From the IMG/VR virus record IMGVR_UViG_3300021387_000895, positions 27,302-91,301 of that record: a stretch of 64,000 nucleotides of DNA. One strand, written 5' to 3'. The notes under the pieces were generated by a model. The model ran no database searches. It was given only the letters and a program-made list of their open reading frames with translations, and had not been told where the DNA came from. Below, one piece after another: positions 1 through 64,000 of this stretch. The position numbers were made by a program, and so were the translations under genes. The first letter of the stretch is position 1, and every line of letters begins with the position of its first letter. Source of the stretch: a virus. Its lineage: Duplodnaviria; Heunggongvirae; Uroviricota; Caudoviricetes.

Positions 1-16
1 AGAGGAGGTGCTGAAC

Positions 17-466
17 ATGCCTGCTGCATACGGTGCTTTAGCTGAGCAGACCATTCAGCCGGGTGCGTTTATGGTGTTTACATCTACGCTTATTCCCTGT
101 AAGCTCGGTCTTATTCAGCATGCGGATGAAACTCCTCTCTTTAATCTGGCTGGGAATCGTTTGAATAATAACATGTGTTGTTGCTGCAAACAGACTCCGG
201 CCACTTACATCACTTCGTTCAATGCAAATGTTGCACTTTCCCCTGAAGCTACCGTTGAACCGATTTCGGTTTCAATTACTGTTGATAGCGTTCCTTTTCC
301 TTTATCGGAGATGAACTCTACTCCAGCTGCGGTAAGTGAATTCAATCACATTGGTACTGAGATTCCGATTCCGATTCTTAATGGCTGTTGTCAAAACGTA
401 GCTATTGAGAATACCGGTACTCAGCCTATTGTGGTTAGGGCCGGCATTATTATGTTTGATCGATGA
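17..466 (+). CDS. hypothetical Cys-rich protein (possibly structural)
   Basis: ORF with AGGAGG 7 nt upstream of ATG at 17; poly-Cys (CCCC, GCC) segments; no recognisable family. Confidence 0.45.
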   Translation: MPAAYGALAEQTIQPGAFMVFTSTLIPCKLGLIQHADETPLFNLAGNRLNNNMCCCCKQTPATYITSFNANVALSPEATVEPISVSITVDSVPFPLSEMNSTPAAVSEFNHIGTEIPIPILNGCCQNVAIENTGTQPIVVRAGIIMFDR

Positions 467-484
467 TGAAAGGAGGAAATCAAA

Positions 485-964
485 ATGGCAGATATGATGA
501 AAGAAAACGAGTGCTTTCAGAAGGATTATCAGCGTCTTTATGATAAGGGTACTTGGAATAAAGACGAAATAGCCATGATGAAAGATCTCAAGAAGCTTAT
601 GTACTATAATCTGGTTATTGACGCTATGGAAAATGGCGGAAGTTACCCTGGTTCTGAGCATATGCCTGAAATGAGCTATATGCGTGGTCGTGATGCTGCT
701 ACTGGACGTTACATGTCTCGTACAATGAATAATGGTTCTGGTCTGTATTATCCTCCGTATATGGATGGTAATTCCTGGAATGGGAATAATATGAATTCCA
801 GTAATCATTATAACGATGGCATGAACATGTCTGGTCGTCGTTACTACGATAGCGAAAAGGAAAAGGCCATCCACAAGCTTCATCATATGATGGAGAATGA
901 GGATAATGCCGAAAAGAAGAATGCTCTAAAGCTAGCCGTTACGGTTCTTGAAGAGCAGAAGTAA
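485..964 (+). CDS. hypothetical protein, N/G/Y/M-rich low-complexity core
   Basis: ORF with GGAGG RBS; compositionally biased middle, charged C-terminus. Confidence 0.45.
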   Translation: MADMMKENECFQKDYQRLYDKGTWNKDEIAMMKDLKKLMYYNLVIDAMENGGSYPGSEHMPEMSYMRGRDAATGRYMSRTMNNGSGLYYPPYMDGNSWNGNNMNSSNHYNDGMNMSGRRYYDSEKEKAIHKLHHMMENEDNAEKKNALKLAVTVLEEQK

Positions 965-1034
965 GTAACTTTTGAGGGCTTGGCTCGTTGCTTATGTGAT
1001 GAGCCTGGTCCTCTATTTTTTAGAGGTGATTAGA

Positions 1035-1337
1035 ATGAACGACTCTGTTATTGTTGCGGTTCTATGCACTTTACTTGCTTCTGGCGGCTTTTGGGCACTG
1101 CTTACAAAGCTTCTTGACAAGAAAAGTGCGAAAACAAAGATGCTTCTTGGACTTGGCCATGATCGTATTATGAGCTTAGGAATGAAGTATATAAGTAATG
1201 GTCAAATCACACAGTCCGAGTATGAGAATCTTTATAAATACTTATATGAGCCTTACAAAAAGATGGGTGGAAACGGTTCTGCCGAGAGACTTATGCGCGA
1301 AGTCGATAAACTTAAGATTGTTAAGGATTCGTATTAA
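1035..1337 (+). CDS. small membrane protein, holin-like (BhlA/UviB-like topology)
   Basis: ATG at 1035 after GAGGTGA; one N-terminal TM helix then charged coiled region. Confidence 0.35.
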   Translation: MNDSVIVAVLCTLLASGGFWALLTKLLDKKSAKTKMLLGLGHDRIMSLGMKYISNGQITQSEYENLYKYLYEPYKKMGGNGSAERLMREVDKLKIVKDSY

Positions 1338-1360
1338 TAAAAATTGAGGAGGAAAGCAAT

Positions 1361-1588
1361 ATGGTATTTAGTAATACTGTTTATGATAAATTGAAGTGGA
1401 TTGCTCTTATTCTTCTCCCTGCTTTGGCAACACTGTATCTTGCATTGTCTAAGTTTTGGACTATACCTTATCCAGAGCAGATCGCTGGTACTATCATGGC
1501 CGTAGACGCATTCCTTGGCGCTATACTGCAGATCAGTACAAAGAATTATAATGATGATCAGAAGGTGCTTGAGAAAAAGGAGGGGTAA
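1361..1588 (+). CDS. putative holin (two TM helices, charged C-terminus)
   Basis: 75 aa, two hydrophobic helices then KKEG tail; GGAGGAAAG RBS. Confidence 0.45.
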   Translation: MVFSNTVYDKLKWIALILLPALATLYLALSKFWTIPYPEQIAGTIMAVDAFLGAILQISTKNYNDDQKVLEKKEG

Positions 1589-1591
1589 TCA

Positions 1592-2632
1592 ATGGCAAAT
1601 ATTGAAAATGAATTATCCCAAATGAGAACTGCCGTATATGGTGAAGACATGCGTAAAGCCATATACGATGCAATGAGAAAAATAAATGATGATATTAAAG
1701 ATGGAATAGTTAAAGAGAATCAAGGTGTTAATAACGCCGGGAAGGCACTGGTGGTGGGCGCAGACGGCAACGTGACCACCGGGGACGCGGGGATCCCGGA
1801 CGCGGTGAAGGTCTCACTGCTGGATCTGGTGCGGCATGTGGCCTACATCGACGACCAGGGGCAGAGCTACTACGACGCGCTGTATGCGGCGCTGTACTGC
1901 GGCAGCGGCGGTTATCCGAGGCTGGAGGCGGTCTACGCGCCCGGCGACCATGTGGTGTATACCGACGACGCGCTGGACACGCTGAGGCCCTATCTGACGG
2001 TCAAGCGGCGTGAGAGCGCCCAGGACAGCGGCACTGTGGTGACGGACTACACGCTGAGTGGCACACTGGTGGATGGCCTGAGCACGGTGCTGGTGCGGAA
2101 GGATGCGCTGGTGACGGCGGTGCAGGTGGAGGCGGTGGATTTCTACAATATTCCATTGCGTTCCATTGGAGATGGATCTATGTCTATGGTTGTCGCATCG
2201 GTCAACACAAACAAAGACAATGTATCGCTATATCCATCACGCTTAATGATGGATAATATTATAAATACGCGCAGAAACTTTTCTGTCACGCGAGGCAGAG
2301 CACCGTATTATTTGCGAGATCAAACGGCTGTGCCAGCACAGTATTATCCCATACCGATTCCATCTAATGCCACCAAAATAAGGATAACGATGAATCCTTC
2401 TGGATTGTACATCTTCATGCACACCGTGCCATATGATGAAACGACTGGAACATATGGCAACAATATTGCAGATAACAGAGTAACGTGGACGCAGTTGGAC
2501 AACGGTGTACTTGAAAAGGAAATTACGAATCCGGGCAATTTGTTCCTGATTCTAAATTCCAAATATGATGACGCTGGAGAATCCTACCCGACAAACCCAA
2601 ACAATGTGATCGTTGAGTTTTTGGAGGTGTGA
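1592..2632 (+). CDS. tail fiber / receptor-binding-like protein with GC-rich mosaic middle
   Basis: 346 aa; nt ~1740-2150 jump to ~65% GC inside an otherwise AT-rich gene; lies next to the tailspike gene. Confidence 0.45.
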   Translation: MANIENELSQMRTAVYGEDMRKAIYDAMRKINDDIKDGIVKENQGVNNAGKALVVGADGNVTTGDAGIPDAVKVSLLDLVRHVAYIDDQGQSYYDALYAALYCGSGGYPRLEAVYAPGDHVVYTDDALDTLRPYLTVKRRESAQDSGTVVTDYTLSGTLVDGLSTVLVRKDALVTAVQVEAVDFYNIPLRSIGDGSMSMVVASVNTNKDNVSLYPSRLMMDNIINTRRNFSVTRGRAPYYLRDQTAVPAQYYPIPIPSNATKIRITMNPSGLYIFMHTVPYDETTGTYGNNIADNRVTWTQLDNGVLEKEITNPGNLFLILNSKYDDAGESYPTNPNNVIVEFLEV

Positions 2633-2634
2633 GC

Positions 2635-3600
2635 ATGAAGGACGTCTACGATTACAGTGGTAGCAAGCTGAATATCAGCGGTTTCGCAACACCGGAAATG
2701 TATGGGGCTGTAGGTGACGGAGTGGCTGATGATACAGTAGCAATACAGAAGGCAGTACAAGATAAGCGGCTTCTATTTGGAGCCGGGAGAAAATATAAAA
2801 TTACGACGGTTGTGGTGGTTGACGAAGGCACTGTAATAGATATGAACGGTTCGACGCTAATATGTACATATAAACAGTCGTTTTTTAACTTTCATAATGG
2901 CGATAGCTACGGAGGTTATAACGGGAACGGGAATATTACAATCCGAAATGGAACCATCATCGGCGGGGCAATCGGATTTATCCATGGTAAACACATAAGG
3001 CTTGAGAACCTGATATTCCAAAACACGTTAAAAGATCACTTCATTGAAATATGTGCCTGTCGGGATTTTCGGGTGAAGGACTGTATGTTTATCGGAATGC
3101 AAAACATGACTGGACGAGCGTTGGAATACATCAACATTGACACAAACGCCAGCTATGCTGCTTTCCCACACAACAGCAGTCACCAGAGCGACGCCACATT
3201 TTACGATATGGCCACCAATGCAGACATCACAATCCAGGATTGTTATTTTGCTCCGGGAGATGGCGATTATGCATATGGATACAACGCGATCGGTGTCCAT
3301 AGCCGCAATGTGGACAACACTTATGCCGATGGGGTTGCGCTCATCAACAACACGATCAAAGGCTTTACCGGCTGCGGGCTGAGGATCAACGCCATGCGCA
3401 AGGCGTACATCGCAGGCAACAACATCATGGCCGACGGGGATGGCATCCGCGTGGGTGACGTGGCGGACTGCGACGACGTGGTAATCGTGAACAACTATGT
3501 CGAATCCGAGAACGGCCAGAAGCTGGCGGTCACCGACGGACAGTGCCCGAACTTGACGGTGGCCGGGAATGCGGCAAAGGGCGAGCGGCAGGAGTTTTAG
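2635..3600 (+). CDS. right-handed beta-helix (pectin-lyase fold) tailspike / depolymerase
   Basis: Repeated NGTIIGG / IQNT / NNTIKG / AGNNI beta-helix rungs; GC-rich 3' end (3300-3600). Confidence 0.5.
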   Translation: MKDVYDYSGSKLNISGFATPEMYGAVGDGVADDTVAIQKAVQDKRLLFGAGRKYKITTVVVVDEGTVIDMNGSTLICTYKQSFFNFHNGDSYGGYNGNGNITIRNGTIIGGAIGFIHGKHIRLENLIFQNTLKDHFIEICACRDFRVKDCMFIGMQNMTGRALEYINIDTNASYAAFPHNSSHQSDATFYDMATNADITIQDCYFAPGDGDYAYGYNAIGVHSRNVDNTYADGVALINNTIKGFTGCGLRINAMRKAYIAGNNIMADGDGIRVGDVADCDDVVIVNNYVESENGQKLAVTDGQCPNLTVAGNAAKGERQEF

Positions 3601-3644
3601 AGGTTGAACCTTTGCCCCGGAGCGTGTATAAGCGAGGTGAAAAC

Positions 3645-3737
3645 ATGATCGACTTTAACAAATACAAATTCTCGACCTCTACCCACTGGATTGCCAACAG
3701 CGGCAAGGACGAGGTCGAGGTTCACAATATGCAGTAG
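3645..3737 (+). pseudogene. remnant of an endolysin N-terminus (GC-rich donor)
   Basis: MIDFNKYKFSTSTHWIANSGKDE parallels the N-terminus of the 3809 endolysin (INFDEYLYSTGTHYISNSGKDE); ends after 30 aa. Confidence 0.4.
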
Positions 3738-3808
3738 AAGTTATGGCGTTTAACACCGTTAAGAACTAGTGTAAAATTCTAAGATGAATAGTTATAAGGA
3801 GATTAACG

Positions 3809-4831
3809 ATGAGTATAAAAATTAATTTTGATGAATATTTATATTCCACAGGCACTCACTACATCTCCAACTCTGGTAAGGATGAAAACGGCGCTTATCA
3901 TGGTGGTAAGGCTGGCGATCAGACTGGCCATGAGTGGGAATTGAAAGCTTGGTATAATCGGCCGTGGACTGTCGTTCTTAGGTATCCTGACTATGCTGTC
4001 GCCAGGAAGATTGCTAAACTTGCTATTGCCGCCGCTCTTAATAATAAGATTGGCTACGACCAGTATGAACGTACAAGCTATTGGACTCAGCTTAAGGCTG
4101 CGAAGTTTGATCCTTCCAAGATTACAACTCCTTGCGAAGACGATTGTACGGCCGGTGTCTCTGCTAATGTTCGAGCTGCTGGCTATATCTTCAATATTCA
4201 GGCTCTTAAAGACATTCCGATTTGTTCAAGTCGTGATATGAGGGCTAAGTTCACAAAGGCTGGTTTTAAGGCTCTGACAGCTTCGAAGTATTTGAGTGGC
4301 TATAATTATTTACTTCCCGGCGACATTCTCCTTTGCGAGAATCATCATGCAGCGACGAATATTACAATTGGCAGCAAAGTTGTCGAGCCTAAGATTGATG
4401 AGATCACAATCGATTTGAATGGCGAGATTCAGTCTGAAGTTGTACCAACTATCATGGGCTTTATTACCGTAAAAGGAAATTATAACGTCCGAACTGAAGC
4501 TAATAAGTCTGCTCGGTCAATCGGTGTTGCTAAGTCCGGCGAAAAGATCTCGTATCTCGGAGTAAATCAAAATGGTTGGAATGAGGTATGGTTTAGAGAA
4601 GAAGTAGGCTGGATTTCTTCTAAGGCTGGCGAAGTTAAAGAACTTAAAGGCTCACTTTTAGATGTTGTTCGTGGCAGCTGGAATGTGAGAGCCGAAGCAA
4701 ATGTTGAAAGTAAAAAGCTTGGTGTTGTCCATGCTGGAGATCAGTTGATGTCTACTGGTAAGCAAACCGATGGCTGGTACGAAGTTGAGTATAAAGACTC
4801 TACTGGCTGGGTATCCAAGAAGGCGTTTTAG
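3809..4831 (+). CDS. endolysin: cysteine-peptidase-like (NlpC/P60 or CHAP type) catalytic domain + two SH3b cell-wall-binding repeats
   Basis: Cys motif TPCEDDCTAGV and His motif LLCENHHAA; two C-terminal repeats GNYNVR..GW / GSWNVR..GW typical of SH3b. Confidence 0.55.
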   Translation: MSIKINFDEYLYSTGTHYISNSGKDENGAYHGGKAGDQTGHEWELKAWYNRPWTVVLRYPDYAVARKIAKLAIAAALNNKIGYDQYERTSYWTQLKAAKFDPSKITTPCEDDCTAGVSANVRAAGYIFNIQALKDIPICSSRDMRAKFTKAGFKALTASKYLSGYNYLLPGDILLCENHHAATNITIGSKVVEPKIDEITIDLNGEIQSEVVPTIMGFITVKGNYNVRTEANKSARSIGVAKSGEKISYLGVNQNGWNEVWFREEVGWISSKAGEVKELKGSLLDVVRGSWNVRAEANVESKKLGVVHAGDQLMSTGKQTDGWYEVEYKDSTGWVSKKAF

Positions 4832-4855
4832 TTTATCAAAGGTTGGTGGTTTCAA

Positions 4856-5101
4856 ATGATGCCAATTGATGCCAAATACTCGATTCATTCTCTTGGTAAG
4901 ACTGTAACTTTTTACGATTTGGAAGGAAACAAATTTGAAGCAACTCTCGTTGGAGTACACGTTGAATCTGAAGATATTCTCTATCAGATCCCAAGAAGTA
5001 TTGCAGATGATATTCCTCCAGGATCAATAGCGTTTACCACAGGAGGAGTCGATTCATGGCAAAAGAATTTCTCCGGAACATGGGAAGCGGTGGAAAACTA
5101 A
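4856..5101 (+). CDS. hypothetical protein
   Basis: ORF with GGTGG RBS. Confidence 0.35.
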   Translation: MMPIDAKYSIHSLGKTVTFYDLEGNKFEATLVGVHVESEDILYQIPRSIADDIPPGSIAFTTGGVDSWQKNFSGTWEAVEN

Positions 5102-5538
5102 TGGGATTAAGATCTTTAAAGAGACTTAAAGCCTTTTTTGTTGGAGATTTTTATGAGATAATACTAGGATCTAGATCAAATCGAAGTGTTGACTTTAGCG
5201 ATCCAGAGGTTTTAAAGCAAGAGTTCATTCGAGCATTTTCAAGATTCAAATATTGGAAGTGGGACCCTTTCAATTTTACAAATGAATATACATATAAAGA
5301 AATCGAAAAAGAATCTCCAAAACATGTTTTCTATAATCCTTCAATCGGAACCGAGTATCCAAATCCTTCGATAGTATTTTATAAAGATAGCGGATCGGTT
5401 TCTTATTCTGTTGAGATATACGACATTAAAAACCCAAGTGATATAGCAAAGTATTATGCCAAGAGGTTTAAGATGTCGATTAAATCAACAGAAAATATTG
5501 GTGATAACTATAAGTATTCTTATACCATGACAGTATAA
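5056..5538 (+). CDS. hypothetical protein (true start probably internal ATG ~5101)
   Basis: ORF overlapping previous; no family recognised. Confidence 0.35.
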   Translation: MAKEFLRNMGSGGKLMGLRSLKRLKAFFVGDFYEIILGSRSNRSVDFSDPEVLKQEFIRAFSRFKYWKWDPFNFTNEYTYKEIEKESPKHVFYNPSIGTEYPNPSIVFYKDSGSVSYSVEIYDIKNPSDIAKYYAKRFKMSIKSTENIGDNYKYSYTMTV

Positions 5539-5553
5539 AAGGAGGTATGTAAA

Positions 5554-5814
5554 ATGGCTAAGTACAATAGTATTAACGATGTCGTTGCTGGGCATATCAA
5601 TGCTCTGATTGAAAAGAAGGGCTATAATAAGGAAGATTATCCCTTCCAGAATGATATTAATAGCGCACTTGTCCAGCTGGCTGCGATCTATGCGAAGATT
5701 GCCGATAAGGAAGTTGCAGTGGCTGCTGATGCATTTACAATTGTTGGTGCTCTGGATGCTTTCCTGGATGTCACCGATGAAGTAATTGCTGGTGAAAATT
5801 CTTCTAATCCATAG
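5554..5814 (+). CDS. hypothetical protein
   Basis: AAGGAGG RBS before ATG at 5554. Confidence 0.4.
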   Translation: MAKYNSINDVVAGHINALIEKKGYNKEDYPFQNDINSALVQLAAIYAKIADKEVAVAADAFTIVGALDAFLDVTDEVIAGENSSNP

Positions 5815-5910
5815 CTGAATCCTGAAACCTGATAGCATTTGACTAATATGACGGGACCGTGGTATACTTGTACTGCGGTCTCGTCTTCTTATTCAAAATG
5901 GGAGGGTAGT

Positions 5911-6840
5911 ATGGAACAAGGAAGACTAGACAATTGTATTTTAGAATGGCTTGAGGATCATAAAAAGAATTCTGTAAAGGTCTTATCTTATGATAGGCTT
6001 TTGACGGCTTACAAGCTTATGCGATGTTATCCTGTTGCGAATTATCGAGTTTGCGACATGACATCAAAAGAGATTCAGAGATATTTGAATACTCTTGTTG
6101 ATGATGGGTACTCGATGTCTACGATCAAAAAGCAGTTTAATCTTATAACAGCTTATTGGAAGTGGGCAATGTCACAGGGGCTTGTTTCAAATCCATTATA
6201 TTTAGGAGTTAATTTACCGTTCGAGGAAGCCCTCCACAGCCCTTCAAAAGAGATTGAAGCTTACTCTCACAGTGAGCAAGAGAAGCTCTTAGAAAGGCTC
6301 ATAAGGCTTGAGAAAGACCAATACGGAGCTGCTGTACTAATGCTTGAAGCTGGACTTAGGGTAGGGGAGGCTTTGGCTCTAACTTGGGATGATGTCTTAT
6401 GGAACAGACGAGCTATAAGAATTCATCGTACTCTGATAAGGAAGTCTTCTGAACCTATTACTTACGTTCAAGACAGTCCGAAAAGTAAGAAGAGCAAACG
6501 AACGATCCCGCTTAGTGATACGGCTATGGAGGTTCTTTCGAAGTTAAAAGTTCGTAAAACCGGATGCCGATTCATCTTCTGCGAGGATCAACACAGCAAA
6601 ATGCCATACAGCTACTCGTCAGTCGAGTTTCATATAAGGCATTTGTGTAAAGATTTGGTTATTCCTTACAAAGGACTTCATGCTTTCAGGCATACGTTCG
6701 CGACGAACTGCTACGAGCGAGGTTGTGATGTTAAGATTTTGTCAAAACTGCTCGGGCACGCAAATGTTGCAATAACATACAACACATACATCCATTTATA
6801 CGGAGATGCTCTTGAAGAAATGCGAAAGGTGATTGGGTAA
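5911..6840 (+). CDS. int: tyrosine integrase / site-specific recombinase
   Basis: ATG at 5911 after GGGAGGG; C-terminal catalytic motifs LRVGEALAL..., HAFRHTFAT, LGHANVAITYNTYIH (R..HxxR..Y). Confidence 0.85.
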   Translation: MEQGRLDNCILEWLEDHKKNSVKVLSYDRLLTAYKLMRCYPVANYRVCDMTSKEIQRYLNTLVDDGYSMSTIKKQFNLITAYWKWAMSQGLVSNPLYLGVNLPFEEALHSPSKEIEAYSHSEQEKLLERLIRLEKDQYGAAVLMLEAGLRVGEALALTWDDVLWNRRAIRIHRTLIRKSSEPITYVQDSPKSKKSKRTIPLSDTAMEVLSKLKVRKTGCRFIFCEDQHSKMPYSYSSVEFHIRHLCKDLVIPYKGLHAFRHTFATNCYERGCDVKILSKLLGHANVAITYNTYIHLYGDALEEMRKVIG

Positions 6841-7042
6841 ATCCTACAAAAAGAATGAGGCCCACATTATGCAGACCTCATAAAATATGAAGGTGCCACC
6901 CGGATTCGGACCGGGGAATGAAGGTTTTGCAGACCTTTATTGTACAACATGTAGCATAATTCAAAATGGCAGTACACCATATATAGTGGATTAAGTACTT
7001 AAGACGAGACCGCATTGTTAAGATATATTTAATACATAATAT

Positions 7043-7120
7043 GCTAACGTAGTTCAAATGGTAGAACAGCCCTTTTCAGAGTCCAGGGTCGAGGTACTGG
7101 TTCGAGTCCAGTCGTTAGTA
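7043..7120 (+). tRNA. tRNA-like element with atypical (11-nt) anticodon loop
   Basis: Acceptor GCTAACG/CGTTAGT, D arm GTTC-AAATGGTA-GAAC, T arm ACTGG-TTCGAGT-CCAGT fold; anticodon stem GCCCT/AGGGT encloses 11 nt; 200 bp downstream of integrase. Confidence 0.4.
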
Positions 7121-7188
7121 ATGAAAACCAATCGATAGGCTGGATCGATTTGCCGCTAGGTTTTTGCTAAAATTTTAGAGGCGGCACA

Positions 7189-7228
7189 TTCGCGTTTCAA
7201 ACAGGCTCCTTAGTAGAAAGGAGTGTAA
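7189..7228 (+). promoter_or_regulatory. conserved early-cassette motif TTCGCGTTTCAAACA..CTCCTTAGTAGAAAGGAG (representative copy)
   Basis: Same motif recurs ~30 times upstream of small ORFs; contains the RBS of the downstream gene. Confidence 0.5.
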
Positions 7229-7231
7229 GGC

Positions 7232-7495
7232 ATGCTGGGTGATTATGGATACATTAATGTCAGGAGTATTACTTCACGAAAAGATTGTCGACAAATTAAG
7301 AACCGAATTAGAGACGAATTACTTTGGAGAGACCGGAAACTAAACGAAGAAATAATTCATAAGGTTTTCACGAAGTGCATAGACCAACTTGAAAAAGTCG
7401 GGTATCTAACAGAAACGACAATAAGAGATTTTGTTGATGAAGAAGTTCTTGGCAAAGATTCTAAGTATGCTTTTTGGTTTGAAACTCTATCTTAA
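7232..7495 (+). CDS. hypothetical small protein
   Basis: Preceded by early-cassette motif. Confidence 0.45.
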   Translation: MLGDYGYINVRSITSRKDCRQIKNRIRDELLWRDRKLNEEIIHKVFTKCIDQLEKVGYLTETTIRDFVDEEVLGKDSKYAFWFETLS

Positions 7496-7552
7496 CAAGA
7501 AAGCTCTGATTAATTTCAGGGCTTTAATTTTTTATTTAAGGAGGAATTAGAT

Positions 7553-8062
7553 GTGACTAATTTCAAGCTCGAGGCCCCGTGGTACACTTACAATAAGATG
7601 GTTACAGAACTATTTGAAAGCGATCAGAATGTGGAAGTCGGTGATATTGTCGATACTGGCGATGGTACTTTTTCTATGACCATCAGCGTTTCTGATCATG
7701 ACAAGTTTGTTGCTCTGGATCGTGTTATGCCCAATAAAGTTGAATTTGGTAATATTATCCTGAATATTATTGTTAAGTCTGCCGAGAGCAATGATGTGAT
7801 CGAAGATTATGTTGAACTTTACAAGACTATTTTTAAGAATAACCTGCTTGTCAAGGATTTCAAGGTTACCACTGACTTTGCAGGATCTACTCATTGCTTT
7901 GTTCGGTTTTGGCCGGAAGTTGTACAATTTTTTAACGACAATACTTCCGACTATGACGGTAATTGGTCTGGCCTTGCTCAGGATATTGCGAAGGAAATCT
8001 TTGCAGATTGTCCGGCTGGTATTCACTTCTGCACAGCTAGTATCAAGGAAAATGAAGCTTAA
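7553..8062 (+). CDS. hypothetical protein (GTG start)
   Basis: AGGAGG 7 nt upstream of GTG; preceded by hairpin + TTTAATTTTTT element shared with 59.3 kb. Confidence 0.45.
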   Translation: MTNFKLEAPWYTYNKMVTELFESDQNVEVGDIVDTGDGTFSMTISVSDHDKFVALDRVMPNKVEFGNIILNIIVKSAESNDVIEDYVELYKTIFKNNLLVKDFKVTTDFAGSTHCFVRFWPEVVQFFNDNTSDYDGNWSGLAQDIAKEIFADCPAGIHFCTASIKENEA

Positions 8063-8113
8063 GATTAAAAAGAAGTGATATTCAATAGGTAGTCTTTTAT
8101 GGCTACCTAATTT

Positions 8114-8187
8114 GCTCGATTAGCTCAGTAGGTTAGAGCAGCGGCCTTATAAGCCGTGTGTCCTGAGTTCGAGTCTCAGATCGAGTA
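8114..8187 (+). tRNA. tRNA-Ile (anticodon TAT/UAU), AUA-decoding
   Basis: Full cloverleaf: acceptor GCTCGAT/ATCGAGT, D stem GCTC/GAGC, anticodon stem GCGGC/GCCGT loop CTTATAA, T arm CTGAG-TTCGAGT-CTCAG. Confidence 0.6.
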
Positions 8188-8233
8188 TTATATTCGCATT
8201 TCAAACAGCCTCCTTAGTAGAAAGGAGTGATCT

Positions 8234-8455
8234 ATGATGTCTAAACTCATCGGAATGCTTTTTAAGGTTAAAACTGATGAGAAAGCTTTTGAAGAACTAA
8301 GAGATAGGACTAAAGACATGCCAAAGGAGTACCAAGATAGAGCTGAGTTTACTTTAGCTTGCTATGGTTTATTGAAATTCGGTATGGCGGCACTTATAAG
8401 TTCGGATTTGAAAAAGAAAAATGTTGAGGATTCCATGGAAAGTGCGGCATTATAG
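8234..8455 (+). CDS. hypothetical small protein
   Basis: Early-cassette motif upstream; terminator hairpin downstream. Confidence 0.45.
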   Translation: MMSKLIGMLFKVKTDEKAFEELRDRTKDMPKEYQDRAEFTLACYGLLKFGMAALISSDLKKKNVEDSMESAAL

Positions 8456-8576
8456 AAAATCTAATAAGCTGAGATAACACTCGGCTTATTTTTTTTCGCG
8501 ATTAAAACACATTTCTTAATAGATATAGGAGTCTTGATTTATTCAAGGCTCTATAGTTTTTAGGAGGTGTGATCCG

Positions 8577-8822
8577 ATGAATAATGTTAAGATTTCAACT
8601 AGCTGTCTTGAGGGATATTTGACTAAGGCTTGTCCGCATTGCGTGTTTTGGAGTGATGGAGACAACGAATTGCTCAACGAGGTCTATCCGATGGCATATG
8701 GAAGAGAATTAGGAGCTTCAGTAGGATGTTGCATTCCGGCTCCAATTGGCGACTGTCCTTTCTTCAGAGTATATGTCGAAGGTAAGAATGTACTCGCTCA
8801 ACTGGTTCAATCCCAGGAGTGA
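8577..8822 (+). CDS. hypothetical Cys-rich small protein
   Basis: GGAGG RBS; C..CPHC..CC motifs. Confidence 0.4.
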   Translation: MNNVKISTSCLEGYLTKACPHCVFWSDGDNELLNEVYPMAYGRELGASVGCCIPAPIGDCPFFRVYVEGKNVLAQLVQSQE

Positions 8823-8971
8823 GCAAAATCAAAATGGGATTAAATAGTGCTGTTTTCATTTGATTACCTCCTTTCTTGATATACGATATATAGAGGTTCC
8901 CATGATGCCGACCACATTGCACTAGCCTCTATACATATTAATAGTGATTGGATATCAGGAGGTTATTAACA

Positions 8972-9205
8972 ATGAATAATGAAGAATTAAAAGGCGATTC
9001 GAAGTGTTTTGTCATTTTTTATCGCTATGGATTAAGTTGCGGTGTAACAAAAGTCACAAGAAAATTAGATGATGCTATACGATTTATCTCTGAAATAACT
9101 GGAATTTCGCGTTTCGAAATAAATCAGAATTATGAAATGGGAAAGACTGAGGTGTTTGATAGATATAATACATTTTATTATATAGAAGAGCACCCATTAG
9201 ATTAA
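8972..9205 (+). CDS. hypothetical small protein
   Basis: AGGAGG RBS before ATG 8972. Confidence 0.4.
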   Translation: MNNEELKGDSKCFVIFYRYGLSCGVTKVTRKLDDAIRFISEITGISRFEINQNYEMGKTEVFDRYNTFYYIEEHPLD

Positions 9206-9272
9206 TCATAATTAAAGATTATTCGCGATTAAAACAAGCTGTATAATGATAAATTTAAAGGAGGGTTTTCTC

Positions 9273-9431
9273 ATGAAGAAATTCTTTGTTGAAGCTCGAA
9301 CCGATAATGGTATGAGGATTACGATGACTGTGCCTGCCGAAACCGCTATGGATGCGGAATTGGAAGCCGGTCGCAAGCTCATTTCCACCGGGTTCAAGAA
9401 CTCGAAGATTTCCATCGTGGAAGAGTGCTAA
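9273..9431 (+). CDS. hypothetical small protein (52 aa)
   Basis: AAAGGAGGG RBS; followed by strong terminator hairpin + T10. Confidence 0.4.
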   Translation: MKKFFVEARTDNGMRITMTVPAETAMDAELEAGRKLISTGFKNSKISIVEEC

Positions 9432-9480
9432 GGTTTATCGACCGATAATAAGGGATGCATAACGTGTCCCTTATTTTTTT
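9432..9480 (+). terminator. rho-independent terminator
   Basis: AAGGGATGCATAACGTGTCCCTTATTTTTTTTTT hairpin + T-run. Confidence 0.6.
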
Positions 9481-9483
9481 TTT

Positions 9484-9570
9484 GCCGGTATGGTGGAATG
9501 GCAGACACCTCAGACTTAAAATCTGATGTCCTTATTGGGCGTGCGGGTTCAAGTCCCGCTACCGGTACCA
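9484..9570 (+). tRNA. tRNA-Leu (anticodon TAA/UAA), class II with long variable arm, encoded CCA
   Basis: Acceptor GCCGGTA/TACCGGT + A + CCA; anticodon stem TCAGA/TCTGA loop CTTAAAA; T arm GCGGG-TTCAAGT-CCCGC. Confidence 0.75.
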
Positions 9571-9687
9571 GCTGTGTACACGGCTACAGACAAAACCTTA
9601 TGGGGCCGTTTGGTTTTTGCGAAGGTTTTTAGGGGCGGCCCTTTCGCATTTGAAACACACTCCTTAATAGAAAGGAGATGTATTTGA

Positions 9688-9948
9688 ATGTTTATTTCGA
9701 CTAAGGACTTTTATGAGGTTGGATGGTTCATATTTAAGCTGTTTGCTTTATATCGAATCATAAGTGCCGCATGCGCGATTGCGTTTTCTCTGATCAAGTT
9801 TAAACTTGATGAAAAGAAAGATCGCAAGACTGTATCGGCACCTGAGGTTCGTAAGGAAATACTCAATAAGATTGAGCCGCTTCACCTCGCATACAAACGT
9901 AGTGAGATTGGGTTCAAGACTGACACTATAAGGGATAAAGAGCCTTAA
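9688..9948 (+). CDS. hypothetical small membrane protein
   Basis: Early motif upstream; hydrophobic N-terminus. Confidence 0.4.
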   Translation: MFISTKDFYEVGWFIFKLFALYRIISAACAIAFSLIKFKLDEKKDRKTVSAPEVRKEILNKIEPLHLAYKRSEIGFKTDTIRDKEP

Positions 9949-10010
9949 TTACAAGGCTCTAATTATTTTCGCGTTTCAAACATACTCCTTAGTAGAAAGG
10001 AGGTGTTAGT

Positions 10011-10220
10011 ATGAAAAAGTGCATATTAATCGGTATAGGCATTGTGTCAGCAATAATAGGCTATTGCATCGCTGATGATCTTCCGTTCATAAAAAGATTG
10101 AATGAAGAAAACGAACGTCGTGAAAAAGATATTGATGAACAATTAAATCGAGTTATGGACGGCATTCATGACGATATGGTAAAACGCGCTCATGACGCTT
10201 TGAACCGGAATAATAAGTAG
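10011..10220 (+). CDS. hypothetical small membrane protein
   Basis: Early motif + GGAGG RBS. Confidence 0.4.
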   Translation: MKKCILIGIGIVSAIIGYCIADDLPFIKRLNEENERREKDIDEQLNRVMDGIHDDMVKRAHDALNRNNK

Positions 10221-10314
10221 TTTTGGATTGACAAAGACGATGATATTTATCAGTGGTTACATGCCACTGATTTTTTCGCGTTTCAAACATACTCCTTAGT
10301 AGAAAGGAGATGGT

Positions 10315-10650
10315 ATGATGTATACCGATTTTCAGAAGCACATAGTTAAGGCTTTGACCACGCTCTTTTATCAGGACACAGAAGGTATTGATTATTGGGA
10401 TGTAGACGGTAATAGTAGATGGATCGATATAACAGACAAAGAGGATGGCACTTTATATGAGCTTTCTCATAAGGTTATAGATAACCATGATTATATTGTC
10501 GTTAGAGCGATCGATTATGACGAATTTGGCGAAGCTGTAAGCGTGAAAGATATTTGCTATCTATTGGTATATAGAGAAAGAGCATGCTGGGATTTGATTA
10601 ACTACGCTGTGATGATCGAATGCATTATTACGAATCAAATTAGTTTGTGA
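10315..10650 (+). CDS. hypothetical protein
   Basis: Early motif upstream. Confidence 0.4.
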   Translation: MMYTDFQKHIVKALTTLFYQDTEGIDYWDVDGNSRWIDITDKEDGTLYELSHKVIDNHDYIVVRAIDYDEFGEAVSVKDICYLLVYRERACWDLINYAVMIECIITNQISL

Positions 10651-10732
10651 CTATATGAAATAAGCGGCAATTACAAGTCGCTTATTTTTTCGCGGTTGAA
10701 ACAGTCTATTTATTGAAAGGGGGATGCTTACT

Positions 10733-10996
10733 ATGATGAAGCAACCGTATTCAATAGAGGAGCTGAGATGGTTTCTCAAGATGCTTAATATTTCTATGGC
10801 TACACTTGGGCAATGGTGCGGATTAACCAGACAAGCCGTAAGTAATTTATTCAATGGACGTGCAAACGATAATTGTGTGTTTAAACACAGACTGCTGTTT
10901 ACCTACATAATCAATGATTATATTACTAATGATTTGAATGGGGATGTCGCATCGCTTTATGCTATAGTGAAAGCTAGGATGGATCAAAAATATTAA
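10733..10996 (+). CDS. hypothetical protein (possible HTH)
   Basis: Early motif variant upstream. Confidence 0.35.
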   Translation: MMKQPYSIEELRWFLKMLNISMATLGQWCGLTRQAVSNLFNGRANDNCVFKHRLLFTYIINDYITNDLNGDVASLYAIVKARMDQKY

Positions 10997-11066
10997 TGGA
11001 GAGTTTTCTACTCTCCTCTATTTTTCGCATTTGAAACAAGCATTTTCATGAAGGAGGTAAGTAAAA

Positions 11067-11411
11067 ATGTTTTGTGAAAACGTGTTAGATGAGATTTATG
11101 GTCCCGTCAATCTTAGTGAGTTCAACAAATTAGTTGAGCTTGTTAAAGCTGAAGGAATACCCTATGAAACTCGTTCACGACTTGGCGGAATGCAGATGAT
11201 GATTCCAACCATCGATGCTTACGTTAATGAGACCGATGAAAGAAGAATTTCCATCGTCTTGTTTAACGGATGCTATGGTGGTGAGAATGGTCTCATGAAG
11301 ATCTTTGCGCCAGGTCTTAATAAAGGGGTTGAGGGATTCTTGAATGCTGAGCAAGCTCTTGATTACATCAAGGACACTAGGGCTGGGATCTCAAGAGGAT
11401 CTATCGGATAA
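11067..11411 (+). CDS. hypothetical protein
   Basis: Early motif + AAGGAGG RBS. Confidence 0.4.
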   Translation: MFCENVLDEIYGPVNLSEFNKLVELVKAEGIPYETRSRLGGMQMMIPTIDAYVNETDERRISIVLFNGCYGGENGLMKIFAPGLNKGVEGFLNAEQALDYIKDTRAGISRGSIG

Positions 11412-11531
11412 AGATATAACGACCGATTTCAAAATGGCAGTTGAAACATACTGCTATTTTTTTTGTTTTTAATCATTGCGCTGATAGTGGTATTATGCTA
11501 TAATAAACAAAACTATAAAGGAGGTTCTTTT

Positions 11532-11780
11532 ATGGAACAAGAAGCAACTAAGAGGGTTCGCAGGAGCAAGGAAGAGATCGTATCTGACAAGATCAGTAAG
11601 CTAGAGGCGAAGATCGCTGAATATGAGAGTAAGATCGCTTCGGCAAAGAAAGAGATCGAGGAATTAAAGAACCCTGTTTCAACAGTTAAGATGAAAGATA
11701 TTAAGGATAAGATTACTGAATACGATCTTTCTCTTGATGACGTCATGAAGGCAATTGAGAAAATGGGTAATAAGAAGTGA
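11532..11780 (+). CDS. hypothetical coiled-coil protein
   Basis: AAGGAGG RBS; terminator downstream. Confidence 0.4.
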   Translation: MEQEATKRVRRSKEEIVSDKISKLEAKIAEYESKIASAKKEIEELKNPVSTVKMKDIKDKITEYDLSLDDVMKAIEKMGNKK

Positions 11781-11859
11781 TACTGAGCCTGTCCTAGTGA
11801 CAGGTTCTTTTTTTTTCGCGTCATAAACATTCTATTTAATAGAGAATAGAAAGGAGATT

Positions 11860-12135
11860 ATGACTATGAAACTGTTTGGAACTAAGAAAGTTAAGGTTTA
11901 TACGACCGACTTTGAATCTCTGTCGATATTCGATCATCTTTGTGTTGAAAGTGACATGTATGAAGATTATGTTACTTCCGCTTGGGACGAAGAAGAAGGA
12001 TATTACAAGATTTACCAGGTTAAGTGGAACATGCTTACTAAGTTTACCAAGGCTGTTGAGAAGTATAACAATCTGGCTAGGCTCGATCATGTGAAGGAAA
12101 GAATAAATAGGATTGAGATGAAAATACTGGGCTAA
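11860..12135 (+). CDS. hypothetical protein
   Basis: Early motif variant. Confidence 0.4.
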   Translation: MTMKLFGTKKVKVYTTDFESLSIFDHLCVESDMYEDYVTSAWDEEEGYYKIYQVKWNMLTKFTKAVEKYNNLARLDHVKERINRIEMKILG

Positions 12136-12201
12136 TCACAGCTCAGTATTTTTTTTTTCGCGTTATAAACATTCCTTATGATGAAAAGGAGGTTTATAAC
12201 T

Positions 12202-12399
12202 ATGAAGGAAGCTATTTTTGACTATGCGGTAATTGTTATACTCGTTGCGATGATGCTGGCTATGTTCGGATCGTGCGTGATGCTATTAATTAACTGGAAC
12301 ATCGAATGGTTCACAATAACAGCTGTTACAACTGCAATCGGTACCGTATTCTGTGTGCTTACTTCTGATAAGCAGCCAGACGAAGACGAAGAGCCTTGA
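12202..12399 (+). CDS. hypothetical small membrane protein
   Basis: AAAGGAGG RBS; two hydrophobic helices. Confidence 0.4.
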   Translation: MKEAIFDYAVIVILVAMMLAMFGSCVMLLINWNIEWFTITAVTTAIGTVFCVLTSDKQPDEDEEP

Positions 12400-12497
12400 T
12401 TAGTACAAGGCTCTAATTTTTCGCATTTGAAACAGACGGCTTAGTAGAAGTGAGAAGCATAATCTCATTTCTATATATTTTTAGGAGGTAGTTAATC

Positions 12498-12731
12498 ATG
12501 TCTAAGATCGGAGATGCTATTATTACTGGCGAAGAATTGTTCCAGAAGGCAAGAGAAAAGTATGAGATGTTTGATAACTTTGTAAGAAATGGTGTCAATA
12601 CTACGGAGAACGCATGCAAGAGGGCGTTCTGGCTTGGAGAACTTGTAGCTTATGCAAAGTATAATGAGAAGATATTCGGTGATGAAGAGCTTAGACGAAT
12701 TGTTGAACAAGAAATGAATATAGAACTATAA
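12498..12731 (+). CDS. hypothetical protein
   Basis: AGGAGG RBS. Confidence 0.4.
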   Translation: MSKIGDAIITGEELFQKAREKYEMFDNFVRNGVNTTENACKRAFWLGELVAYAKYNEKIFGDEELRRIVEQEMNIEL

Positions 12732-12858
12732 GTCTTATTAAGCTCGTGGTTAAAACTACGGGCTTATTTTTTTTTTCAAAATGGCATTAATTCTCGCATT
12801 CAAAACACGCTAGTTAATGAAGCTCATTGAGCTGTCAAATAATTGAAAGGAGTATATT

Positions 12859-13161
12859 ATGAGCAAAACATTTGCTTTGGGCAGAGTGGTTGCCACAAGG
12901 CGTGTTTGGGAATTAATTGAGTCTGATGAATACTTTTCTAGGTTTGTTTCGCTCTGTATGAGTCGTTATGTTACTAACGATTGGGGCGAGCTGCACCCAG
13001 ATGATTGGAAACTGAACGATGAGTCAGTAGATGGAGAAGGTAGGATATTAGCTTCTTATCCTCTTCCTGAAACAATAGAAGTAGAGTTTGAAGATAAATT
13101 ATGGATCATAACGGAATGGGATCGTTCGGTTACGACAATTCTATTCCCTGGAGATTATTAA
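12859..13161 (+). CDS. hypothetical protein
   Basis: AAGGAG RBS. Confidence 0.4.
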   Translation: MSKTFALGRVVATRRVWELIESDEYFSRFVSLCMSRYVTNDWGELHPDDWKLNDESVDGEGRILASYPLPETIEVEFEDKLWIITEWDRSVTTILFPGDY

Positions 13162-13267
13162 GCTGACTGACTAGTTTGTTGGCAGCTCAGTGGGTTTCGC
13201 CTTTGAAACAAATTATTATTTTTTTTTCGCATCATGAACATGCTATTATATGAAAGGAGTGTTTTAA

Positions 13268-13564
13268 ATGAAATGGATTAAGGATTTTTACGAACCGATT
13301 ACCAGAACATATTTCAAAGCTCCAATTTCGATTGTGAATTCACGTATCAATGAATTCAATAAACTGCTGAAGAATAAGTCTATAAGTATGAATGACGCGC
13401 TGGAGTTATGTGGACTTCCAAGGCTTGATGATAGCAGAGCAGACAAGAAACTGAACGTGAGCAGAGTGGAAGTTGGGCTACCTAAGATTGGTAAAGAAAG
13501 GGGGTACTATTATTATCCGATCGTTTATTACGACCGTGAGAACCAAGAGGTTAAGTTGGGTTGA
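13268..13564 (+). CDS. hypothetical protein
   Basis: Early motif variant (CGCATCATGAACA). Confidence 0.4.
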   Translation: MKWIKDFYEPITRTYFKAPISIVNSRINEFNKLLKNKSISMNDALELCGLPRLDDSRADKKLNVSRVEVGLPKIGKERGYYYYPIVYYDRENQEVKLG

Positions 13565-13628
13565 GCAATCAACCCTTCTTTTTTTTTTCGCATCATGAAC
13601 ATACTATTATATGAAAGGAGGTGCTGAC

Positions 13629-13985
13629 ATGGCACTGTTTGGAATAGCAATGAAGAAACGAGAAGAATCATTATCGGAGTACATCACTCGGATAACCAGA
13701 GACATTGTCTTAGCAGAGATTTCGGACGAGGAGTCGAAGAATAAGCATCCTGACGTTTATTGGGAAAAGGATGGACGCCACATTAAGTGGATGAAGCTCA
13801 TTAACGCAAAACGTCATATATTCTATAATACCCTAATCGAGAACGGTATCTGCGAAGAAGCTGCAAATGCTTTGGCGTATAGAGTGCATGGCTACGACGT
13901 GACGAAGAAGACTTATGGCATCTATTGCGAGAACAGTTGGTCGCATCAGAAAAAGAAAGAAGAACAACAAAAGGGCTCTGAGTAA
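13629..13985 (+). CDS. hypothetical protein
   Basis: Early motif variant nearly identical to the one before 13268. Confidence 0.4.
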   Translation: MALFGIAMKKREESLSEYITRITRDIVLAEISDEESKNKHPDVYWEKDGRHIKWMKLINAKRHIFYNTLIENGICEEAANALAYRVHGYDVTKKTYGIYCENSWSHQKKKEEQQKGSE

Positions 13986-14053
13986 TCAGGGCTCTATTTT
14001 TTTTCGCATTTGAAACAAATGATTTAATAGAAATAATTTGGAGGTATTTGATC

Positions 14054-14278
14054 ATGAAGAAGTATATTCTACTGGGTGCTTTTACTTTTGTGGCGTTGAT
14101 TGGACTTATGCTGATTAACGATTACGTGCTGTTTCCTGGAATCACAACAGAAAGTCTTTTGGAAAGTAAGACCTTCTTCTCTGTGATAAAGGTTGCATTT
14201 ATCGAGGCGGTTATTGGTACAACGGTAACGTGGGTAATAGGATGGTTATTCTTTTCGGAGAAGGATGCTGACAATTAG
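14054..14278 (+). CDS. hypothetical small membrane protein
   Basis: Two TM helices. Confidence 0.4.
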   Translation: MKKYILLGAFTFVALIGLMLINDYVLFPGITTESLLESKTFFSVIKVAFIEAVIGTTVTWVIGWLFFSEKDADN

Positions 14279-14396
14279 GTCGAGGTTATAAGCTCTTGAT
14301 TGCAACAAGGGCTTATATTTTTTCAGTATGAAATTCGCGTCCTAAACATTCCTCTTAATAGGAAACTATACTATTTACATTAGGAGGTATGGAACT

Positions 14397-14840
14397 ATGG
14401 CGAATAGGATTTCTGACGAAATTAAGGATAAGGTCGAAGAATTGTCTAAGACTGGAATGAGCAAGAGGAGAATTGCTGATGAGTGCAAGATCTCTGTAGG
14501 AAGTGTCACTCGCATTCAAAATGAGAGAGATATCGATGTCCCTTCAAGAGAAAAAGGAGGCAGGGTTTCGAGAAAAGTTGATCTTTCTGAGATTAATCTT
14601 GAAAAGGAAGAGGACGAGGAACCCAAGTTTACCATCTTGAAGCAGAAGACCATCGAACTTGTTGGTGTGAGAACGAACTACACCTACGAGGTAGCTTTGC
14701 ATGGCAAGGATCTCAGAATCAAGACCGGTTATTCTGAAGATATTGTCATCGACCTTAAGGATGCTGCTGGTTTTGCAGAAGAAATCGCAGAGGTTGTAAG
14801 GACTGTGCTGAAGATGAGACAGAATGTATGGGAACCGTGA
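14397..14840 (+). CDS. HTH DNA-binding protein (putative regulator)
   Basis: N-terminal SKTGMSKRRIADECKISVGSVTRIQNE helix-turn-helix. Confidence 0.45.
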   Translation: MANRISDEIKDKVEELSKTGMSKRRIADECKISVGSVTRIQNERDIDVPSREKGGRVSRKVDLSEINLEKEEDEEPKFTILKQKTIELVGVRTNYTYEVALHGKDLRIKTGYSEDIVIDLKDAAGFAEEIAEVVRTVLKMRQNVWEP

Positions 14841-14933
14841 TATTAGGTATACCGCTGTGGAGACATGGCGGTATTTTTTTTCTCGCGGGATAAACATTCT
14901 TTTTAATAGAGATTATACATGGAGGTGTTACTA

Positions 14934-15146
14934 ATGAAACTTGATACTTTAGAAAAGGACATACTCATGATGTTGATCGGCAACGCGACTTTTTTAGCCG
15001 TTAAAAAGCTCTGCCCGATTAAGCCCATTGTTATTGGTGCTGCTATTATTAACGGAGCCATTGCGGTTAAGGGTGTTGTTGACGTTGTGACTGACATTCG
15101 CGACTATTCGAAAGAAAGAAAGATGGTGATTGAAGAACGTGCATGA
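14934..15146 (+). CDS. hypothetical small membrane protein
   Basis: GGAGGTG RBS. Confidence 0.4.
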   Translation: MKLDTLEKDILMMLIGNATFLAVKKLCPIKPIVIGAAIINGAIAVKGVVDVVTDIRDYSKERKMVIEERA

Positions 15147-15250
15147 ACTCTGTACGATATAAGTAGGCTTAACAGTCTACTTATATTTTTCTCGCGGCAA
15201 CAACAAGTATTAAGATGAGGAAGACCGAAATAATAAGGAGGTATTGACTT

Positions 15251-15526
15251 ATGGATCTGAGGTATTTCAACATTATTCTTAGCAAGAATGGCTACGTGAA
15301 CAATGAGGAGATGCAAATCGGACTCCGATATACACTTCTGGCAAGCGGTATTGTGCCAATGGACGTTCATGAAGCGGACTTGGTAGAAGCTGCTACCGGA
15401 AAGCCCGTCGGATTTGAGGTGCTGATTCTAAACTGTGTCGAATCTATTCCCGGCGCTAAGGAACTGTTCAAGAAGGATCACAATATGACAGAAATTACGT
15501 ATGAGGGACTTCCCACAATTATGTAA
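15251..15526 (+). CDS. hypothetical protein
   Basis: AGGAGG RBS. Confidence 0.4.
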   Translation: MDLRYFNIILSKNGYVNNEEMQIGLRYTLLASGIVPMDVHEADLVEAATGKPVGFEVLILNCVESIPGAKELFKKDHNMTEITYEGLPTIM

Positions 15527-15622
15527 CGAATATGGCTCGTGGTATTAACTACGGGCCTTATTTCTTTTTCGCGATCAAAACTTGCTTCTTAATGAATATT
15601 AAAAAAGGAGGTGCAACACTAT

Positions 15623-16096
15623 ATGAGTGTCGCAAGTAAACTGATTAAGTTCGGCAAAGTCGAAACGCCAACACTGGACGAATTCCAATGTAAGCTCCAA
15701 GTTGATATGATGGAGCTCAAGGACAAGATCAAGAAAAAGACAAAAGAGATAATCGCGCAACGCAATAAGTTGAGTGACCAGAAGAAGCTGTTTGACGATG
15801 ACTTGATCAAAGCAGAGGAAGAGAAACTGAATGTTCTTAAGGAAGAGCGAGATGAATTACAGGCTGAATACAAAGATGATATTGAAGCCTATAAAACAAT
15901 TGAGCAAATCCTTAAGATACGTGAAGAGAAACGGACTGCAAAGGCAAGTCGTCTTTACGCAGGTCTGAGTGTACTCATTTGCGCTGGTGGTATTGGCCTG
16001 GCTTATGGGTCTGATACATGGGCTACTTTAGTGAACAGGCATACAATGGATGCTGTTAAATTGGCTATGACTCGACTAATGCCAAAGATAATCTAG
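15623..16096 (+). CDS. hypothetical coiled-coil / C-terminal membrane protein
   Basis: AAGGAGGTG RBS. Confidence 0.4.
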   Translation: MSVASKLIKFGKVETPTLDEFQCKLQVDMMELKDKIKKKTKEIIAQRNKLSDQKKLFDDDLIKAEEEKLNVLKEERDELQAEYKDDIEAYKTIEQILKIREEKRTAKASRLYAGLSVLICAGGIGLAYGSDTWATLVNRHTMDAVKLAMTRLMPKII

Positions 16097-16181
16097 GATA
16101 CAAGCGGGGCATGTCTAGTACATGCCCTTCTTTTTTTTTTCGCATTTCAAACATACCTCCTATTGAAAGGAGGTGAAAAGG

Positions 16182-16298
16182 ATGTTGTTCAAGATCATGA
16201 TAGCCTTAGCAGCCTATTACCTGGGGAAAGCTAATCTCGATATTAACGAGTTCCTCTCGGTATTAGCGGCATTAATGAGGCTTGACAATGATGAATGA
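16182..16298 (+). CDS. hypothetical 38-aa peptide
   Basis: Perfect early motif + AAAGGAGGTG RBS at correct spacing; below the ORF-track length cutoff. Confidence 0.3.
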   Translation: MLFKIMIALAAYYLGKANLDINEFLSVLAALMRLDNDE

Positions 16299-16426
16299 CA
16301 CCTATAAGCGACCTTTCGGAGGTATCCGGGGTCCGCCTTGGATACCTTTCTTATATTTTTTTCAAAATGGCATTAACGCGGCATAAACAAATGATATAGT
16401 AGAGAAATACAAAGGAGGAATTAGTT

Positions 16427-16687
16427 ATGTTGAATCTGATTTTGGGTTACCTTGGTATAGGACTGGTGGTCTATGTGATTGCCTGCACTTTGATCGTGAT
16501 TTTCTCGATGGAGCTGTATGGAATCGATCGCAAAGAGCTTTTGAAAAATGAAGCTCAGCGATTCAATTTCATATCCATCCTTGGGATATTGCTATTCTGT
16601 GCGGCTTACCCTTATTACATCGTCGTGTATGCTATTTTTGTATACCACAGGGTCAAGGACATCATGGCGAATGATAAGTTTGAATGA
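16427..16687 (+). CDS. hypothetical small membrane protein
   Basis: AAAGGAGG RBS; TM helices. Confidence 0.4.
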   Translation: MLNLILGYLGIGLVVYVIACTLIVIFSMELYGIDRKELLKNEAQRFNFISILGILLFCAAYPYYIVVYAIFVYHRVKDIMANDKFE

Positions 16688-16690
16688 CTC

Positions 16691-16730
16691 GACCAATAGG
16701 CTCGTAGTAAAAACTACGGGCTTATTTTTT
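16691..16730 (+). terminator. rho-independent terminator, member of repeated hairpin family
   Basis: GGCTCGTAGTAAAAACTACGGGCTTATTTTTT; near-identical copies at ~12733, ~15531, ~17160. Confidence 0.6.
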
Positions 16731-16774
16731 CTCGCGGGATAAACAAGTGTATTAATAGAAAGGAGTGGATTAGA

Positions 16775-16900
16775 ATGAAGGTACTTAATACTTTAGCTGC
16801 TATCGGTGTTATGACTCTGGTGTTCATTGGAGTAAAGACAGCAATGGCGGTGAACGAGATCGTCAACGGTCCGTTCCCTAAGGAGAAAAAGGGGTCTTAA
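16775..16900 (+). CDS. hypothetical 41-aa membrane peptide
   Basis: Early motif + AAAGGAG RBS; hydrophobic. Confidence 0.3.
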   Translation: MKVLNTLAAIGVMTLVFIGVKTAMAVNEIVNGPFPKEKKGS

Positions 16901-16965
16901 CAGGCCCCTAATTTTTTCGCGGCAAAAACAAGCGTCTTAATAGAAAGGAACAAGGAGGTATTCGT

Positions 16966-17151
16966 ATGAAAACTATAATTCGTATCGGAACTGCGTTGGT
17001 GATAGTAGCGGGGCTTGGCCTTCTGATCGACGGAATTGCCAATAATGTGGCAAATAAAGTCGTAGAGAAGCTGGCCACGCAGGATGCCAAACGTCCGAAA
17101 AGGATCGAACTCGATGACGACGAACCACTGGAACCAGACGAAATTGATTAA
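16966..17151 (+). CDS. hypothetical small membrane protein
   Basis: Early motif upstream. Confidence 0.4.
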   Translation: MKTIIRIGTALVIVAGLGLLIDGIANNVANKVVEKLATQDAKRPKRIELDDDEPLEPDEID

Positions 17152-17240
17152 CCGATCAATGGGCTCGTAGTGAAAACTACGGGCTTATTTTTTTTTCTCG
17201 CGTCGCAAACAAGCAGCTTAATAGAAAGGAGGGAAGTCAA

Positions 17241-17372
17241 ATGTTTTTAAGGTTTATCGCTACAATGACTGTTTACGGAATTCTTAAGACAAAAGATAAG
17301 ATGGAAACTCTTTGCGAGAAAATGGAAAAAGCAGTTAAGGATGAACTAAGCAAGAAAAAGGAAAAGACTTAA
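17241..17372 (+). CDS. hypothetical 43-aa peptide
   Basis: Early motif + AAAGGAGGG RBS. Confidence 0.3.
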   Translation: MFLRFIATMTVYGILKTKDKMETLCEKMEKAVKDELSKKKEKT

Positions 17373-17446
17373 CTATACGAGTGAGATGTCTTGGCAAAAC
17401 CACGGCATCTCGTTTTATCCATATTTCTTTTGCGGAGGACTCTAGA

Positions 17447-17725
17447 ATGTGTGTTTTAAGCATTACAGTAATAGGAAATGACTTATTCAAAATAGTAGCT
17501 GAAAAATTGGAGTTAGTAAAACTTAATCCGGTTAATCAAGTTAATTCCGGAATGTTTGGTAACTTAAAGATGTTAACCTATAGATTTGAACTTCAGGAAT
17601 CAGAAGTAATAGAAAAACGAAAAGAGCTTCTTAATGAACTGGCAAAAGATAATTTAAGATTACAGCCAATGTATGTCCATGGTGATTGGATGAGGATATT
17701 TGTCATGCGTCCAATAAAGACTTGA
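17447..17725 (+). CDS. hypothetical protein
   Basis: GGAGG RBS before internal ATG. Confidence 0.35.
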   Translation: MCVLSITVIGNDLFKIVAEKLELVKLNPVNQVNSGMFGNLKMLTYRFELQESEVIEKRKELLNELAKDNLRLQPMYVHGDWMRIFVMRPIKT

Positions 17726-17769
17726 TTTCGCGATCTAAACACGCTCCTTAGTAGAAAGGAGGATAGAAC

Positions 17770-18027
17770 ATGGACAAGAAAAAGACTGTTGTAGTCGATG
17801 GCCAGGAATACGTTTCTGTAGATCTTATGATCGAAGAAATGGTACGTGAGTGCGTTATCTGGACTAACGTCAATGACATTGAAGTTGGCGAAATTGAAAG
17901 TGATCGCATTGCCGCGTATCAGATTCTTCTTGAAGATATGCAGAAAGTCAGCTTTCCTGGACTTCAGAAGAAGTTTAAAGACATGTACATCAAGGAGAGA
18001 TTTATCGAAAGAACATTGGGGGTTTAA
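17770..18027 (+). CDS. hypothetical protein
   Basis: Early motif upstream. Confidence 0.4.
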   Translation: MDKKKTVVVDGQEYVSVDLMIEEMVRECVIWTNVNDIEVGEIESDRIAAYQILLEDMQKVSFPGLQKKFKDMYIKERFIERTLGV

Positions 18028-18079
18028 TCCCCCAATTTTGTTTTTTTTTTCTTATTTGATAGAATGGAGGTTAACGCTA

Positions 18080-18313
18080 GTGGCTACTACAATAACAGTC
18101 AATGATAATGGAACTATTGTTGGGTATCTTCCGGCTAGTGAGATCGCAAAAGAATGGGGAGTTGAGAACTCGACGATTAGAGTATGGATAAAACGAGGTA
18201 AATTAAAATCTCTTAAAATAGGGAACGAGCACTACATAAAGCAAAACACTGAGAAACCGGAACCTAAAAAGAGAGGTAAGAAGCCTCAAAATTATTACAG
18301 AAAACCGATTTAG
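18080..18313 (+). CDS. excisionase-like HTH DNA-binding protein (GTG start)
   Basis: IAKEWGVENSTIRVWIKRGKLKSLKIG is a typical Xis/HTH_17 helix-turn-helix. Confidence 0.45.
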   Translation: MATTITVNDNGTIVGYLPASEIAKEWGVENSTIRVWIKRGKLKSLKIGNEHYIKQNTEKPEPKKRGKKPQNYYRKPI

Positions 18314-18321
18314 GAGGAACT

Positions 18322-18513
18322 ATGAATAAGTATAAAGTGATATTTGAGATTCACGTTGACCGAAACCGTAAGGAATTCAAGGAAATAATCGTTGAAGCAG
18401 GAACTAAAAAGCTTGCGATGGTACGCGCTCTTTCAGAAATTAATAAAATTAAAGAATACGAAGGAATATTTAAAAATATTAAAGAAATTGAGGAGGTTTA
18501 TGATGGGCGATAA
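18322..18513 (+). CDS. hypothetical small protein
   Basis: GGAGG RBS. Confidence 0.4.
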   Translation: MNKYKVIFEIHVDRNRKEFKEIIVEAGTKKLAMVRALSEINKIKEYEGIFKNIKEIEEVYDGR

Positions 18514-18850
18514 AAACGATCTTTGCTTTGGTCAGTTGTTTTTAAAGGATGAAAAAGGTGATTATCAAAGAATTGCAGAAGGTGAGATTAAGACCGTCTC
18601 ATTAATTGATGATAATTCTATACACCCGAGTTTATTCGAACATACATTACATCCTTTTGATTGGCGAGGGGAAGTTACCGCTACGTTTACTCCTAAAACA
18701 AGCAAAAGAATGAATAAAAGGATAAAAGATCTTCTTAAATTTGGATGGATTAATGGCATTAGAACTGGAGCGCCTTTAAGGAAGAGGCTGTTACTCAAAA
18801 CGAATAGAGAAGTAAATAAGAAAAGGAGAGATATTCGTTATGGCAATTAA
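18500..18850 (+). CDS. hypothetical protein
   Basis: GAGGAGG RBS; overlaps previous stop. Confidence 0.4.
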   Translation: MMGDKNDLCFGQLFLKDEKGDYQRIAEGEIKTVSLIDDNSIHPSLFEHTLHPFDWRGEVTATFTPKTSKRMNKRIKDLLKFGWINGIRTGAPLRKRLLLKTNREVNKKRRDIRYGN

Positions 18851-19001
18851 GGAAGTTCGATTTGACGAGTATTGCAAGATTTGCAAATACTTCGAAAAGA
18901 GTGAAGCAGAAGATCCTTGCTATGACTGCCTTAATCAAGGATGGAATACTGATAGTCATAAGCCTATCATGTTTGAAGAAAAGGATGGTTCTAATGAGTA
19001 A
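18840..19001 (+). CDS. hypothetical 53-aa Cys-rich (CxxC..CxxC) peptide
   Basis: Overlapping start; zinc-ribbon-like cysteines. Confidence 0.3.
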   Translation: MAIKEVRFDEYCKICKYFEKSEAEDPCYDCLNQGWNTDSHKPIMFEEKDGSNE

Positions 19002-19224
19002 ACCTATTGCAGGATCTTCAAAATGTAAAGAGTTACTAGATAAATTCGAAGCTCTATTTCCATCCTATAAGGGGAAGATCGTTTATTATCAACCTTATGA
19101 TCGAGTTAGTTTAAGGCTGACAATTAATCACTTGACTTATATTTTCACATATGTGAACGAGAAAGTATGGGGATTTCAAACAGAAAAACACTTTATTGAC
19201 TCCTCACGATCGATTCGAAGATGA
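18994..19224 (+). CDS. hypothetical protein
   Basis: ATGAGTAA overlap with previous gene. Confidence 0.35.
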   Translation: MSKPIAGSSKCKELLDKFEALFPSYKGKIVYYQPYDRVSLRLTINHLTYIFTYVNEKVWGFQTEKHFIDSSRSIRR

Positions 19225-19299
19225 TTCGCGATTAAAACAAGCGATAAGATGAAGGATTGGAGGAGTGTAAAAACCGGCGGAGGCCCTATGGATAATCCC

Positions 19300-19390
19300 A
19301 AGTGTGTTAGCCGTCAGTAATAGTTCAATGGTAGAACGCCACTGAACTTAGGTTTGGTGGAGACGTCTGTTCGAAGCGGACAAATCCTTT
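19300..19390 (+). other. tRNA-like fragment (degenerate)
   Basis: D arm GTTCAATGGTAGAAC identical to the 7043 element and T arm GTCTG-TTCGAAG-CGGAC, but no acceptor stem can be paired. Confidence 0.25.
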
Positions 19391-19457
19391 ATTTTTTACA
19401 CTTCCTCAGTCCTTTGCATTTTTCAACAAGTCCTAAGATATTTAAGGAGGTTGTATT

Positions 19458-19904
19458 GTGGATCGCCAAGAGAAGTTTGATGCCTGCATGAAGTTCTTTG
19501 AGAGTCTGAGTGATATTCTCAAAGAGACCCACACAATGATCGGCAGCTGCAATCATGATAGTTCCGTGTATCTCGTTCCTAATGGAACTGAAGAGAGCAT
19601 AAGCTATTATGGGAAGCCTAAGAACTCGTTCAGGGTTTCAGATCATTGGAATTGGTATGCCAATACCAAGAAGTGCGAGAATGAGCATTATATTCAATGC
19701 TTATCTGTCGACATGCCGAGACCGAATGAACGACCGCTTCCATGGAAAGCATCTAAGCCTAAGTATGGCTCTCAAGTCGCCATTGTTGGTAAGGATGGTA
19801 AATACAGGTGTGTATATGGAGAGAAGTTCGATCGTAAGAAAAGGCAATGGACCTGGGTTGAATCAGATCCGTTCGAAGTGGCAAAGATGGTGATGGGATT
19901 ATGA
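19458..19904 (+). CDS. hypothetical protein (GTG start)
   Basis: AAGGAGG RBS. Confidence 0.4.
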   Translation: MDRQEKFDACMKFFESLSDILKETHTMIGSCNHDSSVYLVPNGTEESISYYGKPKNSFRVSDHWNWYANTKKCENEHYIQCLSVDMPRPNERPLPWKASKPKYGSQVAIVGKDGKYRCVYGEKFDRKKRQWTWVESDPFEVAKMVMGL

Positions 19905-20305
19905 GAGTAATCAATATTGAATCTGCCATCATCAATATAACAGCAATAGAGCATGTGAAGAATAATGAAGGAGCCTTATGCGATATTGTTATTCCTTTTA
20001 TAGGATTTCATGAAAGGATGAGAATACGAGAAAATGATTTCAAAGTAATTTTTAATGATGGAACAGCATTAACCTTTGATAAAGAATCTAAAGATGGACG
20101 AATGTTTTCTGAGATCGGCATTTCTGGAAATATTTATCGGATTTACAAAGAATTCTGTAGTTTTGAGAAAACAAAGAAAGAAGATGAAAATCTAAAGGGA
20201 CTTCTTCAAATAACATATCATAGACATCGAGTTACAGCTAAGCAGGATAACGGAATTAATTCGAGTTACCTTTTATATTTCCATAAATATGAAAAAGGAG
20301 AATAG
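19901..20305 (+). CDS. hypothetical protein
   Basis: ATGA overlap. Confidence 0.4.
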   Translation: MRVINIESAIINITAIEHVKNNEGALCDIVIPFIGFHERMRIRENDFKVIFNDGTALTFDKESKDGRMFSEIGISGNIYRIYKEFCSFEKTKKEDENLKGLLQITYHRHRVTAKQDNGINSSYLLYFHKYEKGE

Positions 20306-20307
20306 TC

Positions 20308-20718
20308 ATGAGAATCAACGAACGCAATGAACAAATCTATGAAGAATGGATGGCCGGAGCTTCTCAAAGATCTTTGTCAAAGAAATATAATCTTGCTTTG
20401 ACTGGCATATCGATGATCATCAAGAACGTTCGATATAGAAAGGAGAATCCCGATCACATTCGTGTTTACCTAGAAAAGCATTACACAGACGTTTCAAATA
20501 ATCTCATAAGCGGAGCCATCGGCCCAGTTCTTGAACAAAGGCATTCCTACAGGTGTCCCATCTCAAGAACAGAGATTCCAAGAGCGACTATCGACTATTT
20601 CTTCAGCATTCTCGATCCAATGACAGATAAAGATATTCTAAATCTCAGATGCGTTGGACCAAAGAAATTAGAGTTTCTTAAAAGGATCAAAGCTGATCGA
20701 GCAGCTGGAATCATATAA
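20308..20718 (+). CDS. hypothetical protein (possible HTH, SQRSLSKKYNLALTGISMIIKN)
   Basis: RBS AAAGGAG. Confidence 0.4.
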   Translation: MRINERNEQIYEEWMAGASQRSLSKKYNLALTGISMIIKNVRYRKENPDHIRVYLEKHYTDVSNNLISGAIGPVLEQRHSYRCPISRTEIPRATIDYFFSILDPMTDKDILNLRCVGPKKLEFLKRIKADRAAGII

Positions 20719-20752
20719 AAAGCAGGGATAATTAATAAGGAGGAAACTAAGA

Positions 20753-22855
20753 ATGGCTAATTCGGAAATCATGATCAAGAGAATGAAAGATAACTTTGTG
20801 CTCATAACGAATGATCCTGACATTAAGCTGTTTGTGGCCGACTGTGATAAGGATACTCTTTGGAATCTTTATCTTGATAGCTTTCCAGAAGGAACGAACC
20901 CCATTTACAGAGTAAGAAGAGAGTATGATTGCTCTTGCTGCAGGAGCTTCATTAAGACAATTGGTAGTGTCGTTTACATTGATGATGACTATGAGATTCA
21001 TTCTATCTTTGATTTCAACGTCGATGACGATACTTTCCAGCCTGTCATGGATGCTCTTGATCATTATGTTAAGAGCTGCCCAATAAAGTCTCAATTCTTT
21101 TCCAAGGAGGATCATGCCGGATACAGACTTTCTCATGAATTGAACAAAGAAACTGGGACGGTCATTGAATACAAGCATCTCTATCTGGATATTCCTTCGA
21201 AGTTTGTGTTCAAGAAAACTTTTGATGTCAAGACTCTTGAGACTGCCATCGGTAATTCCGTTGCAAACCATGATGTTTTCAAGCGTTCTCTTGAAGAGAT
21301 TTCTTTAGACGCTATTGAAACTGTCCTGGAGCTCATTGATTCCAATACGCTCTATAAGGGATCTGAATGGGAAGGCGTTCTATTAGGCTTCAAGATCTTC
21401 AAAGAAAAATATGACGTTCTTCCTGAAGAAAAAAAGGATGTATTTTGCTGGAAACATTCGGCAGCCGCTGGTCCTGTGCATACGAGAATCAAGAATCATT
21501 CTATCGGTGTCCTCCTTACCAACATTACGGATGGTATGAATCTCGATGAGGCTGTTCGCAAGTACGAAGCCATTGTTGCTCCGTCCAACTATAAACGACC
21601 GAAGCCCATCTTTACAAAGAAAATGCTTGAACAGGCGGAGAATGCGGTACGTGAACTTGGGTACTACGATTCTTTGGAGAGAAGGTTTGCCACACTCGAT
21701 GATATTCGTATCAATAACATCTTCTTTTCCAACAAAGATGCTGGAAGGAGGATGTCTGGTGGCAGTATCTTTGATGAAATGAAGGAGTCGGTAGATATTG
21801 TCGATCCAAGAAAGTTTTCCAAAGTCGATAGTATCGGAATCGACAAGTTCATTTCTGATGTTCTACCGCATGCAAATGAAGTTGAGGTGCTTTTCGAAAA
21901 TCGCCTTAGCAAGAATCTCGTTTCTTTGATCGCACCAGTTAATCCCGAATCCAAGTCTATGTTCAAGTGGAACAATTCGTTCAGCTGGGCATATACTGGA
22001 AACATAACCGACAGTGATATTCGTGAGAATGTCAAGAAAGCTGGCGGCAAAGTCGATGGATTCATGAGATTCAGTATCCAGTGGAATGATGAAGGAAACA
22101 ACAACTGGGATCAGAACGATCTTGACGCCCATTGCATTGAGAGACTTCGCCACATATGGGGATATGGAGATGGTGATCATATCATGTTCAACCACTTGAA
22201 GTCCTATTCAACTGAGGGTGAGCTGGATGTAGATATTATTCATCCAAATCAAGGGACTCCAGCTGTTGAGAACATCGTCTATGTCGATAAAAGAAATGTG
22301 AGGACAGGCGAATACGAGTTCTTTGTGCACTGCTATAGTAATCGAGGCGGTACGAGTGGCTTTAGGGCCGAACTTGAAGTTAACGGTGATATTTATAACT
22401 TTGATTATCGACAGCCAATACGCAATAATGAAGTAATTAAAGTTGCAACCGTTACGGCGAACACTGCGAATGATACCTATGAAGTTAAAACACATATCGA
22501 CAATAACAGATCGTCCAAAGAAATTTGGGGTATCAAGACTAACAAGTTTATTCCCGTAACTGTTATCATGAATTCTCCTAATTATTGGGATAATCAGATA
22601 GGAATTGGAAATAAGCATTACATGTTCATGCTGAAAGGATGTGTTAATCCGGAAAAACCCAATGGATTCTATAACGAGTTCCTCCGTAATGAATTGAATC
22701 CAAACCGAAAAGTATTTGAGGCTCTTGGATCGAGAATGGCTGTAAGAGATACTTCAGATCAGCTCTCTGGGCTTGGGTTCAGTTCTACAAAGAGAAACGA
22801 ACTTACAGTAAAGGTAAGAGGCTCTATCGAACGTGTTTTGAAGGTGATATTCTGA
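20753..22855 (+). CDS. large hypothetical protein (700 aa)
   Basis: AAGGAGG RBS; no recognisable motifs by eye. Confidence 0.5.
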   Translation: MANSEIMIKRMKDNFVLITNDPDIKLFVADCDKDTLWNLYLDSFPEGTNPIYRVRREYDCSCCRSFIKTIGSVVYIDDDYEIHSIFDFNVDDDTFQPVMDALDHYVKSCPIKSQFFSKEDHAGYRLSHELNKETGTVIEYKHLYLDIPSKFVFKKTFDVKTLETAIGNSVANHDVFKRSLEEISLDAIETVLELIDSNTLYKGSEWEGVLLGFKIFKEKYDVLPEEKKDVFCWKHSAAAGPVHTRIKNHSIGVLLTNITDGMNLDEAVRKYEAIVAPSNYKRPKPIFTKKMLEQAENAVRELGYYDSLERRFATLDDIRINNIFFSNKDAGRRMSGGSIFDEMKESVDIVDPRKFSKVDSIGIDKFISDVLPHANEVEVLFENRLSKNLVSLIAPVNPESKSMFKWNNSFSWAYTGNITDSDIRENVKKAGGKVDGFMRFSIQWNDEGNNNWDQNDLDAHCIERLRHIWGYGDGDHIMFNHLKSYSTEGELDVDIIHPNQGTPAVENIVYVDKRNVRTGEYEFFVHCYSNRGGTSGFRAELEVNGDIYNFDYRQPIRNNEVIKVATVTANTANDTYEVKTHIDNNRSSKEIWGIKTNKFIPVTVIMNSPNYWDNQIGIGNKHYMFMLKGCVNPEKPNGFYNEFLRNELNPNRKVFEALGSRMAVRDTSDQLSGLGFSSTKRNELTVKVRGSIERVLKVIF

Positions 22856-22989
22856 TGAAACAGATAGAGATATACTGGAATGATTTAACGGATAAAAAGA
22901 AGCAAGAGATAATCAAAGAATTCGGAGATAATAACAATTGGGATGTATATCCAATGTGCATAATCGACATTGAAGAGGAGGATCAATAA
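22855..22989 (+). CDS. hypothetical 44-aa acidic peptide
   Basis: ATGA/TAATG coupling on both sides. Confidence 0.3.
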   Translation: MKQIEIYWNDLTDKKKQEIIKEFGDNNNWDVYPMCIIDIEEEDQ

Positions 22990-23381
22990 TGGCTGGTGTT
23001 AATCTGTATCTGTTCGAAATCGCAACTCGAAAGAAGTATCGTTTCTCTTACAAAGGGTGGATCTCTGTTGAAGAACTCTGGGATATGAGTTTGTCAGAAC
23101 TGGATGATGTTTTCAAGTGGCTCAATAATCTTAAGAAGAGCCTTACAAGCGAAAGCCTTATTAAAGAGGATAAGGAAAATGAAGATCTCAACAACAAGAT
23201 TGAGATCGTCAAGTACATTTTCAACGTGAAGAAGGCTGAAGAAGATAATCGTAAGCATGAAGCTGAAAATGCTGAGAAGAAGCGTCGCATCCTGGATATT
23301 CTTGCAAAGAAACAGGATGAAGCACTTGAAAATTCCAGCGAGGAAGAACTCAAGAAAATGCTAGATGATCTCAGTAAGTAG
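22989..23381 (+). CDS. hypothetical charged coiled-coil protein
   Basis: K/E-rich. Confidence 0.4.
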   Translation: MAGVNLYLFEIATRKKYRFSYKGWISVEELWDMSLSELDDVFKWLNNLKKSLTSESLIKEDKENEDLNNKIEIVKYIFNVKKAEEDNRKHEAENAEKKRRILDILAKKQDEALENSSEEELKKMLDDLSK

Positions 23382-23444
23382 GCTTCGATTATAAACTAAG
23401 GGAGGGGACATAACACTCCTCTCCTTTTTTTCAGGAAGTGATAT

Positions 23445-23813
23445 TTGTTGAACGCTCGAGAAAAAATGATTGAATTTAGACTAAAAAATAAGCTTGACTA
23501 TAAAGGTTTGTCAAGACTATGTGGCGTAAGTTCAAGTTTAATCGGAATGGTTGAACACGGAGATGTTACTCATCCGAACATTGTGGAAAAACTAAAGAAG
23601 TTATATTCTTTGACTGACGAACAAGCTGAAGAATTATTACCAAAACATAGACGTCCTCATGATCCAGAGTACGAACCTGATAAATATGTGTCTGAAGCAG
23701 ATAAAGGAGTAGCGGTTAGAATAGAACCGTCAAGGCAAGGACTATATGAGAGATACAAAGGAGAAAGATATTCTAAAGAATTGAAAGATCATTCTAAAAG
23801 GAGTTCATACTGA
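23445..23813 (+). CDS. XRE-family HTH transcriptional regulator (TTG start per GGAAGTGATATTTG context; alternative ATG 23466)
   Basis: LDYKGLSRLCGVSSSLIGMVEHGD helix-turn-helix. Confidence 0.5.
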   Translation: MLNAREKMIEFRLKNKLDYKGLSRLCGVSSSLIGMVEHGDVTHPNIVEKLKKLYSLTDEQAEELLPKHRRPHDPEYEPDKYVSEADKGVAVRIEPSRQGLYERYKGERYSKELKDHSKRSSY

Positions 23814-23839
23814 TTAATAACAGATAAGGAGTGTATTGT

Positions 23840-24070
23840 ATGACTTATAGAGAAATGGCTGTTGAGTCTGTTAAGATAGCTGGTCAAGAGCTTATTGATC
23901 GAGCTGATGAACTTATTTGTAAAACGGATTGCATCAAAGATATTAATATTTGGATCACTATACCTTCTCTTACTGATGATCCTAATGTCATTCCAGAAAT
24001 AGAAGTGCAGACTAACGTGTATCCAAGACGAGAAACCATTTCAAAAATATTTGATATAAAGGGGACATGA
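23840..24070 (+). CDS. hypothetical protein
   Basis: AAGGAG RBS. Confidence 0.4.
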   Translation: MTYREMAVESVKIAGQELIDRADELICKTDCIKDINIWITIPSLTDDPNVIPEIEVQTNVYPRRETISKIFDIKGT

Positions 24071-24705
24071 TGATGGAAACTAAATTTAATTGGATTAATT
24101 GCGATTGGACAAGAGTAAAAAACCACTGTAGAACAACGGTAAATAAGAAGTTTACGGAGAAAGAGCCATCACTCGAATTCAAAAGAAAGCTTCTTATCTC
24201 AGAGCATTCACCGATAAGAATTATATTGTTTGACTGGTCATGGGAAGGAATGCCAAGCTGGGTATCCGTACACTTTGCAAGACATAAGTGGGAAAAGTTC
24301 ATTTCCACACAACGTGATGACCGCAAAGAGCATGAGATTTCCAGAGCCGATATGCCTCAGGGAACTCCTGTTGACTTCGATGGCTTCGCAAACATGCAAA
24401 ACATCATCGATAGCTGGCGTAAGAGGCTTTGCTTTCAAGCGAGTCCAGAGACCAGGGCGTATGCGGAGGATTTCAAGGTGATGCTGCATGAGGTGTTTCC
24501 GGAATTGGCAAATGTGCTTGTGCCAAATTGCATCTATCGTTGCGGATGTCCGGAAATGGAGATGTGTAAGCAGAGATATTTTGAACAATTTATGAAAATG
24601 TCTTATGGAAGAGTAGACCATTTAATTGACATTCAATATCGTTACGATGTTTATAACGAATGGTTCTATAAAATGCATCCGTTTAAGGAGGATTTGAATG
24701 CTTGA
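24067..24705 (+). CDS. possible divergent flavin-dependent thymidylate synthase (ThyX-like) or related nucleotide-modifying enzyme
   Basis: EHSPIRIILF and FARHKWEKFISTQR loosely resemble ThyX EHASFTF / RHRxxxxxxxSxRY; size 212 aa; sits in the nucleotide-metabolism block. Confidence 0.25.
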   Translation: MMMETKFNWINCDWTRVKNHCRTTVNKKFTEKEPSLEFKRKLLISEHSPIRIILFDWSWEGMPSWVSVHFARHKWEKFISTQRDDRKEHEISRADMPQGTPVDFDGFANMQNIIDSWRKRLCFQASPETRAYAEDFKVMLHEVFPELANVLVPNCIYRCGCPEMEMCKQRYFEQFMKMSYGRVDHLIDIQYRYDVYNEWFYKMHPFKEDLNA

Positions 24706-24931
24706 CAAATCTGCTCGTAGATTTTATGAAGAGCTTTGTAAAGATAATAATCTATTAGGAGAATACTGCGCATTTTCTTGTTATATTCAAGATACATTTA
24801 TCAGAAGCAGCTATGTGATAGATATTGGTAATTTTGAAAATGTTAATAAGGTATTGATAGACAGGTTTGAATGGGTAAGAAAGCATCATCCAATTCTTTG
24901 GAAAATCGCAACCTGGATTCTTAGTTTATAG
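24698..24931 (+). CDS. hypothetical protein
   Basis: Overlapping start. Confidence 0.35.
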   Translation: MLDKSARRFYEELCKDNNLLGEYCAFSCYIQDTFIRSSYVIDIGNFENVNKVLIDRFEWVRKHHPILWKIATWILSL

Positions 24932-24945
24932 AGGAGTGATATTTA

Positions 24946-25227
24946 ATGAAGTATAAGAAAAAGCCGATACCAGTAGAAGCCATCAAGATGGGAAAAGAGG
25001 GATTCGAAGAAACTCCAGAATGGTTTACTAAAGCTCTATCAACAAGCAAAGTATATTATAGAAATTATTTTGGATCAAATTGTATCAAATGTGGTTTCAG
25101 AGTACAAACGATTGAGGGAAATATGGATGGCAATATAGGCGACTATCTTGTACGAGGTGTAGATGGTGAGCTTTATCCTTGCAAGGGTGATATTTTCGAA
25201 AAAACTTATGATAGAATAGAGGAATAA
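24946..25227 (+). CDS. hypothetical protein
   Basis: GGAGTGATATTTAATG context. Confidence 0.4.
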   Translation: MKYKKKPIPVEAIKMGKEGFEETPEWFTKALSTSKVYYRNYFGSNCIKCGFRVQTIEGNMDGNIGDYLVRGVDGELYPCKGDIFEKTYDRIEE

Positions 25228-25229
25228 AA

Positions 25230-25655
25230 ATGTTTAAAGCTGTAATGATACTAATTGAAATGTATTTTCTTCATATATTTGCCGACTACCATCTTCAAGG
25301 CATCTTAGCTAATATGAAACAAAGAGACTGGTGGAAGAAAAAGTTTGTTAATGTAAGTGAGTTTAATCAAAGCAAGTATACAAATGATTATACTGCAGCA
25401 CTTATGTCTCATTCTTTTGAATGGACATTCGTTATGATGATTCCTGCTATGTATCATGTTAACTATAATAATTATATTTACTGGCATGTCATTCTTTATA
25501 TGATACTGTTTATTCTAAATCTTGTGATGCACTATGTCGTAGATGATATGAAAGCAAATAGTAAAAGAATCAATTTGATACAAGATCAGAAACTACACAT
25601 GATACAAATCGTTTTAACTTGGTTGTCATGGTATATTTTTACTGGATGGATTTGA
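25230..25655 (+). CDS. hypothetical multi-pass membrane protein
   Basis: Several hydrophobic helices. Confidence 0.4.
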   Translation: MFKAVMILIEMYFLHIFADYHLQGILANMKQRDWWKKKFVNVSEFNQSKYTNDYTAALMSHSFEWTFVMMIPAMYHVNYNNYIYWHVILYMILFILNLVMHYVVDDMKANSKRINLIQDQKLHMIQIVLTWLSWYIFTGWI

Positions 25656-25670
25656 GGAGGATAAAAGAAA

Positions 25671-26228
25671 ATGATATTTGGTGATACAATGCTTAAGCGA
25701 CTTGTAGATATGCGATTTATAAGAAATACATATGAAGGCGCTATTAATCCAGCTTCGATTAATTTAAGACTTGGTGATACGTTTTCTGTAATCAGCACTA
25801 CTCAGCCATGCCTTAAGCTTGGTGAAGAAGTAGAGTATGAAAATGTAGTTCCTTATGATGGCTATGTTATAATTCATTCTGGTGATTTCATGCTTGCAAC
25901 TACAAAAGAATGGATTGAAGTCCCGAAGGATGCTGCGGCTTTTGTACAAGGTCGTTCTTCCATAGGCAGAGCTGGACTATCCATTCAGAATGCTGGCTTT
26001 GTCGACCCAGGATTTCCAGGTCACATTACTCTTGAACTTAAGAATGACGGACCAAGACCTATCGTATTATACCCTGGTTATCCGGTAGCTCAGCTCGTCT
26101 TCATGGAAGCGAAAGATGTATCGAAGCCATATGATGGAAAATATGTAGGCCAGGTCGATGCTACTGGAAGCAGAATGCATCTCGATGTATTAAAGCCTGG
26201 TAATCAGAAAGAGATTAATGCAGACTAG
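25671..26228 (+). CDS. dcd: dCTP deaminase (dCTP deaminase/dUTPase family)
   Basis: GRSSIGRAGL and VDPGFPGHITLELKN motifs; 185 aa. Confidence 0.75.
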   Translation: MIFGDTMLKRLVDMRFIRNTYEGAINPASINLRLGDTFSVISTTQPCLKLGEEVEYENVVPYDGYVIIHSGDFMLATTKEWIEVPKDAAAFVQGRSSIGRAGLSIQNAGFVDPGFPGHITLELKNDGPRPIVLYPGYPVAQLVFMEAKDVSKPYDGKYVGQVDATGSRMHLDVLKPGNQKEINAD

Positions 26229-26312
26229 ATCGCGGTCAAAACAAGCAGTATTATGAAGGGGTTGAAAATTCAGCCTCTTATATTTTTCCCATTAGGGATA
26301 GGAGGTAATCCA

Positions 26313-26870
26313 ATGAACTATAGCGGATTGACTGGACTTGGGCCTGTCGGAATGATTATTGTCGGTGTCGTAGGAGTTGGTTGGTCTATCTATCAGACAA
26401 CTAAACTCAAAGAAACAAGTAACAAGATCGACATGACACTTGATGAGATCAACAAGAATGCACCTGTAGATATTCAGGAAGCGGTTGTAAATAAGGCAAT
26501 CGAAAGGGCTGTCGAACGGGAAGTACGGCTGTCTGTTGTAGATACAGCTAGAAGGGTTCGTGAAGATATTTACGAGCAGATTCGAAATGAAGTACGAAAA
26601 GAAGTTGAGAATCAATACAATAAAATTGCCGACGAGGTATCTGAGAAGATATCTGAACAAGTGGCTCAGATTGATGAGTATGCGCTCAAAGATCGAGTGA
26701 CGAAGAAAGCCGAAGAGAAGGTCATGAAGAAACTCGATGGTTGCCTCGATGGAGCACTCGGAATGTTTAATAACCAACTTGGGAATGTAAACAAGATCTA
26801 TCAGAATATTGCCGATACCATTAGTGGTAAGAGCAATAATGATAGAGGTGTAAATCTCAGGCTTAGTTAA
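26313..26870 (+). CDS. membrane-anchored coiled-coil protein
   Basis: N-terminal TM helix, long coiled region. Confidence 0.4.
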   Translation: MNYSGLTGLGPVGMIIVGVVGVGWSIYQTTKLKETSNKIDMTLDEINKNAPVDIQEAVVNKAIERAVEREVRLSVVDTARRVREDIYEQIRNEVRKEVENQYNKIADEVSEKISEQVAQIDEYALKDRVTKKAEEKVMKKLDGCLDGALGMFNNQLGNVNKIYQNIADTISGKSNNDRGVNLRLS

Positions 26871-26925
26871 ATGAATTAAGGAGGCTGTTATATTTAGCAG
26901 TCTCCTAATTTTTAGGAGATTAATA

Positions 26926-27162
26926 ATGAATGCATTAATGAATCTAAGTCTTACTCAATTCACAGCGTGGATTATAATGATGGTTCTACTTATTATACCA
27001 TTAATCGCTTTTTTATTCACATGGATGACAAATATTTGGTTTACAAAAAAGACTGAGTATACTGTAGATATTTTAAAGAGAATCGTAAACGTTATTGATG
27101 CTGCTAAAAGAGAATGGTTTGATAAAAAGAAGGAGGAGAACAAGGATGAGCAGGAACAATAA
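26926..27162 (+). CDS. hypothetical small membrane protein
   Basis: One TM helix. Confidence 0.4.
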   Translation: MNALMNLSLTQFTAWIIMMVLLIIPLIAFLFTWMTNIWFTKKTEYTVDILKRIVNVIDAAKREWFDKKKEENKDEQEQ

Positions 27163-27367
27163 TCTTGTTTGCGATGTATGCGGACGAGAAATCAGGAGAA
27201 ACTATGAACATTATATTTTTCCTTTGAGGTTCTATCTTGTAGTGCCGTCGCAATACGTTTATATAAGGGAAAAAGACGGAAAGAAACCTCGTGACATGTG
27301 CTTAAAATGTTTTGAAGATTTCAAGAAATTTGTAAAGGAAAAGAGGGAGGAAGCACAAAATGAATAA
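27146..27367 (+). CDS. hypothetical zinc-ribbon protein (CDVCG...CLKCF)
   Basis: AAGGAGG RBS. Confidence 0.4.
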   Translation: MSRNNNLVCDVCGREIRRNYEHYIFPLRFYLVVPSQYVYIREKDGKKPRDMCLKCFEDFKKFVKEKREEAQNE

Positions 27368-28166
27368 CGAACAAACAAATCGACCTTCGGATTTTGTAGA
27401 ATGGCTTGGAAAAGATAATGTCATTGGTCAATCTATAATGGAGCGAAAGTATAGACGGCGTGGAGAAAGTTTTGATGAGTTCTTAAATCGAGTAAGCGGT
27501 GGAGACGAAGATCTTAAGGAACTCATTCTCGAAAAGAAATTCCTGCTTGGCGGTAGGACTATGGCGAATCGAGGACTCGATACTTCGGCGACATATTTTA
27601 ACTGCTATTCGATTGGGTTCGTTCCGGATGACTTTGGAGAGATCATGGATGTGGCTAAGAAGATCGGACTTACCTTCAAAGCTCAGGGAGGTCAGGGTCT
27701 TTCTTTAAGCAAGCTGAGACCTAAGGGAACACCCATTGGCAAGGATTATGCTTCCGATGGCATTATTCCTTTTATGAAACTTTATAACGAAGTAACTGCC
27801 GCTACAAGTCAGGGTGGGGCTCGTAAGGGAGCTTTAATAATGTCTCTAGATGCTCATCATAAGGAAGCTATGGACTTTATTAAGATAAAGTCAGAGCCAG
27901 GACTTATTGAAAAGGCTAATCTTTCGCTTGAGATTGATAATTCTTTTATGTCGGCTGCATGCAAAGAAGAGCCTCTATTCGAATTCCATGAATACTCAGG
28001 TCATAAAGTAGATTACAAGATCAATCCTAAAGATATTCTGCATGAAGTAGCAAAGGTGGCCTGGGATTGGGGTGAACCAGGAGTACTTTTTGTGGATAAA
28101 CTTCGCAACTATAATCTAATGCAATACGACGATGAGTATCAGATCGAAACAACGAATCCGTGCGGT
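27360..28166 (+). CDS. ribonucleotide reductase, exon 1 (class II NrdJ-like), ends NPCG
   Basis: N-terminal ...FDEFLNRVSGG... and NPCG active-site motif; reading frame hits a stop 2 codons later unless spliced. Confidence 0.7.
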
Positions 28167-28792
28167 CTCTGAATGATAAGTTGGCCCCACGTAAAACATC
28201 CCGAAAAATCGGTGAAAGCTAAACCAAAGAGCTTTGGCATGCTAATACCGAGTTTCTACTACATCACAGAGAAATGTAACGCATAGATAGTGAGCGCTAA
28301 GAGAGCAATAAACTATCCACGAGTTCGGGACTTTTGACACGTAAAAAAAGGAGAATCATGATAATTTATAAAGCAACGAATTTGATAAATGGGAAAGTAT
28401 ATATTGGTGCAACATCATTGAAACTTAATGCAAGAATCAAATACCATATAAAAGATGCTTATAGACCTGATAGACCTAAGGGACGTTTTCAAGAAGCGAT
28501 AATTAAATACGGAATCGATTCATTTGATTTCGAGCAAATTGAATGATGTTACAAATCATTATAAACCATTAACAGACTTTATAAATAGAAAATACGGAAT
28601 CTCTGATTTGAGAAGTTTATTCTTATGTCTAGATGTTAAAACCAAAAAAGAATTTGCTTTATCTTTAATTAAAATCGTGTCAGAAGAAAATATATGCTGA
28701 GCCGGTCTGAATCGACAGACGTATCGTTTTATAAACGTATGAGGGAAACCTCCGGAAATATAGGATAAAAAGCCTATATGATAACAACACTG
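28167..28792 (+). mobile_element. group I intron interrupting the RNR gene
   Basis: 5' exon ends in T, intron ends in G; splicing restores NPCG|EQPLPKHGACCLSSLNL; contains a homing-endonuclease ORF. Confidence 0.6.
28334..28546 (+). pseudogene. GIY-YIG homing endonuclease, truncated/decayed (70 aa)
   Basis: IYKATNLINGKVYIGAT GIY-YIG core; ORF stops right after the catalytic domain, no DNA-binding domain follows. Confidence 0.55.
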
Positions 28793-30253
28793 GAACAACC
28801 TTTACCGAAGCATGGTGCGTGCTGCTTATCTTCTCTTAATTTGTCAGAATTTGTTCGTTTCCCATACACAGAGAAAGCATTCTTCGCAAGTGGAGAGTTC
28901 GTTTTAGCTGTAGAGAAAGCGGTTAAGGCGCTTGATAAGTTAATTGATGAGAATTATAATCGGCATCCTTTAAAAGAACAACAAGAAATGAGTTTTAATT
29001 ATAGGAACATTGGCCTTGGTGTATTTGGTTATGGAACAATGCTCATGAAGCTTGGAATGCGATACGGTTCTGAGGAAGCTCTTAAGTTTACTGATGATAT
29101 TTTCGGTTTACTTTTTAGGGCAGCCGTTCTTGCCAGCAACGATCTCGCAAAAGAGTTCGGACCCTATCCTAAATACAAAGAGTGCGTCCTAGACAGTGAT
29201 ATTATTAAAGCTCATTTCAGACAAGACGAAATTGACGAACTGAAGCAATGCGGTCTTCGAAATTGCTCATTAATTTCGATTGCTCCAACCGGAACACTTG
29301 CGACATTGCTTGGCGAAACTAGTGGATGTGAACCAGAATTTGCTATGAAGTATACTCGTAGAACTGTTGGTATGACTGATGGTGATAACACTTACTATGA
29401 AGTCGATTGCAAGGCTGCAAAAGAGTATAAGGAAATTAATCATACCGATATTCTTCCTGATTATTTCGTCGCATCTGATGATATTCCTTGGATGGATCGA
29501 ATTCGCACTCAAGCGGTGATGCAAAAACATGTCGATACAGGTATTAGTTCTACAGTCAATCTGCCATATGAAACTAAAGTCGAAGAGATAGAAGACCTTT
29601 ATATTGAGGCGTGGAAACATGGTCTCAAGGGTATTACTGTTTTCCGAAAAGGATGCAAGCGAATGCCCATTCTTTCGATTGATAAGAAAGAAGGCGAGAT
29701 CAAAAAGATTGGTAAGATGAGAAAACTTACTACTGGTTGTGGATCTCTGCATCTATGTGCTATGTTCAATTCGGTTACGGGAGAGCTCATGGAGATATTC
29801 TTGAACAAGGGATCTTCCGGCGGATGCAATAACTTCATGATCGGTCTTAGTAGGCAGATCTCCCTTAATTGCCAGAACGGAGCAAAGATTGATGATATTC
29901 TTGATCAGCTTGCTTCATCTGGCGTGTGCCCATCTTATGCCGTAAGAACTGCAACAAAGCATGACACTTCTCCTGGTTCATCTTGTCCTGTTGCAGTAGG
30001 AAAGGCACTTAAGGAGATGTGGGAGGAGATGCAAAGTGAGCTTCGAACCGTGGCAAAAGATACTGCTAAAAACAATGATTCTCAAACCAGAACTAGTAAA
30101 ACAAAACACTATCAGGATTCCAAGAAAGATGGGGAAATCTCAAATGGAGTTGAAGCATATGATGGAAAGAAGTGTCCAGTTTGCGGAAAAGCAATCGACC
30201 ACATCGGAGGATGTGACCAATGTACCAACTGCGGATGGAGTAAATGCGAGTGA
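28793..30253 (+). CDS. ribonucleotide reductase, exon 2 (C-terminal zinc-ribbon CPVCG..CDQCTNCG)
   Basis: EQPLPKHGACCLSSLNL active-site loop and further RNR barrel motifs. Confidence 0.7.
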   Translation, partial: EQPLPKHGACCLSSLNLSEFVRFPYTEKAFFASGEFVLAVEKAVKALDKLIDENYNRHPLKEQQEMSFNYRNIGLGVFGYGTMLMKLGMRYGSEEALKFTDDIFGLLFRAAVLASNDLAKEFGPYPKYKECVLDSDIIKAHFRQDEIDELKQCGLRNCSLISIAPTGTLATLLGETSGCEPEFAMKYTRRTVGMTDGDNTYYEVDCKAAKEYKEINHTDILPDYFVASDDIPWMDRIRTQAVMQKHVDTGISSTVNLPYETKVEEIEDLYIEAWKHGLKGITVFRKGCKRMPILSIDKKEGEIKKIGKMRKLTTGCGSLHLCAMFNSVTGELMEIFLNKGSSGGCNNFMIGLSRQISLNCQNGAKIDDILDQLASSGVCPSYAVRTATKHDTSPGSSCPVAVGKALKEMWEEMQSELRTVAKDTAKNNDSQTRTSKTKHYQDSKKDGEISNGVEAYDGKKCPVCGKAIDHIGGCDQCTNCGWSKCE

Positions 30254-30376
30254 TATTTACAGATTAAATACTATTTCTAATAAGTTTATACCTAAAGACG
30301 GAATAATTAGAATGCCTTATATTCTAACAAGAAAAGAATTCGAAGCAATATGCGAACGTAATAAGGAGAATAAGTA

Positions 30377-30580
30377 ATGAAAAGAGTAGGTATTTGCACT
30401 GGAAAAGTATATTCTGACGATGACTATAACGATCACAATATTAAAGAATGTGCCATCTGTGTCACTCCTTCTTTGCCGGAAGAGGATGGGATTCGAAATG
30501 CAAAGGAAAGAGCTCAGCTTCGAAGAACTATGATGGCTTGCGGAGTTGAATGCAAGGAATGTGAAGAGAGGCGAAAGTAA
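30377..30580 (+). CDS. hypothetical Cys-rich small protein
   Basis: AAGGAG RBS, ATGA coupling. Confidence 0.35.
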   Translation: MKRVGICTGKVYSDDDYNDHNIKECAICVTPSLPEEDGIRNAKERAQLRRTMMACGVECKECEERRK

Positions 30581-30748
30581 TATCTCGCGATCAAAACAAG
30601 CCGTATAGTGATAAGGAGTTGTGAAAAGCAGCCTCTTATATTTTTCTCTACTGATATGACGGACTTTATGGAGGTGAAATTATGTCTCGTTGGATTGGTG
30701 ACTAATTGGATTAACGTTGGTGATATTTGGTAATAAGGAGAGCAAGGA

Positions 30749-31519
30749 ATGAATGCTAAATTTGTAGTCAAAACTTTGTGGAGTTGGTGTAAACGTCATT
30801 CAACAAGGTTGTTGGCTGGAGGAGCTATTTTAGCAGAAGCATGGGGTTTTTACTTTATGCATAGAGAAGCTCCAGTTGTTAAGGAACGACTAGATAATCT
30901 CGATCCTGATGCAAAATGGTATGAAAAGGTCAAGACAAGTGTACCCGTATATTTACCAGCAATCGGTATGTTTATCGTGTCATCGGCATGTATTGTCGGA
31001 GGCTGTATTGCAGGGGAAGCCAAGACGGCAATGATGGCAGGATTATATTCCGCATCAGCAGCAGAACTTCAAAAGTATAAAGACAAGATGATCGAAACTG
31101 TAGGTGAAGACAAAGCTCAAGAAATCCATAATGATATTGCAAGAGATCTTGAAAAGAAATCTCCGTCTTCATTTGACGAATCGATGATTGAGTATACGAA
31201 TCATGGAGGTCAATTGTTCTATGATCCGAATACGGCAAGGTTCTTTACTTCGACTGAGAGTTATATTTTGAAGTGTGTTGAGAAGATTAACAGCAAGATT
31301 TATGGTGTAGACATGTGGGTAAGTGTTAACGAGTTTTACGATGAACTTGGGATTACTCACGCTAAGTTGGCCGATCCATTTGGTTGGAATATAGACCATA
31401 AATTGGATGTATCTTTCGCACCTGCCAAGACTGATGATGGAAGATATTATGGAGTTCTTGTCTATTTCAACGAGCCGAGACTCTATAATGGAGAACTTCC
31501 GAAAAATATTAACGATTAA
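30749..31519 (+). CDS. membrane protein, paralog family member A (2 TM + conserved C-domain)
   Basis: C-terminal ARFF..NEFYDELGI..GW block shared with the 32500, 35264 and 36896 products. Confidence 0.5.
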   Translation: MNAKFVVKTLWSWCKRHSTRLLAGGAILAEAWGFYFMHREAPVVKERLDNLDPDAKWYEKVKTSVPVYLPAIGMFIVSSACIVGGCIAGEAKTAMMAGLYSASAAELQKYKDKMIETVGEDKAQEIHNDIARDLEKKSPSSFDESMIEYTNHGGQLFYDPNTARFFTSTESYILKCVEKINSKIYGVDMWVSVNEFYDELGITHAKLADPFGWNIDHKLDVSFAPAKTDDGRYYGVLVYFNEPRLYNGELPKNIND

Positions 31520-31573
31520 TCTCATAGGGGCTACTTAAATGTAGCTCCTTATATTTTTGAGGAGGAAACTGGT

Positions 31574-32485
31574 ATGAAGAAGATAATCATTTCTGTTCTT
31601 TTGGCAATCTTTGTGTCTTTGCTTGTAATCGATCTCCTTAATCCTACTTATGGATTCTTTGCGAAAGTGGACGCAGGCTATGCAGGGGTAGTAGATTACT
31701 TCGGAGATGTTAAAGATACACCTCTCAAACCTGGTTTTCACGTTACAAGATATTTCGAGCATGTGCATCCTGTAAGTATTAGAACTCAAAAGACGACATA
31801 TATCATTGAGGCATTCTCGTCTGATATTCAGCAGGTAGTCATGACTGTATCGGTCAATGCAAACGTATCGGAGGAGAGCGCTGGTATTCTCTACAAAAGG
31901 GTTGGCATGCATTACCAGGACACCCTTATCGAGCCAAAGCTTCAAGAAAATGCCAAAGTCGTGGTAAGTAAGTATACAGCGGAAGCATTGATCGAGAATC
32001 GTGAAATCTTGTCCAGAGAGATTCTTGAAAAGATGCAGGATGACATCTCTCCTTATGGGATTAAGGTCACTGATGTTTCCATTGAAAATCTTGATTTCAC
32101 TGATGCTTTTGAAGCGGCTGTGGAAGCAAAGCAAGTAGCTACTCAGGAGAAGCAAAAGGCTAAGACACAGGAAGAACAGAAGACGATGGAAGCTCAGCAA
32201 GCAGCCGAACGAGAAAAGATCAAGGCTGAGACAGAGGCATCTGTTCGCAAGATTCAAGCAGATTCTGAAGCTTATGCGATCCAGGCAAAGGCAGAAGCTA
32301 ATGCTCAGGCAAATATGAAGATATCTGAAAGCCTCACCCAGGAGCTCATTGACTACACCAAAGCTCAGACATGGGACGGCAAGCTTCCGACGACTTATGT
32401 TGGCAATGATGGCTCAATTCCGATTATTCAGTCAACTCAAGAGCACCAGACTACAGATCCAATATTTGAAGAATTCTCTAAATAA
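31574..32485 (+). CDS. SPFH / band-7 (prohibitin-stomatin-HflK/C-like) membrane protein
   Basis: N-terminal TM helix, SPFH core (IRTQKTTYIIEAFSSD..., YGIKVTDVSIENLDF), EQ/A-rich coiled C-terminus. Confidence 0.7.
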   Translation: MKKIIISVLLAIFVSLLVIDLLNPTYGFFAKVDAGYAGVVDYFGDVKDTPLKPGFHVTRYFEHVHPVSIRTQKTTYIIEAFSSDIQQVVMTVSVNANVSEESAGILYKRVGMHYQDTLIEPKLQENAKVVVSKYTAEALIENREILSREILEKMQDDISPYGIKVTDVSIENLDFTDAFEAAVEAKQVATQEKQKAKTQEEQKTMEAQQAAEREKIKAETEASVRKIQADSEAYAIQAKAEANAQANMKISESLTQELIDYTKAQTWDGKLPTTYVGNDGSIPIIQSTQEHQTTDPIFEEFSK

Positions 32486-32499
32486 TTGGAGGATCAATT

Positions 32500-33204
32500 A
32501 TGGTCATCACAAAGAAAACCATAAGTCTTGCCTTAAGTCTTGTTTCGATACTCGGCGTAGGCATGACAAGTATTCTTTCGATCAAAGGTCACGAAAAGGC
32601 ATCTGCTGAAACTGATGAAAAAGCCAAGATAAAGCATTATATTCCTCCAATTGTAAGTGGAGTTGTCACAAGTGCATGTATTCTTGGGGCTTACGGAGCA
32701 TCAGCAAGTGAGATTGCAACTCTTACAGCGGCTTGCAGTTGTCTTACAGCTAATAAAAGTAAAATAGAACAAGTGATAAGTGATAAGTTGGGACCTGAAG
32801 AACTCAAAGATATTAAAAAGCAAGCACTTCCGGTAGTTCCAGTTCAAAGGACTGTAGAAGACACTGGATATGGAAGTCTGCTTTGCTTTGAAGAGTATTC
32901 TGCAAGATTTTTCTATTCTTCAATGGAAGCAGTAGAAGACGCAGAAAAGAAGTTGAGTTCTCGATATAGGAATGGTCATAGGATAAGTCTTAATGATTTT
33001 TATGATTACTTAGGCATACAGAGGACTACCTTTGGTAATAATTGGGGATGGGTTCCAGATCCAAGTACATTCAATCCAAGATATTACGACGATAATCCAC
33101 TATGCTTTGATGATCAGATTGTAGAAGATTCTATTACAAAGAAAGCGGTAAGACTTATCACTTTCTATAACTTCCCAACAAGTAATTGGATGTACGACGA
33201 ATAA
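32500..33204 (+). CDS. membrane protein, paralog family member B
   Basis: Two TM helices; ARFFYSS..NDFYDYLGI..NWGW. Confidence 0.5.
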   Translation: MVITKKTISLALSLVSILGVGMTSILSIKGHEKASAETDEKAKIKHYIPPIVSGVVTSACILGAYGASASEIATLTAACSCLTANKSKIEQVISDKLGPEELKDIKKQALPVVPVQRTVEDTGYGSLLCFEEYSARFFYSSMEAVEDAEKKLSSRYRNGHRISLNDFYDYLGIQRTTFGNNWGWVPDPSTFNPRYYDDNPLCFDDQIVEDSITKKAVRLITFYNFPTSNWMYDE

Positions 33205-33207
33205 GGA

Positions 33208-33528
33208 GTGATATTCATGTGGAGTAAAGGTGCTGTTGTGATCAAGAAACATGGTGACCAAAAGATAGCCGATGCTATTGCAGACGGAATGACTCTTCAA
33301 TTGGTATCTGCTGATGAATTCGAAGACATGAAGCGAGAAAACTTCTTTCTTAAAAAGAAGAACGAAGCCAGTATCCAAAAAGCCATTGATGATGCACAAC
33401 TTCAGTATGGCTATAATTGGGTTCCTCCAAAATGGGCTAATAAACTTGTTGGAGGAATTGCGTTAATCGTTTATGGCTTTTCCATATTCGTCGATAAATG
33501 CAGAAAACTGATAATCAGAGATTGGTAA
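33208..33528 (+). CDS. hypothetical protein (C-terminal TM)
   Basis: GGAGTGATATTCATG context. Confidence 0.4.
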   Translation: MIFMWSKGAVVIKKHGDQKIADAIADGMTLQLVSADEFEDMKRENFFLKKKNEASIQKAIDDAQLQYGYNWVPPKWANKLVGGIALIVYGFSIFVDKCRKLIIRDW

Positions 33529-33533
33529 TCACA

Positions 33534-33752
33534 ATGAAAAAGAAACACTGTTATATTTGCAACCGCGAAGTGGTTCCGGCATTTAAGTTCGGAGCCACTT
33601 TCTATACTCGAAAAAAGAAGCTAATTGGTAATGGGTACAAAATAGTGTCTCAATACAAACGGCTATATTTGTGTAGCAAATGCATTGAGACAGCAAAGGC
33701 TCTCATAAGTCACAATATCGCGGTCAAAACAAGCGACATAATAGACGAATAA
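33534..33752 (+). CDS. hypothetical zinc-ribbon protein
   Basis: CYICN..CSKC. Confidence 0.35.
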   Translation: MKKKHCYICNREVVPAFKFGATFYTRKKKLIGNGYKIVSQYKRLYLCSKCIETAKALISHNIAVKTSDIIDE

Positions 33753-33789
33753 ACTTTCGTCATATATTTTTTGTAAGGAGGAGACTAAA

Positions 33790-34089
33790 ATGGCTGACAC
33801 TAAGAACGACGTCAAGAAGGATTCCAAGGAGAAGAAAGGGTTTCTGAAGAAGACCGCTAAAGCAGCAAGTAGCGCAAGCGGCTGGGTCGTAGATAAGATC
33901 GTAAAGTATCCTAAGATGGCAGCGACTTTGCTGTTTGGTGTAGGTACGGCGGTTGGTTTTGCCGCCAGGATCATTTACGAAGGCGTTATGGCTGATGCAT
34001 CGTCTGTCGAGAACAATGTGATTGAGACTGAATTCGTTCCTACCGATGATGAAGTAGAGCAGACCGAAAATACTGTGACAGAAGATTAA
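33790..34089 (+). CDS. hypothetical membrane protein
   Basis: AAGGAGG RBS; terminator hairpin downstream. Confidence 0.4.
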   Translation: MADTKNDVKKDSKEKKGFLKKTAKAASSASGWVVDKIVKYPKMAATLLFGVGTAVGFAARIIYEGVMADASSVENNVIETEFVPTDDEVEQTENTVTED

Positions 34090-34162
34090 ATTGTAGTTTG
34101 GTGGGAGATGGATTTAGTGATTCAACTCCCACTTATTTTTTCTGATTATTGAGGTGAACTCA

Positions 34163-34441
34163 ATGAAGAATCCGTTTGACTCTTTGACTAAGAAGTTTGC
34201 TAAGACAGCTTCAGTCGAGGTTAAAAAGGAAGTCAAGAAAACAGTAATTGACTTACTTCCAGGAATTTTGACAATAGCCGGAACAATAATCGGCCTCGTT
34301 ATATTTCATAATGTTCATGATTCATATGACGATGAGCCTTGTTGCTTTCCAGCTCACAGCTCAACAACAATAACAACCAACAACTATTTCTTTCAGGATC
34401 TTTCAGAGGATATGATCAAAAAGATAATCGATGATGAATGA
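34163..34441 (+). CDS. hypothetical membrane protein
   Basis: GAGGTGA RBS. Confidence 0.4.
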   Translation: MKNPFDSLTKKFAKTASVEVKKEVKKTVIDLLPGILTIAGTIIGLVIFHNVHDSYDDEPCCFPAHSSTTITTNNYFFQDLSEDMIKKIIDDE

Positions 34442-34456
34442 GGAGGGCTCTGCCAA

Positions 34457-34720
34457 ATGGATGGTAATGAAAAGCTCAAGATTGTAAAGACTGTCGTCAA
34501 GTTTGTGGCGGCTGGTCTTGTAGAGCTTTTTACCGGAGCTGCTGTTGCAAATCTGGTAGATGGAGTAGATGGCGGTAAATTACCTAAAATTGGTGCGAAA
34601 GTAGGAGGTGCCTTAGTCGGACTAATGGTTGGTGATCAAGTAGGCGACTATCTCTGTGATGGGATAGACAGTATGCTTGAAGATATCGACGATCTTAAGA
34701 ACGCTATTGAGGAAGAATAA
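34457..34720 (+). CDS. hypothetical Gly-rich membrane protein
   Basis: RBS GAGGAGGG. Confidence 0.4.
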   Translation: MDGNEKLKIVKTVVKFVAAGLVELFTGAAVANLVDGVDGGKLPKIGAKVGGALVGLMVGDQVGDYLCDGIDSMLEDIDDLKNAIEEE

Positions 34721-34758
34721 TAAAGATAACTAATTAGAGTGCTGAAAGGGGAATAAAA

Positions 34759-35187
34759 ATGGAAATTATTAAGAAGATCGACGTTACTCTTACTGACGAA
34801 TTCATGTCTACTATTGCGTGTTTGGCAGGTACTATTATCGAAGATGATCAAGAGATGCGGATGATGGCTGTCCATCTTCTCATCGAAAGCATCATCAAAT
34901 ACAACATTGATTCAGAGTCTGCCGGTATTCTCCTGGAAGCTGCATCGGCTGCATGTTGCGGTGGTGAGACAGAAGAAAAACGTAAAAATGCAGCATCAAA
35001 CGTTATTGTAAAGACCTTAACTCCTAAGATTAAAAACCTGATTAATAATGGCACAAGAGAGGAGGGAGAGGCATTTGCTAATAAGCTCAAAGAAAAAATT
35101 AGCATAGTAAATGCTTCACCCGACGTCGATAAAACATTCGAAGATATTATGAATTCTTATTCGGTAAGCATCATCGAAGATGATTAA
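34759..35187 (+). CDS. hypothetical protein
   Basis: RBS GGGGAA. Confidence 0.4.
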   Translation: MEIIKKIDVTLTDEFMSTIACLAGTIIEDDQEMRMMAVHLLIESIIKYNIDSESAGILLEAASAACCGGETEEKRKNAASNVIVKTLTPKIKNLINNGTREEGEAFANKLKEKISIVNASPDVDKTFEDIMNSYSVSIIEDD

Positions 35188-35263
35188 AAAGGAAACTATT
35201 GTTGCCGTGTGTTTTAATGCATGCGGCAACACTTAACTATATTTATATCGGAGGTGATTTGGG

Positions 35264-35890
35264 TTGGAAGACCAGAACAAGGAAGAATTATATCCTGGTA
35301 ATTCTTACAGTGTCCAAAAACAGCCTTTAACAAAGCGATCTGAATCAGAAAAGAAAGAGCGAAGACAGAAACCTATTGCTCAAGCTAAAGAAAAGAAGAG
35401 GACCTTTGGTCAAAAATTTGCTGATAGATTTTTGTCTATAACAAAGGACGAAATACAGAATCGCTTGATTGATGAATGGTTATTTCCAGGAATTTGTAAT
35501 GCCATAGAAGATCTCGTTCACTTTATATTGTTTCAAGATCGTATTCGTCCTGGCTCCAGGCGTGATCGTGATGACGGTCGCATGAGGAGAATCGATTATA
35601 ATGGTCGTTATGACGAATCTCGAAGAGAGCCATATTTAAATCGAAGGACCAGACAACCGGAACTTGTATTTGATACACGAGACGAAGCAAACGAAGTCCT
35701 GGAGACTCTATACGAGTATCTTGACGATTATAGAAAGGTTACTGTGAAAGACCTTTACACGCTTGCTGACATGCCTACAGATTTTACGATGACAAATTGG
35801 GGATGGTACGATCTGTCAGACGCAATTGTTTTGAGATGTGATGAAGGTTTCTTACTTAGAATGCCAAAAATTCAAGAAATAAGGAGATAA
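35264..35890 (+). CDS. paralog family member C (basic N-terminus, conserved DLY..NWGW C-domain)
   Basis: VKDLYTLADMPTDFTMTNWGWYD. Confidence 0.45.
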   Translation: MEDQNKEELYPGNSYSVQKQPLTKRSESEKKERRQKPIAQAKEKKRTFGQKFADRFLSITKDEIQNRLIDEWLFPGICNAIEDLVHFILFQDRIRPGSRRDRDDGRMRRIDYNGRYDESRREPYLNRRTRQPELVFDTRDEANEVLETLYEYLDDYRKVTVKDLYTLADMPTDFTMTNWGWYDLSDAIVLRCDEGFLLRMPKIQEIRR

Positions 35891-35894
35891 TAAA

Positions 35895-36542
35895 ATGCTT
35901 AATCGTATGTCTGAAAAAGAAATTGAACTCGCAAATGATAATATTTACAAATTTGCACGGTGTATAGGAGCTACCGTTGAGAAAGAACTAAACAGTATAG
36001 ATGATCTTTGTGAAGTTACCATCAAAATGCCTTTCGACTACCTCTCCAGGTTTGGAATCAACATTCCTAGTCAAGAGCGAATGTCCGAAAAGAGAATTAA
36101 ATCGAGCTTCGAAGTCAAAGATGTTCGCGTCTATGGTGATCGTGTCGTGGTAATGTATTTTACTGACGGCACATATACCAAAGCGTGTTGTACAAAGAAT
36201 GATGCTGAAGATGGAAAGTTTGACATCGACATGGGCATCCTCATTTGCTTAGCTCGAAAAATGCTTGGTGATGATGGTAATAACCGAAAACTCAAAAAGA
36301 CGATTCGTTATATTCGTAAACTCATGAATGATAATGAAAAAGATCGAAGGAAGATTGAGGCAGAAAACAAAAAGAAGGAACAGGATAGGATCATAAAGAA
36401 TCTAAAGGCAGCCGAAGAGATTGCCAATGAGCGAAATAAGGACATTGATGATATTAAGAAAGCTATTATCGAAGCTCTGAAATACGTCAATGCATCTTCA
36501 AAAGATCCGATTCACGTAAATCCGGAGGATAACCATTCATGA
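35895..36542 (+). CDS. hypothetical protein
   Basis: AAGGAG RBS. Confidence 0.4.
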   Translation: MLNRMSEKEIELANDNIYKFARCIGATVEKELNSIDDLCEVTIKMPFDYLSRFGINIPSQERMSEKRIKSSFEVKDVRVYGDRVVVMYFTDGTYTKACCTKNDAEDGKFDIDMGILICLARKMLGDDGNNRKLKKTIRYIRKLMNDNEKDRRKIEAENKKKEQDRIIKNLKAAEEIANERNKDIDDIKKAIIEALKYVNASSKDPIHVNPEDNHS

Positions 36543-36793
36543 ATAGAGGCGGAAAAATCGTAACACCTATTCGAGAGGCCATGACCGATGATGGCATCGA
36601 TGGAGTGATATTTCATTGCAAAAACCGAAATGACGCTGAAAAAGTAAGGATCTCCTCAATAATCGTAAAGCACCGAAACGCATATGACTTCAAGACGCAT
36701 AGAATAGGCGCTGATCTTATCGTACATAAGCCCGAAGTAGATATTTTTGAAAATCCAACATATATTGATGCTGATATCGCATATGAAAAGTGA
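36539..36793 (+). CDS. hypothetical protein
   Basis: ATGA coupling. Confidence 0.4.
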   Translation: MNRGGKIVTPIREAMTDDGIDGVIFHCKNRNDAEKVRISSIIVKHRNAYDFKTHRIGADLIVHKPEVDIFENPTYIDADIAYEK

Positions 36794-36895
36794 TCGCGGT
36801 CAAAACAAGTTTGTTGGTGATAAAGGGCTCTAAATACAGGGCTCTTTATTTTTCTTTATAGGGAATGGACCAAATAAAAATCAGGAGGCAGGATT

Positions 36896-37939
36896 ATGAA
36901 ATTCCCAATCAAGATCAAAATTCCACCTAAACTCACAAACTTCTACATCAAAGCAATGACAAAAGTGAAGCATAAGTCACCAGAGATTTGTCTTGGAATT
37001 GGAATCGTAACCGGGGTTGGTGCTGTCATTCTTGTCGGTATAAAGACCTGGAAGAATAAGGATTTGCTCATGGATGATGCAGCAGAAATTGTAAGACTTA
37101 CTGACTACGATCCGGAAAATGATAACGATCCTAATAATCCTCTTTTAACTGAAGAAGAACGAATCATTGATCTTAAGAAAGCTAAGAAAGAAATGCGGAT
37201 GGATATCGTAAAGACGTATTGGATTCCAGTTGTATTGACTATAAGCTCTATCAGCTTTACAATTGGTGGATATCGAATTCTTCGCAAAGAACTTGCCACG
37301 ATGACTGCTGCATACGCTCTGTTGCTCGATTCTTATAAGCGTTATATTCAGAATGATATTAATCGCAACGGCATCGAGAGTTATCAGGACAACATGCATG
37401 GCATCAAGATGGTTGACACAATTGATGAGGAAACCGGAGAAGTCGTACAAAAAGCCATTGTGCAAAGGGAACTCAATTGTTCACGATATGCTCGCTGGTT
37501 TGATGAGGGTAATTATGACAGTGCTATTTGTAAGTGGATTTGGCGTAATCCTAATTGGCATCACAACAAAATTGAGTGCGCTCGTCGTGTCAAGATGATT
37601 CAAAGTTCTCTTAATGACACCCTTCATATGCGTGGATGGATGAAGCTCAACGAAGCTTACATGGCTTTCGGACTTCCTTGCAGTGAGGAAGGTGAACATG
37701 TTGGTTGGGTCCTTGGCTCTGGCCATGATGACTTTATCGATGTTGCCGTGTTCCCCGATTTCCAGAACGGTCGTCATCAGCTTCCTATTAATAAGAAGTT
37801 CCTTGATGAGCGAGATCCACAGAACAATTGCTTGCTCGACTTCAACGTCGATGGCTGCATCGATTACATCTTCAAAGATATTCTCGAATACGACAATCGG
37901 AGCTATATCAGTTATGACAAGCGTAAGGCTCTACAGTGA
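36896..37939 (+). CDS. membrane protein, paralog family member D
   Basis: Two TM helices; LNEAYMAFGL...VGW. Confidence 0.45.
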   Translation: MKFPIKIKIPPKLTNFYIKAMTKVKHKSPEICLGIGIVTGVGAVILVGIKTWKNKDLLMDDAAEIVRLTDYDPENDNDPNNPLLTEEERIIDLKKAKKEMRMDIVKTYWIPVVLTISSISFTIGGYRILRKELATMTAAYALLLDSYKRYIQNDINRNGIESYQDNMHGIKMVDTIDEETGEVVQKAIVQRELNCSRYARWFDEGNYDSAICKWIWRNPNWHHNKIECARRVKMIQSSLNDTLHMRGWMKLNEAYMAFGLPCSEEGEHVGWVLGSGHDDFIDVAVFPDFQNGRHQLPINKKFLDERDPQNNCLLDFNVDGCIDYIFKDILEYDNRSYISYDKRKALQ

Positions 37940-37968
37940 TATTTTGTGAAACGGAGGGTGTCGGATAA

Positions 37969-38787
37969 GTGAATACTAAGATTATTTATGGCGTTTCAGG
38001 TCTCTTAATCGGTAGTTTTCTTGGTGGAGGTACCATATCATTTGTTGCCACAAGAAGCCTTAGAAAGCGTATTAAAGAGCTTGAAATTCAGAACGAAGAT
38101 CTGATCGCCGAGAATCATAAAATCGCTCAGAGGGGCCTTAGAAGCCGCGAGAAGGGCCTTAAAACACAATCTTTACCAGAAGTTAAAAAAGACGACACAA
38201 TTAAGACTGAGGAAAAGGCTAAGAGTCGTCTTGAAAGCGAGCTTGAGCTACAGGAGAAGCAGGTAAAAACCGACTATGCAAAGCTCAGCAAAGAGTATGG
38301 AAGTGAGTCATTTGATGAGCATTTTGCCGATAGGGTTGGGCCTACTGATGAAGATGATCAGGAAGAAGATGGCGAAGAAGACGATGATTCTGACGACGAC
38401 CTAATCGACGATGACGAAGATGTTGTCGATGACACTTATAGAATCGTTGAATACACTGGAGATCCAAATGGAAGCATACATCAAATCACTTCTCAGGAAT
38501 TCAGGGATGACATTAACTACAGAGATAACGACACTTTCATCTATTATCAGGAAGATGATGTTCTGACTGATTCCAAAAACAATGTAATTCAGGATCATGA
38601 AAAGATAATTGGTTCTGAATGTATGGGAATCATTTGCGATACAGAAGAGGATTTCATCTATCTTGAAAATGAAATAGAGGATAAAATCTACGAGATAATC
38701 GTCAACCATAATGACAGCTTGTTCCGTGATATTATGGGCAATCCAATTTATTATGATGATAAAGATACAGAAGATGAGGTGGTCTAA
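37969..38787 (+). CDS. hypothetical membrane-anchored, highly acidic protein
   Basis: N-terminal TM helix; D/E-rich. Confidence 0.4.
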   Translation: MNTKIIYGVSGLLIGSFLGGGTISFVATRSLRKRIKELEIQNEDLIAENHKIAQRGLRSREKGLKTQSLPEVKKDDTIKTEEKAKSRLESELELQEKQVKTDYAKLSKEYGSESFDEHFADRVGPTDEDDQEEDGEEDDDSDDDLIDDDEDVVDDTYRIVEYTGDPNGSIHQITSQEFRDDINYRDNDTFIYYQEDDVLTDSKNNVIQDHEKIIGSECMGIICDTEEDFIYLENEIEDKIYEIIVNHNDSLFRDIMGNPIYYDDKDTEDEVV

Positions 38788-39038
38788 CGTGATCGCGCTG
38801 ATTATTGTAGTAGTCTTCATTATTTTTGTACTAGCAACCATGTGATTCACAATCAATTCGCATTTGAAACACGTTCTTTAGTAGAAAGGAGATGGTTGCT
38901 ATGAAGAAGGTTCTTTAACTAGAAATGTTGAATAGTAACTGGTGTCCATAATGCAAGTAAGGAAGGGTCTAAACAACTCTTCCTTATATTTTTACCTTAT
39001 CACTAGAACGACCAATGTAATTAAAGGAGGAAACTGGT

Positions 39039-39653
39039 ATGAACATTAACTTTGGCGGGATTATGAATGGAATATTTGGAAGGATCGATCCTGATATGTG
39101 CAGACTTACCATGAGTGGTAAGATTGCCATTTACACTTCCAACGGTTACAAGGCGTATGATATTAAGAAAAATCGATTGACCAACTGCGACAGTTTTGTT
39201 TTCAACGTTGGTCAGGACATGTTCTTTGTCATTCCCACAAACCATGTCGTTCGCGGCGATATTATTCTTGTGAATGGCAAGCCTCGTGTTGTCCTGGAAG
39301 TTGGTAAGAATGAGATCAAGACCTTCTGCTATGAGGACAGTACCATCTCCACAATCGTCCCTGAGCATCATATTTTCATGGGGAAGCAATATTTCTATGG
39401 CAAAATCGTTTCCATGTTCGGTAATCTCGATGGTGGTAAGTCAAAGGGTATGGACCGCATTGTCAAATACATGATGATGAGCGAAATGATGCGAGGAAAT
39501 GGTTTTGATCCCAGAATCAGGGAAACTGGCGGCATGGAAAATATTCTTCCCATGATGTTCATGATGTCTGGTGGGAACTTCTTCGACGGAATGTTCGACT
39601 TCGATTCTGATGACGATGACGAAGAGGAAGAAGAGGACGAGAGTGATGAATAA
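39039..39653 (+). CDS. hypothetical protein with poly-acidic C-terminal tail
   Basis: Hairpin+CTTATATTTT element and AAGGAGG upstream; ends DSDDDDEEEEEDESDE. Confidence 0.45.
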   Translation: MNINFGGIMNGIFGRIDPDMCRLTMSGKIAIYTSNGYKAYDIKKNRLTNCDSFVFNVGQDMFFVIPTNHVVRGDIILVNGKPRVVLEVGKNEIKTFCYEDSTISTIVPEHHIFMGKQYFYGKIVSMFGNLDGGKSKGMDRIVKYMMMSEMMRGNGFDPRIRETGGMENILPMMFMMSGGNFFDGMFDFDSDDDDEEEEEDESDE

Positions 39654-39936
39654 TATAGATAAAATAGGAAACGTTTGTGTGTTTTGTGGAGCAGCTACAG
39701 TACCATCATTTGAATTATGCGGTAGTCCTATACAAGGAAGGAGACCTAGATTCTTTATGACTTGTATAGAATGTGGTTACCGCTCTCCAAACGTTCCTTT
39801 TTCAAAAGAACTTATAAATAGACAGGCTTTAATTGATGCAGTAAACAAATACATCGAAGACTGTGACTATGATTATAACTATAGCATGTATGCAGACGAT
39901 GACGAAGAGGAAGAAAAGGACGAGAGTGAGGAATAG
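39646..39936 (+). CDS. hypothetical Cys-rich protein with the same poly-acidic tail
   Basis: Ends ADDDEEEEKDESEE; about 40-nt 3' end nearly repeats that of the previous gene. Confidence 0.4.
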   Translation: MNNIDKIGNVCVFCGAATVPSFELCGSPIQGRRPRFFMTCIECGYRSPNVPFSKELINRQALIDAVNKYIEDCDYDYNYSMYADDDEEEEKDESEE

Positions 39937-39938
39937 AA

Positions 39939-40163
39939 ATGTTTCTCTTGCCTAAGCGATCGACTTATATTGCTCCTTGTCCATTTTGTAATTCTGAAGG
40001 AGTAATAAGATGTGTTGGGGGAAGACTTTATATTAACCCCTATCATACGAAGCGTTGCGTAGCAAAACCTGACACATGGTTATATGCAGACTATCCGATA
40101 TGGCAACAAATAAGAATGTGGAATAAAAGTGTTGAAAAGACTAAGGAGGGCGTACTTAAATGA
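39939..40163 (+). CDS. hypothetical Cys-rich small protein
   Basis: ATG 2 nt after previous stop. Confidence 0.35.
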   Translation: MFLLPKRSTYIAPCPFCNSEGVIRCVGGRLYINPYHTKRCVAKPDTWLYADYPIWQQIRMWNKSVEKTKEGVLK

Positions 40164-40480
40164 ATACTATCTTGATCGAGAACATGATAATGAACAATGG
40201 CTATAAGATCACTCAGTTCAATGCTGATATCATCGTTAGAAAACGTGGTTCTTATTATAAGAATCGCTATACTTGGGAAGAAAATGATAATCCGGATGAA
40301 GAATATAATCGTAACCCTCGTGAAAGAGTAACCCGCAGGATTACTATGACCCTAGAATTGGAAAATGAAACAGTCACCTTCTTTGAAGACTATTACGAAG
40401 AAGATAGATATTCTGACACGCTGACAACGATCGGAGAAATCATGCAAAAGGTTGCAATGCGAAATAAGGAGGGTAAGTAG
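40160..40480 (+). CDS. hypothetical protein
   Basis: ATGA coupling. Confidence 0.4.
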   Translation: MNTILIENMIMNNGYKITQFNADIIVRKRGSYYKNRYTWEENDNPDEEYNRNPRERVTRRITMTLELENETVTFFEDYYEEDRYSDTLTTIGEIMQKVAMRNKEGK

Positions 40481-40482
40481 CA

Positions 40483-41361
40483 ATGGGTGGAGGATGCTGG
40501 ACGAAAGCTTCTTATGATGCTTCTATCTCGAGCCGAGGATTCAAAAACAAGAGTGATATTTCCAAATCGAATGTTCAGGCGTTCTATAAGTCAACAACAA
40601 TTCAACCAGAACTCAATCCATATAAAGTTATCCGAGAATGCAGGGACAGCGAAGAGCATCCTGAGACTCTTCCAATTATATTAGCTCTTGATGTCACCGG
40701 CTCTATGGGATCGGCTGCTAAAGCTTGTGCAGAGAAGCTTGACGAAATCATGGAAGAACTCTATAAGACAGTCAAAGATGTTGAGTTCCTTATGATGGGT
40801 ATCGGTGACATGGCATTTGATGAAGCTCCGGTCCAAGCTTCTCAGTTTGAGAGTGATATTCGCATTCTTGATCAAACCTCCAAGATTTGGTTTGAAGGTG
40901 GTGGAGGACCAAACAAGTGGGAATCATATACGGCTGCCTGGTATTTTGCTCTCTATCATACCAATCTTGATTGCTGGAAGAGAGATAAGAAAGGAATCGT
41001 TATCACAATGGGCGATGAAATGCTGAATCCTTATCTCAAGGTAGAACATGTGAACAAAGTGTTCGGAGATACAAATCAGCAGCAAAACCTTGACGATTAT
41101 ATTGAGAGCAAGAAGTTATATCCTCTCGTGTCTGAAAAATATGACGTATTCCATATCGGAATTGATGATCCACATAGCACATTCTGGTACAACAAAGATG
41201 ATATTCACGATACCTGGCAAAGGCTTCTTGGTAAAAACTATCTTGAGGGGAGTAGTAAAGATCTTCCTCAATTGATCTCTGCAATTGTCAATAAAGCAAG
41301 ATCAAATAGTGTTGCTGAGTCGACAGGAGTAACCGTTGGTGCTAATGGTATTAGATGGTGA
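40483..41361 (+). CDS. von Willebrand factor A (vWA) domain protein
   Basis: LALDVTGSMGS MIDAS-type motif followed by Rossmann-like alternation. Confidence 0.55.
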   Translation: MGGGCWTKASYDASISSRGFKNKSDISKSNVQAFYKSTTIQPELNPYKVIRECRDSEEHPETLPIILALDVTGSMGSAAKACAEKLDEIMEELYKTVKDVEFLMMGIGDMAFDEAPVQASQFESDIRILDQTSKIWFEGGGGPNKWESYTAAWYFALYHTNLDCWKRDKKGIVITMGDEMLNPYLKVEHVNKVFGDTNQQQNLDDYIESKKLYPLVSEKYDVFHIGIDDPHSTFWYNKDDIHDTWQRLLGKNYLEGSSKDLPQLISAIVNKARSNSVAESTGVTVGANGIRW

Positions 41362-41425
41362 TATTTTAGACTTGAGAAGGGGATGGTGTAAACTATCCTC
41401 TTCTTTTTATAAGGAGGAGTTGGAT

Positions 41426-41746
41426 ATGAACTTGGTCATTGCAGGACGTGGAAAAGGAAAAACGACTGAACTAATACGGCTTTCCAATGGGCTGAATAAA
41501 CCGATTGTCGTAAGCGGATATTCAAAAGTGACACACATAAAGAAAATGGCAAAAGAAATGGGTCTTGAAATCCCAGAGCCATTGACTGTTTCAGAATGGT
41601 TGAGTCATAAAAGTGTTAGGGGAATCAATCAATCCTGTCTAGTTGACGATCTTGATATTGTACTTCATGATCTCGGTCTTAATGTTGAATACGCCTCTAT
41701 AGACACACCTTGCACAATTTTAGAAAATTCTGAAAAACCATGGTAA
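41426..41746 (+). CDS. small P-loop NTPase
   Basis: Walker A IAGRGKGKTT; 106 aa. Confidence 0.45.
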   Translation: MNLVIAGRGKGKTTELIRLSNGLNKPIVVSGYSKVTHIKKMAKEMGLEIPEPLTVSEWLSHKSVRGINQSCLVDDLDIVLHDLGLNVEYASIDTPCTILENSEKPW

Positions 41747-41757
41747 GGAGTGATATT

Positions 41758-42036
41758 ATGGCTTTTGGGCTTAGAGTTAAAGATGTAGAGAACAGATTAA
41801 ACGAAATAGACTATGCGCTTGACGATCTTAGAGTCGATATTGACCGTGCTGAGAATAATTCAGAACATGAAACTACAGTTCAACTTGAAAGCCTAATCAG
41901 GTATAAATCTCTGATTAAGGGGTATAAAGCTCAATTGGAGAGCCTTTTAGTTCCAGATTATGTGACTAAAGATATTCACAGCGAAACAGTTTATAAAACT
42001 AATGACGGGAGGATTATTAAGTATGCTAAAAATTGA
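41758..42036 (+). CDS. hypothetical coiled-coil protein
   Basis: GGAGTGATATTATG context. Confidence 0.4.
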   Translation: MAFGLRVKDVENRLNEIDYALDDLRVDIDRAENNSEHETTVQLESLIRYKSLIKGYKAQLESLLVPDYVTKDIHSETVYKTNDGRIIKYAKN

Positions 42037-42280
42037 CATTGAGAAGAAGCATGGGGTCATAGGCTATTATACAAGAATGGCTAAAGATGTTTTGGCGGAT
42101 TCTACTATTCTCTCAGATCATTATGTAAGAATAGGAAAAACAGAAGAAGAATATGGACGTGTCGATAATGCTGAGTGGTTATGTGAGATTCATATCAACT
42201 CTATTGAGCAAGCTCTTGATTATGCCGCGATTTTTCAAAAGATTGCTAATAGAATGAGAGAAGAAAAAGGAGAACAATAA
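42023..42280 (+). CDS. hypothetical protein
   Basis: Overlapping start. Confidence 0.4.
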   Translation: MLKIDIEKKHGVIGYYTRMAKDVLADSTILSDHYVRIGKTEEEYGRVDNAEWLCEIHINSIEQALDYAAIFQKIANRMREEKGEQ

Positions 42281-43368
42281 TGGATAAGCAAGTCAAAGTA
42301 GTTATCGGAGCAAATTATGGGGACGAGTGTAAAGGTCTCGTCTCCTATTGCTTAGCTAAAGAGGCCAACGCACAAGGAAGAAAGATATTAACGGTTCTTT
42401 TTAATGGCGGCGCACAAAGAGCTCATACCGCTGATGGCAAGATATTCCACTGTACTGGAACCGGAGCTGCCGTTGGATCTGATACTTACTATGATCAGAA
42501 ATTCATGGTAGATCCGGTAGCTCTTTGGCTTGATAAGGCTAAGGTATACATCAATCCTTATTGCAGAGTTGTCCTTCCGTGTGATATAACGAATAATCAG
42601 CAAAGAGAACTTCGTTTAAGAAATAGCAGCTCTGGACATGGAACCTGTGGAATGGGGATATTTGAGGCATGTAAAAGGAGTAAGATCGAAAAGTATTGCG
42701 TATATGCTAAAGAGCTATTTATGGGATGGCGGCAACTCTATGATAAGCTCATAGAAATTGAAAAGGAGTATGGGTATCCTAGAGATCTTGTATACAACAA
42801 TGATAATTTCATGAGAGCTGTAAAGTATGTAACGGACAAGTGCTCTATTTGTGATCTCGATGAACTGAAATACAAATATGATACGATTATATTTGAAGGT
42901 GGTCAGGGTCTAATGCTCGACCAGGATAATACTGGTGACTTTCCTTATCTTACTCCATCTTCAACCGGTGTTCAAAACATTACTCAACGATTATTGGATC
43001 TCGAAGTTAATCCAGAATTATATTATGTGTCCAGATCATATTTAACAAGGCATGGTAAAGGTCCTTTGCCGAGGGAATGCGAAAAGAGTGATATTAATCC
43101 AGAAATCGTTGACGAAACAAATAAACCTAATCCATGGCAAGAAGAGATACGGTATGGATTTTTGGATAACGAAGCCATGCTTAAAAGGGTGTGGAAAAAT
43201 GCATGCCCGATAGGTGGCGCTAAGATAAATCTTGTCTACACTCATCTTAACTACACTAACGATAAACTTGCAGTGGGAAGAAACAGCTTTGAAACGATCA
43301 AGAAACCTAGCTTTGTGAATCATGTTTATGGTTCGGATAGTAAAGATGCTATGGGAGTGATATTGTAG
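42280..43368 (+). CDS. adenylosuccinate synthetase homolog, PurZ-like (candidate 2-aminoadenine/dZ-monophosphate synthetase)
   Basis: VVIGANYGDECKG (cf. PurA GDEGKGK), GGAQRAHT, IIFEGGQGLMLDQDNTGDFPYLTPSST, YLTRHGKGPLP align to PurA motifs; 362 aa, i.e. truncated relative to cellular PurA as phage PurZ is. Confidence 0.6.
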   Translation: MDKQVKVVIGANYGDECKGLVSYCLAKEANAQGRKILTVLFNGGAQRAHTADGKIFHCTGTGAAVGSDTYYDQKFMVDPVALWLDKAKVYINPYCRVVLPCDITNNQQRELRLRNSSSGHGTCGMGIFEACKRSKIEKYCVYAKELFMGWRQLYDKLIEIEKEYGYPRDLVYNNDNFMRAVKYVTDKCSICDLDELKYKYDTIIFEGGQGLMLDQDNTGDFPYLTPSSTGVQNITQRLLDLEVNPELYYVSRSYLTRHGKGPLPRECEKSDINPEIVDETNKPNPWQEEIRYGFLDNEAMLKRVWKNACPIGGAKINLVYTHLNYTNDKLAVGRNSFETIKKPSFVNHVYGSDSKDAMGVIL

Positions 43369-43790
43369 TGTTTAAAAGATTAAAAAGACTTCTAAATGCC
43401 GAAAAAGAAGTAGAAGAATTAAAGAAGCAAATAAGCGGTCTTAAAGCAAAGAACGACATGCTTAGCAATGAAAAGTATGCAATGGCTGATAAGTATGTTA
43501 ATGAATACAAGGAATACCAGAATACAATAACCAAATTAAACGACAAGATAGAAGAGCTAGAAAAAGAAAGGGATATTCTATACGAACACTTTGACTTGAA
43601 CGAGGAGCCATCTCAAGAGATTAAGACAAAAGTACGAATAGATAAAAGAGTATACGAGCTTGAAGTGGAAAATGCAGAATTGAAAGCCAGAGTTCATTAC
43701 GCCGATATTCTTTCTCTTGGAATGACTTTCGAAAGGCAGAGAATATATTTGCAACAATCCGCTATGAATAATTATCGCTTGTATCCATAA
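43368..43790 (+). CDS. hypothetical coiled-coil protein
   Basis: GTGATATTGTAGTG context. Confidence 0.4.
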   Translation: MFKRLKRLLNAEKEVEELKKQISGLKAKNDMLSNEKYAMADKYVNEYKEYQNTITKLNDKIEELEKERDILYEHFDLNEEPSQEIKTKVRIDKRVYELEVENAELKARVHYADILSLGMTFERQRIYLQQSAMNNYRLYP

Positions 43791-43809
43791 AGTAAGGAGG
43801 ATTAATAAA

Positions 43810-43998
43810 ATGGCCAGACCTTGTAATAAGGACTATTATATTAAGCAAAGGGCAGTTAAGAAAGAAAAGATGACGTTAGAAGCATTCAGGGACTGGGAAA
43901 ACAAGACTTGCAAGAATTGTCCGCATCACTTAGTGCTATGCACAAAGGATGACTTATATTTGAAAATAGCAGCGAAGAAGGTGACTGACAATGGATAA
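43810..43998 (+). CDS. hypothetical small Cys protein
   Basis: AAGGAGG RBS. Confidence 0.35.
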   Translation: MARPCNKDYYIKQRAVKKEKMTLEAFRDWENKTCKNCPHHLVLCTKDDLYLKIAAKKVTDNG

Positions 43999-44482
43999 CG
44001 GTAAAGAAGTAAGGCAACGAACACTAAATAATGGAGAAACAATAACGCAGAGACTTCTTCGAATAGAACCGGGTTTTGCTATATGGGCACCAGAGAGGTC
44101 ATGCTGCTTTTGCAAGAACTGTAGCGACTATGTATGGGACTACACAAATGGACCTTATATGTTCTTTTGTGATATTGCGAATGACGGCAAGGACCGTGAT
44201 CAAATAACTCTTACTGAAAAAGGATGTATAGGCAAATGCGAGTTCTTTGAAGAGGATGATAAAGTAGAAGAGAACAATAAAGAAATAGTGGAATCAGAGA
44301 AAAGAATCAATGAGATGCGATCAGATCCCAATATGAAGCCTTTACTCGATGACTTCTCAAAAGCTTTTGGAGAATACGTGGTCGATCGGCTACTTTACGG
44401 AGATATTATCGCTGAAAAGAATTTCAAAGAGAAGATGGATAAGTATGTGAAGGAGAAAGACAATAAAGATGAAAATGCATAG
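43991..44482 (+). CDS. hypothetical Cys-rich protein
   Basis: ATGGATAA overlap. Confidence 0.4.
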   Translation: MDNGKEVRQRTLNNGETITQRLLRIEPGFAIWAPERSCCFCKNCSDYVWDYTNGPYMFFCDIANDGKDRDQITLTEKGCIGKCEFFEEDDKVEENNKEIVESEKRINEMRSDPNMKPLLDDFSKAFGEYVVDRLLYGDIIAEKNFKEKMDKYVKEKDNKDENA

Positions 44483-44726
44483 AATGGACTCTTTAGATAA
44501 AATAATCATTTCGATTTTCGTGACAGTAGGAGTGATATTTGTTTTGGCGATAGTATCCGCTATTGGTCTTACTATTCAAGAAACAAAGCACTATAATAAT
44601 GGAGTTTGCATAGAATGTGGAGGAAGATATTCCTTTTACCAAGCAATAGGACATAAAGATTGTACTACATATTTGTATAGATGCAATAAATGCGGAGATA
44701 TGGTAGAAATGCAGAAAATAATGTAA
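44469..44726 (+). CDS. hypothetical membrane + zinc-ribbon protein
   Basis: TM helix then CIECGG..CNKCG. Confidence 0.4.
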   Translation: MKMHRMDSLDKIIISIFVTVGVIFVLAIVSAIGLTIQETKHYNNGVCIECGGRYSFYQAIGHKDCTTYLYRCNKCGDMVEMQKIM

Positions 44727-44747
44727 GAACAGTTAATTGATAAGGGA

Positions 44748-45194
44748 GTGATATTCATAGAATACGTATTAAAGGATTGGAAGAAAGGTATTCATATAAG
44801 CAATCTTAAGAAAGTAGGTGTGAAAAAGGAAATGAAAGCTAAGGAATACTTTGCAAAATTCGGAAAAGCGGTTTATGAAGAAGCTATCGCCTGGTCGGAA
44901 TCAAAGGAAGAAGATACTGGAGAACAGTCAGCTCTGCGTGATCTGTTCTTCGCCTTTACAAAAGAGTGCCGTGATATTTTAGCATCCAGGCATACGAAAA
45001 AGGATGAAGCGGTATATGCAGTGATACGTGAACAAAACCAAAAGTGGAATGTCCTTTGCAGGCTATTTAAAGAAGAATATGGACAGGATATTCTTAAAGA
45101 GAATGCTGTTCTTGACTTCTTTGTTGAGAAGATCCCTGAGCTTAGGATTGTTATGGAGAGAAGCAAAGCTAAGAAGCTTGGAGTGAGAGTATGA
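44748..45194 (+). CDS. hypothetical protein (start codon unclear: GTG abutting RBS, or non-canonical ATA at the expected spacing)
   Basis: GGGAGTGATATTCATAG where other genes have ...ATTnATG. Confidence 0.3.
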   Translation: MIFIEYVLKDWKKGIHISNLKKVGVKKEMKAKEYFAKFGKAVYEEAIAWSESKEEDTGEQSALRDLFFAFTKECRDILASRHTKKDEAVYAVIREQNQKWNVLCRLFKEEYGQDILKENAVLDFFVEKIPELRIVMERSKAKKLGVRV

Positions 45195-45490
45195 TATTCA
45201 GAAAGCCCAGAGTTCATTACTATGACTTTGAAATGAACGGCAAAACAGAAAAGGTCGAATATTATATTACAAGATTTATAAGACCTTTAAGCAATAAGCT
45301 GATCGAGGGATATTGGGCCCATAACGAAACAGTTATTAGATCATATTGGGGTTGCGATGGTCCTAAAAGATTTAAGCAAATAGAGAAAGTAATGATAAGA
45401 CTTAAATTCGGACAAAAACATAAGATGTGTAAAAAATTACTGTACGTCTATTCTGGGCATATGGTAAGCGCTGTTTTAAGAAACAAATAA
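45191..45490 (+). CDS. hypothetical protein
   Basis: ATGA coupling. Confidence 0.4.
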   Translation: MIFRKPRVHYYDFEMNGKTEKVEYYITRFIRPLSNKLIEGYWAHNETVIRSYWGCDGPKRFKQIEKVMIRLKFGQKHKMCKKLLYVYSGHMVSAVLRNK

Positions 45491-45505
45491 TAAGGAGTGA
45501 TATTT

Positions 45506-45721
45506 ATGACAGAAAACGAGAACAAGAATGAACTCAACAACTTTGAAAAACTCTTTGATGAAGAGATGATGAGGGTCGACAAGAAAGCTATGACAAATAC
45601 GGCTGAGTCGTTATATTCTTTCTATGAGTCACTTATTGGCGCTGGATTTGGGTCAGATCAAGCATTTGCACTCGTAACTTCAGTGGTTCTGTCCACAGTT
45701 GGAGGAATCAGGAGCAAGTGA
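45506..45721 (+). CDS. hypothetical protein
   Basis: GGAGTGATATTTATG context. Confidence 0.4.
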   Translation: MTENENKNELNNFEKLFDEEMMRVDKKAMTNTAESLYSFYESLIGAGFGSDQAFALVTSVVLSTVGGIRSK

Positions 45722-45960
45722 AAAAGAAGACTGATGATTATGAGACTGCATGGCTTTGCAATGGCAAAGATCCAAAGTGCGCTGGTAAGGTAGGATGCTA
45801 TTACAATCTATATAACGGAAGAAGAGGCGCATGCTCGCATACGACCGATAATCGATATGCGCTTCATAAGAGATTAGATCCTAAGAAGAATCCTGAGATG
45901 TTTGACAAATTCAAACTTCCGGATCAGACAAGATATTATGAAAGGGAGAAACCAAAATGA
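45718..45960 (+). CDS. hypothetical Cys-rich protein (GTG start)
   Basis: Overlaps previous stop. Confidence 0.35.
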   Translation: MKKKTDDYETAWLCNGKDPKCAGKVGCYYNLYNGRRGACSHTTDNRYALHKRLDPKKNPEMFDKFKLPDQTRYYEREKPK

Positions 45961-46496
45961 GTGAAAAGTATAATGAATACTTGAAGAATCATATAGAAGG
46001 CGTGAAGAAAGCCTACATATGGCTGGAAGACCACTTTGAAGATATTCCCAGAAACATGGGAACTCACGCGATTTGGATGATCGCCGATCACGATGCTTCG
46101 AAGTATGGACCGGAAGAGTATGATGCCTATGACGAATACTTTTATGGTAAAAACAAGTCATACAAGGTCGTAAGTGACTTTAACTACGCCTGGCTTCATC
46201 ATATTCATCACAATCCTCATCACTGGCAGTATTGGGTGCTCAAGCATGACGACGAGCCTGAAGAGGCGCTTGAGATGCCATACTGGTATGTAATTGAGAT
46301 GATCTGCGATTGGTGGAGCTTCTCATTTAATAAGGGCAATCTTATGGAGATATTTGATTGGTACGAAAAGCATAAGGACATGGTGCTCCATGAGAAGACC
46401 CGGAAACTTGTTGAAGATATTCTTGATAGGATTAAGAAAGAATTAGAAAAAGAAAAGGAGGAGAGTGAAGAAAATGAAGTACCCGATAAGCTTTGA
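45957..46496 (+). CDS. HD-domain phosphohydrolase (DatZ-like dNTP triphosphohydrolase candidate)
   Basis: H...HD...H...H...D pattern: THAIWMIADHDASKY, LHHIHHNPHH, ICDWW; 179 aa. Confidence 0.5.
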   Translation: MSEKYNEYLKNHIEGVKKAYIWLEDHFEDIPRNMGTHAIWMIADHDASKYGPEEYDAYDEYFYGKNKSYKVVSDFNYAWLHHIHHNPHHWQYWVLKHDDEPEEALEMPYWYVIEMICDWWSFSFNKGNLMEIFDWYEKHKDMVLHEKTRKLVEDILDRIKKELEKEKEESEENEVPDKL

Positions 46497-46833
46497 AATT
46501 GATATTAACGAAAAAATGGTTCGTGACAATGTTGCAAAAGAAGCAAAGGAAGTGCTTATAAGGAAGATAGTCAATGACGCCGAGGCTATTATATTTACAC
46601 ACAAATCAAGTTTGTATCATCCTTATGGATACGGACTCAGTAAAATTGAAAATCCAGACGAACGAAATGGAATTAGCGAAGAAATAAAATCAGAAATTGT
46701 CAACTTCATGGAAAATAATAAAGAAGTGATAATTGAAAAAGCAGCTGAAAATCTTGCAAAACGCCTTGCTATGTCTAAACAAGGGAAGGAGCTTTTAAAT
46801 GGGCTTAGTTCGAAAATGCGATCGATGTCTTAA
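46474..46833 (+). CDS. hypothetical protein (alternative GTG start at 46465)
   Basis: AAAGGAGG upstream. Confidence 0.35.
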   Translation: MKYPISFEIDINEKMVRDNVAKEAKEVLIRKIVNDAEAIIFTHKSSLYHPYGYGLSKIENPDERNGISEEIKSEIVNFMENNKEVIIEKAAENLAKRLAMSKQGKELLNGLSSKMRSMS

Positions 46834-47026
46834 ACAAATAGATCCGTATAGTGGAATAGGATATTTTAAACATAAAATTCTGTATTCTGAAGTTGTGATC
46901 GATCATTTAATGGATTTTGATCATATAGTATTAAAAGATTATGACCTTTGTCCGGAATGTAGTAAAGAGCTAATAAAATTCTTAAATGCAAACGAGAAAA
47001 ATGATGGTAAGACTAAACAGAAGTGA
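46799..47026 (+). CDS. hypothetical zinc-ribbon protein
   Basis: CDRC...CPEC. Confidence 0.35.
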   Translation: MGLVRKCDRCLKQIDPYSGIGYFKHKILYSEVVIDHLMDFDHIVLKDYDLCPECSKELIKFLNANEKNDGKTKQK

Positions 47027-47075
47027 TATTCTCGCGGTTAAAACAAGTAGTGTAATGATGAGAGGAGGTGAGACT

Positions 47076-47234
47076 ATGGTAGGTAAGCTCGTTCAGATCG
47101 GTAAGCTTGCCCTGGGTATTGCTGCGGCTGGCATCGGAGTTGTGTGCACTTTGATGGGAGCCTCTATGGCAATCACCAATATGGGTGATAGTGAAACCGG
47201 TTCGACCGAAAAGGCTACTGGTTCCGAAGAGTGA
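47076..47234 (+). CDS. hypothetical 52-aa membrane peptide
   Basis: Early motif variant (CTCGCGGTTAAAACAAG) + GAGGAGG RBS. Confidence 0.3.
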   Translation: MVGKLVQIGKLALGIAAAGIGVVCTLMGASMAITNMGDSETGSTEKATGSEE

Positions 47235-47327
47235 CCAGTTCCCTTATCAAGAGAGTGAGAGTTCTTTTACAGGGCTCTTACTCTTTTTGCTTTCATTGGA
47301 CTAATTATATTCAGGAGGTAATCAATA

Positions 47328-47729
47328 ATGTCTACTGCTGTCGAGACCAACAAGATGTATGCCATGAAAGTTGAGTGTGAATTCATCGACAATAAAGATT
47401 CTAGCTTGTTTCCTTTCCCTCTGTCCTCGACCTTTGGTATCGCCACCACCAAGGAAGATGCCAAACGGATGATCAAAGAAATGGCAGATGACCTGGTCAA
47501 GTCCTGCACTGAGAGCGGGGAGAAAACCAGAGTCGAAGACAAGCAAGACGGATGGGTCGTTAAGGTTGAAGTCTATGATATTAAGGACGACAGTTTAAAT
47601 GGCCTTTGCGATAGGGTAGTGCTTAAATTCGGTTGCCTTGAGTATGAGCCGAACGTTATCGATGATCCTGAAGATATTACGAAATACGCACAGGTCGAGC
47701 AGGAAAATGATACGGGGGAAGAGTCCTAG
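47328..47729 (+). CDS. hypothetical acidic protein
   Basis: AGGAGG RBS. Confidence 0.45.
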   Translation: MSTAVETNKMYAMKVECEFIDNKDSSLFPFPLSSTFGIATTKEDAKRMIKEMADDLVKSCTESGEKTRVEDKQDGWVVKVEVYDIKDDSLNGLCDRVVLKFGCLEYEPNVIDDPEDITKYAQVEQENDTGEES

Positions 47730-47785
47730 TGACTCCTCCTCTTATATTTTGAACCGAAGATAAGAATAAGCTGGAGGGCAATACA

Positions 47786-48448
47786 ATGAGTACCAATGAG
47801 ATATGTAAGTATCAAATTAAGGACATGTTCAAACCATATATGATCACCAAAAAGGAACAAAAAGAATTGGTTGACCGATATTTTAATGGAGAATACGGTC
47901 TTCGTGATAGAATTATTGCAAGCTATATACCTTTGGTGATCGGCGTAATTAACAAGAAATTCATGTATGTAGATGAGCGATACGCTGACGATTGCTTTTC
48001 TCTGGGATGTATAGGACTTGTAAAAGCTTTCGATACCTTTAAGAACGATAAAGGAGCAAGCTTTTCTACGTATGCCTATACTTGCATCTGGAATTCCATC
48101 GCGCACTTCTTTAGGAAGATCAAAAGGACTCCGATTACGGTGTCCCTTGATGCCCCTTTAGCTTCTGAAGATTGTAGCGAAGAACTATGCGTAAAAGATA
48201 TTATCGAGGATGATCACGAAGAATCTCAACCAGAAAATGTTTTATTTGATTCTTGTTTCATAAGCGAAGTCGAATCTAAACTCAATCTTCTTAAAGAAGT
48301 AGAACGTGAAGTAATTAAAATCAGATATTTCAATGAGAAATGCTATAACCAAGAAGAAACAGCCAGAATTTTGGAGATGTCACAAGCAGGAGTATCAAGA
48401 GCAGAAAAAAGAGGCATAACTAAGATTAAGGAGGCTTTGTTTTCATGA
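47786..48448 (+). CDS. phage-encoded sigma-70-family RNA polymerase sigma factor (group 3, SigF/SigG-like size)
   Basis: Region 2 (YIPLVIGVINKKF...DDCFSLGCIGLVKAFDTF...STYAYTCIWNSIAHFFRK) and region 4 HTH (REVIKIRYFNEKCYNQEETARILEMSQAGVSRAEKRG). Confidence 0.75.
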   Translation: MSTNEICKYQIKDMFKPYMITKKEQKELVDRYFNGEYGLRDRIIASYIPLVIGVINKKFMYVDERYADDCFSLGCIGLVKAFDTFKNDKGASFSTYAYTCIWNSIAHFFRKIKRTPITVSLDAPLASEDCSEELCVKDIIEDDHEESQPENVLFDSCFISEVESKLNLLKEVEREVIKIRYFNEKCYNQEETARILEMSQAGVSRAEKRGITKIKEALFS

Positions 48449-49047
48449 ATACGATTGATGTTAGTGAGATGCTTGATATTATTGAGAAAGAACTTCATAT
48501 AAGGGAAAAATTACTTAGGCTTAAAGAATTATATTCTAAAGGAGCACAGAATACTAACGCCTGGAGTCTTGAGTGTGATCTTCGAGATAGAATCTGGTAT
48601 TGCAAAACATGTTACGAAGAGAAAGTCTACGAAGAAATCAATAAGATGTATGAGGAAATATTTCCTTTAAGGTGTCCTAAGGAAGGTTCTTTTATTGGGT
48701 ATAAGAAGGCTCTTATATTTCCAACTCCATATTCAACTGCAGAAGCTCTGGTTACTCTCGAAATACCAGAGGATGCTAAAAGGTCCAGTGCATTTGAAGG
48801 GAAATGCAGGTGCAGCAAAGCGAAGGTGCTGTCAATCGAAAATATTCACGTTGAAGGACTTTCTCATGACTATGCATATTCGGCATATGTGGATAAGCAT
48901 AGACTATGCTTCGATAAACAAGAGCCCGATTACTACGTAGGCGATATGGTTTATCCAGATTCCTTCGATGAATTCAGATGGAATGAATGTTCCAACGGTA
49001 TTCATTTCTTCATGACAAAAGAAGAAGCTTTGGAGTATAAGATTTGA
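48445..49047 (+). CDS. paralog 1 of tandem triplicated family (CPKEGSF..RSSAF..KCRCSKA..NECSNGIHFFMTKEEA)
   Basis: Shares >40% identical blocks with the next two genes. Confidence 0.5.
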   Translation: MNTIDVSEMLDIIEKELHIREKLLRLKELYSKGAQNTNAWSLECDLRDRIWYCKTCYEEKVYEEINKMYEEIFPLRCPKEGSFIGYKKALIFPTPYSTAEALVTLEIPEDAKRSSAFEGKCRCSKAKVLSIENIHVEGLSHDYAYSAYVDKHRLCFDKQEPDYYVGDMVYPDSFDEFRWNECSNGIHFFMTKEEALEYKI

Positions 49048-49072
49048 GTGATATTCTGAAAGGAGTGAGTAT

Positions 49073-49777
49073 ATGGAGTTCTCGATCAGTGATATCTTTG
49101 TGGAGAATCCAGGGTCCATACATTGTAGGTATAAGGATGAGAAGGACATATTCAAGTACGTGCAGTCAAAGGTAGAAGTCATTAGAAAGTTTGTAAATGA
49201 GCTTAATGAAGAGTATATTGACATTGTATATGCAATATACCCCATAGAATTTGCTGCTAACCAATTGCTAAAATATGCTAATGTGCTCAGTTGGGAACAC
49301 TTCGAGTATGTACTTCAAAGCTTTGAAGAGATTTTCCCGATGCGATGCCCGAAGGAAGGCTCGTTTGTCGCTTACAAATCTGCCGAGGTATGGGAGGTAG
49401 GAGGAAAAATACCTTTAGATGTTTTGGTCACGTTGGAAGTACCAGAAGATGCCAAAAGGTCGAGCGCTTTCACTAACAAATGCCGATGCAGTAAGGCGAG
49501 AGTGCTGTCCATTAATGGTTTGAGATACCCTAACACGAGAAGTAAGTACGATCAAGCTTATTCGAACTATCATTTACATCTAAAGTATAAGAAAGGAGAA
49601 ATGATATATCCTGACAAGTTTGACGAGAATAGATGGAATGAATGCTCAAATGGTATTCATTTCTTTATGACAAAAGAAGAGGCGATACAATACGCCAATC
49701 GACGGAAACCATTCACAAGACAACTAATTAAAGCACAATCTGAAATCGATAATGCCAGAGAGGAGAACAAGCAATAA
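49073..49777 (+). CDS. paralog 2 of tandem triplicated family
   Basis: FPMRCPKEGSFVAYK...EDAKRSSAFTNKCRCSKARVLSI...NRWNECSNGIHFFMTKEEA. Confidence 0.5.
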   Translation: MEFSISDIFVENPGSIHCRYKDEKDIFKYVQSKVEVIRKFVNELNEEYIDIVYAIYPIEFAANQLLKYANVLSWEHFEYVLQSFEEIFPMRCPKEGSFVAYKSAEVWEVGGKIPLDVLVTLEVPEDAKRSSAFTNKCRCSKARVLSINGLRYPNTRSKYDQAYSNYHLHLKYKKGEMIYPDKFDENRWNECSNGIHFFMTKEEAIQYANRRKPFTRQLIKAQSEIDNAREENKQ

Positions 49778-50451
49778 TGAATACAAATGATATCTGGGTC
49801 GATAAACATGAAAAGATCGAAGATGATGAGCTTGAGAATAAGGTCTTCGATAGATATATGGCGTGGTTTAAAGATAAAATAATTCTCGTCAAGTATATGC
49901 GAGCAAAACCTCATGGACATGGTACATATGGGGCATTTGTTCACGAACAAGAAATAGCCGACAACATCGATAATGCAAAAAGCATGTTTACCAAAGAGCA
50001 CTATGATATACTGAAAGAGATGCTTGAAAAAGAGTTTCCTTTGAAGTGCCCTGAGAAAGGATCATTTGTTGGATACAAGAAGTGTGTAGTGCTTGATAAG
50101 TCTGAGCAATGCGGATTTTTTGGGTCAGATTGTGATTTAAATGCCAACCATGTTCTCGTTACTCTTGAGATCCCAAGCACTTCCAGAAGATCCAGCGCAT
50201 TTGGAAATAAGTGCCGATGTGAATCAGCAAAGGTGATTGATATTATCGGCATTAACGCTGATCCATATGATAGAACAATCATTCATTATGAATCGGCTAT
50301 TTCCGGATTCGTTCCGCATGGTCCTCAACTTCTCCATTATATTAAGAATGGAATTGTAGTTGCTGACTCCTTTGATGATAATCGCTGGCGGGAGTGCTCT
50401 CATGGAATACACTTCTTTATGGAACCTGAAGAAGCAATAAACTACTGGTAA
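49777..50451 (+). CDS. paralog 3 of tandem triplicated family
   Basis: FPLKCPEKGSFVGYKK...RRSSAFGNKCRCESAKV...NRWRECSHGIHFFMEPEEA. Confidence 0.5.
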   Translation: MNTNDIWVDKHEKIEDDELENKVFDRYMAWFKDKIILVKYMRAKPHGHGTYGAFVHEQEIADNIDNAKSMFTKEHYDILKEMLEKEFPLKCPEKGSFVGYKKCVVLDKSEQCGFFGSDCDLNANHVLVTLEIPSTSRRSSAFGNKCRCESAKVIDIIGINADPYDRTIIHYESAISGFVPHGPQLLHYIKNGIVVADSFDDNRWRECSHGIHFFMEPEEAINYW

Positions 50452-50468
50452 GAAAGGAGATCAAGTAT

Positions 50469-50954
50469 ATGATTATATCGTGTTACCCTGGAGTTGGAAA
50501 ATCTACCATCGCAAACAAGCGAATTGATATAATAGATCTCGACTCTAGACTGTTCAATGACGATTCCGTTATATCAGTTGACTTCTTCAAGAGGTATGTG
50601 AGTGTTGCAAAGTACTTGAGCAAGCAGGGGAAAATAGTACTTGTATCATCTCATTCTAATGTAAGGAAACAGCTTCTTGACAGTCATGATGAGAAGATAG
50701 CCGAGATATTCCCTTCAGAGAAATTGGAAGACGAATGGATCGAGCGTCTAAGATTAAGATGGGAAACCAGCGGAAATAAGAGCGATTACTATGCTTACTG
50801 GAGAAGCAAGATCAACTATGTTGAAGATATTAAAGACATGAAGGACGACTTTAATAAGGAGAAGTCATGCCTATGGTTCAGACAAAGTGAACTGTGTGAC
50901 ATGGATTATGACCTTGAAGAAGTCATAGAAGGACTTACATATGAGTATCAGTAA
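50469..50954 (+). CDS. P-loop nucleotide kinase-like protein (possible (d)NMP kinase)
   Basis: N-terminal CYPGVGKST Walker A right after Met; 161 aa. Confidence 0.45.
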   Translation: MIISCYPGVGKSTIANKRIDIIDLDSRLFNDDSVISVDFFKRYVSVAKYLSKQGKIVLVSSHSNVRKQLLDSHDEKIAEIFPSEKLEDEWIERLRLRWETSGNKSDYYAYWRSKINYVEDIKDMKDDFNKEKSCLWFRQSELCDMDYDLEEVIEGLTYEYQ

Positions 50955-50966
50955 GAGGAATAAGAA

Positions 50967-51338
50967 ATGAGATATGCTAATATAGATAGAAATACCCATT
51001 ACTTTATCTTGACAAGACCTCTTGATTATATTCCGATTCTCAATCTATACATTGGTAAAACTTATGGTTATGGTCACCCTGAAGTTTGGGCTGAATTTGA
51101 AGTAATTGAGGATCAATATAAAATTGAAGACGGCTATAAAATTGAACTAAAAGCCATTGATCCTATTTATGGGAGAGAAACTTTTTATCAAATGGATTTC
51201 GACTCTATGGTAGAATCTGGAATAAATATTATAAAAAAGACAAATGATAATCAACATGTAGAAGAAATTACTTGGATGGAACCACTATGTTGTGGTTTAA
51301 AACTAGTACATACCGCAAGTATATTGGTTAATGACTGA
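50967..51338 (+). CDS. hypothetical protein
   Basis: RBS GAGGAATAAG. Confidence 0.4.
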   Translation: MRYANIDRNTHYFILTRPLDYIPILNLYIGKTYGYGHPEVWAEFEVIEDQYKIEDGYKIELKAIDPIYGRETFYQMDFDSMVESGINIIKKTNDNQHVEEITWMEPLCCGLKLVHTASILVND

Positions 51339-51475
51339 ATAAATGATATATTTTCTCGCGCTGAAAACACGCAGGAGAATGAAGAGGGATTTGTATTGAA
51401 TCTCTCTTCTTTATTTTTACGAATGGAATTTGAATCGAAGACTTATATTTGAAATACGAAATTTGGAGGTGAAGG

Positions 51476-52048
51476 ATGGTGATGTACGCAGTCAATTACG
51501 GATTTGATATTGATCAGGATTACTTTGCTTGGCTTTGTGAAATGGTGCACATCGATCAGATGGATAGGAGCTATATGAACTTAGCAAAGGATCTGCATCA
51601 CCGGAAGTTTTACTCGTTGGTATCCCACGATGAGAACCGAGCGAGCGATGGACAGGAATTAAGAGAGTATTATATGAGAGAGATCAACTATCCAAAGTAT
51701 TTGGAGCTTGAAGGAGAATGCTCTGTACTTGAGATGCTGATCGGCCTTGCGAGAAGGATGGATTTTGAGACCAACAACCCGTATGATATTAACGGTCCAA
51801 AGGACAAAACGACTTATTGGTTCTGGGAAATGATTGATAATTTGGGGCTTATGAAGTTCTCAGATGACGTCTATTATCAAAACGGTGGAGCCAATAAGGT
51901 TGATAAGATCCTCGATAGATTCTTGAACAGGAGATATTCCAAGGATGGAACTGGCGGTCTGTTTCCGCTTGATAATCCAAGGCGGGATCAACGAGAAGTT
52001 GAGATTTGGTATCAGATGAACAGCTATCTTGCGGAGAGAGAAATGTGA
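51476..52048 (+). CDS. hypothetical protein
   Basis: Early motif variant (CTCGCGCTGAAAACACG) upstream; GGAGGTG RBS. Confidence 0.45.
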   Translation: MVMYAVNYGFDIDQDYFAWLCEMVHIDQMDRSYMNLAKDLHHRKFYSLVSHDENRASDGQELREYYMREINYPKYLELEGECSVLEMLIGLARRMDFETNNPYDINGPKDKTTYWFWEMIDNLGLMKFSDDVYYQNGGANKVDKILDRFLNRRYSKDGTGGLFPLDNPRRDQREVEIWYQMNSYLAEREM

Positions 52049-52099
52049 TATTCTTTGATGTGGATTTGTTAGATTTGGTAGTATTGACGGAGGTACAGT

Positions 52100-52351
52100 A
52101 TGGGTAATATGACTGGGATTGATATTGCTCTGATGGTCGTTGCAATACTCTTCGTTGGGTTCTTTGGGCTGCTTGCAGTAATGGGAGCAGCCTTTGCAAT
52201 TTTTGTTTCGGTGAAGGACTTAATATTCATTATGAAACGTAAAAAGGCCAACAGAACGATTGGAAAAATGGATCGGCGCGGCCGAGTCTATGGTCATTAT
52301 ATTTGCCAAAAAGGCAGGTTGAGAGGGCGATCAGACAGGGGTGAAAGTTAG
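52100..52351 (+). CDS. hypothetical small membrane protein
   Basis: Two TM helices. Confidence 0.4.
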   Translation: MGNMTGIDIALMVVAILFVGFFGLLAVMGAAFAIFVSVKDLIFIMKRKKANRTIGKMDRRGRVYGHYICQKGRLRGRSDRGES

Positions 52352-52353
52352 TC

Positions 52354-52548
52354 ATGGAAGCGTCTAATATCGAGTTTTTGAAGGTTCAAATCAAGAGAGA
52401 AATGACCGAACTTTTGAGGGTAAAAGAGCAACTAAAAATGTCAAATGAGGCCGGCAGTTTACCAGGAGATAAGGCCGATTGGTGCGTTGAAAAATTGTCG
52501 GATGTGGTGAACGATTTAGGGCATATTTTAGACGTATTTTTAGGGTAA
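52354..52548 (+). CDS. hypothetical small protein
   Basis: Coupled start. Confidence 0.35.
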   Translation: MEASNIEFLKVQIKREMTELLRVKEQLKMSNEAGSLPGDKADWCVEKLSDVVNDLGHILDVFLG

Positions 52549-52925
52549 AAACGCTGTTACGTTTTTTACGTTTTGTGACGTTTTTGTGACAAAAATTTTT
52601 GAAGAATTTGGAATTTTTCGAAGCAAATGATATACTTTTTCATTACATTTGGAAATTTTGTGACAAAAAAGTGTCACAATGTTACGTTTTTTGTGCAAAA
52701 CTGAAACCTGAAAACCCTTGATTTTATTGGGTTTGTGACGTTTGTTACGTTTTTTTGGCACTTTTTTAATTAGCTAAAGAAAAAAATTTTTTATAAAGTA
52801 ATAAAAAAGCCTAAATTTTTGTCACAAACGTAACAAGACCTATTTTTGCGAAGAAAAATGTGATGCTGAAAATGAGGTCAAAAATGGTGCTGAAAGAGTG
52901 ATATTTTTGAGGAGGAAACTGGCAA
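52549..52925. repeat. AT-rich iteron/palindrome-dense non-coding region (putative origin of replication or replicase control region)
   Basis: Multiple copies of GTTACGTTTTT, GTGACGTTT and TGTGACA / TGTCACA in direct and inverted orientation, including the palindrome TTGTGACAAAAAAGTGTCACAA; immediately upstream of the replicase gene. Confidence 0.55.
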
Positions 52926-55900
52926 ATGGACTTCTATAAAATCAGGGAAAGGAGTCGCAAAGGTGGGGTTGAAATTTACCCTGATTTTCGAGTCGATGAT
53001 CTCGAGGATCTCCTTGTTCGAGGCGGTAAGTTTTATGCGGTGTGGGATGACGACAAAGGTCTGTGGTCACAGAATCCATTAACAGCACGAAGGATAGTCG
53101 ATAAGGATCTTTGGGAGTATGCTGATAAATTCAGAGACAAGTTTCACTTTGATGGTCCGATCAATGTAATGACCATGGAATCGGATTCGAGTGGTTCATG
53201 GAATCGCTTCGTTGCATATTTGAAACGCTCTCCTGATTCCAATGTTCAGCTCGACAACAAGCTTACGTTTCTGAACAGTAAAGTGACGAAGAAGGACTAT
53301 ATTTCGAAGCGGCTTGACTATGCGCTTGAAGAGGGTGACTATTCAGCATGGGATAAAATTGTAGGGACTTTGTACGATGAGAAAGAGAGGGAAAAGATTG
53401 AATGGTCTATTGGTGCAATTATATCTGGAGACAGCAAGACCATTCAGAAGTTCTGTGTGTTCTATGGTGAACCCGGAACTGGTAAGGGAACTATTCTGGA
53501 AATCGTACAGAGATTGTTCAAAGGATATTTTACCGTATTTGATGCGAAAGCTCTTGCTTCTGCTTCCAATCAGTTCTCGACAGAGATGTTTGCTTCAAAT
53601 CCTTTGGTTGCTATGCAGACCGAGGGTGACCTTTCCAGAATCGAAGATAATACAAAGCTGAACGCGATCGTATCTCACGAGCCTATTGTGATAAATGAGA
53701 AGAACAAATCACAGTATATGGGAAAGGCGAATTGCTTCTTGATGCTGGCTACAAATACTCCTGTCAAGATAACCGATGCGAGAAGTGGTATCATTCGAAG
53801 GCTGATTGATATTAATCCGAGCGGAAGGACGATCCCTTCGAATGAGTATGAGGCACTCATGAGTCAGATTGATTTTCAGCTCGGGGGTATTGCATGGCAT
53901 TGCCTTCAGGTGTATCGAGAACTCGGCAAGAATTACTATAAGACTTACAAGCCTACACAGATGATTATGAAGACCGACGTCTTTTATAATTTTGTAGAGG
54001 CTAATCTTGAGACATTTGAAGGGCAGGATGGGATATCTCTCAAACAAGCTTATGCGATGTATAAGGATTACTGTGATGAGGCTCTTGTAGAATACAAGTT
54101 GCCTAGACATCGTTTCAGGGAGGAGCTTAGAGCTTATTATGATCGGTTTGATGAGGTAACGAGAGATCCTGATGGGAAGCAGATCAGGAGCTGGTTCTCG
54201 GGATTTAAGAAAGATAAATTTGAACCGCCCGTTTTAAAGAAAACTCAAAAACCATTGGCGATGGTTCTCGAGTGTACTGAAAGTCTACTGGATGATATTT
54301 TGGCTGATTGTAAGGCTCAGTATGCGAACGAGGATGAAAAGCCAAGTATTGCGTGGAGCAAGGTTGAGACGAGACTTAAGGATCTCGATACGACCAGGCT
54401 CCATTATATTTTGCCCAAGAATCCGGAATGGAAGTACAAGTTGATCATGATCGACTTTGATATTAAGAATGCCGATGGTGAAAAAGACATGCTTCTTAAT
54501 CTGGAAGCTGCAAGTAAATGGACAAAGACTTATGCTGAGTTTTCAAAAGGTGGCGGAGGAATACACCTGATATATTGGTACGACGGGGATATTGACAAGT
54601 TGTCTTCTGTGTATGCTCCAGGAATTGAAGTGAAAGTGTTTAGAGGCAATTCGTCAATGCGAAGGAGATTGTCGAAGTGCAATAACATTCCAATTGCCGT
54701 TCTGACTTCAGGACTTCCTATGAAGGAGGAAAAGATGATTGACGTAAAAGCTGTTAAATCTCAGAAGAAGCTGGTTGAAATTGTTAAGGACTGTTTGAAT
54801 AAAAAGCATCATGGAGCTACAAAGCCTGAGATTGATTTTTTAGTAAAGATATTGGATGATGCATACAACAGCGGATTGGTATATGACATAAGCGATTTGG
54901 AGCATGATATTCTCATGTTCGCTATCAATTCGAGTCATAACGCCCTTTATTGCAAGAATCAAGTCAAGAAGATGAAGTTCAAGTCTGATCAGCCGATCGA
55001 AGAGGTTTCTCAGAGAAAAGATCCTGTTACAGATGAACTTGTGTTCTTTGATATTGAGGTATTCCCCAATCTGTTGCTGGTGAATTGGAAAATTGCCGGA
55101 GATGGTAATCCTGTAATGAGAATGATAAATCCGTCTCCACAGGATATTGAGAATCTGTTTAAGTTTAAGCTGGTTGGATTCAATTGCAGAAAGTACGACA
55201 ATCATATTTTATACGGAAGATACCTTGGTCTCAGTGTTGAGGAATTATACGATCTGTCACAAAGGATAATTGTTGAACAGGCTCGTGATGCTTTTTATCC
55301 TGAAGCATACAACATCAGTTATACAGATGTTTATGATTTTTCAAGTAAAAAACAGAGCCTTAAGAAATTTGAGATCGAACTTGGCATTCATCATCAGGAG
55401 CTTGGTCTACCATGGGATAAACCTGTTCCGGAAGAGATGTGGAACCAGGTTGCAGAGTACTGTGACAACGATGTTATAGCGACTGAGGCTACTTTTAATG
55501 CCCGTAAAGCTGATTTCACAGCAAGACAAATTCTGGCGGCTGTTGCTGGTCTTACGGTCAATGATACTACAAATACACTTACAACAAGAATTATATTTGG
55601 TGGTGAACGTAAACCTCAGCATGAGTTTAACTATCGCGATATGGGGGATGAATCCGATGCCCATATGAGTACGGATGATATTTTAACCGATAAGCGATGG
55701 ACGGTATTTGACAGTAAAGGTCGTCCAATCTTTCCTGGATATCGGTATGAGTTTGGTAAATCGACTTACCGAGGGGAAGAAGTTGGTGAGGGAGGCTATG
55801 TGTATGCAGAGCCAGGAATACATTGCCATGTCGCTCTTCTTGATATTGCATCAATGCATCCATCATCCATTGTCGCTGAAGATCTGTTCGGACCTACATA

Positions 55901-57146
55901 CACTCAGCGGTTCCATGATATTCTGAATGCTCGAATTGCTATAAAGCATGGCGATTTTGATACAGCAAGGAAACTGCTGGATGGTAAATTGGCCCCGTTC
56001 CTCGATGATGAGAAAGCTGCAAAGGATCTTGCTCAGGCTCTGAAGATAGCTATCAATTCAGTTTACGGATTGACAAGCGCCAGGTTCGAGAATCCGTTCA
56101 GGGATAAGAGAAATAAGGATAATATTGTTGCAAAGCGTGGAGCTCTGTTTATGGTTAATCTTAAGCATGAAGTTCAGGCTCGCGGATTTACTGTTGCACA
56201 TATTAAGACTGACTCAATCAAGATACCCAATGCTACACCTGATATTATTCAGTTCGTTATGGAATACGGAAAGCTTTACGGATACAATTTCGAGCACGAA
56301 GCTACGTATGATCGTATGTGCCTTGTTAATGACGCAGTTTATATTGCAAGGTTTGCCACTTCTGAATGGTGTGAGAATGAGTATGGATATTCTCCAAAAG
56401 AGAATTATGAGGATGGCGGACAATGGACTGCTACCGGCGCTCAATTTCAGCAGCCATACGTGTTCAAGACTTTGTTCTCGGGCGATGAATTGATGTTTAG
56501 CGATTTCTGCGAGACAAAGAGCGTTACCGGAGGAGCTATCTATTTGGACATGAATGAATCGCTTCCTGATATTTCAGACACTGAGGCAACACTTGAGAAG
56601 GCTATGAAGAAAAGTGGCATCACATTGGATGATATTCTAAGATGTGAAGCCGATCCTTATGCGATTGAAGGTATGAATTCTGATCAAGGCAGCGTGATGC
56701 ACTATTTACTAGAGCTTAGAAAGGATATTTCAGCATGCCATGATTATCACTTTGTCGGAAGGGCTGGATTATTTACACCAATAAAGCCTGGAGCCGGAGG
56801 CGGTGTAATGTACCGAGAAAAGAACGGAAAGTATTACGCTGTCGGTGGAACAAAGGGCTATAGGTGGCTTGAAGCCGAGGTGGTGATGTCGCTTCACAAA
56901 GAGAATGATATTGACAAAAGGTATCATGAGGATCTTGCAAACGAGGCAATCAAAGCTATCTCTGAGTATGGAGATTTTGAAGCATTCGTTTCTTCTGAGC
57001 CTTATATTTCATATGATGATAGTAAACCTCCGTTTGATCTGGTTCCATGTGGAGATGGCAAATACAACACATGCATGGAATGTCCAGCCTGTAAAGGAGA
57101 TCAATGCCTTAATGGGTATAGCTTATCTACTTATGTGAATGGGTGA
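52926..57146 (+). CDS. fused replicase: P-loop NTPase + AEP primase-polymerase domain + family B DNA polymerase with 3'-5' exonuclease
   Basis: Walker A GEPGTGKGT (aa ~183); AEP motifs MIDFDIKNADGEKD and SKGGGGIHLIYWY; Exo I FFDIEVFPN, Exo II FNCRKYDNHIL, Exo III YCDNDV; Pol A LDIASMHPSSIVA, Pol B KIAINSVYG, Pol C HIKTDSI. Confidence 0.75.
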   Translation: MDFYKIRERSRKGGVEIYPDFRVDDLEDLLVRGGKFYAVWDDDKGLWSQNPLTARRIVDKDLWEYADKFRDKFHFDGPINVMTMESDSSGSWNRFVAYLKRSPDSNVQLDNKLTFLNSKVTKKDYISKRLDYALEEGDYSAWDKIVGTLYDEKEREKIEWSIGAIISGDSKTIQKFCVFYGEPGTGKGTILEIVQRLFKGYFTVFDAKALASASNQFSTEMFASNPLVAMQTEGDLSRIEDNTKLNAIVSHEPIVINEKNKSQYMGKANCFLMLATNTPVKITDARSGIIRRLIDINPSGRTIPSNEYEALMSQIDFQLGGIAWHCLQVYRELGKNYYKTYKPTQMIMKTDVFYNFVEANLETFEGQDGISLKQAYAMYKDYCDEALVEYKLPRHRFREELRAYYDRFDEVTRDPDGKQIRSWFSGFKKDKFEPPVLKKTQKPLAMVLECTESLLDDILADCKAQYANEDEKPSIAWSKVETRLKDLDTTRLHYILPKNPEWKYKLIMIDFDIKNADGEKDMLLNLEAASKWTKTYAEFSKGGGGIHLIYWYDGDIDKLSSVYAPGIEVKVFRGNSSMRRRLSKCNNIPIAVLTSGLPMKEEKMIDVKAVKSQKKLVEIVKDCLNKKHHGATKPEIDFLVKILDDAYNSGLVYDISDLEHDILMFAINSSHNALYCKNQVKKMKFKSDQPIEEVSQRKDPVTDELVFFDIEVFPNLLLVNWKIAGDGNPVMRMINPSPQDIENLFKFKLVGFNCRKYDNHILYGRYLGLSVEELYDLSQRIIVEQARDAFYPEAYNISYTDVYDFSSKKQSLKKFEIELGIHHQELGLPWDKPVPEEMWNQVAEYCDNDVIATEATFNARKADFTARQILAAVAGLTVNDTTNTLTTRIIFGGERKPQHEFNYRDMGDESDAHMSTDDILTDKRWTVFDSKGRPIFPGYRYEFGKSTYRGEEVGEGGYVYAEPGIHCHVALLDIASMHPSSIVAEDLFGPTYTQRFHDILNARIAIKHGDFDTARKLLDGKLAPFLDDEKAAKDLAQALKIAINSVYGLTSARFENPFRDKRNKDNIVAKRGALFMVNLKHEVQARGFTVAHIKTDSIKIPNATPDIIQFVMEYGKLYGYNFEHEATYDRMCLVNDAVYIARFATSEWCENEYGYSPKENYEDGGQWTATGAQFQQPYVFKTLFSGDELMFSDFCETKSVTGGAIYLDMNESLPDISDTEATLEKAMKKSGITLDDILRCEADPYAIEGMNSDQGSVMHYLLELRKDISACHDYHFVGRAGLFTPIKPGAGGGVMYREKNGKYYAVGGTKGYRWLEAEVVMSLHKENDIDKRYHEDLANEAIKAISEYGDFEAFVSSEPYISYDDSKPPFDLVPCGDGKYNTCMECPACKGDQCLNGYSLSTYVNG

Positions 57147-57447
57147 GGTGAAATTGATATTGAAGATTCAGGATTGTATTAATGGCGTTGGGCCTATCAA
57201 TAAGATTATGATAATGCTTCCGAGCGAAGAAATGCTCATGTATGAGAATGTGGAGTACATCGAATACGATGAAGACGCCGATGCATTGATAATTAAGGTT
57301 GATGGTGCTTTGGCGGTTTATTCGATTGGAACCATCATCAATTTTACGATCGAAGAGAAGAAGGAAGAAAACGATGAAACTGAAATCATCTCCATCCTTG
57401 ATAAGAACTCAGATCAGGAGGAGAAGATCATAAAGCTTAAGACTTAA
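57139..57447 (+). CDS. hypothetical acidic protein
   Basis: Overlaps replicase stop. Confidence 0.4.
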   Translation: MGEVKLILKIQDCINGVGPINKIMIMLPSEEMLMYENVEYIEYDEDADALIIKVDGALAVYSIGTIINFTIEEKKEENDETEIISILDKNSDQEEKIIKLKT

Positions 57448-57473
57448 CAGTTCTTGATATTTGAAGGGAGGTG

Positions 57474-57665
57474 ATGGAGATGACGCCTGACGAACGTTCG
57501 AAGTTGATGGAAGCCGCTTCATTGGTTGCCAAAGTAAGGAACGAAATGGTGGACAACAGAAATTACCATGATATTCGAATACTGGAAAGGGTAATCAATG
57601 AGATAGCGGTTGTTCTTGAGAATGATCAAGACAGAAAGGACAAGGAGGAAACAGATAATGGTTAG
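57474..57665 (+). CDS. hypothetical small protein
   Basis: GGGAGGTG RBS. Confidence 0.4.
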   Translation: MEMTPDERSKLMEAASLVAKVRNEMVDNRNYHDIRILERVINEIAVVLENDQDRKDKEETDNG

Positions 57666-58059
57666 CAGAAAGGATATTCTTGATCAGGCTTTAAAGTGTG
57701 TAAATGGAGATCGGGATGAACAGTACGGCAATCCTGAAGATTCCTTCAAGTTGATTGCTGATTTTTGGATGAGCTATCTTAACAATTGTGGCGCATCGCG
57801 TTCCGAGATTTATATTCGGTCAAAGGATGTAGCGGCAATGCTTGCTTTGCTCAAGGTCGCAAGAATTTCGGGAGGTCAGTCGAAGCTTGATAATTGGATT
57901 GATCTTGCTGGGTATGCAGCTTGTGGCGGAGAGATTGAAAGCACTTATATTTCTGAGGAAACTGATTCTGAGATTGATGAAGATGCTAAAATGGCGTTTG
58001 ATGGATTCAAGAAAGCGGTTTCTGATATTTTTAGTTCCGAAGGTGTAGTAAAGGAATAA
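57658..58059 (+). CDS. phage nucleotide-pyrophosphohydrolase-like protein (MazG-like / dATP-dGTP diphosphohydrolase family candidate)
   Basis: GDRDEQYGNPEDSFKLIADFWMSYL...DVAAMLALLKVAR pattern; family assignment from memory, not verified. Confidence 0.3.
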   Translation: MVSRKDILDQALKCVNGDRDEQYGNPEDSFKLIADFWMSYLNNCGASRSEIYIRSKDVAAMLALLKVARISGGQSKLDNWIDLAGYAACGGEIESTYISEETDSEIDEDAKMAFDGFKKAVSDIFSSEGVVKE

Positions 58060-58096
58060 TTCTAAAATATTGATATTTTTTGGGAGGATTAAAATT

Positions 58097-58615
58097 ATGA
58101 ATAGTAACTATAGCTGCATGTATGATGAAGAGACTGGCCATTATATTGTCAAGGGCGCGACAGTCATGTTCCCAAATTTTGCAGGTGATGAGCAGGATTT
58201 CAACCCCGCAGGTAAGCGTAACTTCAAGCTTCTGCTCGACCAGGGTCTTGCGGATGAGCTTAAGAGCCGTGGTGTGAACGTTCGTGAACGTCCGCCTCGC
58301 GATGAAGATGATGAGCCCACCTATCAGGTTAAGATCGGTGTTTATGGCGATGCTGATATTCGTTTCCTCAGCGGTAAGGCTATGACTTCTATGACTATTG
58401 ATAATCATGACGAGTCCAATGACGACGGTCCTATGATTGATCGTGAGTTCCGTAAGGGTCATGTGATTAACGGTGAAATCAATATTGAATTCCATGTGTC
58501 TAAGAATACGAAGATTACTTCTTCTGCTCCATATCTGCGTCTTGATGGAGCTGTCATTCCGGTCCGCAAGAGCAGGCTGATGGAAGAGTACGAGGATTAC
58601 GAGATGCGTCGTTGA
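58097..58615 (+). CDS. hypothetical protein (possibly ssDNA-binding)
   Basis: GGGAGG RBS; strong terminator hairpin GGCCGGTC..GGCCGGTCC downstream. Confidence 0.35.
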   Translation: MNSNYSCMYDEETGHYIVKGATVMFPNFAGDEQDFNPAGKRNFKLLLDQGLADELKSRGVNVRERPPRDEDDEPTYQVKIGVYGDADIRFLSGKAMTSMTIDNHDESNDDGPMIDREFRKGHVINGEINIEFHVSKNTKITSSAPYLRLDGAVIPVRKSRLMEEYEDYEMRR

Positions 58616-58619
58616 TATT

Positions 58620-58668
58620 TTGATCAGCAATGCTGGGCCGGTCTTTAATAGGCCGGTCCTTTTCTTTT
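58620..58668 (+). terminator. rho-independent terminator
   Basis: GGGCCGGTCTTTAATAGGCCGGTCCTTTTCTTTT. Confidence 0.55.
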
Positions 58669-58786
58669 AACCGCTTATGGATATTTTATGTCTTAATATG
58701 GGTTTGATTCCCATTCAAGGCTTATACTAATTTTTAATAGGATTCGCGGTTTAAACATGCTCCTTAATAGAAAGGAGATGTGGTAA

Positions 58787-59026
58787 ATGCTGTATGTTTT
58801 GTGGTATTTTGCCATCGGAGCACTTGTTGTCACCATCGAAATGATGGCTATGAAGAAGATCGACCCCAAAGAGTTCAAAAAGTTCTGTGACTCTTTTGAA
58901 CGAAATGGGAAGTTCTTTGTGGTGCTGTTTATATTTCTGGGAATGACAGCTTGGCCGCTCCTGGCGTTGGAGACGTATACGAATGTTACTTTATACCTTG
59001 AAGAACGAAAGAAGAAAAAGTCCTGA
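58787..59026 (+). CDS. hypothetical small membrane protein
   Basis: Early motif (TTCGCGGTTTAAACATGCTCCTTAATAGAAAGGAG) upstream. Confidence 0.45.
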   Translation: MLYVLWYFAIGALVVTIEMMAMKKIDPKEFKKFCDSFERNGKFFVVLFIFLGMTAWPLLALETYTNVTLYLEERKKKKS

Positions 59027-59066
59027 GGATTTCTCAGGGCTTTAATCTTTTCTGTGGAGGTATCGT

Positions 59067-59318
59067 ATGAACATCATACTCTTTATCGATGGATATTTGA
59101 TTGTTGGTATTCTGATCACCGGTCTTGCCTTACTGTGGGCAAAGTACATAAGAAAATCGGATGTTGATTGTTGGATTCATGAGAATCCCGGGCTGATTCG
59201 TAAGCTTGTAGATATTCTCGAATGCGCTTTGGCATGGCCGCTTATTATGGTTGGTCTTGTTCTTGTAAGCGTGTTTGACATAATAAGGTATTGTAGAGGT
59301 AATAATGGCTCTGATTAA
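59067..59318 (+). CDS. hypothetical small membrane protein
   Basis: GGAGG RBS. Confidence 0.4.
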   Translation: MNIILFIDGYLIVGILITGLALLWAKYIRKSDVDCWIHENPGLIRKLVDILECALAWPLIMVGLVLVSVFDIIRYCRGNNGSD

Positions 59319-59355
59319 TTTCAGGGCCTTTATATTTTGATTTAGGAGGCTTACT

Positions 59356-61035
59356 GTGATGGGCGATTTGCCAAAACAGGTATACGACTTCAGCAAGCCT
59401 CCTGCTTCTGGCTGGAGTAACGCTGAAAAGATTGGATATTTGCAAAGGCGCGTTATCATACACTCAATAATCTATTATATGTTTGGGACGAGTGTAATAA
59501 GTGACCAGAAGTTTGATAGTCTGGGTCGACAACTTGTAGATCTAATGAATTCGTCTACAAAGGAAGAATGCGAGCAGAGCCAATATTGGTATGCGATGAG
59601 TACTTTTGATGCGACAACAGGCTTTGATATTTTCAGTAAGCTTAATCCTGAGGATCAGCATTACCTTCTTGATCTTGCTATGCTAATCATGGATAAAGCT
59701 GGCGTTGAGTATCAGCCTCTTAAAGTGGATGGCAAAGGCACTGATATTAAAAAAGAGAAAGTTCTTAGTTTAATGCCGCATCAGCAGGAAGCCATTGATA
59801 AATTGAATTCGGGATCTATTCTATGCGGCGGAACCGGAACTGGGAAGTCGATAACCGCGATAGCTTTTTACTATACGAAGATTTGTAATGGTGTGATCTG
59901 GGAAGACGGGCATACCGGACCTATGCTTAATCCGAAGCCGCTTTATATTATTACAACGGCTCAGAAGAGGGACAAGAAGGAATGGGACAGCGATCTTGGA
60001 TATTTTGATCTGACCCAGGTAATCATTCTGGTCGACAGCTGGAATAACCTACACAAGTATACCGATGTGTCTGGTGCTTTCTTTATATTGGATGAACAGC
60101 GAATAAGTGGAAATGGACAGTGGGTTGATTCGTTCTATGAGATAGCCAAAAAGAATGAATGGATATTATTGTCCGCAACACCTGGAGACAGGTGGACCGA
60201 TTACATTCCAGTGTTTGTGGCCAATGGATTTTACAAGAATAAGACCGCATTCTATAGACGACATGTGATATTTGATCCGTATGTTACAAAGTTCCCAAAG
60301 ATAAAAGGGTATATGGAGAAGGGCTTTCTTGAGTTTTTAAGAAGGAAGATAACGGTGCTTATGACTTATGAGAAGAATACGATTCCACATTGGAATGATA
60401 TTCAAATGGATTACGATAAAGAACTCTACAGAAAAGTCACGGTCGATCGTTGGGATCCATGGAATGATATTCCGATCGAGAACATTTCAGGAGCCTGCTA
60501 TTTGATGCGAAAGGCTGTTGCGATGACGACGATTGATGGATATTCAAATCACAAGCCTTTCACATGTAATGCAAGAGCTTTGAAGCTCTATCAGTTATGC
60601 GCTGAGAAACATCAAAAGCTTATAGTTTTTTATAATTTTGACTATGAGCTTGAGGCGATAAAGGAAACGATAAGAATCTGCAATGAAGAGATTGATTTAT
60701 ATTCTGGCGAATGTAGTTTTACGGTTGCTGAATGGAATGGTCATAAGCATGAACCGGTTCCGGATACAAAGAGGTGGATGTACCTTGTTCAGTATGCGGC
60801 TGGATGCGAAGGATGGAATTGCGTAGAGACAAACGCGATTGCCTTCTTCAGTATGAGTTATTCATACAAGCAGATGACCCAGGCAGCTGGACGGATCGAT
60901 CGCTTAAATACATCTTACCGCGATTTATATTATTATGTGTTTCAATCTGATGCGCCTATCGACAAAGCAATTCGAAAAGCGCTTAAAGGTAAAAAGGATT
61001 TCAATGAGAGTATATTCTGGAGTAAGGAGATGTAG
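59356..61035 (+). CDS. superfamily-2 helicase (SNF2/DEAD-like)
   Basis: Motif I GGTGTGKS, II ILDEQR, III LLSATP, VI QAAGRIDR. Confidence 0.7.
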   Translation: MMGDLPKQVYDFSKPPASGWSNAEKIGYLQRRVIIHSIIYYMFGTSVISDQKFDSLGRQLVDLMNSSTKEECEQSQYWYAMSTFDATTGFDIFSKLNPEDQHYLLDLAMLIMDKAGVEYQPLKVDGKGTDIKKEKVLSLMPHQQEAIDKLNSGSILCGGTGTGKSITAIAFYYTKICNGVIWEDGHTGPMLNPKPLYIITTAQKRDKKEWDSDLGYFDLTQVIILVDSWNNLHKYTDVSGAFFILDEQRISGNGQWVDSFYEIAKKNEWILLSATPGDRWTDYIPVFVANGFYKNKTAFYRRHVIFDPYVTKFPKIKGYMEKGFLEFLRRKITVLMTYEKNTIPHWNDIQMDYDKELYRKVTVDRWDPWNDIPIENISGACYLMRKAVAMTTIDGYSNHKPFTCNARALKLYQLCAEKHQKLIVFYNFDYELEAIKETIRICNEEIDLYSGECSFTVAEWNGHKHEPVPDTKRWMYLVQYAAGCEGWNCVETNAIAFFSMSYSYKQMTQAAGRIDRLNTSYRDLYYYVFQSDAPIDKAIRKALKGKKDFNESIFWSKEM

Positions 61036-61037
61036 AC

Positions 61038-61295
61038 ATGGAAGGTAAGAAGAGGACTGTCAGGATTCCGAGAAAGGGAGAAGTGTACGAGCATTTCAAA
61101 GGCAATCTTTATATTGTTGTCGGTCACGCACATGATACGGAGACCGGCGATATTCTGATCTTATACAAGCATTATGATCAGAAGAACAATCGCCATGCTT
61201 TTCTTTGGGCAAGACCTTTAGATATTTGGCGGAAGCCCAAAAAGATGGGAGATACAGAAATTGAGCGATTTAAGCTTCGGGAGGATTTGACATGA
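61038..61295 (+). CDS. small conserved phage protein (DUF1653-like)
   Basis: GEVYEHFKGNLYIVVGHAHDTETGDILILYK. Confidence 0.4.
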   Translation: MEGKKRTVRIPRKGEVYEHFKGNLYIVVGHAHDTETGDILILYKHYDQKNNRHAFLWARPLDIWRKPKKMGDTEIERFKLREDLT

Positions 61296-61819
61296 ATGAT
61301 AAGTTGTTGGTGGTCGTTGATATGCAGAACGACTTTATAGATGGTGAACTCGGATCAAAGCGAGCTCTTGATATTGTAGATCGGGTTGTTGAGAAGATAA
61401 AGAATTGGGATGGATCGATCATTGTTACAATGGACAGTCATGAGTCTGACAGCTATGATACGACTGAAGAAGGTAAGACGATCCCTGAGCATTGCATTTA
61501 TGGATCCAAAGGTTGGAGACTGAACAGCAAGGTGAATGAAGCCCTTGAAGCAAAAGGCGACTATTATATTTGCCAGAAGATCGATCGTTTTGCTACTCCG
61601 GAAATCGGAAGCTATGCAAGTACCAATCAGAAGGATTATGTAGAGTTTGTTGGTCTGTGCACGGATATTTGTGTAGTCAGCAATGTGCTCATGCTTAGAT
61701 CTATGAATCCGACGATTGATATTGCTGTGGACAGCACTTGCTGTGCTGGTTTGACTGAAAGGTCTCATGAAGCAGCACTTATGGTAATGGAAAATTGTTG
61801 TGTGGATATTCTTCGATGA
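61292..61819 (+). CDS. isochorismatase-family cysteine hydrolase (nicotinamidase/PncA-like)
   Basis: LLVVVDMQNDF, catalytic GLCTDICV, 175 aa. Confidence 0.65.
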   Translation: MNDKLLVVVDMQNDFIDGELGSKRALDIVDRVVEKIKNWDGSIIVTMDSHESDSYDTTEEGKTIPEHCIYGSKGWRLNSKVNEALEAKGDYYICQKIDRFATPEIGSYASTNQKDYVEFVGLCTDICVVSNVLMLRSMNPTIDIAVDSTCCAGLTERSHEAALMVMENCCVDILR

Positions 61820-62117
61820 GCTTTGAGGGGCTTCGGTCCCTCAGCTCTATTTTTTTCTGTTTCTTCTAGTGATAAGTTTTTTCGCACCCGAAACACGCAT
61901 TATAGTAGAGGGAAGACAGAGAGTGTGCCATTGAGTTCGTGGCAGACTCTTTATATTTTGTTTTTCATCGGCGGACACTCCTTTAAAGTTTTTCCCTGCT
62001 AACCATACCGAACAAGTTTCCTCGACATGCCGGTGGCCTTTCGTCAGGTCGGACAAAGTCTTCCCTCGTTTGAGGAAAACAGCTTATTGATATTTTGCAT
62101 AAGAGGCGATCCCACAT

Positions 62118-62414
62118 ATGAAAGAGAGCAAATTCCAAAGAGATTTGAAGCAGGAGCTCAGAGAAAGATTTCCTGGCTGTATCGTATTAAAGAATGATCC
62201 AAACTATTTGCAGGGTGTTCCGGATCTATTGATATTGCATGGGAAGCATTGGGCGAGTCTTGAATGCAAGCGTGACGCAAATGCGTCGCATCAACCTAAC
62301 CAGGATTACTATGTGGACAAAATGGATGGGATGAGCTATTCGAGATTTATATTTCCTGAGAACAGGGAAGAAGTGCTCAACGAATTAGAGTCATTCTTTG
62401 GCGATAGAAAGTGA
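62118..62414 (+). CDS. VRR-NUC domain nuclease
   Basis: QGVPDLLIL...ASLECKR PD-(D/E)xK core in a ~100 aa protein. Confidence 0.55.
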   Translation: MKESKFQRDLKQELRERFPGCIVLKNDPNYLQGVPDLLILHGKHWASLECKRDANASHQPNQDYYVDKMDGMSYSRFIFPENREEVLNELESFFGDRK

Positions 62415-62432
62415 AAGGGTAATTGATATTTT

Positions 62433-63050
62433 ATGAATTGGAACAGGCATAACAATCTTGTCGGAAGTCATGCCATTCTCAGTGCAAGCAAGGCTGACTG
62501 GCTTGAGAAGGATGACGACGAATTGATATCTTCCGTAGTTAATTCCTATGCACCTACGATTGGAACTATTCTACATAAGTATGCCGCGGACAGGATATTC
62601 TATCGGGAGAAGATGAAGAAATCGGACATCAGTGGTGTAAAGTTTGATCTGCTCAGGAATGGGATACCTGAATACGCGATTGAACTTCAAATGATATTCC
62701 CAACGCTGATGAGCTATGTAAATGATGCCATAGGTTTTCAGATGGATTCAGAGATCCTTTTATATTACTCTGACTATTGCTTTGGGACCGCCGATGCCAT
62801 ACAGGTTGAAGGCGATACTTTGAGGATACACGATCTTAAGACAGGCGTTCGTCAGGCAAAGATGCGGCAGCTCATGGTTTATGCCGCACTTTTTTATTTG
62901 GAATACGGCATTAAACCGGAAAAAATGCGCACCGAGCTGCGTATATATCAGATGGACGAGATGCTCGTCTGCGAACCCGATAGCGTTGATATTCGGGAGG
63001 TGATGAAAAAGATCGTCGATAAGGATCGGGTTCTTCAGAAATTGAAGTAG
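62433..63050 (+). CDS. PD-(D/E)xK family nuclease (RecB/Cas4-like exonuclease fold)
   Basis: GTADAIQVEGDTLRIHDLKTG motif. Confidence 0.5.
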   Translation: MNWNRHNNLVGSHAILSASKADWLEKDDDELISSVVNSYAPTIGTILHKYAADRIFYREKMKKSDISGVKFDLLRNGIPEYAIELQMIFPTLMSYVNDAIGFQMDSEILLYYSDYCFGTADAIQVEGDTLRIHDLKTGVRQAKMRQLMVYAALFYLEYGIKPEKMRTELRIYQMDEMLVCEPDSVDIREVMKKIVDKDRVLQKLK

Positions 63051-63063
63051 GAGGTTAAAGACC

Positions 63064-64000
63064 ATGCTTTATGACGAATACGGGATTTACAAAGGAATGA
63101 TATCCGACAATGCTAAATCTCGACTGTCACACTACGGCACTCCAAGACACTCTGGCAGATATCCTTGGGGATCTGGTGAGAATCCGTATCAGCGCAATGC
63201 GGATTTTTTGGGTCAGATCGAAAAGATGCGAAAGCAGGGTGTCAGCGAAAAAGATATTGCCGCTTCAATGGGTATCAACACCAGCGAGCTGAGAAAGCGC
63301 AAGTCCCTGGCCAGGGCTGAGAATCGCGCATATTTATCAGCCGAAGCAAAGCGGCTCAAGGAAAAGGGAATGTCTACGTCCGCGATTGCAAGGCGGATGG
63401 AGATGAATGAATCGTCTGTTCGTTTGCTCCTTGACGAAGGCGTGAATGAACGCATGAGTTCCACCGCAAAGAATGCTGCTGTTCTCAAGAGCCGTGTCAA
63501 TGAGTATGACTACATTGACGTCGGCAAGGGATCTGAGGAGTATCTCGGGATATCTTCAACGAGCATGAATAATGCGCTTAAGATATTGGAGAATGAAGGC
63601 TATACGATTCACGAGGTTCCTGTGGAGCAGATGGGTACCGGCAAGATCACCAAGATCAAGGTGCTTGCCAAGCCCGGTGTAGAATGGCGAGAGGTTGCCC
63701 AGCATAAGGGTGACATTAAACCGGTTCAGGATCTCGGTTTATATTCTGAGGATGGCGGAGAGACGATAAGAAAGATCGAAAAGCCGGTGAGCATCGATCC
63801 TAAGCGGGTTGATATTTGCTATGCTGAAGATGGCGGCGAAGATAAGGATGGACTGATCGAGCTCAGGCGCGGCGTGGATGATATTTCACTCGGCAATGCC
63901 AGGTATGCTCAGGTTCGAATTCTTGTTGACGACAGCCATTATATTAAAGGTATGGCTGCCTATTCTGACGACCTGCCTCCGGGAATTGATATTCGGTTCA
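63064..64000 (+). CDS. HTH-containing protein, 3' end outside window (GC-richer than neighbours)
   Basis: Open frame from ATG 63064 to window end; two HTH-like segments (ASMGINTSELRKRKSLA, STSAIARRMEMNESSVRLLL); not in ORF track because no stop reached. Confidence 0.45.
   Translation, partial: MLYDEYGIYKGMISDNAKSRLSHYGTPRHSGRYPWGSGENPYQRNADFLGQIEKMRKQGVSEKDIAASMGINTSELRKRKSLARAENRAYLSAEAKRLKEKGMSTSAIARRMEMNESSVRLLLDEGVNERMSSTAKNAAVLKSRVNEYDYIDVGKGSEEYLGISSTSMNNALKILENEGYTIHEVPVEQMGTGKITKIKVLAKPGVEWREVAQHKGDIKPVQDLGLYSEDGGETIRKIEKPVSIDPKRVDICYAEDGGEDKDGLIELRRGVDDISLGNARYAQVRILVDDSHYIKGMAAYSDDLPPGIDIRF

Follow-up and report, generated by a model that had tools for sequence, protein, structure and literature searches.

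Three tandem DUF5758-family genes follow a predicted, highly diverged sigma factor gene in a phage genome

In the window, the 64,000-nt stretch of phage DNA analysed here, four tightly spaced plus-strand genes at 47786–50451 comprise a sigma-70-family factor followed by paralogs of 200, 234 and 224 amino acids (aa). Profile matches assign the putative paralog proteins to DUF5758 (Pfam PF19062), a catalogued uncharacterised family of which they are new members, and their phylogeny indicates a lineage-specific tandem triplication. We suggest that the paralogs serve as modular proteins, probably early, for interference with the host (takeover or counter-defence) and not as dedicated partners of the sigma factor, a proposal in which our confidence is evenly balanced.

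A predicted operon with a sigma factor and three paralogs

The sigma gene and the three paralogs lie within a terminator-bounded predicted operon of ~4.1 kb. This prediction is based on overlapping or close ORFs with Shine-Dalgarno sequences and on terminator-like hairpins on both flanks: one with a 17-bp stem followed by a T-run marks the upstream limit of the unit (47249..47287, plus strand), and one with a 13-bp stem followed by a T-run marks the downstream limit (51381..51409, plus strand). All genes of the unit are on the plus strand. The first (47328..47729, 133 aa) has an upstream Shine-Dalgarno sequence and sub-threshold family matches only. It is followed by the sigma gene (47786..48448, 220 aa), paralog 1 (48445..49047), paralog 2 (49073..49777) and paralog 3 (49777..50451), each with a GGAGG/AAGGAG-type Shine-Dalgarno sequence 7–10 nt 5' of its start. 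The start of paralog 1 overlaps the sigma stop (ATGA), and the start of paralog 3 overlaps the stop of paralog 2 by 1 nt. Downstream lie a co-oriented gene (50469..50954, 161 aa) that encodes an N-terminal Walker-A-like GVGKST motif and matches phrog_4182 (unknown function), and the last gene of the unit (50967..51338, 123 aa), which is without family assignment. A megablast search against deposited phages found no DNA relatives of the locus. A promoter-like repeated motif with a strong strand bias is present in the window.

The original prediction of a sigma factor with clear regions 2 and 4 is borne out by Pfam: region 2 (Sigma70_r2; aa 44–114, nt 47915–48127) scores 48.6 bits over a cut-off of 24, and region 4 (Sigma70_r4; aa 166–216, nt 48281–48433) scores 32 bits over a cut-off of 24.1; no Pfam match is listed for region 3. 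The protein also exceeds the cut-off of the superfamily model TIGR02937 (95.7 versus 42.9 bits) and matches phrog_351 at 6e-35 in the PHROG collection. Its best NCBIfam models are those of the sporulation sigma factors K, E, G and F, and it falls below every one of these equivalog cut-offs (SigK, 119.4 versus 298.65; SigE, 92.9 versus 339; SigG, 92.3 versus 372; SigF, 79.4 versus 321). A word-indexed search of 5.8 billion proteins returned the query itself as the only relative, and a pattern scan of IMG/VR returned no close relative. The gene is, by these matches, predicted to encode a very diverged sigma-70-family factor of the sporulation type. Phage-encoded sporulation-like sigma factors have already been described (Schwartz, Lehmkuhl & Lennon 2022, mSphere, PMC9429907); the window sigma resembles these as a sigma-70-family protein with its best matches among the SigK, SigE, SigG and SigF models, yet it is very diverged. 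It is 28–36% identical to its counterparts in Bacillus phages Goe8 and Eldridge and in phage contigs from the human gut.

The paralogs proposed at the outset, three consecutive genes of 200–234 aa right after the sigma gene, are upheld by the ORF coordinates, by shared blocks (FP.xCP..GSF..YK, LVTLE.P...RSSAF..KCRC..A.V and D.FD..RW.ECS.GIHFFM..EEA..Y, conserved in all three) and by Smith-Waterman z-scores of 47–75 against shuffles for the C-terminal parts. The suggested multiple alignment has 53 invariant columns, with similarity restricted to the C-terminal ~125 residues. These correspond to DUF5758 and are 47–61% identical between copies. The HMM search led to this domain, catalogued without a known function, and not to a known structural or enzymatic family. 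Paralogs 1, 2 and 3 score 98.3 bits (E = 3e-28; aa 68–198, nt 48646–49038), 114.1 bits (E = 3.5e-33; aa 83–207, nt 49319–49693) and 84.9 bits (E = 4e-24; aa 82–223, nt 50020–50445) against a gathering cut-off of 26.9, and all match PHROG 9562, of unknown function.

The N-terminal 70–85 residues (nt 48445–48645, 49073–49318 and 49777–50019) have little or no detectable similarity between paralogs (Smith-Waterman z 0.5, 0.9 and 3.5; 18–27% identity); those of paralog 2 are predicted by a structure model to form a small helical bundle. Paralogs 1 and 3 finish at most 2 residues beyond the domain end, and paralog 2 has an unusual 27-aa C-terminal helical tail (nt 49694–49774) that places it among the five proteins, out of 261 relatives, whose tail exceeds 15 aa. 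The exact protein of paralog 2 has no record in the assembly index, and no paralog matches a PADLOC defence-system model, a set that excludes anti-defence proteins.

A neighbour-joining tree of 138 homologous domains groups the three copies to the exclusion of all others, as ((p1,p2),p3), with paralog 3 the most diverged. Since they constitute one clade among all 138 domains, the tree indicates tandem duplication within the lineage. Other DUF5758 arrays in the tree are monophyletic too (five copies at locus L090, three at L076 and two each at L057 and L106), so such expansions recur.

DUF5758 in phages and giant viruses

DUF5758 comprises 6,053 clusters at 50% identity, from phages of many hosts and from giant viruses. 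Among 185,579 bacterial and archaeal species (one genome per species), strict patterns gave only 82 confirmed matches, mostly in metagenome-assembled genomes of Clostridia and Bacteroidales: the domain is almost confined to viruses, of bacteria and of eukaryotes. It ends no more than 5 residues from the C-terminus in 250 of 261 relatives and is preceded by 0 to 316 aa. Most phage homologues carry pentapeptide repeats N-terminal to the domain (at least three repeat-like motifs in 172 of the 261 relatives), where the paralogs have their variable region; the paralogs themselves have 0–1 repeat-like motifs each and no PF00805, PF13576 or PF13599 match at E ≤ 1.

Members of DUF5758 and PHROG 9562 include gp56 of Pat3 and gp60 of Phaux (cluster-E-type mycobacteriophages; annotated 'pentapeptide repeat protein'), gp186 of Synechococcus phage B23 and EVB67_031 of Rhizobium phage RHph_TM3_3_14B. 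These share with the paralogs the C-terminal domain, its invariant residues (R, K-C-R, Y, E-C-x-x-G-I-H-x-F) and a non-structural gene, but they have N-terminal pentapeptide repeats and are usually single-copy, whereas the window has three repeat-free copies in tandem right after a sigma gene. The same predicted fold is found in the giant viruses Klosneuvirus, Harvfovirus, Hyperionvirus and Mimivirus (L812, L87, L94) and in four copies in Acidovorax phage ACP17 (Foldseek E down to 4e-9, TM-score 0.6–0.77). As in the window, these families are multi-copy per genome and join a variable N-terminal partner to a constant C-terminal domain. They differ in being only 15–31% identical, in occurring mostly in viruses of eukaryotes and in their N-terminal modules (RING, MORN, HEAT and pentapeptide modules are the fusion partners of the fold in giant viruses and phages).

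These fold comparisons used the domain modelled alone, because a search with the full-length model mostly hit generic helical bundles through its N-terminal part and was uninformative. We found no solved relative of the confidently predicted domain structure. Matches to SH3 domains in PDB sequence and profile searches were marginal (E 0.06–1.7) and were rejected as chance. Our literature searches found no paper on DUF5758, PF19062 or DUF7666 and nothing relevant on phage pentapeptide-repeat proteins.

R129, R138, Y172, C191 and H196 (paralog-2 numbering) are present in 138 of 138 domains, and K102, K136, C137 and E190 are nearly invariant. The family-invariant residues (R129, K136-C137-R138, Y172, E190-C191, G194-I-H196-x-F) are all kept in the three paralogs, and the core is retained in distant phage homologues from Mycobacterium, Synechococcus, Rhizobium and Thiohalocapsa phages. 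The description of the family as Cys-rich holds in part: four Cys are conserved in close relatives, but family-wide C191 alone is invariant, together with one His (H196). The pattern C92/C137/C139/C191/H196 reads CCCCH in 119 of the 138 domains. C139 is replaced by Ala in 17 of them and C92 is missing from actinophage and cyanophage homologues, so a Cys4 zinc site is not universal in the family.

Genomic context and alternative roles

Judging from its context in other phages, the usual setting of DUF5758 appears to be the early region. The gene comes after an HTH regulator and two small ORFs in Pat3, is preceded by repressor genes in the Rhizobium phage and lies 5' of DNA polymerase/primase in the Thiohalocapsa phage. 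Recurrent neighbours with Pfam support are small HTH proteins (17 loci) and DNA methylases (10 and 8); Bro-N/antirepressor-like genes (15 loci) and YqaJ-like/RecT-like recombination genes were labelled by reading the sequences, without Pfam support. Across the loci compared there is no co-travelling partner gene, the window's flanking genes included. The position of the gene is not conserved between related phages; in one of them, L073, the only DUF5758 gene is at a different site.

The original prediction offered sigma or anti-sigma accessory functions as one possibility. On that view they would assist or control the neighbouring sigma factor, as anti-sigma, co-sigma, specificity or stability factors, by binding either to it or to RNA polymerase of the host, and the triplication would serve to fine-tune or diversify the use of promoters. 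Co-transcription in one predicted operon and translational coupling, with the ATGA overlap, fit such a role, as does the predicted helical bundle of paralog 2, a shape found in some anti-sigma factors. Direct adjacency of sigma and DUF5758 genes moreover recurs in just one other, unrelated clade of ~133–138-kb IMG/VR phages. There the DUF5758 gene follows two tandem sigma-like genes, either directly (L045, L046 and L063 with a gap of 16 nt, L059 with about 60 nt) or with one inserted gene (L038, L049), in flanks that otherwise share no gene with the window and with sigma factors whose similarity to that of the window is marginal (phmmer E ~1e-3). Yet of 159 DUF5758 loci only about 12, six of them from one clade, have a full-length sigma-like gene no more than 6 kb away; about 147 have no detectable sigma-like gene over that distance, and L073 has none in its flanks. 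No deposited phage has both: DUF5758 occurs in 158, of which 152 are mycobacteriophages, and relatives of the window sigma occur in 190 others. By our own informal estimate, with the window set aside as pre-selected, a single independent recurrence is roughly at chance level for genes that have early or regulatory regions in common. The fold is also common in giant viruses of eukaryotes, which to our knowledge do not use bacterial-type sigma factors. At E ≤ 1 the paralogs have no Pfam match to anti-sigma families (ZAS, SpoIIAB-type, FlgM, AsiA, Rsd), and they have no HxxxCxxC motif. With T4 AsiA and SPO1-type transcription-switch factors the window shares only a genomic logic, small phage proteins beside transcription-switch genes; no similarity of sequence, motif or fold to the paralogs was detected. 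The link between sigma and DUF5758 is weak, and we consider a dedicated accessory role unlikely.

DUF5758 could also be a nucleic-acid- or nucleotide-binding module, possibly zinc-binding, of phage replication, recombination or regulation, which would make the paralogs phage-internal regulators and not anti-host proteins. The invariant Arg, Tyr, Cys and His and the near-invariant Lys are compatible with this, genes for replication, recombination, methylases and HTH regulators are among its usual neighbours, and one homologue bears the depositor annotation 'RNA-binding protein'. Pentapeptide repeats, to which the domain is fused in most of the family, mimic DNA in MfpA and Qnr. However, the domain carries an unremarkable net charge, with a near-neutral to slightly negative family median of −1.6 per 100 aa, which lends no support to a basic nucleic-acid-binding surface. 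It would be unusual, too, for core replication factors to expand within a lineage into several copies with hyper-variable N-termini, and the gene's position differs between related phages. We give this possibility a modest chance. That the array consists of decaying or redundant duplicates without distinct functions is very improbable: the marked divergence of paralog 3 and the dissimilar N-termini might be read in this way, but none of the three ORFs is disrupted, each has a good Shine-Dalgarno sequence, and the products lie far above the Pfam cut-off and keep every family-invariant residue. A bolder proposal, which we regard as a long shot, takes DUF5758 for a hitherto unrecognised effector domain that is a hallmark of viruses. 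Phages and giant viruses would share its new fold, and the core of invariant Cys, His and Arg would perform one common biochemical activity on a universally conserved cellular component; recruitment of the domain to sites beside sigma genes, here and in the ~135-kb clade, would reflect joint action with the phage sigma on the machinery of transcription.

Host interference as the preferred reading

Host takeover, the other possibility raised in the original prediction, is compatible with all our observations, and host interference is the interpretation that we prefer; when the window phage expresses the paralogs, what they might target in the host and what the domain might do are what we infer. 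Under host interference the paralogs would be made before the structural genes. The fast-diverging N-terminus of 70–85 aa would select the target or partner, and the conserved C-terminal DUF5758 would contribute the activity that the copies have in common, binding or catalysis, possibly with the help of a metal held by its Cys and His. The paralogs and the sigma factor would be expressed together as members of the same temporal class, with no regulation of sigma by the paralogs. Host interference leaves the tight coupling to sigma, and its recurrence in a second clade, as a coincidence.

By itself the locus is ordinary: the phage sigma factor, though diverged, is of a kind already described, and it stands next to a local expansion of a catalogued unknown domain. 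The family behind it merits more interest, since the profile of DUF5758 (about 6,000 clusters, almost confined to viruses, C-terminal to a swappable interaction module, recurrently expanded in tandem, with a confident predicted structure that has no solved relative) is typical of arms-race effectors. The repeat-free triplicated copies of the window and the sigma-adjacent versions of the ~135-kb clade would be convenient entry points to its function, and to establish that function would bring annotation to thousands of genes in phages and giant viruses.

The sigma gene and its operon

The sigma gene (47786-48448, + strand, 220 aa) and the three paralogs p1 (48445-49047, +, 200 aa), p2 (49073-49777, +, 234 aa) and p3 (49777-50451, +, 224 aa) are read from the window's ORFs as closely packed genes of one orientation: the p1 start overlaps the sigma stop (ATGA), the p3 start shares one base with the p2 stop, and a strong Shine-Dalgarno sequence lies 7-10 nt 5' of every start. 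Terminator-like hairpins at 47249-47287 and 51381-51409 enclose a unit of ~4.1 kb that runs from a 133-aa gene of uncharacterised function through sigma and p1-p3 to a 161-aa gene (Walker-A-like motif, phrog_4182 match) and a 123-aa gene. The original prediction of a sigma gene followed by three tandem paralogs is confirmed by the ORFs, the alignment and Smith-Waterman z-scores, and the sigma call itself was right, with Pfam regions 2 and 4 both above their cut-offs. The protein matches PHROG 351 ('RNA polymerase sigma factor') at 6e-35 and passes the NCBIfam sigma-70 superfamily model. The top specific NCBIfam models are SigK, SigE, SigG and SigF, with scores far under the equivalog cut-offs, and the top PDB sequence matches are sporulation SigF and a SigK fragment. 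By tblastn it is 26-36% identical to phage sigma genes from Bacillus (Goe8, Eldridge), Clostridium and Enterocloster, and many human-gut phage contigs carry sigma genes in the same identity range. Judged by sequence, the factor belongs to the phage-encoded sporulation-like class described by Schwartz et al. 2022 (PMC9429907). The gene has diverged very far: the query itself was all that a word-indexed search over 5.8 billion proteins returned, and no close relative was found in IMG/VR.

A repeated, strongly strand-biased promoter-like motif, TCGC[AG]-N3-5-NAAAC[AT], has one copy in the window on the - strand and 32 on the + strand (7190, 8194, 8496, 9223, 9644, 9969, 10276, 10690, 11025, 11816, 12158, 12421, 12794, 14004, 14335, 14883, 15569, 16140, 16732, 16917, 17198, 17728, 19226, 26230, 30585, 33718, 36794, 38858, 47032, 51356, 58744 and 61882), with a TAtAAT-like or TTAGTAGA element 5-7 nt 3' of it. 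Copies lie mostly 5' of small genes at 7-18 kb, usually with a terminator hairpin and T-run directly 5' of the motif; those at 47032 and 51356 stand on either side of the sigma operon. The upstream element is unlike TTGACA, and the spacer inferred between it and the -10-like element, about 14-15 nt, falls short of the 17 nt usual for sigma A promoters; short spacers of a similar kind occur in sporulation-type sigma promoters. Many copies share the 5' leader CTCCTTAGTAGAAAGGAG (7214, 8218, 9668, 9993, 10300, 17752, 38882, 58768 and similar sites). Since its CTCCTT exactly complements the Shine-Dalgarno core AAGGAG 5-6 nt further 3', these leaders might fold into a conserved hairpin that masks the ribosome-binding site. 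Three tRNA-like genes lie within the small-gene array (7042-7121, 8113-8188 and 9484-9570, all +), the calls being one with an odd two-base anticodon, tRNA-Ile(TAT) and tRNA-Leu(TAA); a tyrosine integrase gene (5839-6840, +; phrog_1, 6.5e-61) is immediately 5' of them.

Elsewhere in the window, a short adenylosuccinate-synthetase homologue (42280-43368, +, 362 aa; Pfam PF00709 at 6e-21) matches PHROG 1211, the PurZ-type '2-aminooxy adenylosuccinate synthetase', at 8e-38, and the PDB matches listed for it are all PurA enzymes (E 1e-9 and weaker). A DUF5662 gene (45957-46496, +), whose product has His-rich HD-like motifs and no match in a PDB search, lies 2.6 kb downstream. It is possible that the phage makes 2-aminoadenine (Z) DNA. 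A single 1,406-aa ORF (52926-57146, +) has DUF5906 at residues 179-284 as its sole Pfam match; Walker A and polymerase-like motifs read in its sequence suggest that it fuses a primase/helicase to a DNA polymerase.

The shared DUF5758 domain

The sequence blocks predicted to be shared by the paralogs are all present in the p1/p2/p3 three-way alignment. The C-terminal parts are 47-61% identical (Smith-Waterman z 47-75, far beyond chance), and over the N-terminal 70-85 residues similarity is essentially absent (z 0.5-3.5). The profile search proposed for the paralogs did yield a catalogued family, Pfam DUF5758 (PF19062; E 3e-28 for p1, 3.5e-33 for p2 and 4e-24 for p3), which is itself uncharacterised, as is PHROG 9562, matched by all three; NCBIfam and PADLOC searches gave no match. 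A word-indexed search found 2,239 relatives, the majority with pentapeptide repeats at the N-terminus followed by DUF5758, and an exhaustive HMMER search with a profile of the DUF5758 domain only picked up 6,053 cluster representatives with E <= 1e-3; with E <= 1e-10 there were 3,282. No more than 5 residues follow the domain in 250 of 261 relatives, and the part before it varies from 0 to 316 aa. We looked for pentapeptide repeats in p1-p3 and found none; the N-terminal part of p2 is modelled, with moderate confidence, as a helical bundle. By their profile matches, p1-p3 are new, repeat-less members of a known family. Past DUF5758, p2 carries a 27-aa predicted helical extension (49694-49774); tails of more than 15 aa occur in only 5 of the 261 relatives.

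Modelled alone with AlphaFold, the domain is confidently predicted (pLDDT 87, pTM 0.83) as beta-rich with a C-terminal helix. Giant viruses (Klosneuvirus, Harvfovirus, Hyperionvirus, Mimivirus L812, L87 and L94) account for most relatives found by fold search, and in them the domain comes after RING, MORN, HEAT or pentapeptide modules, and Acidovorax phage ACP17 has four further copies of the fold. Across 138 domains R129, R138, Y172, C191 and H196 (p2 numbering) are invariant, and K102, K136, C137, E190 and G194 nearly so. The other two 'family' cysteines are dispensable: C139 is Ala in 17 of the 138, and C92 is absent from Mycobacterium, Synechococcus and Rhizobium phage homologues. Because C191, H196 and the Arg, Lys and Tyr residues are conserved while C139 and C92 are not required, the functional core is likely a Cys/His-centred site flanked by Arg, Lys and Tyr.

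Genomic setting and possible roles

A sigma-like gene lies within 6 kb of DUF5758 in ~12 of the 159 loci that we compared, and direct adjacency is limited to the window and one unrelated phage clade of ~133-138 kb (IMG/VR contigs L038, L045, L046, L049, L059 and L063). In that clade two tandem sigma-like genes of ~190 aa, with a 71-aa Cys-rich gene between them, precede a pentapeptide-DUF5758 gene (roughly 3100-6470 in locus coordinates); the sigma pair is reminiscent of SPO1 gp33/gp34. Among the flanking genes compared, the clade and the window have no other one in common, and the nearest relatives of the window's DUF5758 copies in the 138-domain tree come from elsewhere. This single independent recurrence is, by our estimate, not clearly beyond chance for regulatory-region genes. 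DUF5758 is present in 158 deposited phage genomes, of which 152 belong to mycobacteriophages, and a relative of the window sigma in 190; the two sets do not overlap. In L073, whose phage is related to that of the window, the single DUF5758 gene is in another position without sigma nearby. The suggestion that the paralogs are sigma accessories is unsupported as a general property of DUF5758; that p1-p3 are dedicated sigma-accessory factors is poorly supported, and we consider it improbable.

Among isolated phages, Pat3 has its DUF5758 gene where the early operon begins, 3' of an HTH regulator and two small ORFs; the gene follows repressor genes in a Rhizobium phage and precedes DNA polymerase/primase in a Thiohalocapsa phage. 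Small HTH proteins, DNA methylases and dUTPase recur as neighbours over the 159 loci, as do genes labelled from sequence as Bro-N/antirepressor-like, YqaJ-like and RecT-like; no single co-travelling partner gene was found at the compared loci. A phage-internal regulatory protein that binds nucleic acid or metal is a somewhat better prospect than a sigma accessory, and still an unlikely one. When 138 domains from the 159 loci are placed in a neighbour-joining tree, the window copies group together to the exclusion of all others, as ((p1,p2),p3). Five copies in L090 and three in L076 are likewise monophyletic, so tandem expansion recurs independently. We would give very little credence to p1-p3 being redundant or decaying duplicates. 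The L090 array lies at 5521-10260 of a Lachnospira metagenome-assembled genome contig; L013 and L018 hold further three-copy arrays, and in these arrays the N-terminal repeat length varies from copy to copy.

The data fit a modular, virus-restricted family with a constant C-terminal domain and swappable or fast-evolving N-terminal modules; its gene has neighbours with roles in regulation and DNA metabolism and tends to expand in tandem within single lineages. Our preferred reading is that this pattern is the signature of host-interference proteins, which would act in takeover or counter-defence, and we regard its chances as evenly balanced. The locus itself is of modest interest, and the DUF5758 family of more.

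Follow-up and report, generated by a model that had tools for sequence, protein, structure and literature searches.

A repeat-flanked AT-rich module conserved across lineages of a large phage family as a probable replication origin of the SaPI-like iteron type

Introduction

The 64-kb stretch of phage DNA analysed here (the window) contains a 377-bp gap (52549-52925) before a helicase-primase-polymerase gene, and a preliminary description of the sequence had proposed this gap as a putative origin of replication. The question that the locus raises is whether the short repeats gathered in the gap are sites at which an initiator protein begins to copy the phage genome, or whether they belong to a transcription-control region, to another multimer-bound site or to a small RNA. 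Our analysis, which combines comparison of related loci with structural modelling of the neighbouring replicase, indicates that the gap is probably the replication origin of the phage, of the SaPI-like iteron type and with a predicted self-loading SF3 helicase-initiator. The original proposal is supported by the architecture of the region, its single copy, its conservation across lineages, its low duplex stability and the PriRep5-like module of the replicase.

Genomic setting of the gap

The window comes from a tailed-phage genome with roughly 39% G+C and with all genes on the + strand. Near the start of the window are genes for a tail spike and an integrase; it further contains a cluster of small early genes that includes three tRNAs, genes of nucleotide metabolism, a sigma factor gene (47786-48448) and the replication module. 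The integrase is encoded at 5839-6840, and the phage may have a lysogenic state. A PurZ-like adenylosuccinate-synthetase homologue was observed at 42280-43368; if this gene means that the DNA contains 2-aminoadenine, the AT-rich spacer described below would not be unusually easy to melt. The phage collection searched held no near nucleotide relative of the window, and an Rfam scan of the whole window returned the three tRNAs only. GC skew is monotonic across the window, with no inflection, and is uninformative here because all genes lie on one strand.

Within this setting the gap stands out by composition and by coding content. Its G+C fraction is 0.29, against approximately 0.39 for the window. 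Of the eight stretches that run for 180 nt or more with no + strand ORF of 50 aa or longer, the gap has the lowest G+C and is the only one located between 39 and 63 kb. Both its AT-rich character and its description as the only long non-coding stretch of the replication module are thus borne out. Two overlapping ORFs, at 52540-52761 on the - strand and 52599-52721 on the + strand, were rejected as spurious, having neither a ribosome-binding site nor conservation.

Searches of the gap for known elements gave the following picture. No DnaA box with up to one mismatch is present in it, and Rfam returned only chance-level miRNA matches, far below gathering scores. Folded as single-stranded DNA, the gap scores better than shuffled sequence (z = -3.3). 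The phage has an abundant promoter-like motif of its own, TTCGCG-N-AAACA-N-TA(A/G)T(A/G), of which about 33 copies stand on the + strand ahead of genes; the gap contains none, and the nearest copy is at 51356.

Anatomy of the module

From left to right, the gap and the gene that follows it comprise these features:

52555..52591, + strand: left array of four direct boxes, TGTTACG at 52555, TTTTACG at 52565 (degenerate), TGTGACG at 52574 and TGTGACA at 52585
52606..52659, + strand: second short repeat, ATTTGGAA(A)TTTT, in two copies at 52606 and 52647
52658..52697: palindrome element, with the palindrome TTGTGACA-AAAAAG-TGTCACAA at 52658-52679, 8-nt arms and boxes at 52659 (+ strand) and 52672 (- strand)
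52711..52734: hairpin AAACCC-ttgattttatt-GGGTTT, preceded by an A run and followed by a T run
52734..52761, + strand: inner direct boxes forming the left flank of the AT-rich core, TGTGACG at 52734, TGTTACG at 52743 and degenerate TGGCAC at 52755
52750..52819: AT-rich spacer of 70 nt, 84% A+T, containing the semi-conserved sequence gCTAaAGAAAAAAAtttttTATAaA
52820..52835, - strand: two inverted boxes forming the right flank of the core, TGTTACG-TT-TGTGACA on the reverse strand, located at 52820 and 52829
52836..52925, + strand: replicase leader, with the short duplication (A)ATG(T/G)GATGCTGAAA in two copies and the ribosome-binding site AGGAGG at 52910-52915
52926..57146, + strand: replicase of 1406 aa, matching phrog_4210 end to end

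The boxes of the left array are spaced 10, 9 and 11 nt from start to start, and each is followed by a run of T or A. The two copies of ATTTGGAA(A)TTTT bracket a sigma-70-like site, TTGGAA-17 nt-TATACT with an upstream TG (52608-52636), and this combination of repeat and site could represent a promoter associated with the origin or the site of a second factor. Directly after the palindrome come a direct box, TGTTACG at 52680, and a degenerate box, TTGTGCAA at 52690. The hairpin has a 6-bp stem and an 11-nt loop, with a folding energy of -6.7 kcal/mol as RNA; it is terminator-like but weak, and a terminator scan of the window made no call at 52711..52734.

Of all 40-bp duplex stretches in the 64 kb, the least stable falls within the spacer, and with 60-bp windows the spacer is third among loci. 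Its sequence is single-copy in the window, and the direct boxes of its left flank and the inverted boxes of its right flank face each other across it. We propose this spacer as a candidate DNA-unwinding element. As a separate observation, the leader weakly resembles the phage's own promoter motif by eye (TTTTTGCG..AAAAA..GAAAATGA); it fails the regular expression of that motif.

Number and arrangement of the boxes

The enrichment of the boxes is local. Across the window, TGTKACR occurs 26 times, against 22.8 expected from shuffled sequences; 10 of these matches fall within the 281 bp from 52555 to 52835, where about 0.1 would be expected, and the remaining 16 are dispersed. The longer form TGT[GT]ACGTTT is more specific still, since all five copies in the window lie in the 377-bp gap, together with one inverted copy. 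By hexamer, the gap contains GTTACG three times (plus one inverted), GTGACG twice, and GTGACA twice (plus two inverted). It is also the highest-scoring 300-nt window for repeated hexamers in the whole 64 kb, and neither the TGTKACR count nor the repeated-hexamer scan revealed a second box cluster within the window.

These counts refine the preliminary description, which had reported recurrent GTTACG and GTGAC(A) hexamers in direct and inverted orientation, a near-perfect palindrome and a symmetric pair of sequences. The recurrence in both orientations holds, with ten exact boxes and three degenerate ones (TTTTACG at 52565, TTGTGCAA at 52690 and TGGCAC at 52755); the bare hexamer does not stand as the repeat unit, which is instead a box of 7-10 nt consisting of T-GTKAC-R plus a run of T or A. 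The palindrome is real, its arms being perfect over 8 nt. The symmetric pair also exists, as GTGACGTTTGTTACG at 52735-52749 and, at 52820-52835 on the reverse strand, GTTACGTTTGTGACA; since its two box variants are in swapped order, it falls short of a strict inverted repeat.

Conservation of the architecture in relatives

We compared the locus with those of replicase homologues of 64-80% identity, then with viral contigs of 52% identity and finally through two broad scans. More than 25 relatives, recovered from metagenomes of gut, rumen and other sources and with replicases of 50-80% identity, showed the same order of parts. In the closer set (64-80%), every locus has an AT-rich gap of 270-550 nt before the replicase with the parts in the same order. 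This order begins with left direct boxes, a lineage-specific second repeat, and a palindrome of box, A5/6 and inverted box followed by a direct box; next come an inverted box, a hairpin between an A run and a T run, one or two direct boxes, the AT-rich spacer, and one or two inverted boxes. The module then ends 10-90 nt before a ribosome-binding site. The arrangement of box, A5/6, inverted box and direct box is seen in L013, L016, L017, L018, L019, L020, L057, L092 and L100.

While the design is constant, the box itself changes. The types found by lineage are GTGACA, GTTACG, GTTACA, GTTACC, CGTCAC, GTACCG, TTGTCA, GGCGTC, TACCAT, GTGCAA, CTGCCCAG/CTGCCCAC and TGGCCA. Each locus shows a strong enrichment of the lineage's own box in the module compared with the remainder of the locus, and the left-hand direct boxes of the relatives are likewise of each lineage's own type. 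The spacer between the convergent inner boxes measures 59-89 nt, with an A+T fraction of 0.68-0.91, in 15 of the 19 tabulated loci; at the remaining four, the simple box pattern either failed to detect the inverted copy or settled on a different gap. Alignment of the relatives shows that the spacers carry semi-conserved -10-like elements, TATAAA or TATATA. Hairpins are present in most relatives even though their sequence changes: that of L015 is an exact reverse complement, that of L100 is split by an insertion, and only the version in L020 is called by the terminator scan. Phage 1706, scanned for hexamers over its first 50 kb, showed no comparable box cluster.

Position of the module relative to the replicase

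The preliminary description had emphasised that the region abuts the replicase start. This is correct for the present phage, in which the module lies upstream of the gene, and it fails as a rule for the family: in about 60 of 76 metagenomic relatives, and in six cultured or database-deposited ones (FP_oengus, Gordonia phage Petito, Lactococcus phages 1706 and P092, the oral metagenomic contig89 and Bifidobacterium phage BitterVaud1), the gap before the replicase is at most 40 nt. In some relatives the module was found elsewhere. In Faecalibacterium phage FP_oengus, a module with TGGCCA/CCCACTT boxes, an AT-rich core and a final box lies at 26,890-27,090, 10 kb downstream of the replicase. In L110 and L146 the module is situated about 7 kb downstream, and in L053, L028 and L105 it is one small gene further upstream.

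Wherever it lies, the module has the same polarity relative to the genes, and its end always falls just before a ribosome-binding site. The genes that come after it are non-homologous across lineages, which argues against a gene-specific operator. Since the neighbours change and the internal design stays fixed, the module behaves like an origin rather than like the operator of a particular gene.

The replicase as candidate initiator

The 1406-aa replicase combines several predicted activities in its domain order. Residues 1-470 comprise an N-terminal domain, a D5-like SF3 helicase (DUF5906, core 179-284) and a winged helix (369-427); a family-B DNA polymerase lies further on, and a Cys-rich tail closes the protein. 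The segment between helicase and polymerase may be a primase, judging from DxD and GxH motifs seen by eye in the alignment; residues 431-700 have no sequence match in the PDB. Metagenomic relatives of the replicase form a graded series from 80% identity downwards, and its nearest cultured relatives share 35-51% protein identity and include Faecalibacterium phage FP_oengus, many Arthrobacter, Gordonia and Streptomyces phages, and Lactococcus phages 1706, P092 and P118.

Homology to a studied initiator-helicase is evident at the level of both sequence and fold. A phmmer search aligned residues of approximately 153-409 with PriRep5 of SaPI5 (7ola_A, 494-750; E 3.5e-7), and this alignment extends into the iteron-binding C-terminal domain of PriRep5. 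An AlphaFold model of residues 1-470 (pLDDT 86.5) gave 7OLA as its best PDB match in Foldseek (E 3.7e-13, TM 0.56-0.61, approximately 415-435 columns), followed in rank by the D5-family primase-helicases of ASFV, NrS-1 and poxviruses.

A comparison of boxes with winged-helix residues provides a further clue. The wing residue aligned with Q419 is Q in 18 of 18 tabulated lineages with GT(G/T)AC or GTGCA boxes, and also in L107, checked afterwards as a nineteenth lineage of this kind. It is Q in none of the eight lineages with other boxes (Fisher 6.4e-7, a statistic that ignores phylogeny); the tree underlying the contrast is star-like, and the box of L017 still contains GTGAC on the other strand. 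This covariation is only suggestive as a sign that the winged helix reads the boxes. The putative recognition helix, FREELxxY, hardly varies between lineages whose boxes differ, a difficulty for the view that this helix reads the box.

The products of two small upstream ORFs were considered as the box binder and set aside. One, of 83 aa, appears to be a membrane protein without a counterpart in the fetched loci; the other, of 64 aa, is confined to the closest relatives; and the L001 group has the module with neither ORF. A conserved upstream protein of 190 aa (phrog_4678) has no Pfam or PDB match.

Proposed mechanism of initiation

The architecture of the gap and the homology of the replicase together suggest a course of events in which replication would start at the gap. 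The winged helix of the 1406-aa helicase-primase-polymerase would recognise the 7-10-nt boxes, and proteins bound to the direct boxes (52734-52749) and the inverted boxes (52820-52835) would assemble face to face across the 70-nt spacer. The assembled proteins would then melt the spacer and load two helicase rings, and the same polypeptide would prime and extend the DNA. The left half, with its four phased boxes, palindrome and hairpin, may add cooperative binding sites or a second assembly site, and it may either link initiation with transcription or shield the origin from transcription. Possible roles of the hairpin are to block transcription running on from the upstream operon or to form an extruded cruciform.

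An extension of this scheme, which we put forward tentatively and with some doubt, is that module and replicase form a two-component, self-contained replicon whose specificity is reprogrammed through the box and the wing residues (419 and its neighbours), so that co-infecting phages would be orthogonal and the module mobile. If this holds, a single polypeptide would carry out origin recognition, melting, unwinding, priming and polymerisation; co-infecting gut phages of the family would be orthogonal in replication, the module would be movable between two genomic sites, and the family would constitute a natural series of matched origin/initiator pairs.

Alternative explanations

The most serious competing explanation, although we regard it as unlikely, is that the gap is a transcription-control region only: the hairpin would end transcription of the upstream operon, a promoter would start it anew, and the boxes would act as operators. 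The promoter could lie in the AT-rich spacer or at TTGGAA-17-TATACT, and the operators could serve a phage regulator or autoregulation by the replicase. Constant polarity, a terminator-like hairpin and -10-like elements mean that such a terminator-promoter-operator arrangement fits the anatomy too: the hairpin is flanked by an A run and a T run and its L020 version passes the terminator scan, the module ends 10-90 nt before a ribosome-binding site, TATAAA/TATATA is semi-conserved in the spacer, a sigma-70-like site is present at 52608-52636, and the boxes themselves resemble a -35 hexamer (GTGACA versus TTGACA). However, promoter-like matches are near chance (4 against 2.8 expected), and scans for sigma-70 promoters and terminators in the window and four relatives gave no consistent sites. 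The abundant promoter motif of the phage is absent from the gap, the element is single-copy, and 10-13 boxes over 290 bp are far above what is typical of operators. Moreover, the genes after the module show no homology from lineage to lineage, in most relatives the replicase is expressed without any upstream gap, and FP_oengus has a separate and better sigma-70-like site, TTGAAC-17-TAATAT, downstream of its module (by eye). A related idea, that the AT-rich core is a dispersed promoter for a phage RNA polymerase, was rejected, as the window contains no further copy. The operator/promoter alternative is weakened by these observations, and transcription control may coexist with origin function; transcription-activated origins occur in other phages.

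It is highly improbable that the gap is instead another multimer-bound cis site, be it a centromere-like partition site, a pac/cos recognition site for packaging or a recombination site. Short repeat arrays in both orientations with bent A/T tracts are also found at centromere-like and pac sites, and the phage carries an integrase, but no partition ATPase or ParB-type protein was seen nearby, the 64-kb window has no terminase gene, and the gap lies inside the replication module. An AT-rich spacer between convergent boxes is foreign to such sites, and the neighbouring protein with a matching DNA-binding module is the predicted initiator-helicase. The slightest likelihood attaches to a small non-coding RNA of about 85 nt, running from the promoter at 52608-52636 to the hairpin at 52711-52734 and acting as a regulator or replication primer. 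Its promoter-like site, palindrome hairpin and terminator-like hairpin do occur in the appropriate order, and the folding of the single strand exceeds that of shuffled sequences; yet Rfam yields no match, conservation of the promoter does not extend to relatives and the terminator-like hairpin is weak. In addition, the arms of the palindrome are the same boxes that appear elsewhere as direct repeats, which points to sites in duplex DNA rather than to RNA structure. A replication origin remains the more probable reading.

Significance

Iterons around an AT-rich core used by a self-loading SF3 helicase are already established in SaPIs and in eukaryotic DNA viruses, and the mechanism is not new. 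The interest lies in a portable origin module with natural variants of specificity in a very large and mostly uncultured phage family. This group spans Faecalibacterium phage FP_oengus, Lactococcus phage 1706, many actinobacteriophages and hundreds of gut and rumen metagenomic relatives, with at least 513 relatives confirmed by tblastn in one collection and approximately 8,000 homologues in protein databases. In the literature we found no origin described for 1706 or FP_oengus, nor for this phage group. A defined origin would mark these genomes for annotation and, together with a single-chain replicase, would give a compact replicon for genetic tools in gut Firmicutes that are hard to manipulate. 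The pairs of box and initiator would also offer a natural set for studying how specificity changes in winged-helix initiators.

Comparison with known systems

Theta plasmids and phage lambda, with their Rep and O initiators, resemble the present module in placing initiator sites beside an AT-rich unwinding region and in shifting specificity between relatives. Their iterons are 17-22 bp long and mostly in direct tandem, usually accompanied by DnaA boxes and a separately loaded DnaB, whereas the boxes described here are 7-10 nt long and lie in both orientations, no DnaA box is present and the helicase is within the predicted initiator. Another parallel is offered by dairy phages such as Streptococcus thermophilus Sfi21: in this Firmicutes siphophage a D5-like primase gene has as its neighbour a non-coding AT-rich origin, about 300 bp long and containing both direct and inverted repeats. 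Origins of the Sfi21 type act in vivo and have been defined by phage-encoded-resistance phenotypes; their repeats and proteins are unrelated in sequence to those of the present phage, for which the role of the gap is predicted.

Origins of polyomaviruses and papillomaviruses contain inverted short elements near an AT tract together with a palindrome, and two SF3 hexamers (of large T antigen or E1) assemble on them. In contrast to the arrangement proposed here, their origin-binding domains are N-terminal to the helicase and of another fold, their hosts are eukaryotic and their boxes are unrelated in sequence. The alpha protein of phage P4 is a D5-family primase-helicase whose C-terminal winged helix binds octamers in both orientations, and P4 requires a second cis region, crr, several kilobases away and with the same repeats. 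Unlike P4, the present phage has no second box cluster within 64 kb and a different box sequence, and P4 alpha lacks a polymerase.

The closest counterparts are the SaPIs. Their Rep proteins are self-loading helicases in which a C-terminal winged helix recognises penta- or hexanucleotide iterons, and their origins comprise 6-12 iterons next to rep with an AT-rich centre, the conserved feature being at least two iterons on each side in opposite directions (PMC9371898). Several differences are apparent. The SaPI origin lies immediately downstream of the initiator gene, whereas the module described here is upstream of it or kilobases away; the initiator here is fused to a family-B polymerase, and probably to a primase, in one 1406-aa chain; the left array, palindrome, hairpin and semi-conserved spacer sequence are additional conserved parts; and the host element is a tailed phage of approximately 60-95 kb rather than a satellite, with binding and melting predicted. 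Nevertheless, as in the SaPI/PICI elements (SaPI1, SaPIbov1, and SaPI5 with PriRep5), short repeats are clustered, with ten exact and three degenerate boxes in 281 bp, and at least two opposed boxes stand on each side of an AT-rich centre, an exact match provided by the right half of the gap. The repeat sequence likewise differs between related elements, and the putative initiator has a D5-like SF3 ATPase followed by a winged helix, for which PriRep5 is the best match by sequence and by fold.

Variants of the module in related phages

The iteron-box module upstream of the replicase, read as the probable origin, has variants among related loci that carry replicase homologues. Its hairpin is exactly reverse-complemented in one of these (L015, 2743-2775) and is split in another by an insertion of ~90 nt with a hairpin of its own (L100, 1720-1880), which together suggest recombination across the inverted arms. 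In a third locus (L105, 9400-9700), GTGACAC and GTGCAA boxes are interleaved within one module, and the window module contains one degenerate GTGCAA-like box, at 52690; such mixed boxes may represent a transitional stage between one box specificity and another. In Faecalibacterium phage FP_oengus (MG711463), an 870-nt stretch annotated as non-coding holds, within 26,890-27,600, both an origin-like module (26,890-27,090) and an unannotated 124-aa ORF with CxxC pairs (27,216-27,590), the latter preceded by a good sigma-70-like site.

The replicase neighborhood

The genes on the upstream side of the replicase include the following:
47786-48448, phage-encoded sigma-70-family factor with regions 2 and 4
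48445-50451, three tandem DUF5758 paralogues
51476-52048, 190-aa protein (phrog_4678), just upstream of the replicase

In 89 related loci, the gene for the 190-aa protein lies just 5' of the replicase gene, and comparison of the protein with Pfam and PDB returned no match. We regard it as a conserved partner and a candidate accessory replication protein. Among the DUF5758 paralogues, positions 48939 and 49594 are linked by a 90-nt stretch with 78% identity. A sigma-70-family factor is also found near the replicase in two relatives, L017 and L020.

Putative transcription signals

A promoter-like motif occurs in ~33 copies in the window, each located just 5' of a ribosome-binding site. It takes the form TTTTCGCG-N-TT-N-AAACA-N5-8-TTA(A/G)TAGA or, alternatively, TATAATGA, and in many copies a CTCCTT preceding the ribosome-binding site pairs with that site. 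A similar motif, ending in CTATAGTAGAAAGG, lies 5' of early genes in Lactococcus phage 1706 (L103, 24,700-25,380), and the motif may constitute a promoter specific to this family that is used by the phage sigma factor or by a phage RNA polymerase. At several copies, a hairpin with a T run follows no more than ~10 nt past the motif, and these units could produce short transcripts or act as attenuators. One of them, at 51356, lies ahead of the conserved 190-aa gene upstream of the replicase. Strong terminator hairpins, near-identical within families, also recur in the window (e.g., GGCTCGTAGT-aaaa-ACTACGGGCTTATTTTTT), and the hairpin inside the origin-like module is much weaker than these.

Positions of putative transcription signals in the window
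7187-19252, 26222, 30577, 33718, 36794, 38855, 47024, 51348, 58736, 61882, + strand (as are all copies), promoter-like motif
26230, 30585, 33718, 36794, 51356, motif copies with hairpin and T run
12732, 15525, 16690, 17153; also 7503, 59308, recurrent terminator hairpins

Nucleotide metabolism

Genes noted in this connection are:
27360-28172 and 28778-30253, ribonucleotide-reductase large subunit in two ORFs
42280-43368, adenylosuccinate-synthetase homologue, 362 aa (phrog_1211, E 8e-38; Pfam PF00709)
45957-46496, DUF5662 protein

The family phrog_1211 is annotated as PurZ-type, and adenine may be replaced by 2-aminoadenine in the phage DNA. The two ribonucleotide-reductase ORFs match consecutive parts of phrog_84; candidates for the ~600-nt gap that separates them are an intron, a homing element and an intein-free insertion.

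Early region and lifestyle

The early region contains three tRNA genes and is adjoined by an integrase gene:
5839-6840, same strand as all other genes, tyrosine integrase
7042-7121, 8113-8188 and 9484-9570, tRNA genes

ARAGORN identified the tRNAs as Ile-TAT and Leu-TAA, leaving one, with an odd anticodon loop, unassigned. The phage is probably temperate, and FP_oengus is annotated as such.

Follow-up and report, generated by a model that had tools for sequence, protein, structure and literature searches.

Does the 1406-residue reading frame at this locus encode a helicase, a primase and a polymerase in a single chain, and what would such a protein do for the phage? We addressed this question within the window, the whole 64,000-nucleotide stretch of phage DNA that was analysed. 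A preliminary description had placed primase, Exo I-III and family B polymerase motifs, in that order and preceded by a Walker A NTPase, in one ORF. Profile searches and structure prediction, together with fold searches, located all of these elements, confirmed the domain order and identified the NTPase as a D5-type SF3 helicase; the N-terminal 700 residues belong to the families predicted there, not to unrelated ones. The ORF very probably encodes the phage's replicative enzyme, a 'four-in-one replicase' of the type of GP55 (ORF55, YP_001828703) from Lactococcus phage 1706 (Zhang et al., NAR 2025, PMC12205980), and no evidence contradicts this assignment.

Integrity and domain order of the reading frame

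The ORF listing and translation show one uninterrupted frame, 1406 codons followed by a stop. An AGGAGG ribosome-binding site (52910-52915) lies 10 nt 5´ of the ATG, and the N-terminus, MDFYK, agrees with that of homologues including GP55. The profile phrog_4210 aligned colinearly over its full length, with aa 1-1363 corresponding to profile positions 1-1293 of 1304 (1883 bits, E = 0). AF2 models have mean pLDDT values of 87.8 and 88.2. The domains run from an N-terminal domain through a D5-type SF3 helicase, a winged-helix-like domain, a PriS-like AEP, an alpha-helical domain (aHD) and a family B exonuclease/polymerase to a Cys-rich tail:

52926..57146, plus strand: complete ORF, very probably a GP55-type helicase-primase-exonuclease-polymerase replicase (ORF listing and translation, phrog_4210, GP55 alignment)
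52926..53327, plus strand: N-terminal domain, aa 1-134, beta-rich with a long helix (AF2, pLDDT about 90)
53328..54020, plus strand: SF3 (D5/P4-type) helicase core, aa 135-365 (Pfam, TIGR, PDB and Foldseek matches)
53466-53492, plus strand: Walker A, G181-EPGTGKGT-189, with Lys K187 (motif location)
54021..54215, plus strand: winged-helix-like domain, aa 366-430, a strand, two helices and two strands (AF2)
54282..54725, plus strand: PriS-like AEP primase domain, aa 453-600 (motifs, weak profiles, GP55 alignment), with E568 as candidate motif III
54453-54461, plus strand: AEP motif I, D510-F-D512
54549-54566, plus strand: AEP motif II, GGGGIH, aa 542-547
54762..54980, plus strand: aHD, aa 613-685, four helices (AF2)
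55023..55640, plus strand: family B 3´-5´ exonuclease subdomain, aa 700-905 (motifs, phrog_1252, AF2), with Exo I D709-I-E711, Exo II N753-CRKYD-758 and Exo III Y845-CDND-849
55641..57005, plus strand: family B polymerase subdomain, aa 906-1360 (motifs, Foldseek), with Pol A D973-IASMHPS, Pol B K1040-IAINSVYG (K1040..G1048) and Pol C K1094-TDS
57045..57116, plus strand: C-terminal Cys-rich module, aa 1374-1397 (Cys pattern)

The N-terminal domain, a region that the GP55 paper counts within the helicase domain (PMC12205980), is 34% identical to GP55 and contains the conserved residues D2, F3, P19, F21, W40, W47, D59, D104 and D110. The helicase core matched Pfam DUF5906 (3.3e-14), the P4-family primase C-terminal domain TIGR01613 (3e-12) and the SaPI5 primase-helicase, PDB 7ola, both by sequence (6.9e-07) and by Foldseek (2.8e-13). 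K187, N277 and R291/R292 are invariant in the family alignment and provide the Walker A Lys, sensor and Arg finger of a GP55-type replicase. The winged-helix-like domain (AF2 strands 369-371, 405-413 and 419-427; helices 372-386 and 394-402) falls within the stretch aligned to D5-family primase-helicases. Members of that family bind origins via a C-terminal winged-helix domain (Kazlauskas et al. 2016), an analogy that suggests a putative DNA-binding role here. Identity to GP55 is only 23-34% across the helicase and winged-helix parts.

The AEP domain is closer to GP55 (48% identity), and D510/D512, G542-GGGIH547 and E568 are all invariant in the family alignment. Database profiles recognized it weakly: phrog_3022 'DNA primase' matched aa 504-558 (1e-4), Pfam gave sub-threshold matches only (of 16 family members, 8 matched Prim-Pol and 5 matched AEP-TOTE), and a sequence-profile search of the region against PDB found no significant match. 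In the adjoining aHD (AF2 helices 613-624, 632-649, 656-667 and 673-681), a domain required for priming in GP55 (PMC12205980), Y653 and F665 are shared by 42 of the 43 sequences. The preliminary description spoke of an AEP primase-polymerase. The AEP domain is borne out; the bifunctional part is not, because the AEP of GP55 is an RNA primase that uses no dNTPs. We also considered identity with the bifunctional PrimPols (NrS-1, pRN1 ORF904), since the replicase has their AEP catalytic core with motifs I-III. A Pfam search of the replicase detected none of the PriCT or HBD (helix-bundle) families; instead the aHD, which the GP55 authors consider not homologous to HBD (PMC12205980), adjoins the AEP. 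By analogy with GP55, whose AEP site makes RNA only, these features argue against a PrimPol.

The C-terminal half contains the family B exonuclease and polymerase of a GP55-type replicase. A DNA polymerase profile, phrog_1252, matched aa 692-1132 (1e-44), and the exonuclease subdomain was modelled by AF2 with pLDDT above 90. The best Foldseek matches of the polymerase part were the archaeal PolB enzymes 9N/KOD/Tgo, Pol alpha and E. coli Pol II (E 4e-15 to 1e-12, with 9N at 4e-15); E. coli Pol II was also matched weakly by sequence.

Separate genes encode these functions in most phages, and an assembly join or frameshift could in principle have fused a primase-helicase gene to a polymerase gene. 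We regard such an artefact as ruled out for practical purposes, because 252 phage records, mostly of cultured isolates, contain a homologue that is colinear over the full length (tblastn coverage 96-98%). The same architecture is found in at least 7981 metagenomic protein clusters from independent assemblies and in a purified, active recombinant protein, GP55. GC is even along the ORF (0.40-0.42), and conserved residues span the domain junctions. The public protein collection holds an identical protein, in a cluster drawn from 2 contigs, the longest of 94.5 kb. A different objection is that only the polymerase-exonuclease works, the helicase and/or AEP being degenerate and priming being left to host or other phage factors. 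DUF5906 is indeed the only Pfam family recognized, the AEP region has no significant PDB match by sequence profile, and a separate helicase gene lies downstream (59356..61035). We nevertheless think such degeneration very unlikely: K187, R291/R292, D510/D512, H547, E568, Y653 and F665 are kept across 41-43 family members, the equivalents of K187, D512, Y653 and F665 are needed for GP55 activity, and both folds are predicted at high confidence by AF2. Judged from the sequence, the motif set is far beyond chance, and all of its residues are among the 259 near-invariant positions across 43 family members.

Correspondence with GP55 and a model for replication

The assignment as a GP55-type replicase is supported by residues of known function. 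The two proteins are colinear, with 41% identity over 1243 aligned positions and a like order of SF3 helicase, PriS-like AEP, aHD and PolB exonuclease and polymerase, and all seven of the GP55 mutant residues named in PMC12205980 are conserved in the replicase. Mutation of GP55 K189 (K187 here) abolished helicase activity, D509 (D512) primer synthesis, Y655 and F667 (Y653 and F665) priming, D712/E714 (D709/E711) exonuclease activity and D949 (D973) polymerase activity (PMC12205980). The replicase is 89 aa longer, with insertions relative to GP55 at aa 910-935, 1149-1162 and 1216-1274, the last helical, all in the polymerase part.

By analogy with GP55, we suggest that the N-terminal D5-type SF3 helicase (aa 1-430) would unwind duplex DNA and aid strand displacement, and that the PriS-like AEP with the four-helix aHD (aa 453-685) would make short RNA primers, selecting template sites with loose specificity. 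Extension of these primers with dNTPs would fall to the family B polymerase (aa 700-1360), which would also proofread by its own 3´-5´ exonuclease. GP55 is a dimer, and its primase and polymerase are able to work in trans (PMC12205980), so that priming by one chain may be paired with extension by the other. For the replicase itself, the enzymatic activities, the preferred nucleotides and the oligomeric state are all predicted from GP55. The GP55 helicase runs on UTP/dTTP (PMC12205980); the replicase may not share this dependence, the CCAAC priming site or dimerization, because identity is moderate (41%, falling to 23-34% across the helicase and winged-helix regions).

The repeat array, the neighbouring genes and the Z-genome question

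Two features of this clade go beyond the published description of GP55, which speaks of no origin and no metal-binding tail (PMC12205980). One is the C-terminal module, which reads P-C1375-GDGKYNT-C1383-ME-C1386-PA-C1389-KGDQ-C1394. This pattern of five Cys is what suggests a putative zinc-binding element; AF2 confidence here is low (pLDDT 50-62). Of the 120 clusters of homologues nearest to the replicase, 89 have at least four Cys within the last 70 aa, so that such a tail is common in the clade of the replicase, whereas a comparison of C-termini found none in GP55 or in the proteins of FP_oengus, Scap1 and Petito, the cultured phages checked. The other is a repeat array:

52549..52925, no strand assigned: AT-rich non-coding gap of 377 bp, 29% GC, with a TGTGAC/TGTTACG repeat array, directly 5´ of the replicase
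52658-52679: palindrome TTGTGACAAAAAAGTGTCACAA in this gap

TGTKAC sites at 52555-52835 account for 10 of the 45 in the window (about 0.2 expected), 14 GTNACA-type sites lie in the gap against 0.43 expected, and the gap is the most repeat-dense of 1274 segments of 300 bp. Promoter-like sites are present at 52608-52636 and 52819-52846. L004-L007, L009 and L010 likewise carry the repeat module 5´ of the replicase; in L008 it sits about 2 kb upstream of that gene, and L003 has it as a CTCGTCAC variant. In contrast, the gap 5´ of the gene is about 40 nt in phage 1706, and FP_oengus and Petito have nearly none. From its sequence, the array is a candidate origin or operator region, with or without a functional link to the replicase. 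It is conceivable, though we think it rather unlikely, that the replicase of this clade is 'five-in-one' and doubles as its own origin-recognition protein. Binding to the GTNACA iteron/palindrome array would be through the winged-helix domain and/or the putative zinc module with its five Cys, and the replicase would load and prime there, adjoining the AT-rich stretch just 5´ of the gene. The evidence for this is positional and comparative only, and Cys module and array do not co-vary; another protein could just as well bind the array as an operator/promoter region. The GP55 study left open how the replicase locates its start site, and the module and the array could help to show how such an enzyme finds the start on its own genome.

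The genes 3´ of the replicase (DUF6378, a single-strand annealing/ssDNA-binding protein (SSAP), a helicase at 59356..61035 and an exonuclease) would complete a replication and recombination module. The order replicase, SSAP, helicase, exonuclease is common to the window, phage 1706, FP_oengus and six metagenomic relatives. No second DNA polymerase was found among ORFs of at least 290 aa in the window; other replication genes may sit outside it, because the contig is longer (up to 94.5 kb).

The preliminary description added that, if the genome uses Z, the protein would be a non-PolA Z-polymerase. Sequencing reads report Z as A. One gene of the window bears on the question:

42280..43368: adenylosuccinate-synthetase-like (PurA-like) ORF, 362 aa

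On this account the genome would replace adenine with 2-aminoadenine, and the family B enzyme would be a Z-incorporating, non-PolA counterpart of DpoZ. The ORF does match phrog_1211, labelled '2-aminooxy adenylosuccinate synthetase', and its product is short, as is PurZ; a non-selective polymerase other than PolA can moreover serve a Z phage, as S-2L shows, provided that dATP is cleared from the pool. However, the product retains the catalytic Asp (GANYGDECKG aligned to GDEGKG of PurA), a residue that is Ser in 100% of 147 phage PurZ/PurZ0 (PMC12884076). It scores 24.6 bits against the NCBIfam PurZ cut-off of 300, compared with 53-59 bits for PurA models. Solved PurZ/PurZ0 structures are in PDB (6FM1, 7ODX, 7VF6; PMC12884076), yet a PDB search at E<=10 returned no PurZ, only cellular PurA-type adenylosuccinate synthetases and four unrelated chance matches. 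Among annotated phage genes, its closest relatives are the PurA-like ones of Vibrio, Rhizobium and Mycobacterium phages, and the search matched no Arthrobacter, Gordonia or cyanophage record. Among about 50 larger window ORFs scanned, none was one of the Z-pathway companions DatZ, MazZ, DUF550, DutZ or DmtZ; the only dUTPase-fold match was a dCTP-deaminase-like ORF (25671..26228), 16 kb from the PurA-like gene. We consider a Z genome highly improbable, and a PurA-like gene alone is no ground for flagging one.

Relation to known replicases

The preliminary description called the fusion rare, a view that does not hold. Kazlauskas et al. 2016 had already reported it from in silico work, and its biochemical characterization followed in 2025 with GP55 (PMC12205980); it has a full-length PHROG, 252 phage records and at least 7981 metagenomic clusters, and the family is very abundant in gut-phage metagenomes. 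Cultured members of phrog_4210 with the same full-length architecture include FP_oengus 'helicase/polymerase' (AUV56521.1) and the 'DNA primase/polymerase' proteins, as SEA-PHAGES annotation routinely calls them, of Arthrobacter, Gordonia, Streptomyces, Rhodococcus and Curtobacterium phages. Full-length identity is 45-51% to the FP_oengus, Arthrobacter, Gordonia and Streptomyces proteins, and we found no biochemical characterization of these members in the literature searched. We propose that the gene be named a GP55-type helicase-primase-polymerase replicase. The practical interest of the family lies in de novo, strand-displacing DNA synthesis by one polypeptide.

Primase-helicases of the D5/P4-alpha type (vaccinia D5, MPXV E5, ASFV C962R, SaPI5 Rep and NrS-1 polymerase) likewise carry an AEP in the same polypeptide. 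The replicase differs from them in its inverted order, with the helicase ahead of the AEP, whereas in 94% of fusions the primase comes first (Kazlauskas et al. 2016). It has the aHD instead of a PriCT/helix-bundle accessory, and a complete family B polymerase is added. The only other single-chain helicase-primase-polymerase fusion noted is Pas55 of Actinoplanes phage phiAsp2, which joins an SF3 helicase to a DnaG primase and PolA (Kazlauskas et al. 2016). Compared by its published description, Pas55 follows an analogous logic, but its primase is of the DnaG type and its polymerase belongs to family A, which makes it an independent, non-homologous solution.

Domain order and fold of the replicase

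The replicase is encoded by one open frame without interruption, with an AGGAGG ribosome-binding site 10 nt 5´ of the ATG, an even GC content along the whole gene, and an N-terminus (MDFYK) that it has in common with its homologues. The motifs of an archaeo-eukaryotic primase (AEP), an exonuclease, and a family B polymerase, preceded by a Walker A, had been claimed to occur in this order in a single ORF, and all were located as follows.

52926..57146, + strand: replicase ORF, 1406 codons and stop
G181..K187: Walker A
D510-F-D512 and GGGGIH542-547: AEP motifs
D709-I-E711: Exo I
N753..Y757-D758: Exo II
Y845..D849: Exo III
D973-IASMHPS: Pol A
K1040-IAINSVYG: Pol B
K1094-TDS: Pol C

Domain-by-domain profile searches and structure prediction bore out the claimed domains. 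DUF5906, the P-loop of D5/P4-type primase-helicases, was the sole Pfam family recognized (aa 179-284), and NCBIfam returned a P4-family primase C-terminal domain together with weak matches to E. coli Pol II. In PHROGs, phrog_4210 ('DNA polymerase') covers aa 1-1363 with 1883 bits, and partial matches cover aa 119-434 (the helicase halves of primase-helicases), aa 504-558 (a primase family), and aa 692-1132 (a PolB family). The structure was predicted as two halves from 41-sequence alignments, with mean pLDDT values of 87.8 (aa 1-700) and 88.2 (aa 681-1406). Foldseek matched the C-terminal model to the 9N, KOD, and Tgo polymerases, Pol alpha, and E. coli Pol II (E 4e-15 to 1e-12), and the predicted fold matches the classical primer-dependent family B type. 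For the N-terminal model, SF3 helicases filled the ranking, with no AEP entry within the top 50. Sequence profiles do not capture the AEP domain, which has diverged too far: a family profile gave no match to PDB sequences, and Pfam gave only sub-threshold matches, to Prim-Pol in 8 of 16 members and to AEP-TOTE in 5 of the 16.

Family membership, C-terminal tail, and upstream repeats

The relationship of the replicase to other phage proteins shows at the protein level only, as megablast of the gene against phage genomes gave no match. With tblastn, full-length homologues were found in 252 phage records at 45-51% identity; they include Faecalibacterium phage FP_oengus and many phages of Arthrobacter, Gordonia, Streptomyces, Rhodococcus, and Curtobacterium, for which the SEA-PHAGES label is 'DNA primase/polymerase'. 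The homologues in Lactococcus phages 1706 and P162 are at 35-38% identity. A metagenomic protein collection added at least 7981 clusters at E<=1e-10 (of 8000 candidates scored), among them a sequence identical to the replicase, whose cluster is found on two contigs, the longest of 94.5 kb. The preliminary description had called the fusion rare, a view that these numbers overturn. The fusion was recognized in silico as early as 2016 (Kazlauskas et al.). The replicase joins a known, recently characterized family, with 41% identity over 1243 aligned positions to GP55, the four-in-one replicase of phage 1706, and we assign it with high confidence as a GP55-type enzyme.

The C-terminus carries a Cys module, P-C1375-x7-C1383-x2-C1386-x2-C1389-x4-C1394, whose spacing suggests zinc binding; AF2 confidence is low over this region. 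Of the 120 homologue clusters closest to the replicase, 89 have at least four Cys among the last 70 residues, whereas GP55 and the replicases of the cultured phages FP_oengus, Scap1, and Petito lack the module. An apparent Scap1 match reaching aa 1399 was discarded as tblastn read-through of a stop codon; neither Scap1 nor Petito has the module.

An acidic C-terminal peptide closing in (D/E)LPF, IWPF, or F(D/A)VR is found in many proteins of the family, both in those that have the Cys module and in those that lack it (P0003, P0004, P0058, P0070, P0072, P0082, P0085, P0097, P0098, P0103, P0104, P0111, and others). These tails look like the C-terminal tip of bacterial SSB, which is DDDIPF. The replicase studied here ends in YSLSTYVNG, without an acidic tail.

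Immediately 5´ of the gene lies a repeat array.

52549-52925: non-coding gap, 377 bp, 29% GC, holding the array

Of the 45 TGTKAC sites in the window, 10 fall in the gap, where about 0.2 would be expected; the palindrome TTGTGACAAAAAAGTGTCACAA includes one of the 10. The gap tops the repeat density among 1274 windows of 300 bp. The array combines direct and inverted GTNACA/TGTNAC repeats with an TTGTGACAAAAAAGTGTCACA palindrome, a hairpin rich in GC, and ~60 bp of AT-rich sequence; the conserved module is GTNACA iterons, palindrome, AT-rich stretch, and inverted iterons. Arrays were found in related metagenomic contigs at the following positions; relative to the remaining sequence of each locus, the repeats are 10- to 60-fold enriched.

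L003: 9448-10000, an CTCGTCAC variant
L004: 9730-10000, immediately 5´ of the replicase
L005: 9737-10000, immediately 5´ of the replicase
L006: 9671-10000, immediately 5´ of the replicase
L007: 9617-10000, immediately 5´ of the replicase
L008: 3679-4114, ~2 kb upstream of the replicase
L009: 5355-5675, one small ORF upstream of the replicase
L010: 5678-6000, immediately 5´ of the replicase

Origin binding through a winged-helix domain is reported for D5-family members (Kazlauskas, 2016), and the array could be an origin to which the replicase binds through its own D5-type winged helix. It could equally be an operator or promoter region: promoter-like sites overlap the array, and the phage carries its own sigma factor. 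A pairing of the Cys module with the array was rejected: the two do not co-vary, since the replicases of L008-L010 are Cys-less yet the array is present. A likeness of the iteron core GTAAC/GTCAC to the GP55 priming sites CCAAC/CTAAC was set aside as too weak.

The PurA-like gene and other genes of the window

The preliminary description had added that, if the genome used Z, the replicase would be a non-PolA Z-polymerase. An adenylosuccinate-synthetase-like protein is indeed encoded in the window.

42280..43368: PurA-like ORF, 362 aa, short and divergent, matching phrog_1211 and PF00709

Its catalytic Asp and His are kept. The Asp lies in the GDEGKG loop (here GDECKG); in every one of the 147 phage PurZ/PurZ0 sequences analyzed in PMC12884076, a Ser takes its place, and this defining change is absent here; by the Asp-to-Ser diagnostic, the ORF is, on its sequence, PurA-like and not PurZ. 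With the NCBIfam PurZ model the score was 24.6 bits, where the cut-off is 300, and the PurA models, at 53-59 bits, were far under their cut-offs too. None of the solved PurZ (6FM1, 7ODX) or PurZ0 (7VF6) structures was matched in the PDB, even at E<=10. Among annotated genes, the PurA-like ones of large Vibrio, Rhizobium, and Mycobacterium phages are the closest, and the search matched nothing from Arthrobacter or Gordonia phages or from cyanophages. A scan of ~50 window ORFs gave no DatZ, MazZ, or DUF550, and the ORFs of at least 290 aa included no family A polymerase. Because the Asp is kept, the PurZ score is low, the closest annotated relatives are PurA-like, and companion genes are absent among the ORFs scanned, the premise of a Z-polymerase is unsupported. 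We reject the Z-genome reading, which we consider extremely improbable even when the unseen part of the contig is allowed for.

Other genes were noted across the window.

2629..3600: tail-spike-like protein
3809..4831: endolysin with SH3 domains
5839..6840: tyrosine integrase
7042-9570: three tRNA genes, two of them Ile-TAT and Leu-TAA, the third at 7042-7121
20753..22855: 700-aa ORF, phrog_1735, no Pfam match
24067..24705: ThyX-like fragment
25671..26228: dCTP-deaminase-like/dUTPase-fold protein
27360..28172 and 28778..30253: RNR large subunit, in two pieces
30749..31519, 32500..33204, and 36896..37939: DUF6353 paralogues
31574..32485: SPFH/Band-7 protein, among the paralogues
45957-46496 and 48445-49047: DUF5662 and DUF5758 proteins, upstream of the replicase
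47786..48448: phage-encoded sigma-70-family factor, with just regions 2 and 4

A temperate lifestyle is probable, given the tail-spike-like, endolysin, and integrase region (2629-6840). The third tRNA scored 50.7 bits as a tRNA with Rfam, and ARAGORN assigned it no normal anticodon ('tt' at position 34). Within the nucleotide-metabolism cluster (24067-30253), the break in the RNR gene coincides exactly with TNPCG|E, a conserved motif of the active site, and the insert of ~600 bp contains a short GIY-YIG-like ORF (28334..28546, IYKATNLINGKVYIGATS). The insert looks like a homing-endonuclease-bearing intron; an Rfam search of the split gene matched no group I or II model, with group I giving nothing at the gathering threshold or at E<=1. 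In each of the related contigs L003-L010, taken from an assembly collection, DUF6353 genes again adjoin the replication module, and in L003, DUF5662 and the sigma factor hold the same position upstream of the replicase.

Comparison with GP55

Purified GP55 has UTP/dTTP-dependent helicase activity, makes RNA primers with a PriS-like domain and a new alpha-helical domain (aHD), carries out strand displacement, dimerizes, and replicates ssM13 DNA de novo (Zhang et al., 2025, PMC12205980). All seven of its mutant residues (K189, D509, Y655, F667, D712/E714, and D949) are kept in the replicase (K187, D512, Y653, F665, D709/E711, and D973) and across 43 family members. The genes 3´ of the replicase encode, in order, DUF6378, a single-strand annealing/ssDNA-binding protein, a helicase, and an exonuclease, an order that recurs in phage 1706, FP_oengus, and six relatives from metagenomes. 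What the analysis itself shows is the synteny, the motifs, and the predicted folds of the replicase.

By homology to GP55, the N-terminal SF3 helicase would unwind DNA, the AEP domain and aHD would make short RNA primers, and the C-terminal family B polymerase would extend and proofread them. The enzyme probably acts as a dimer, so that one step, priming or extension, may take place in trans to the other. The preliminary description was right about the domains, if imprecise in the term 'primase-polymerase'. We infer activities, nucleotide preferences, and oligomeric state by homology; UTP/dTTP dependence and other properties may differ, since the helicase and winged-helix parts share just 23-34% identity with GP55. 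Beyond what has been published on GP55-type enzymes, there are just two leads, both of modest novelty: the Cys-rich C-terminus and the repeat array conserved beside the gene.
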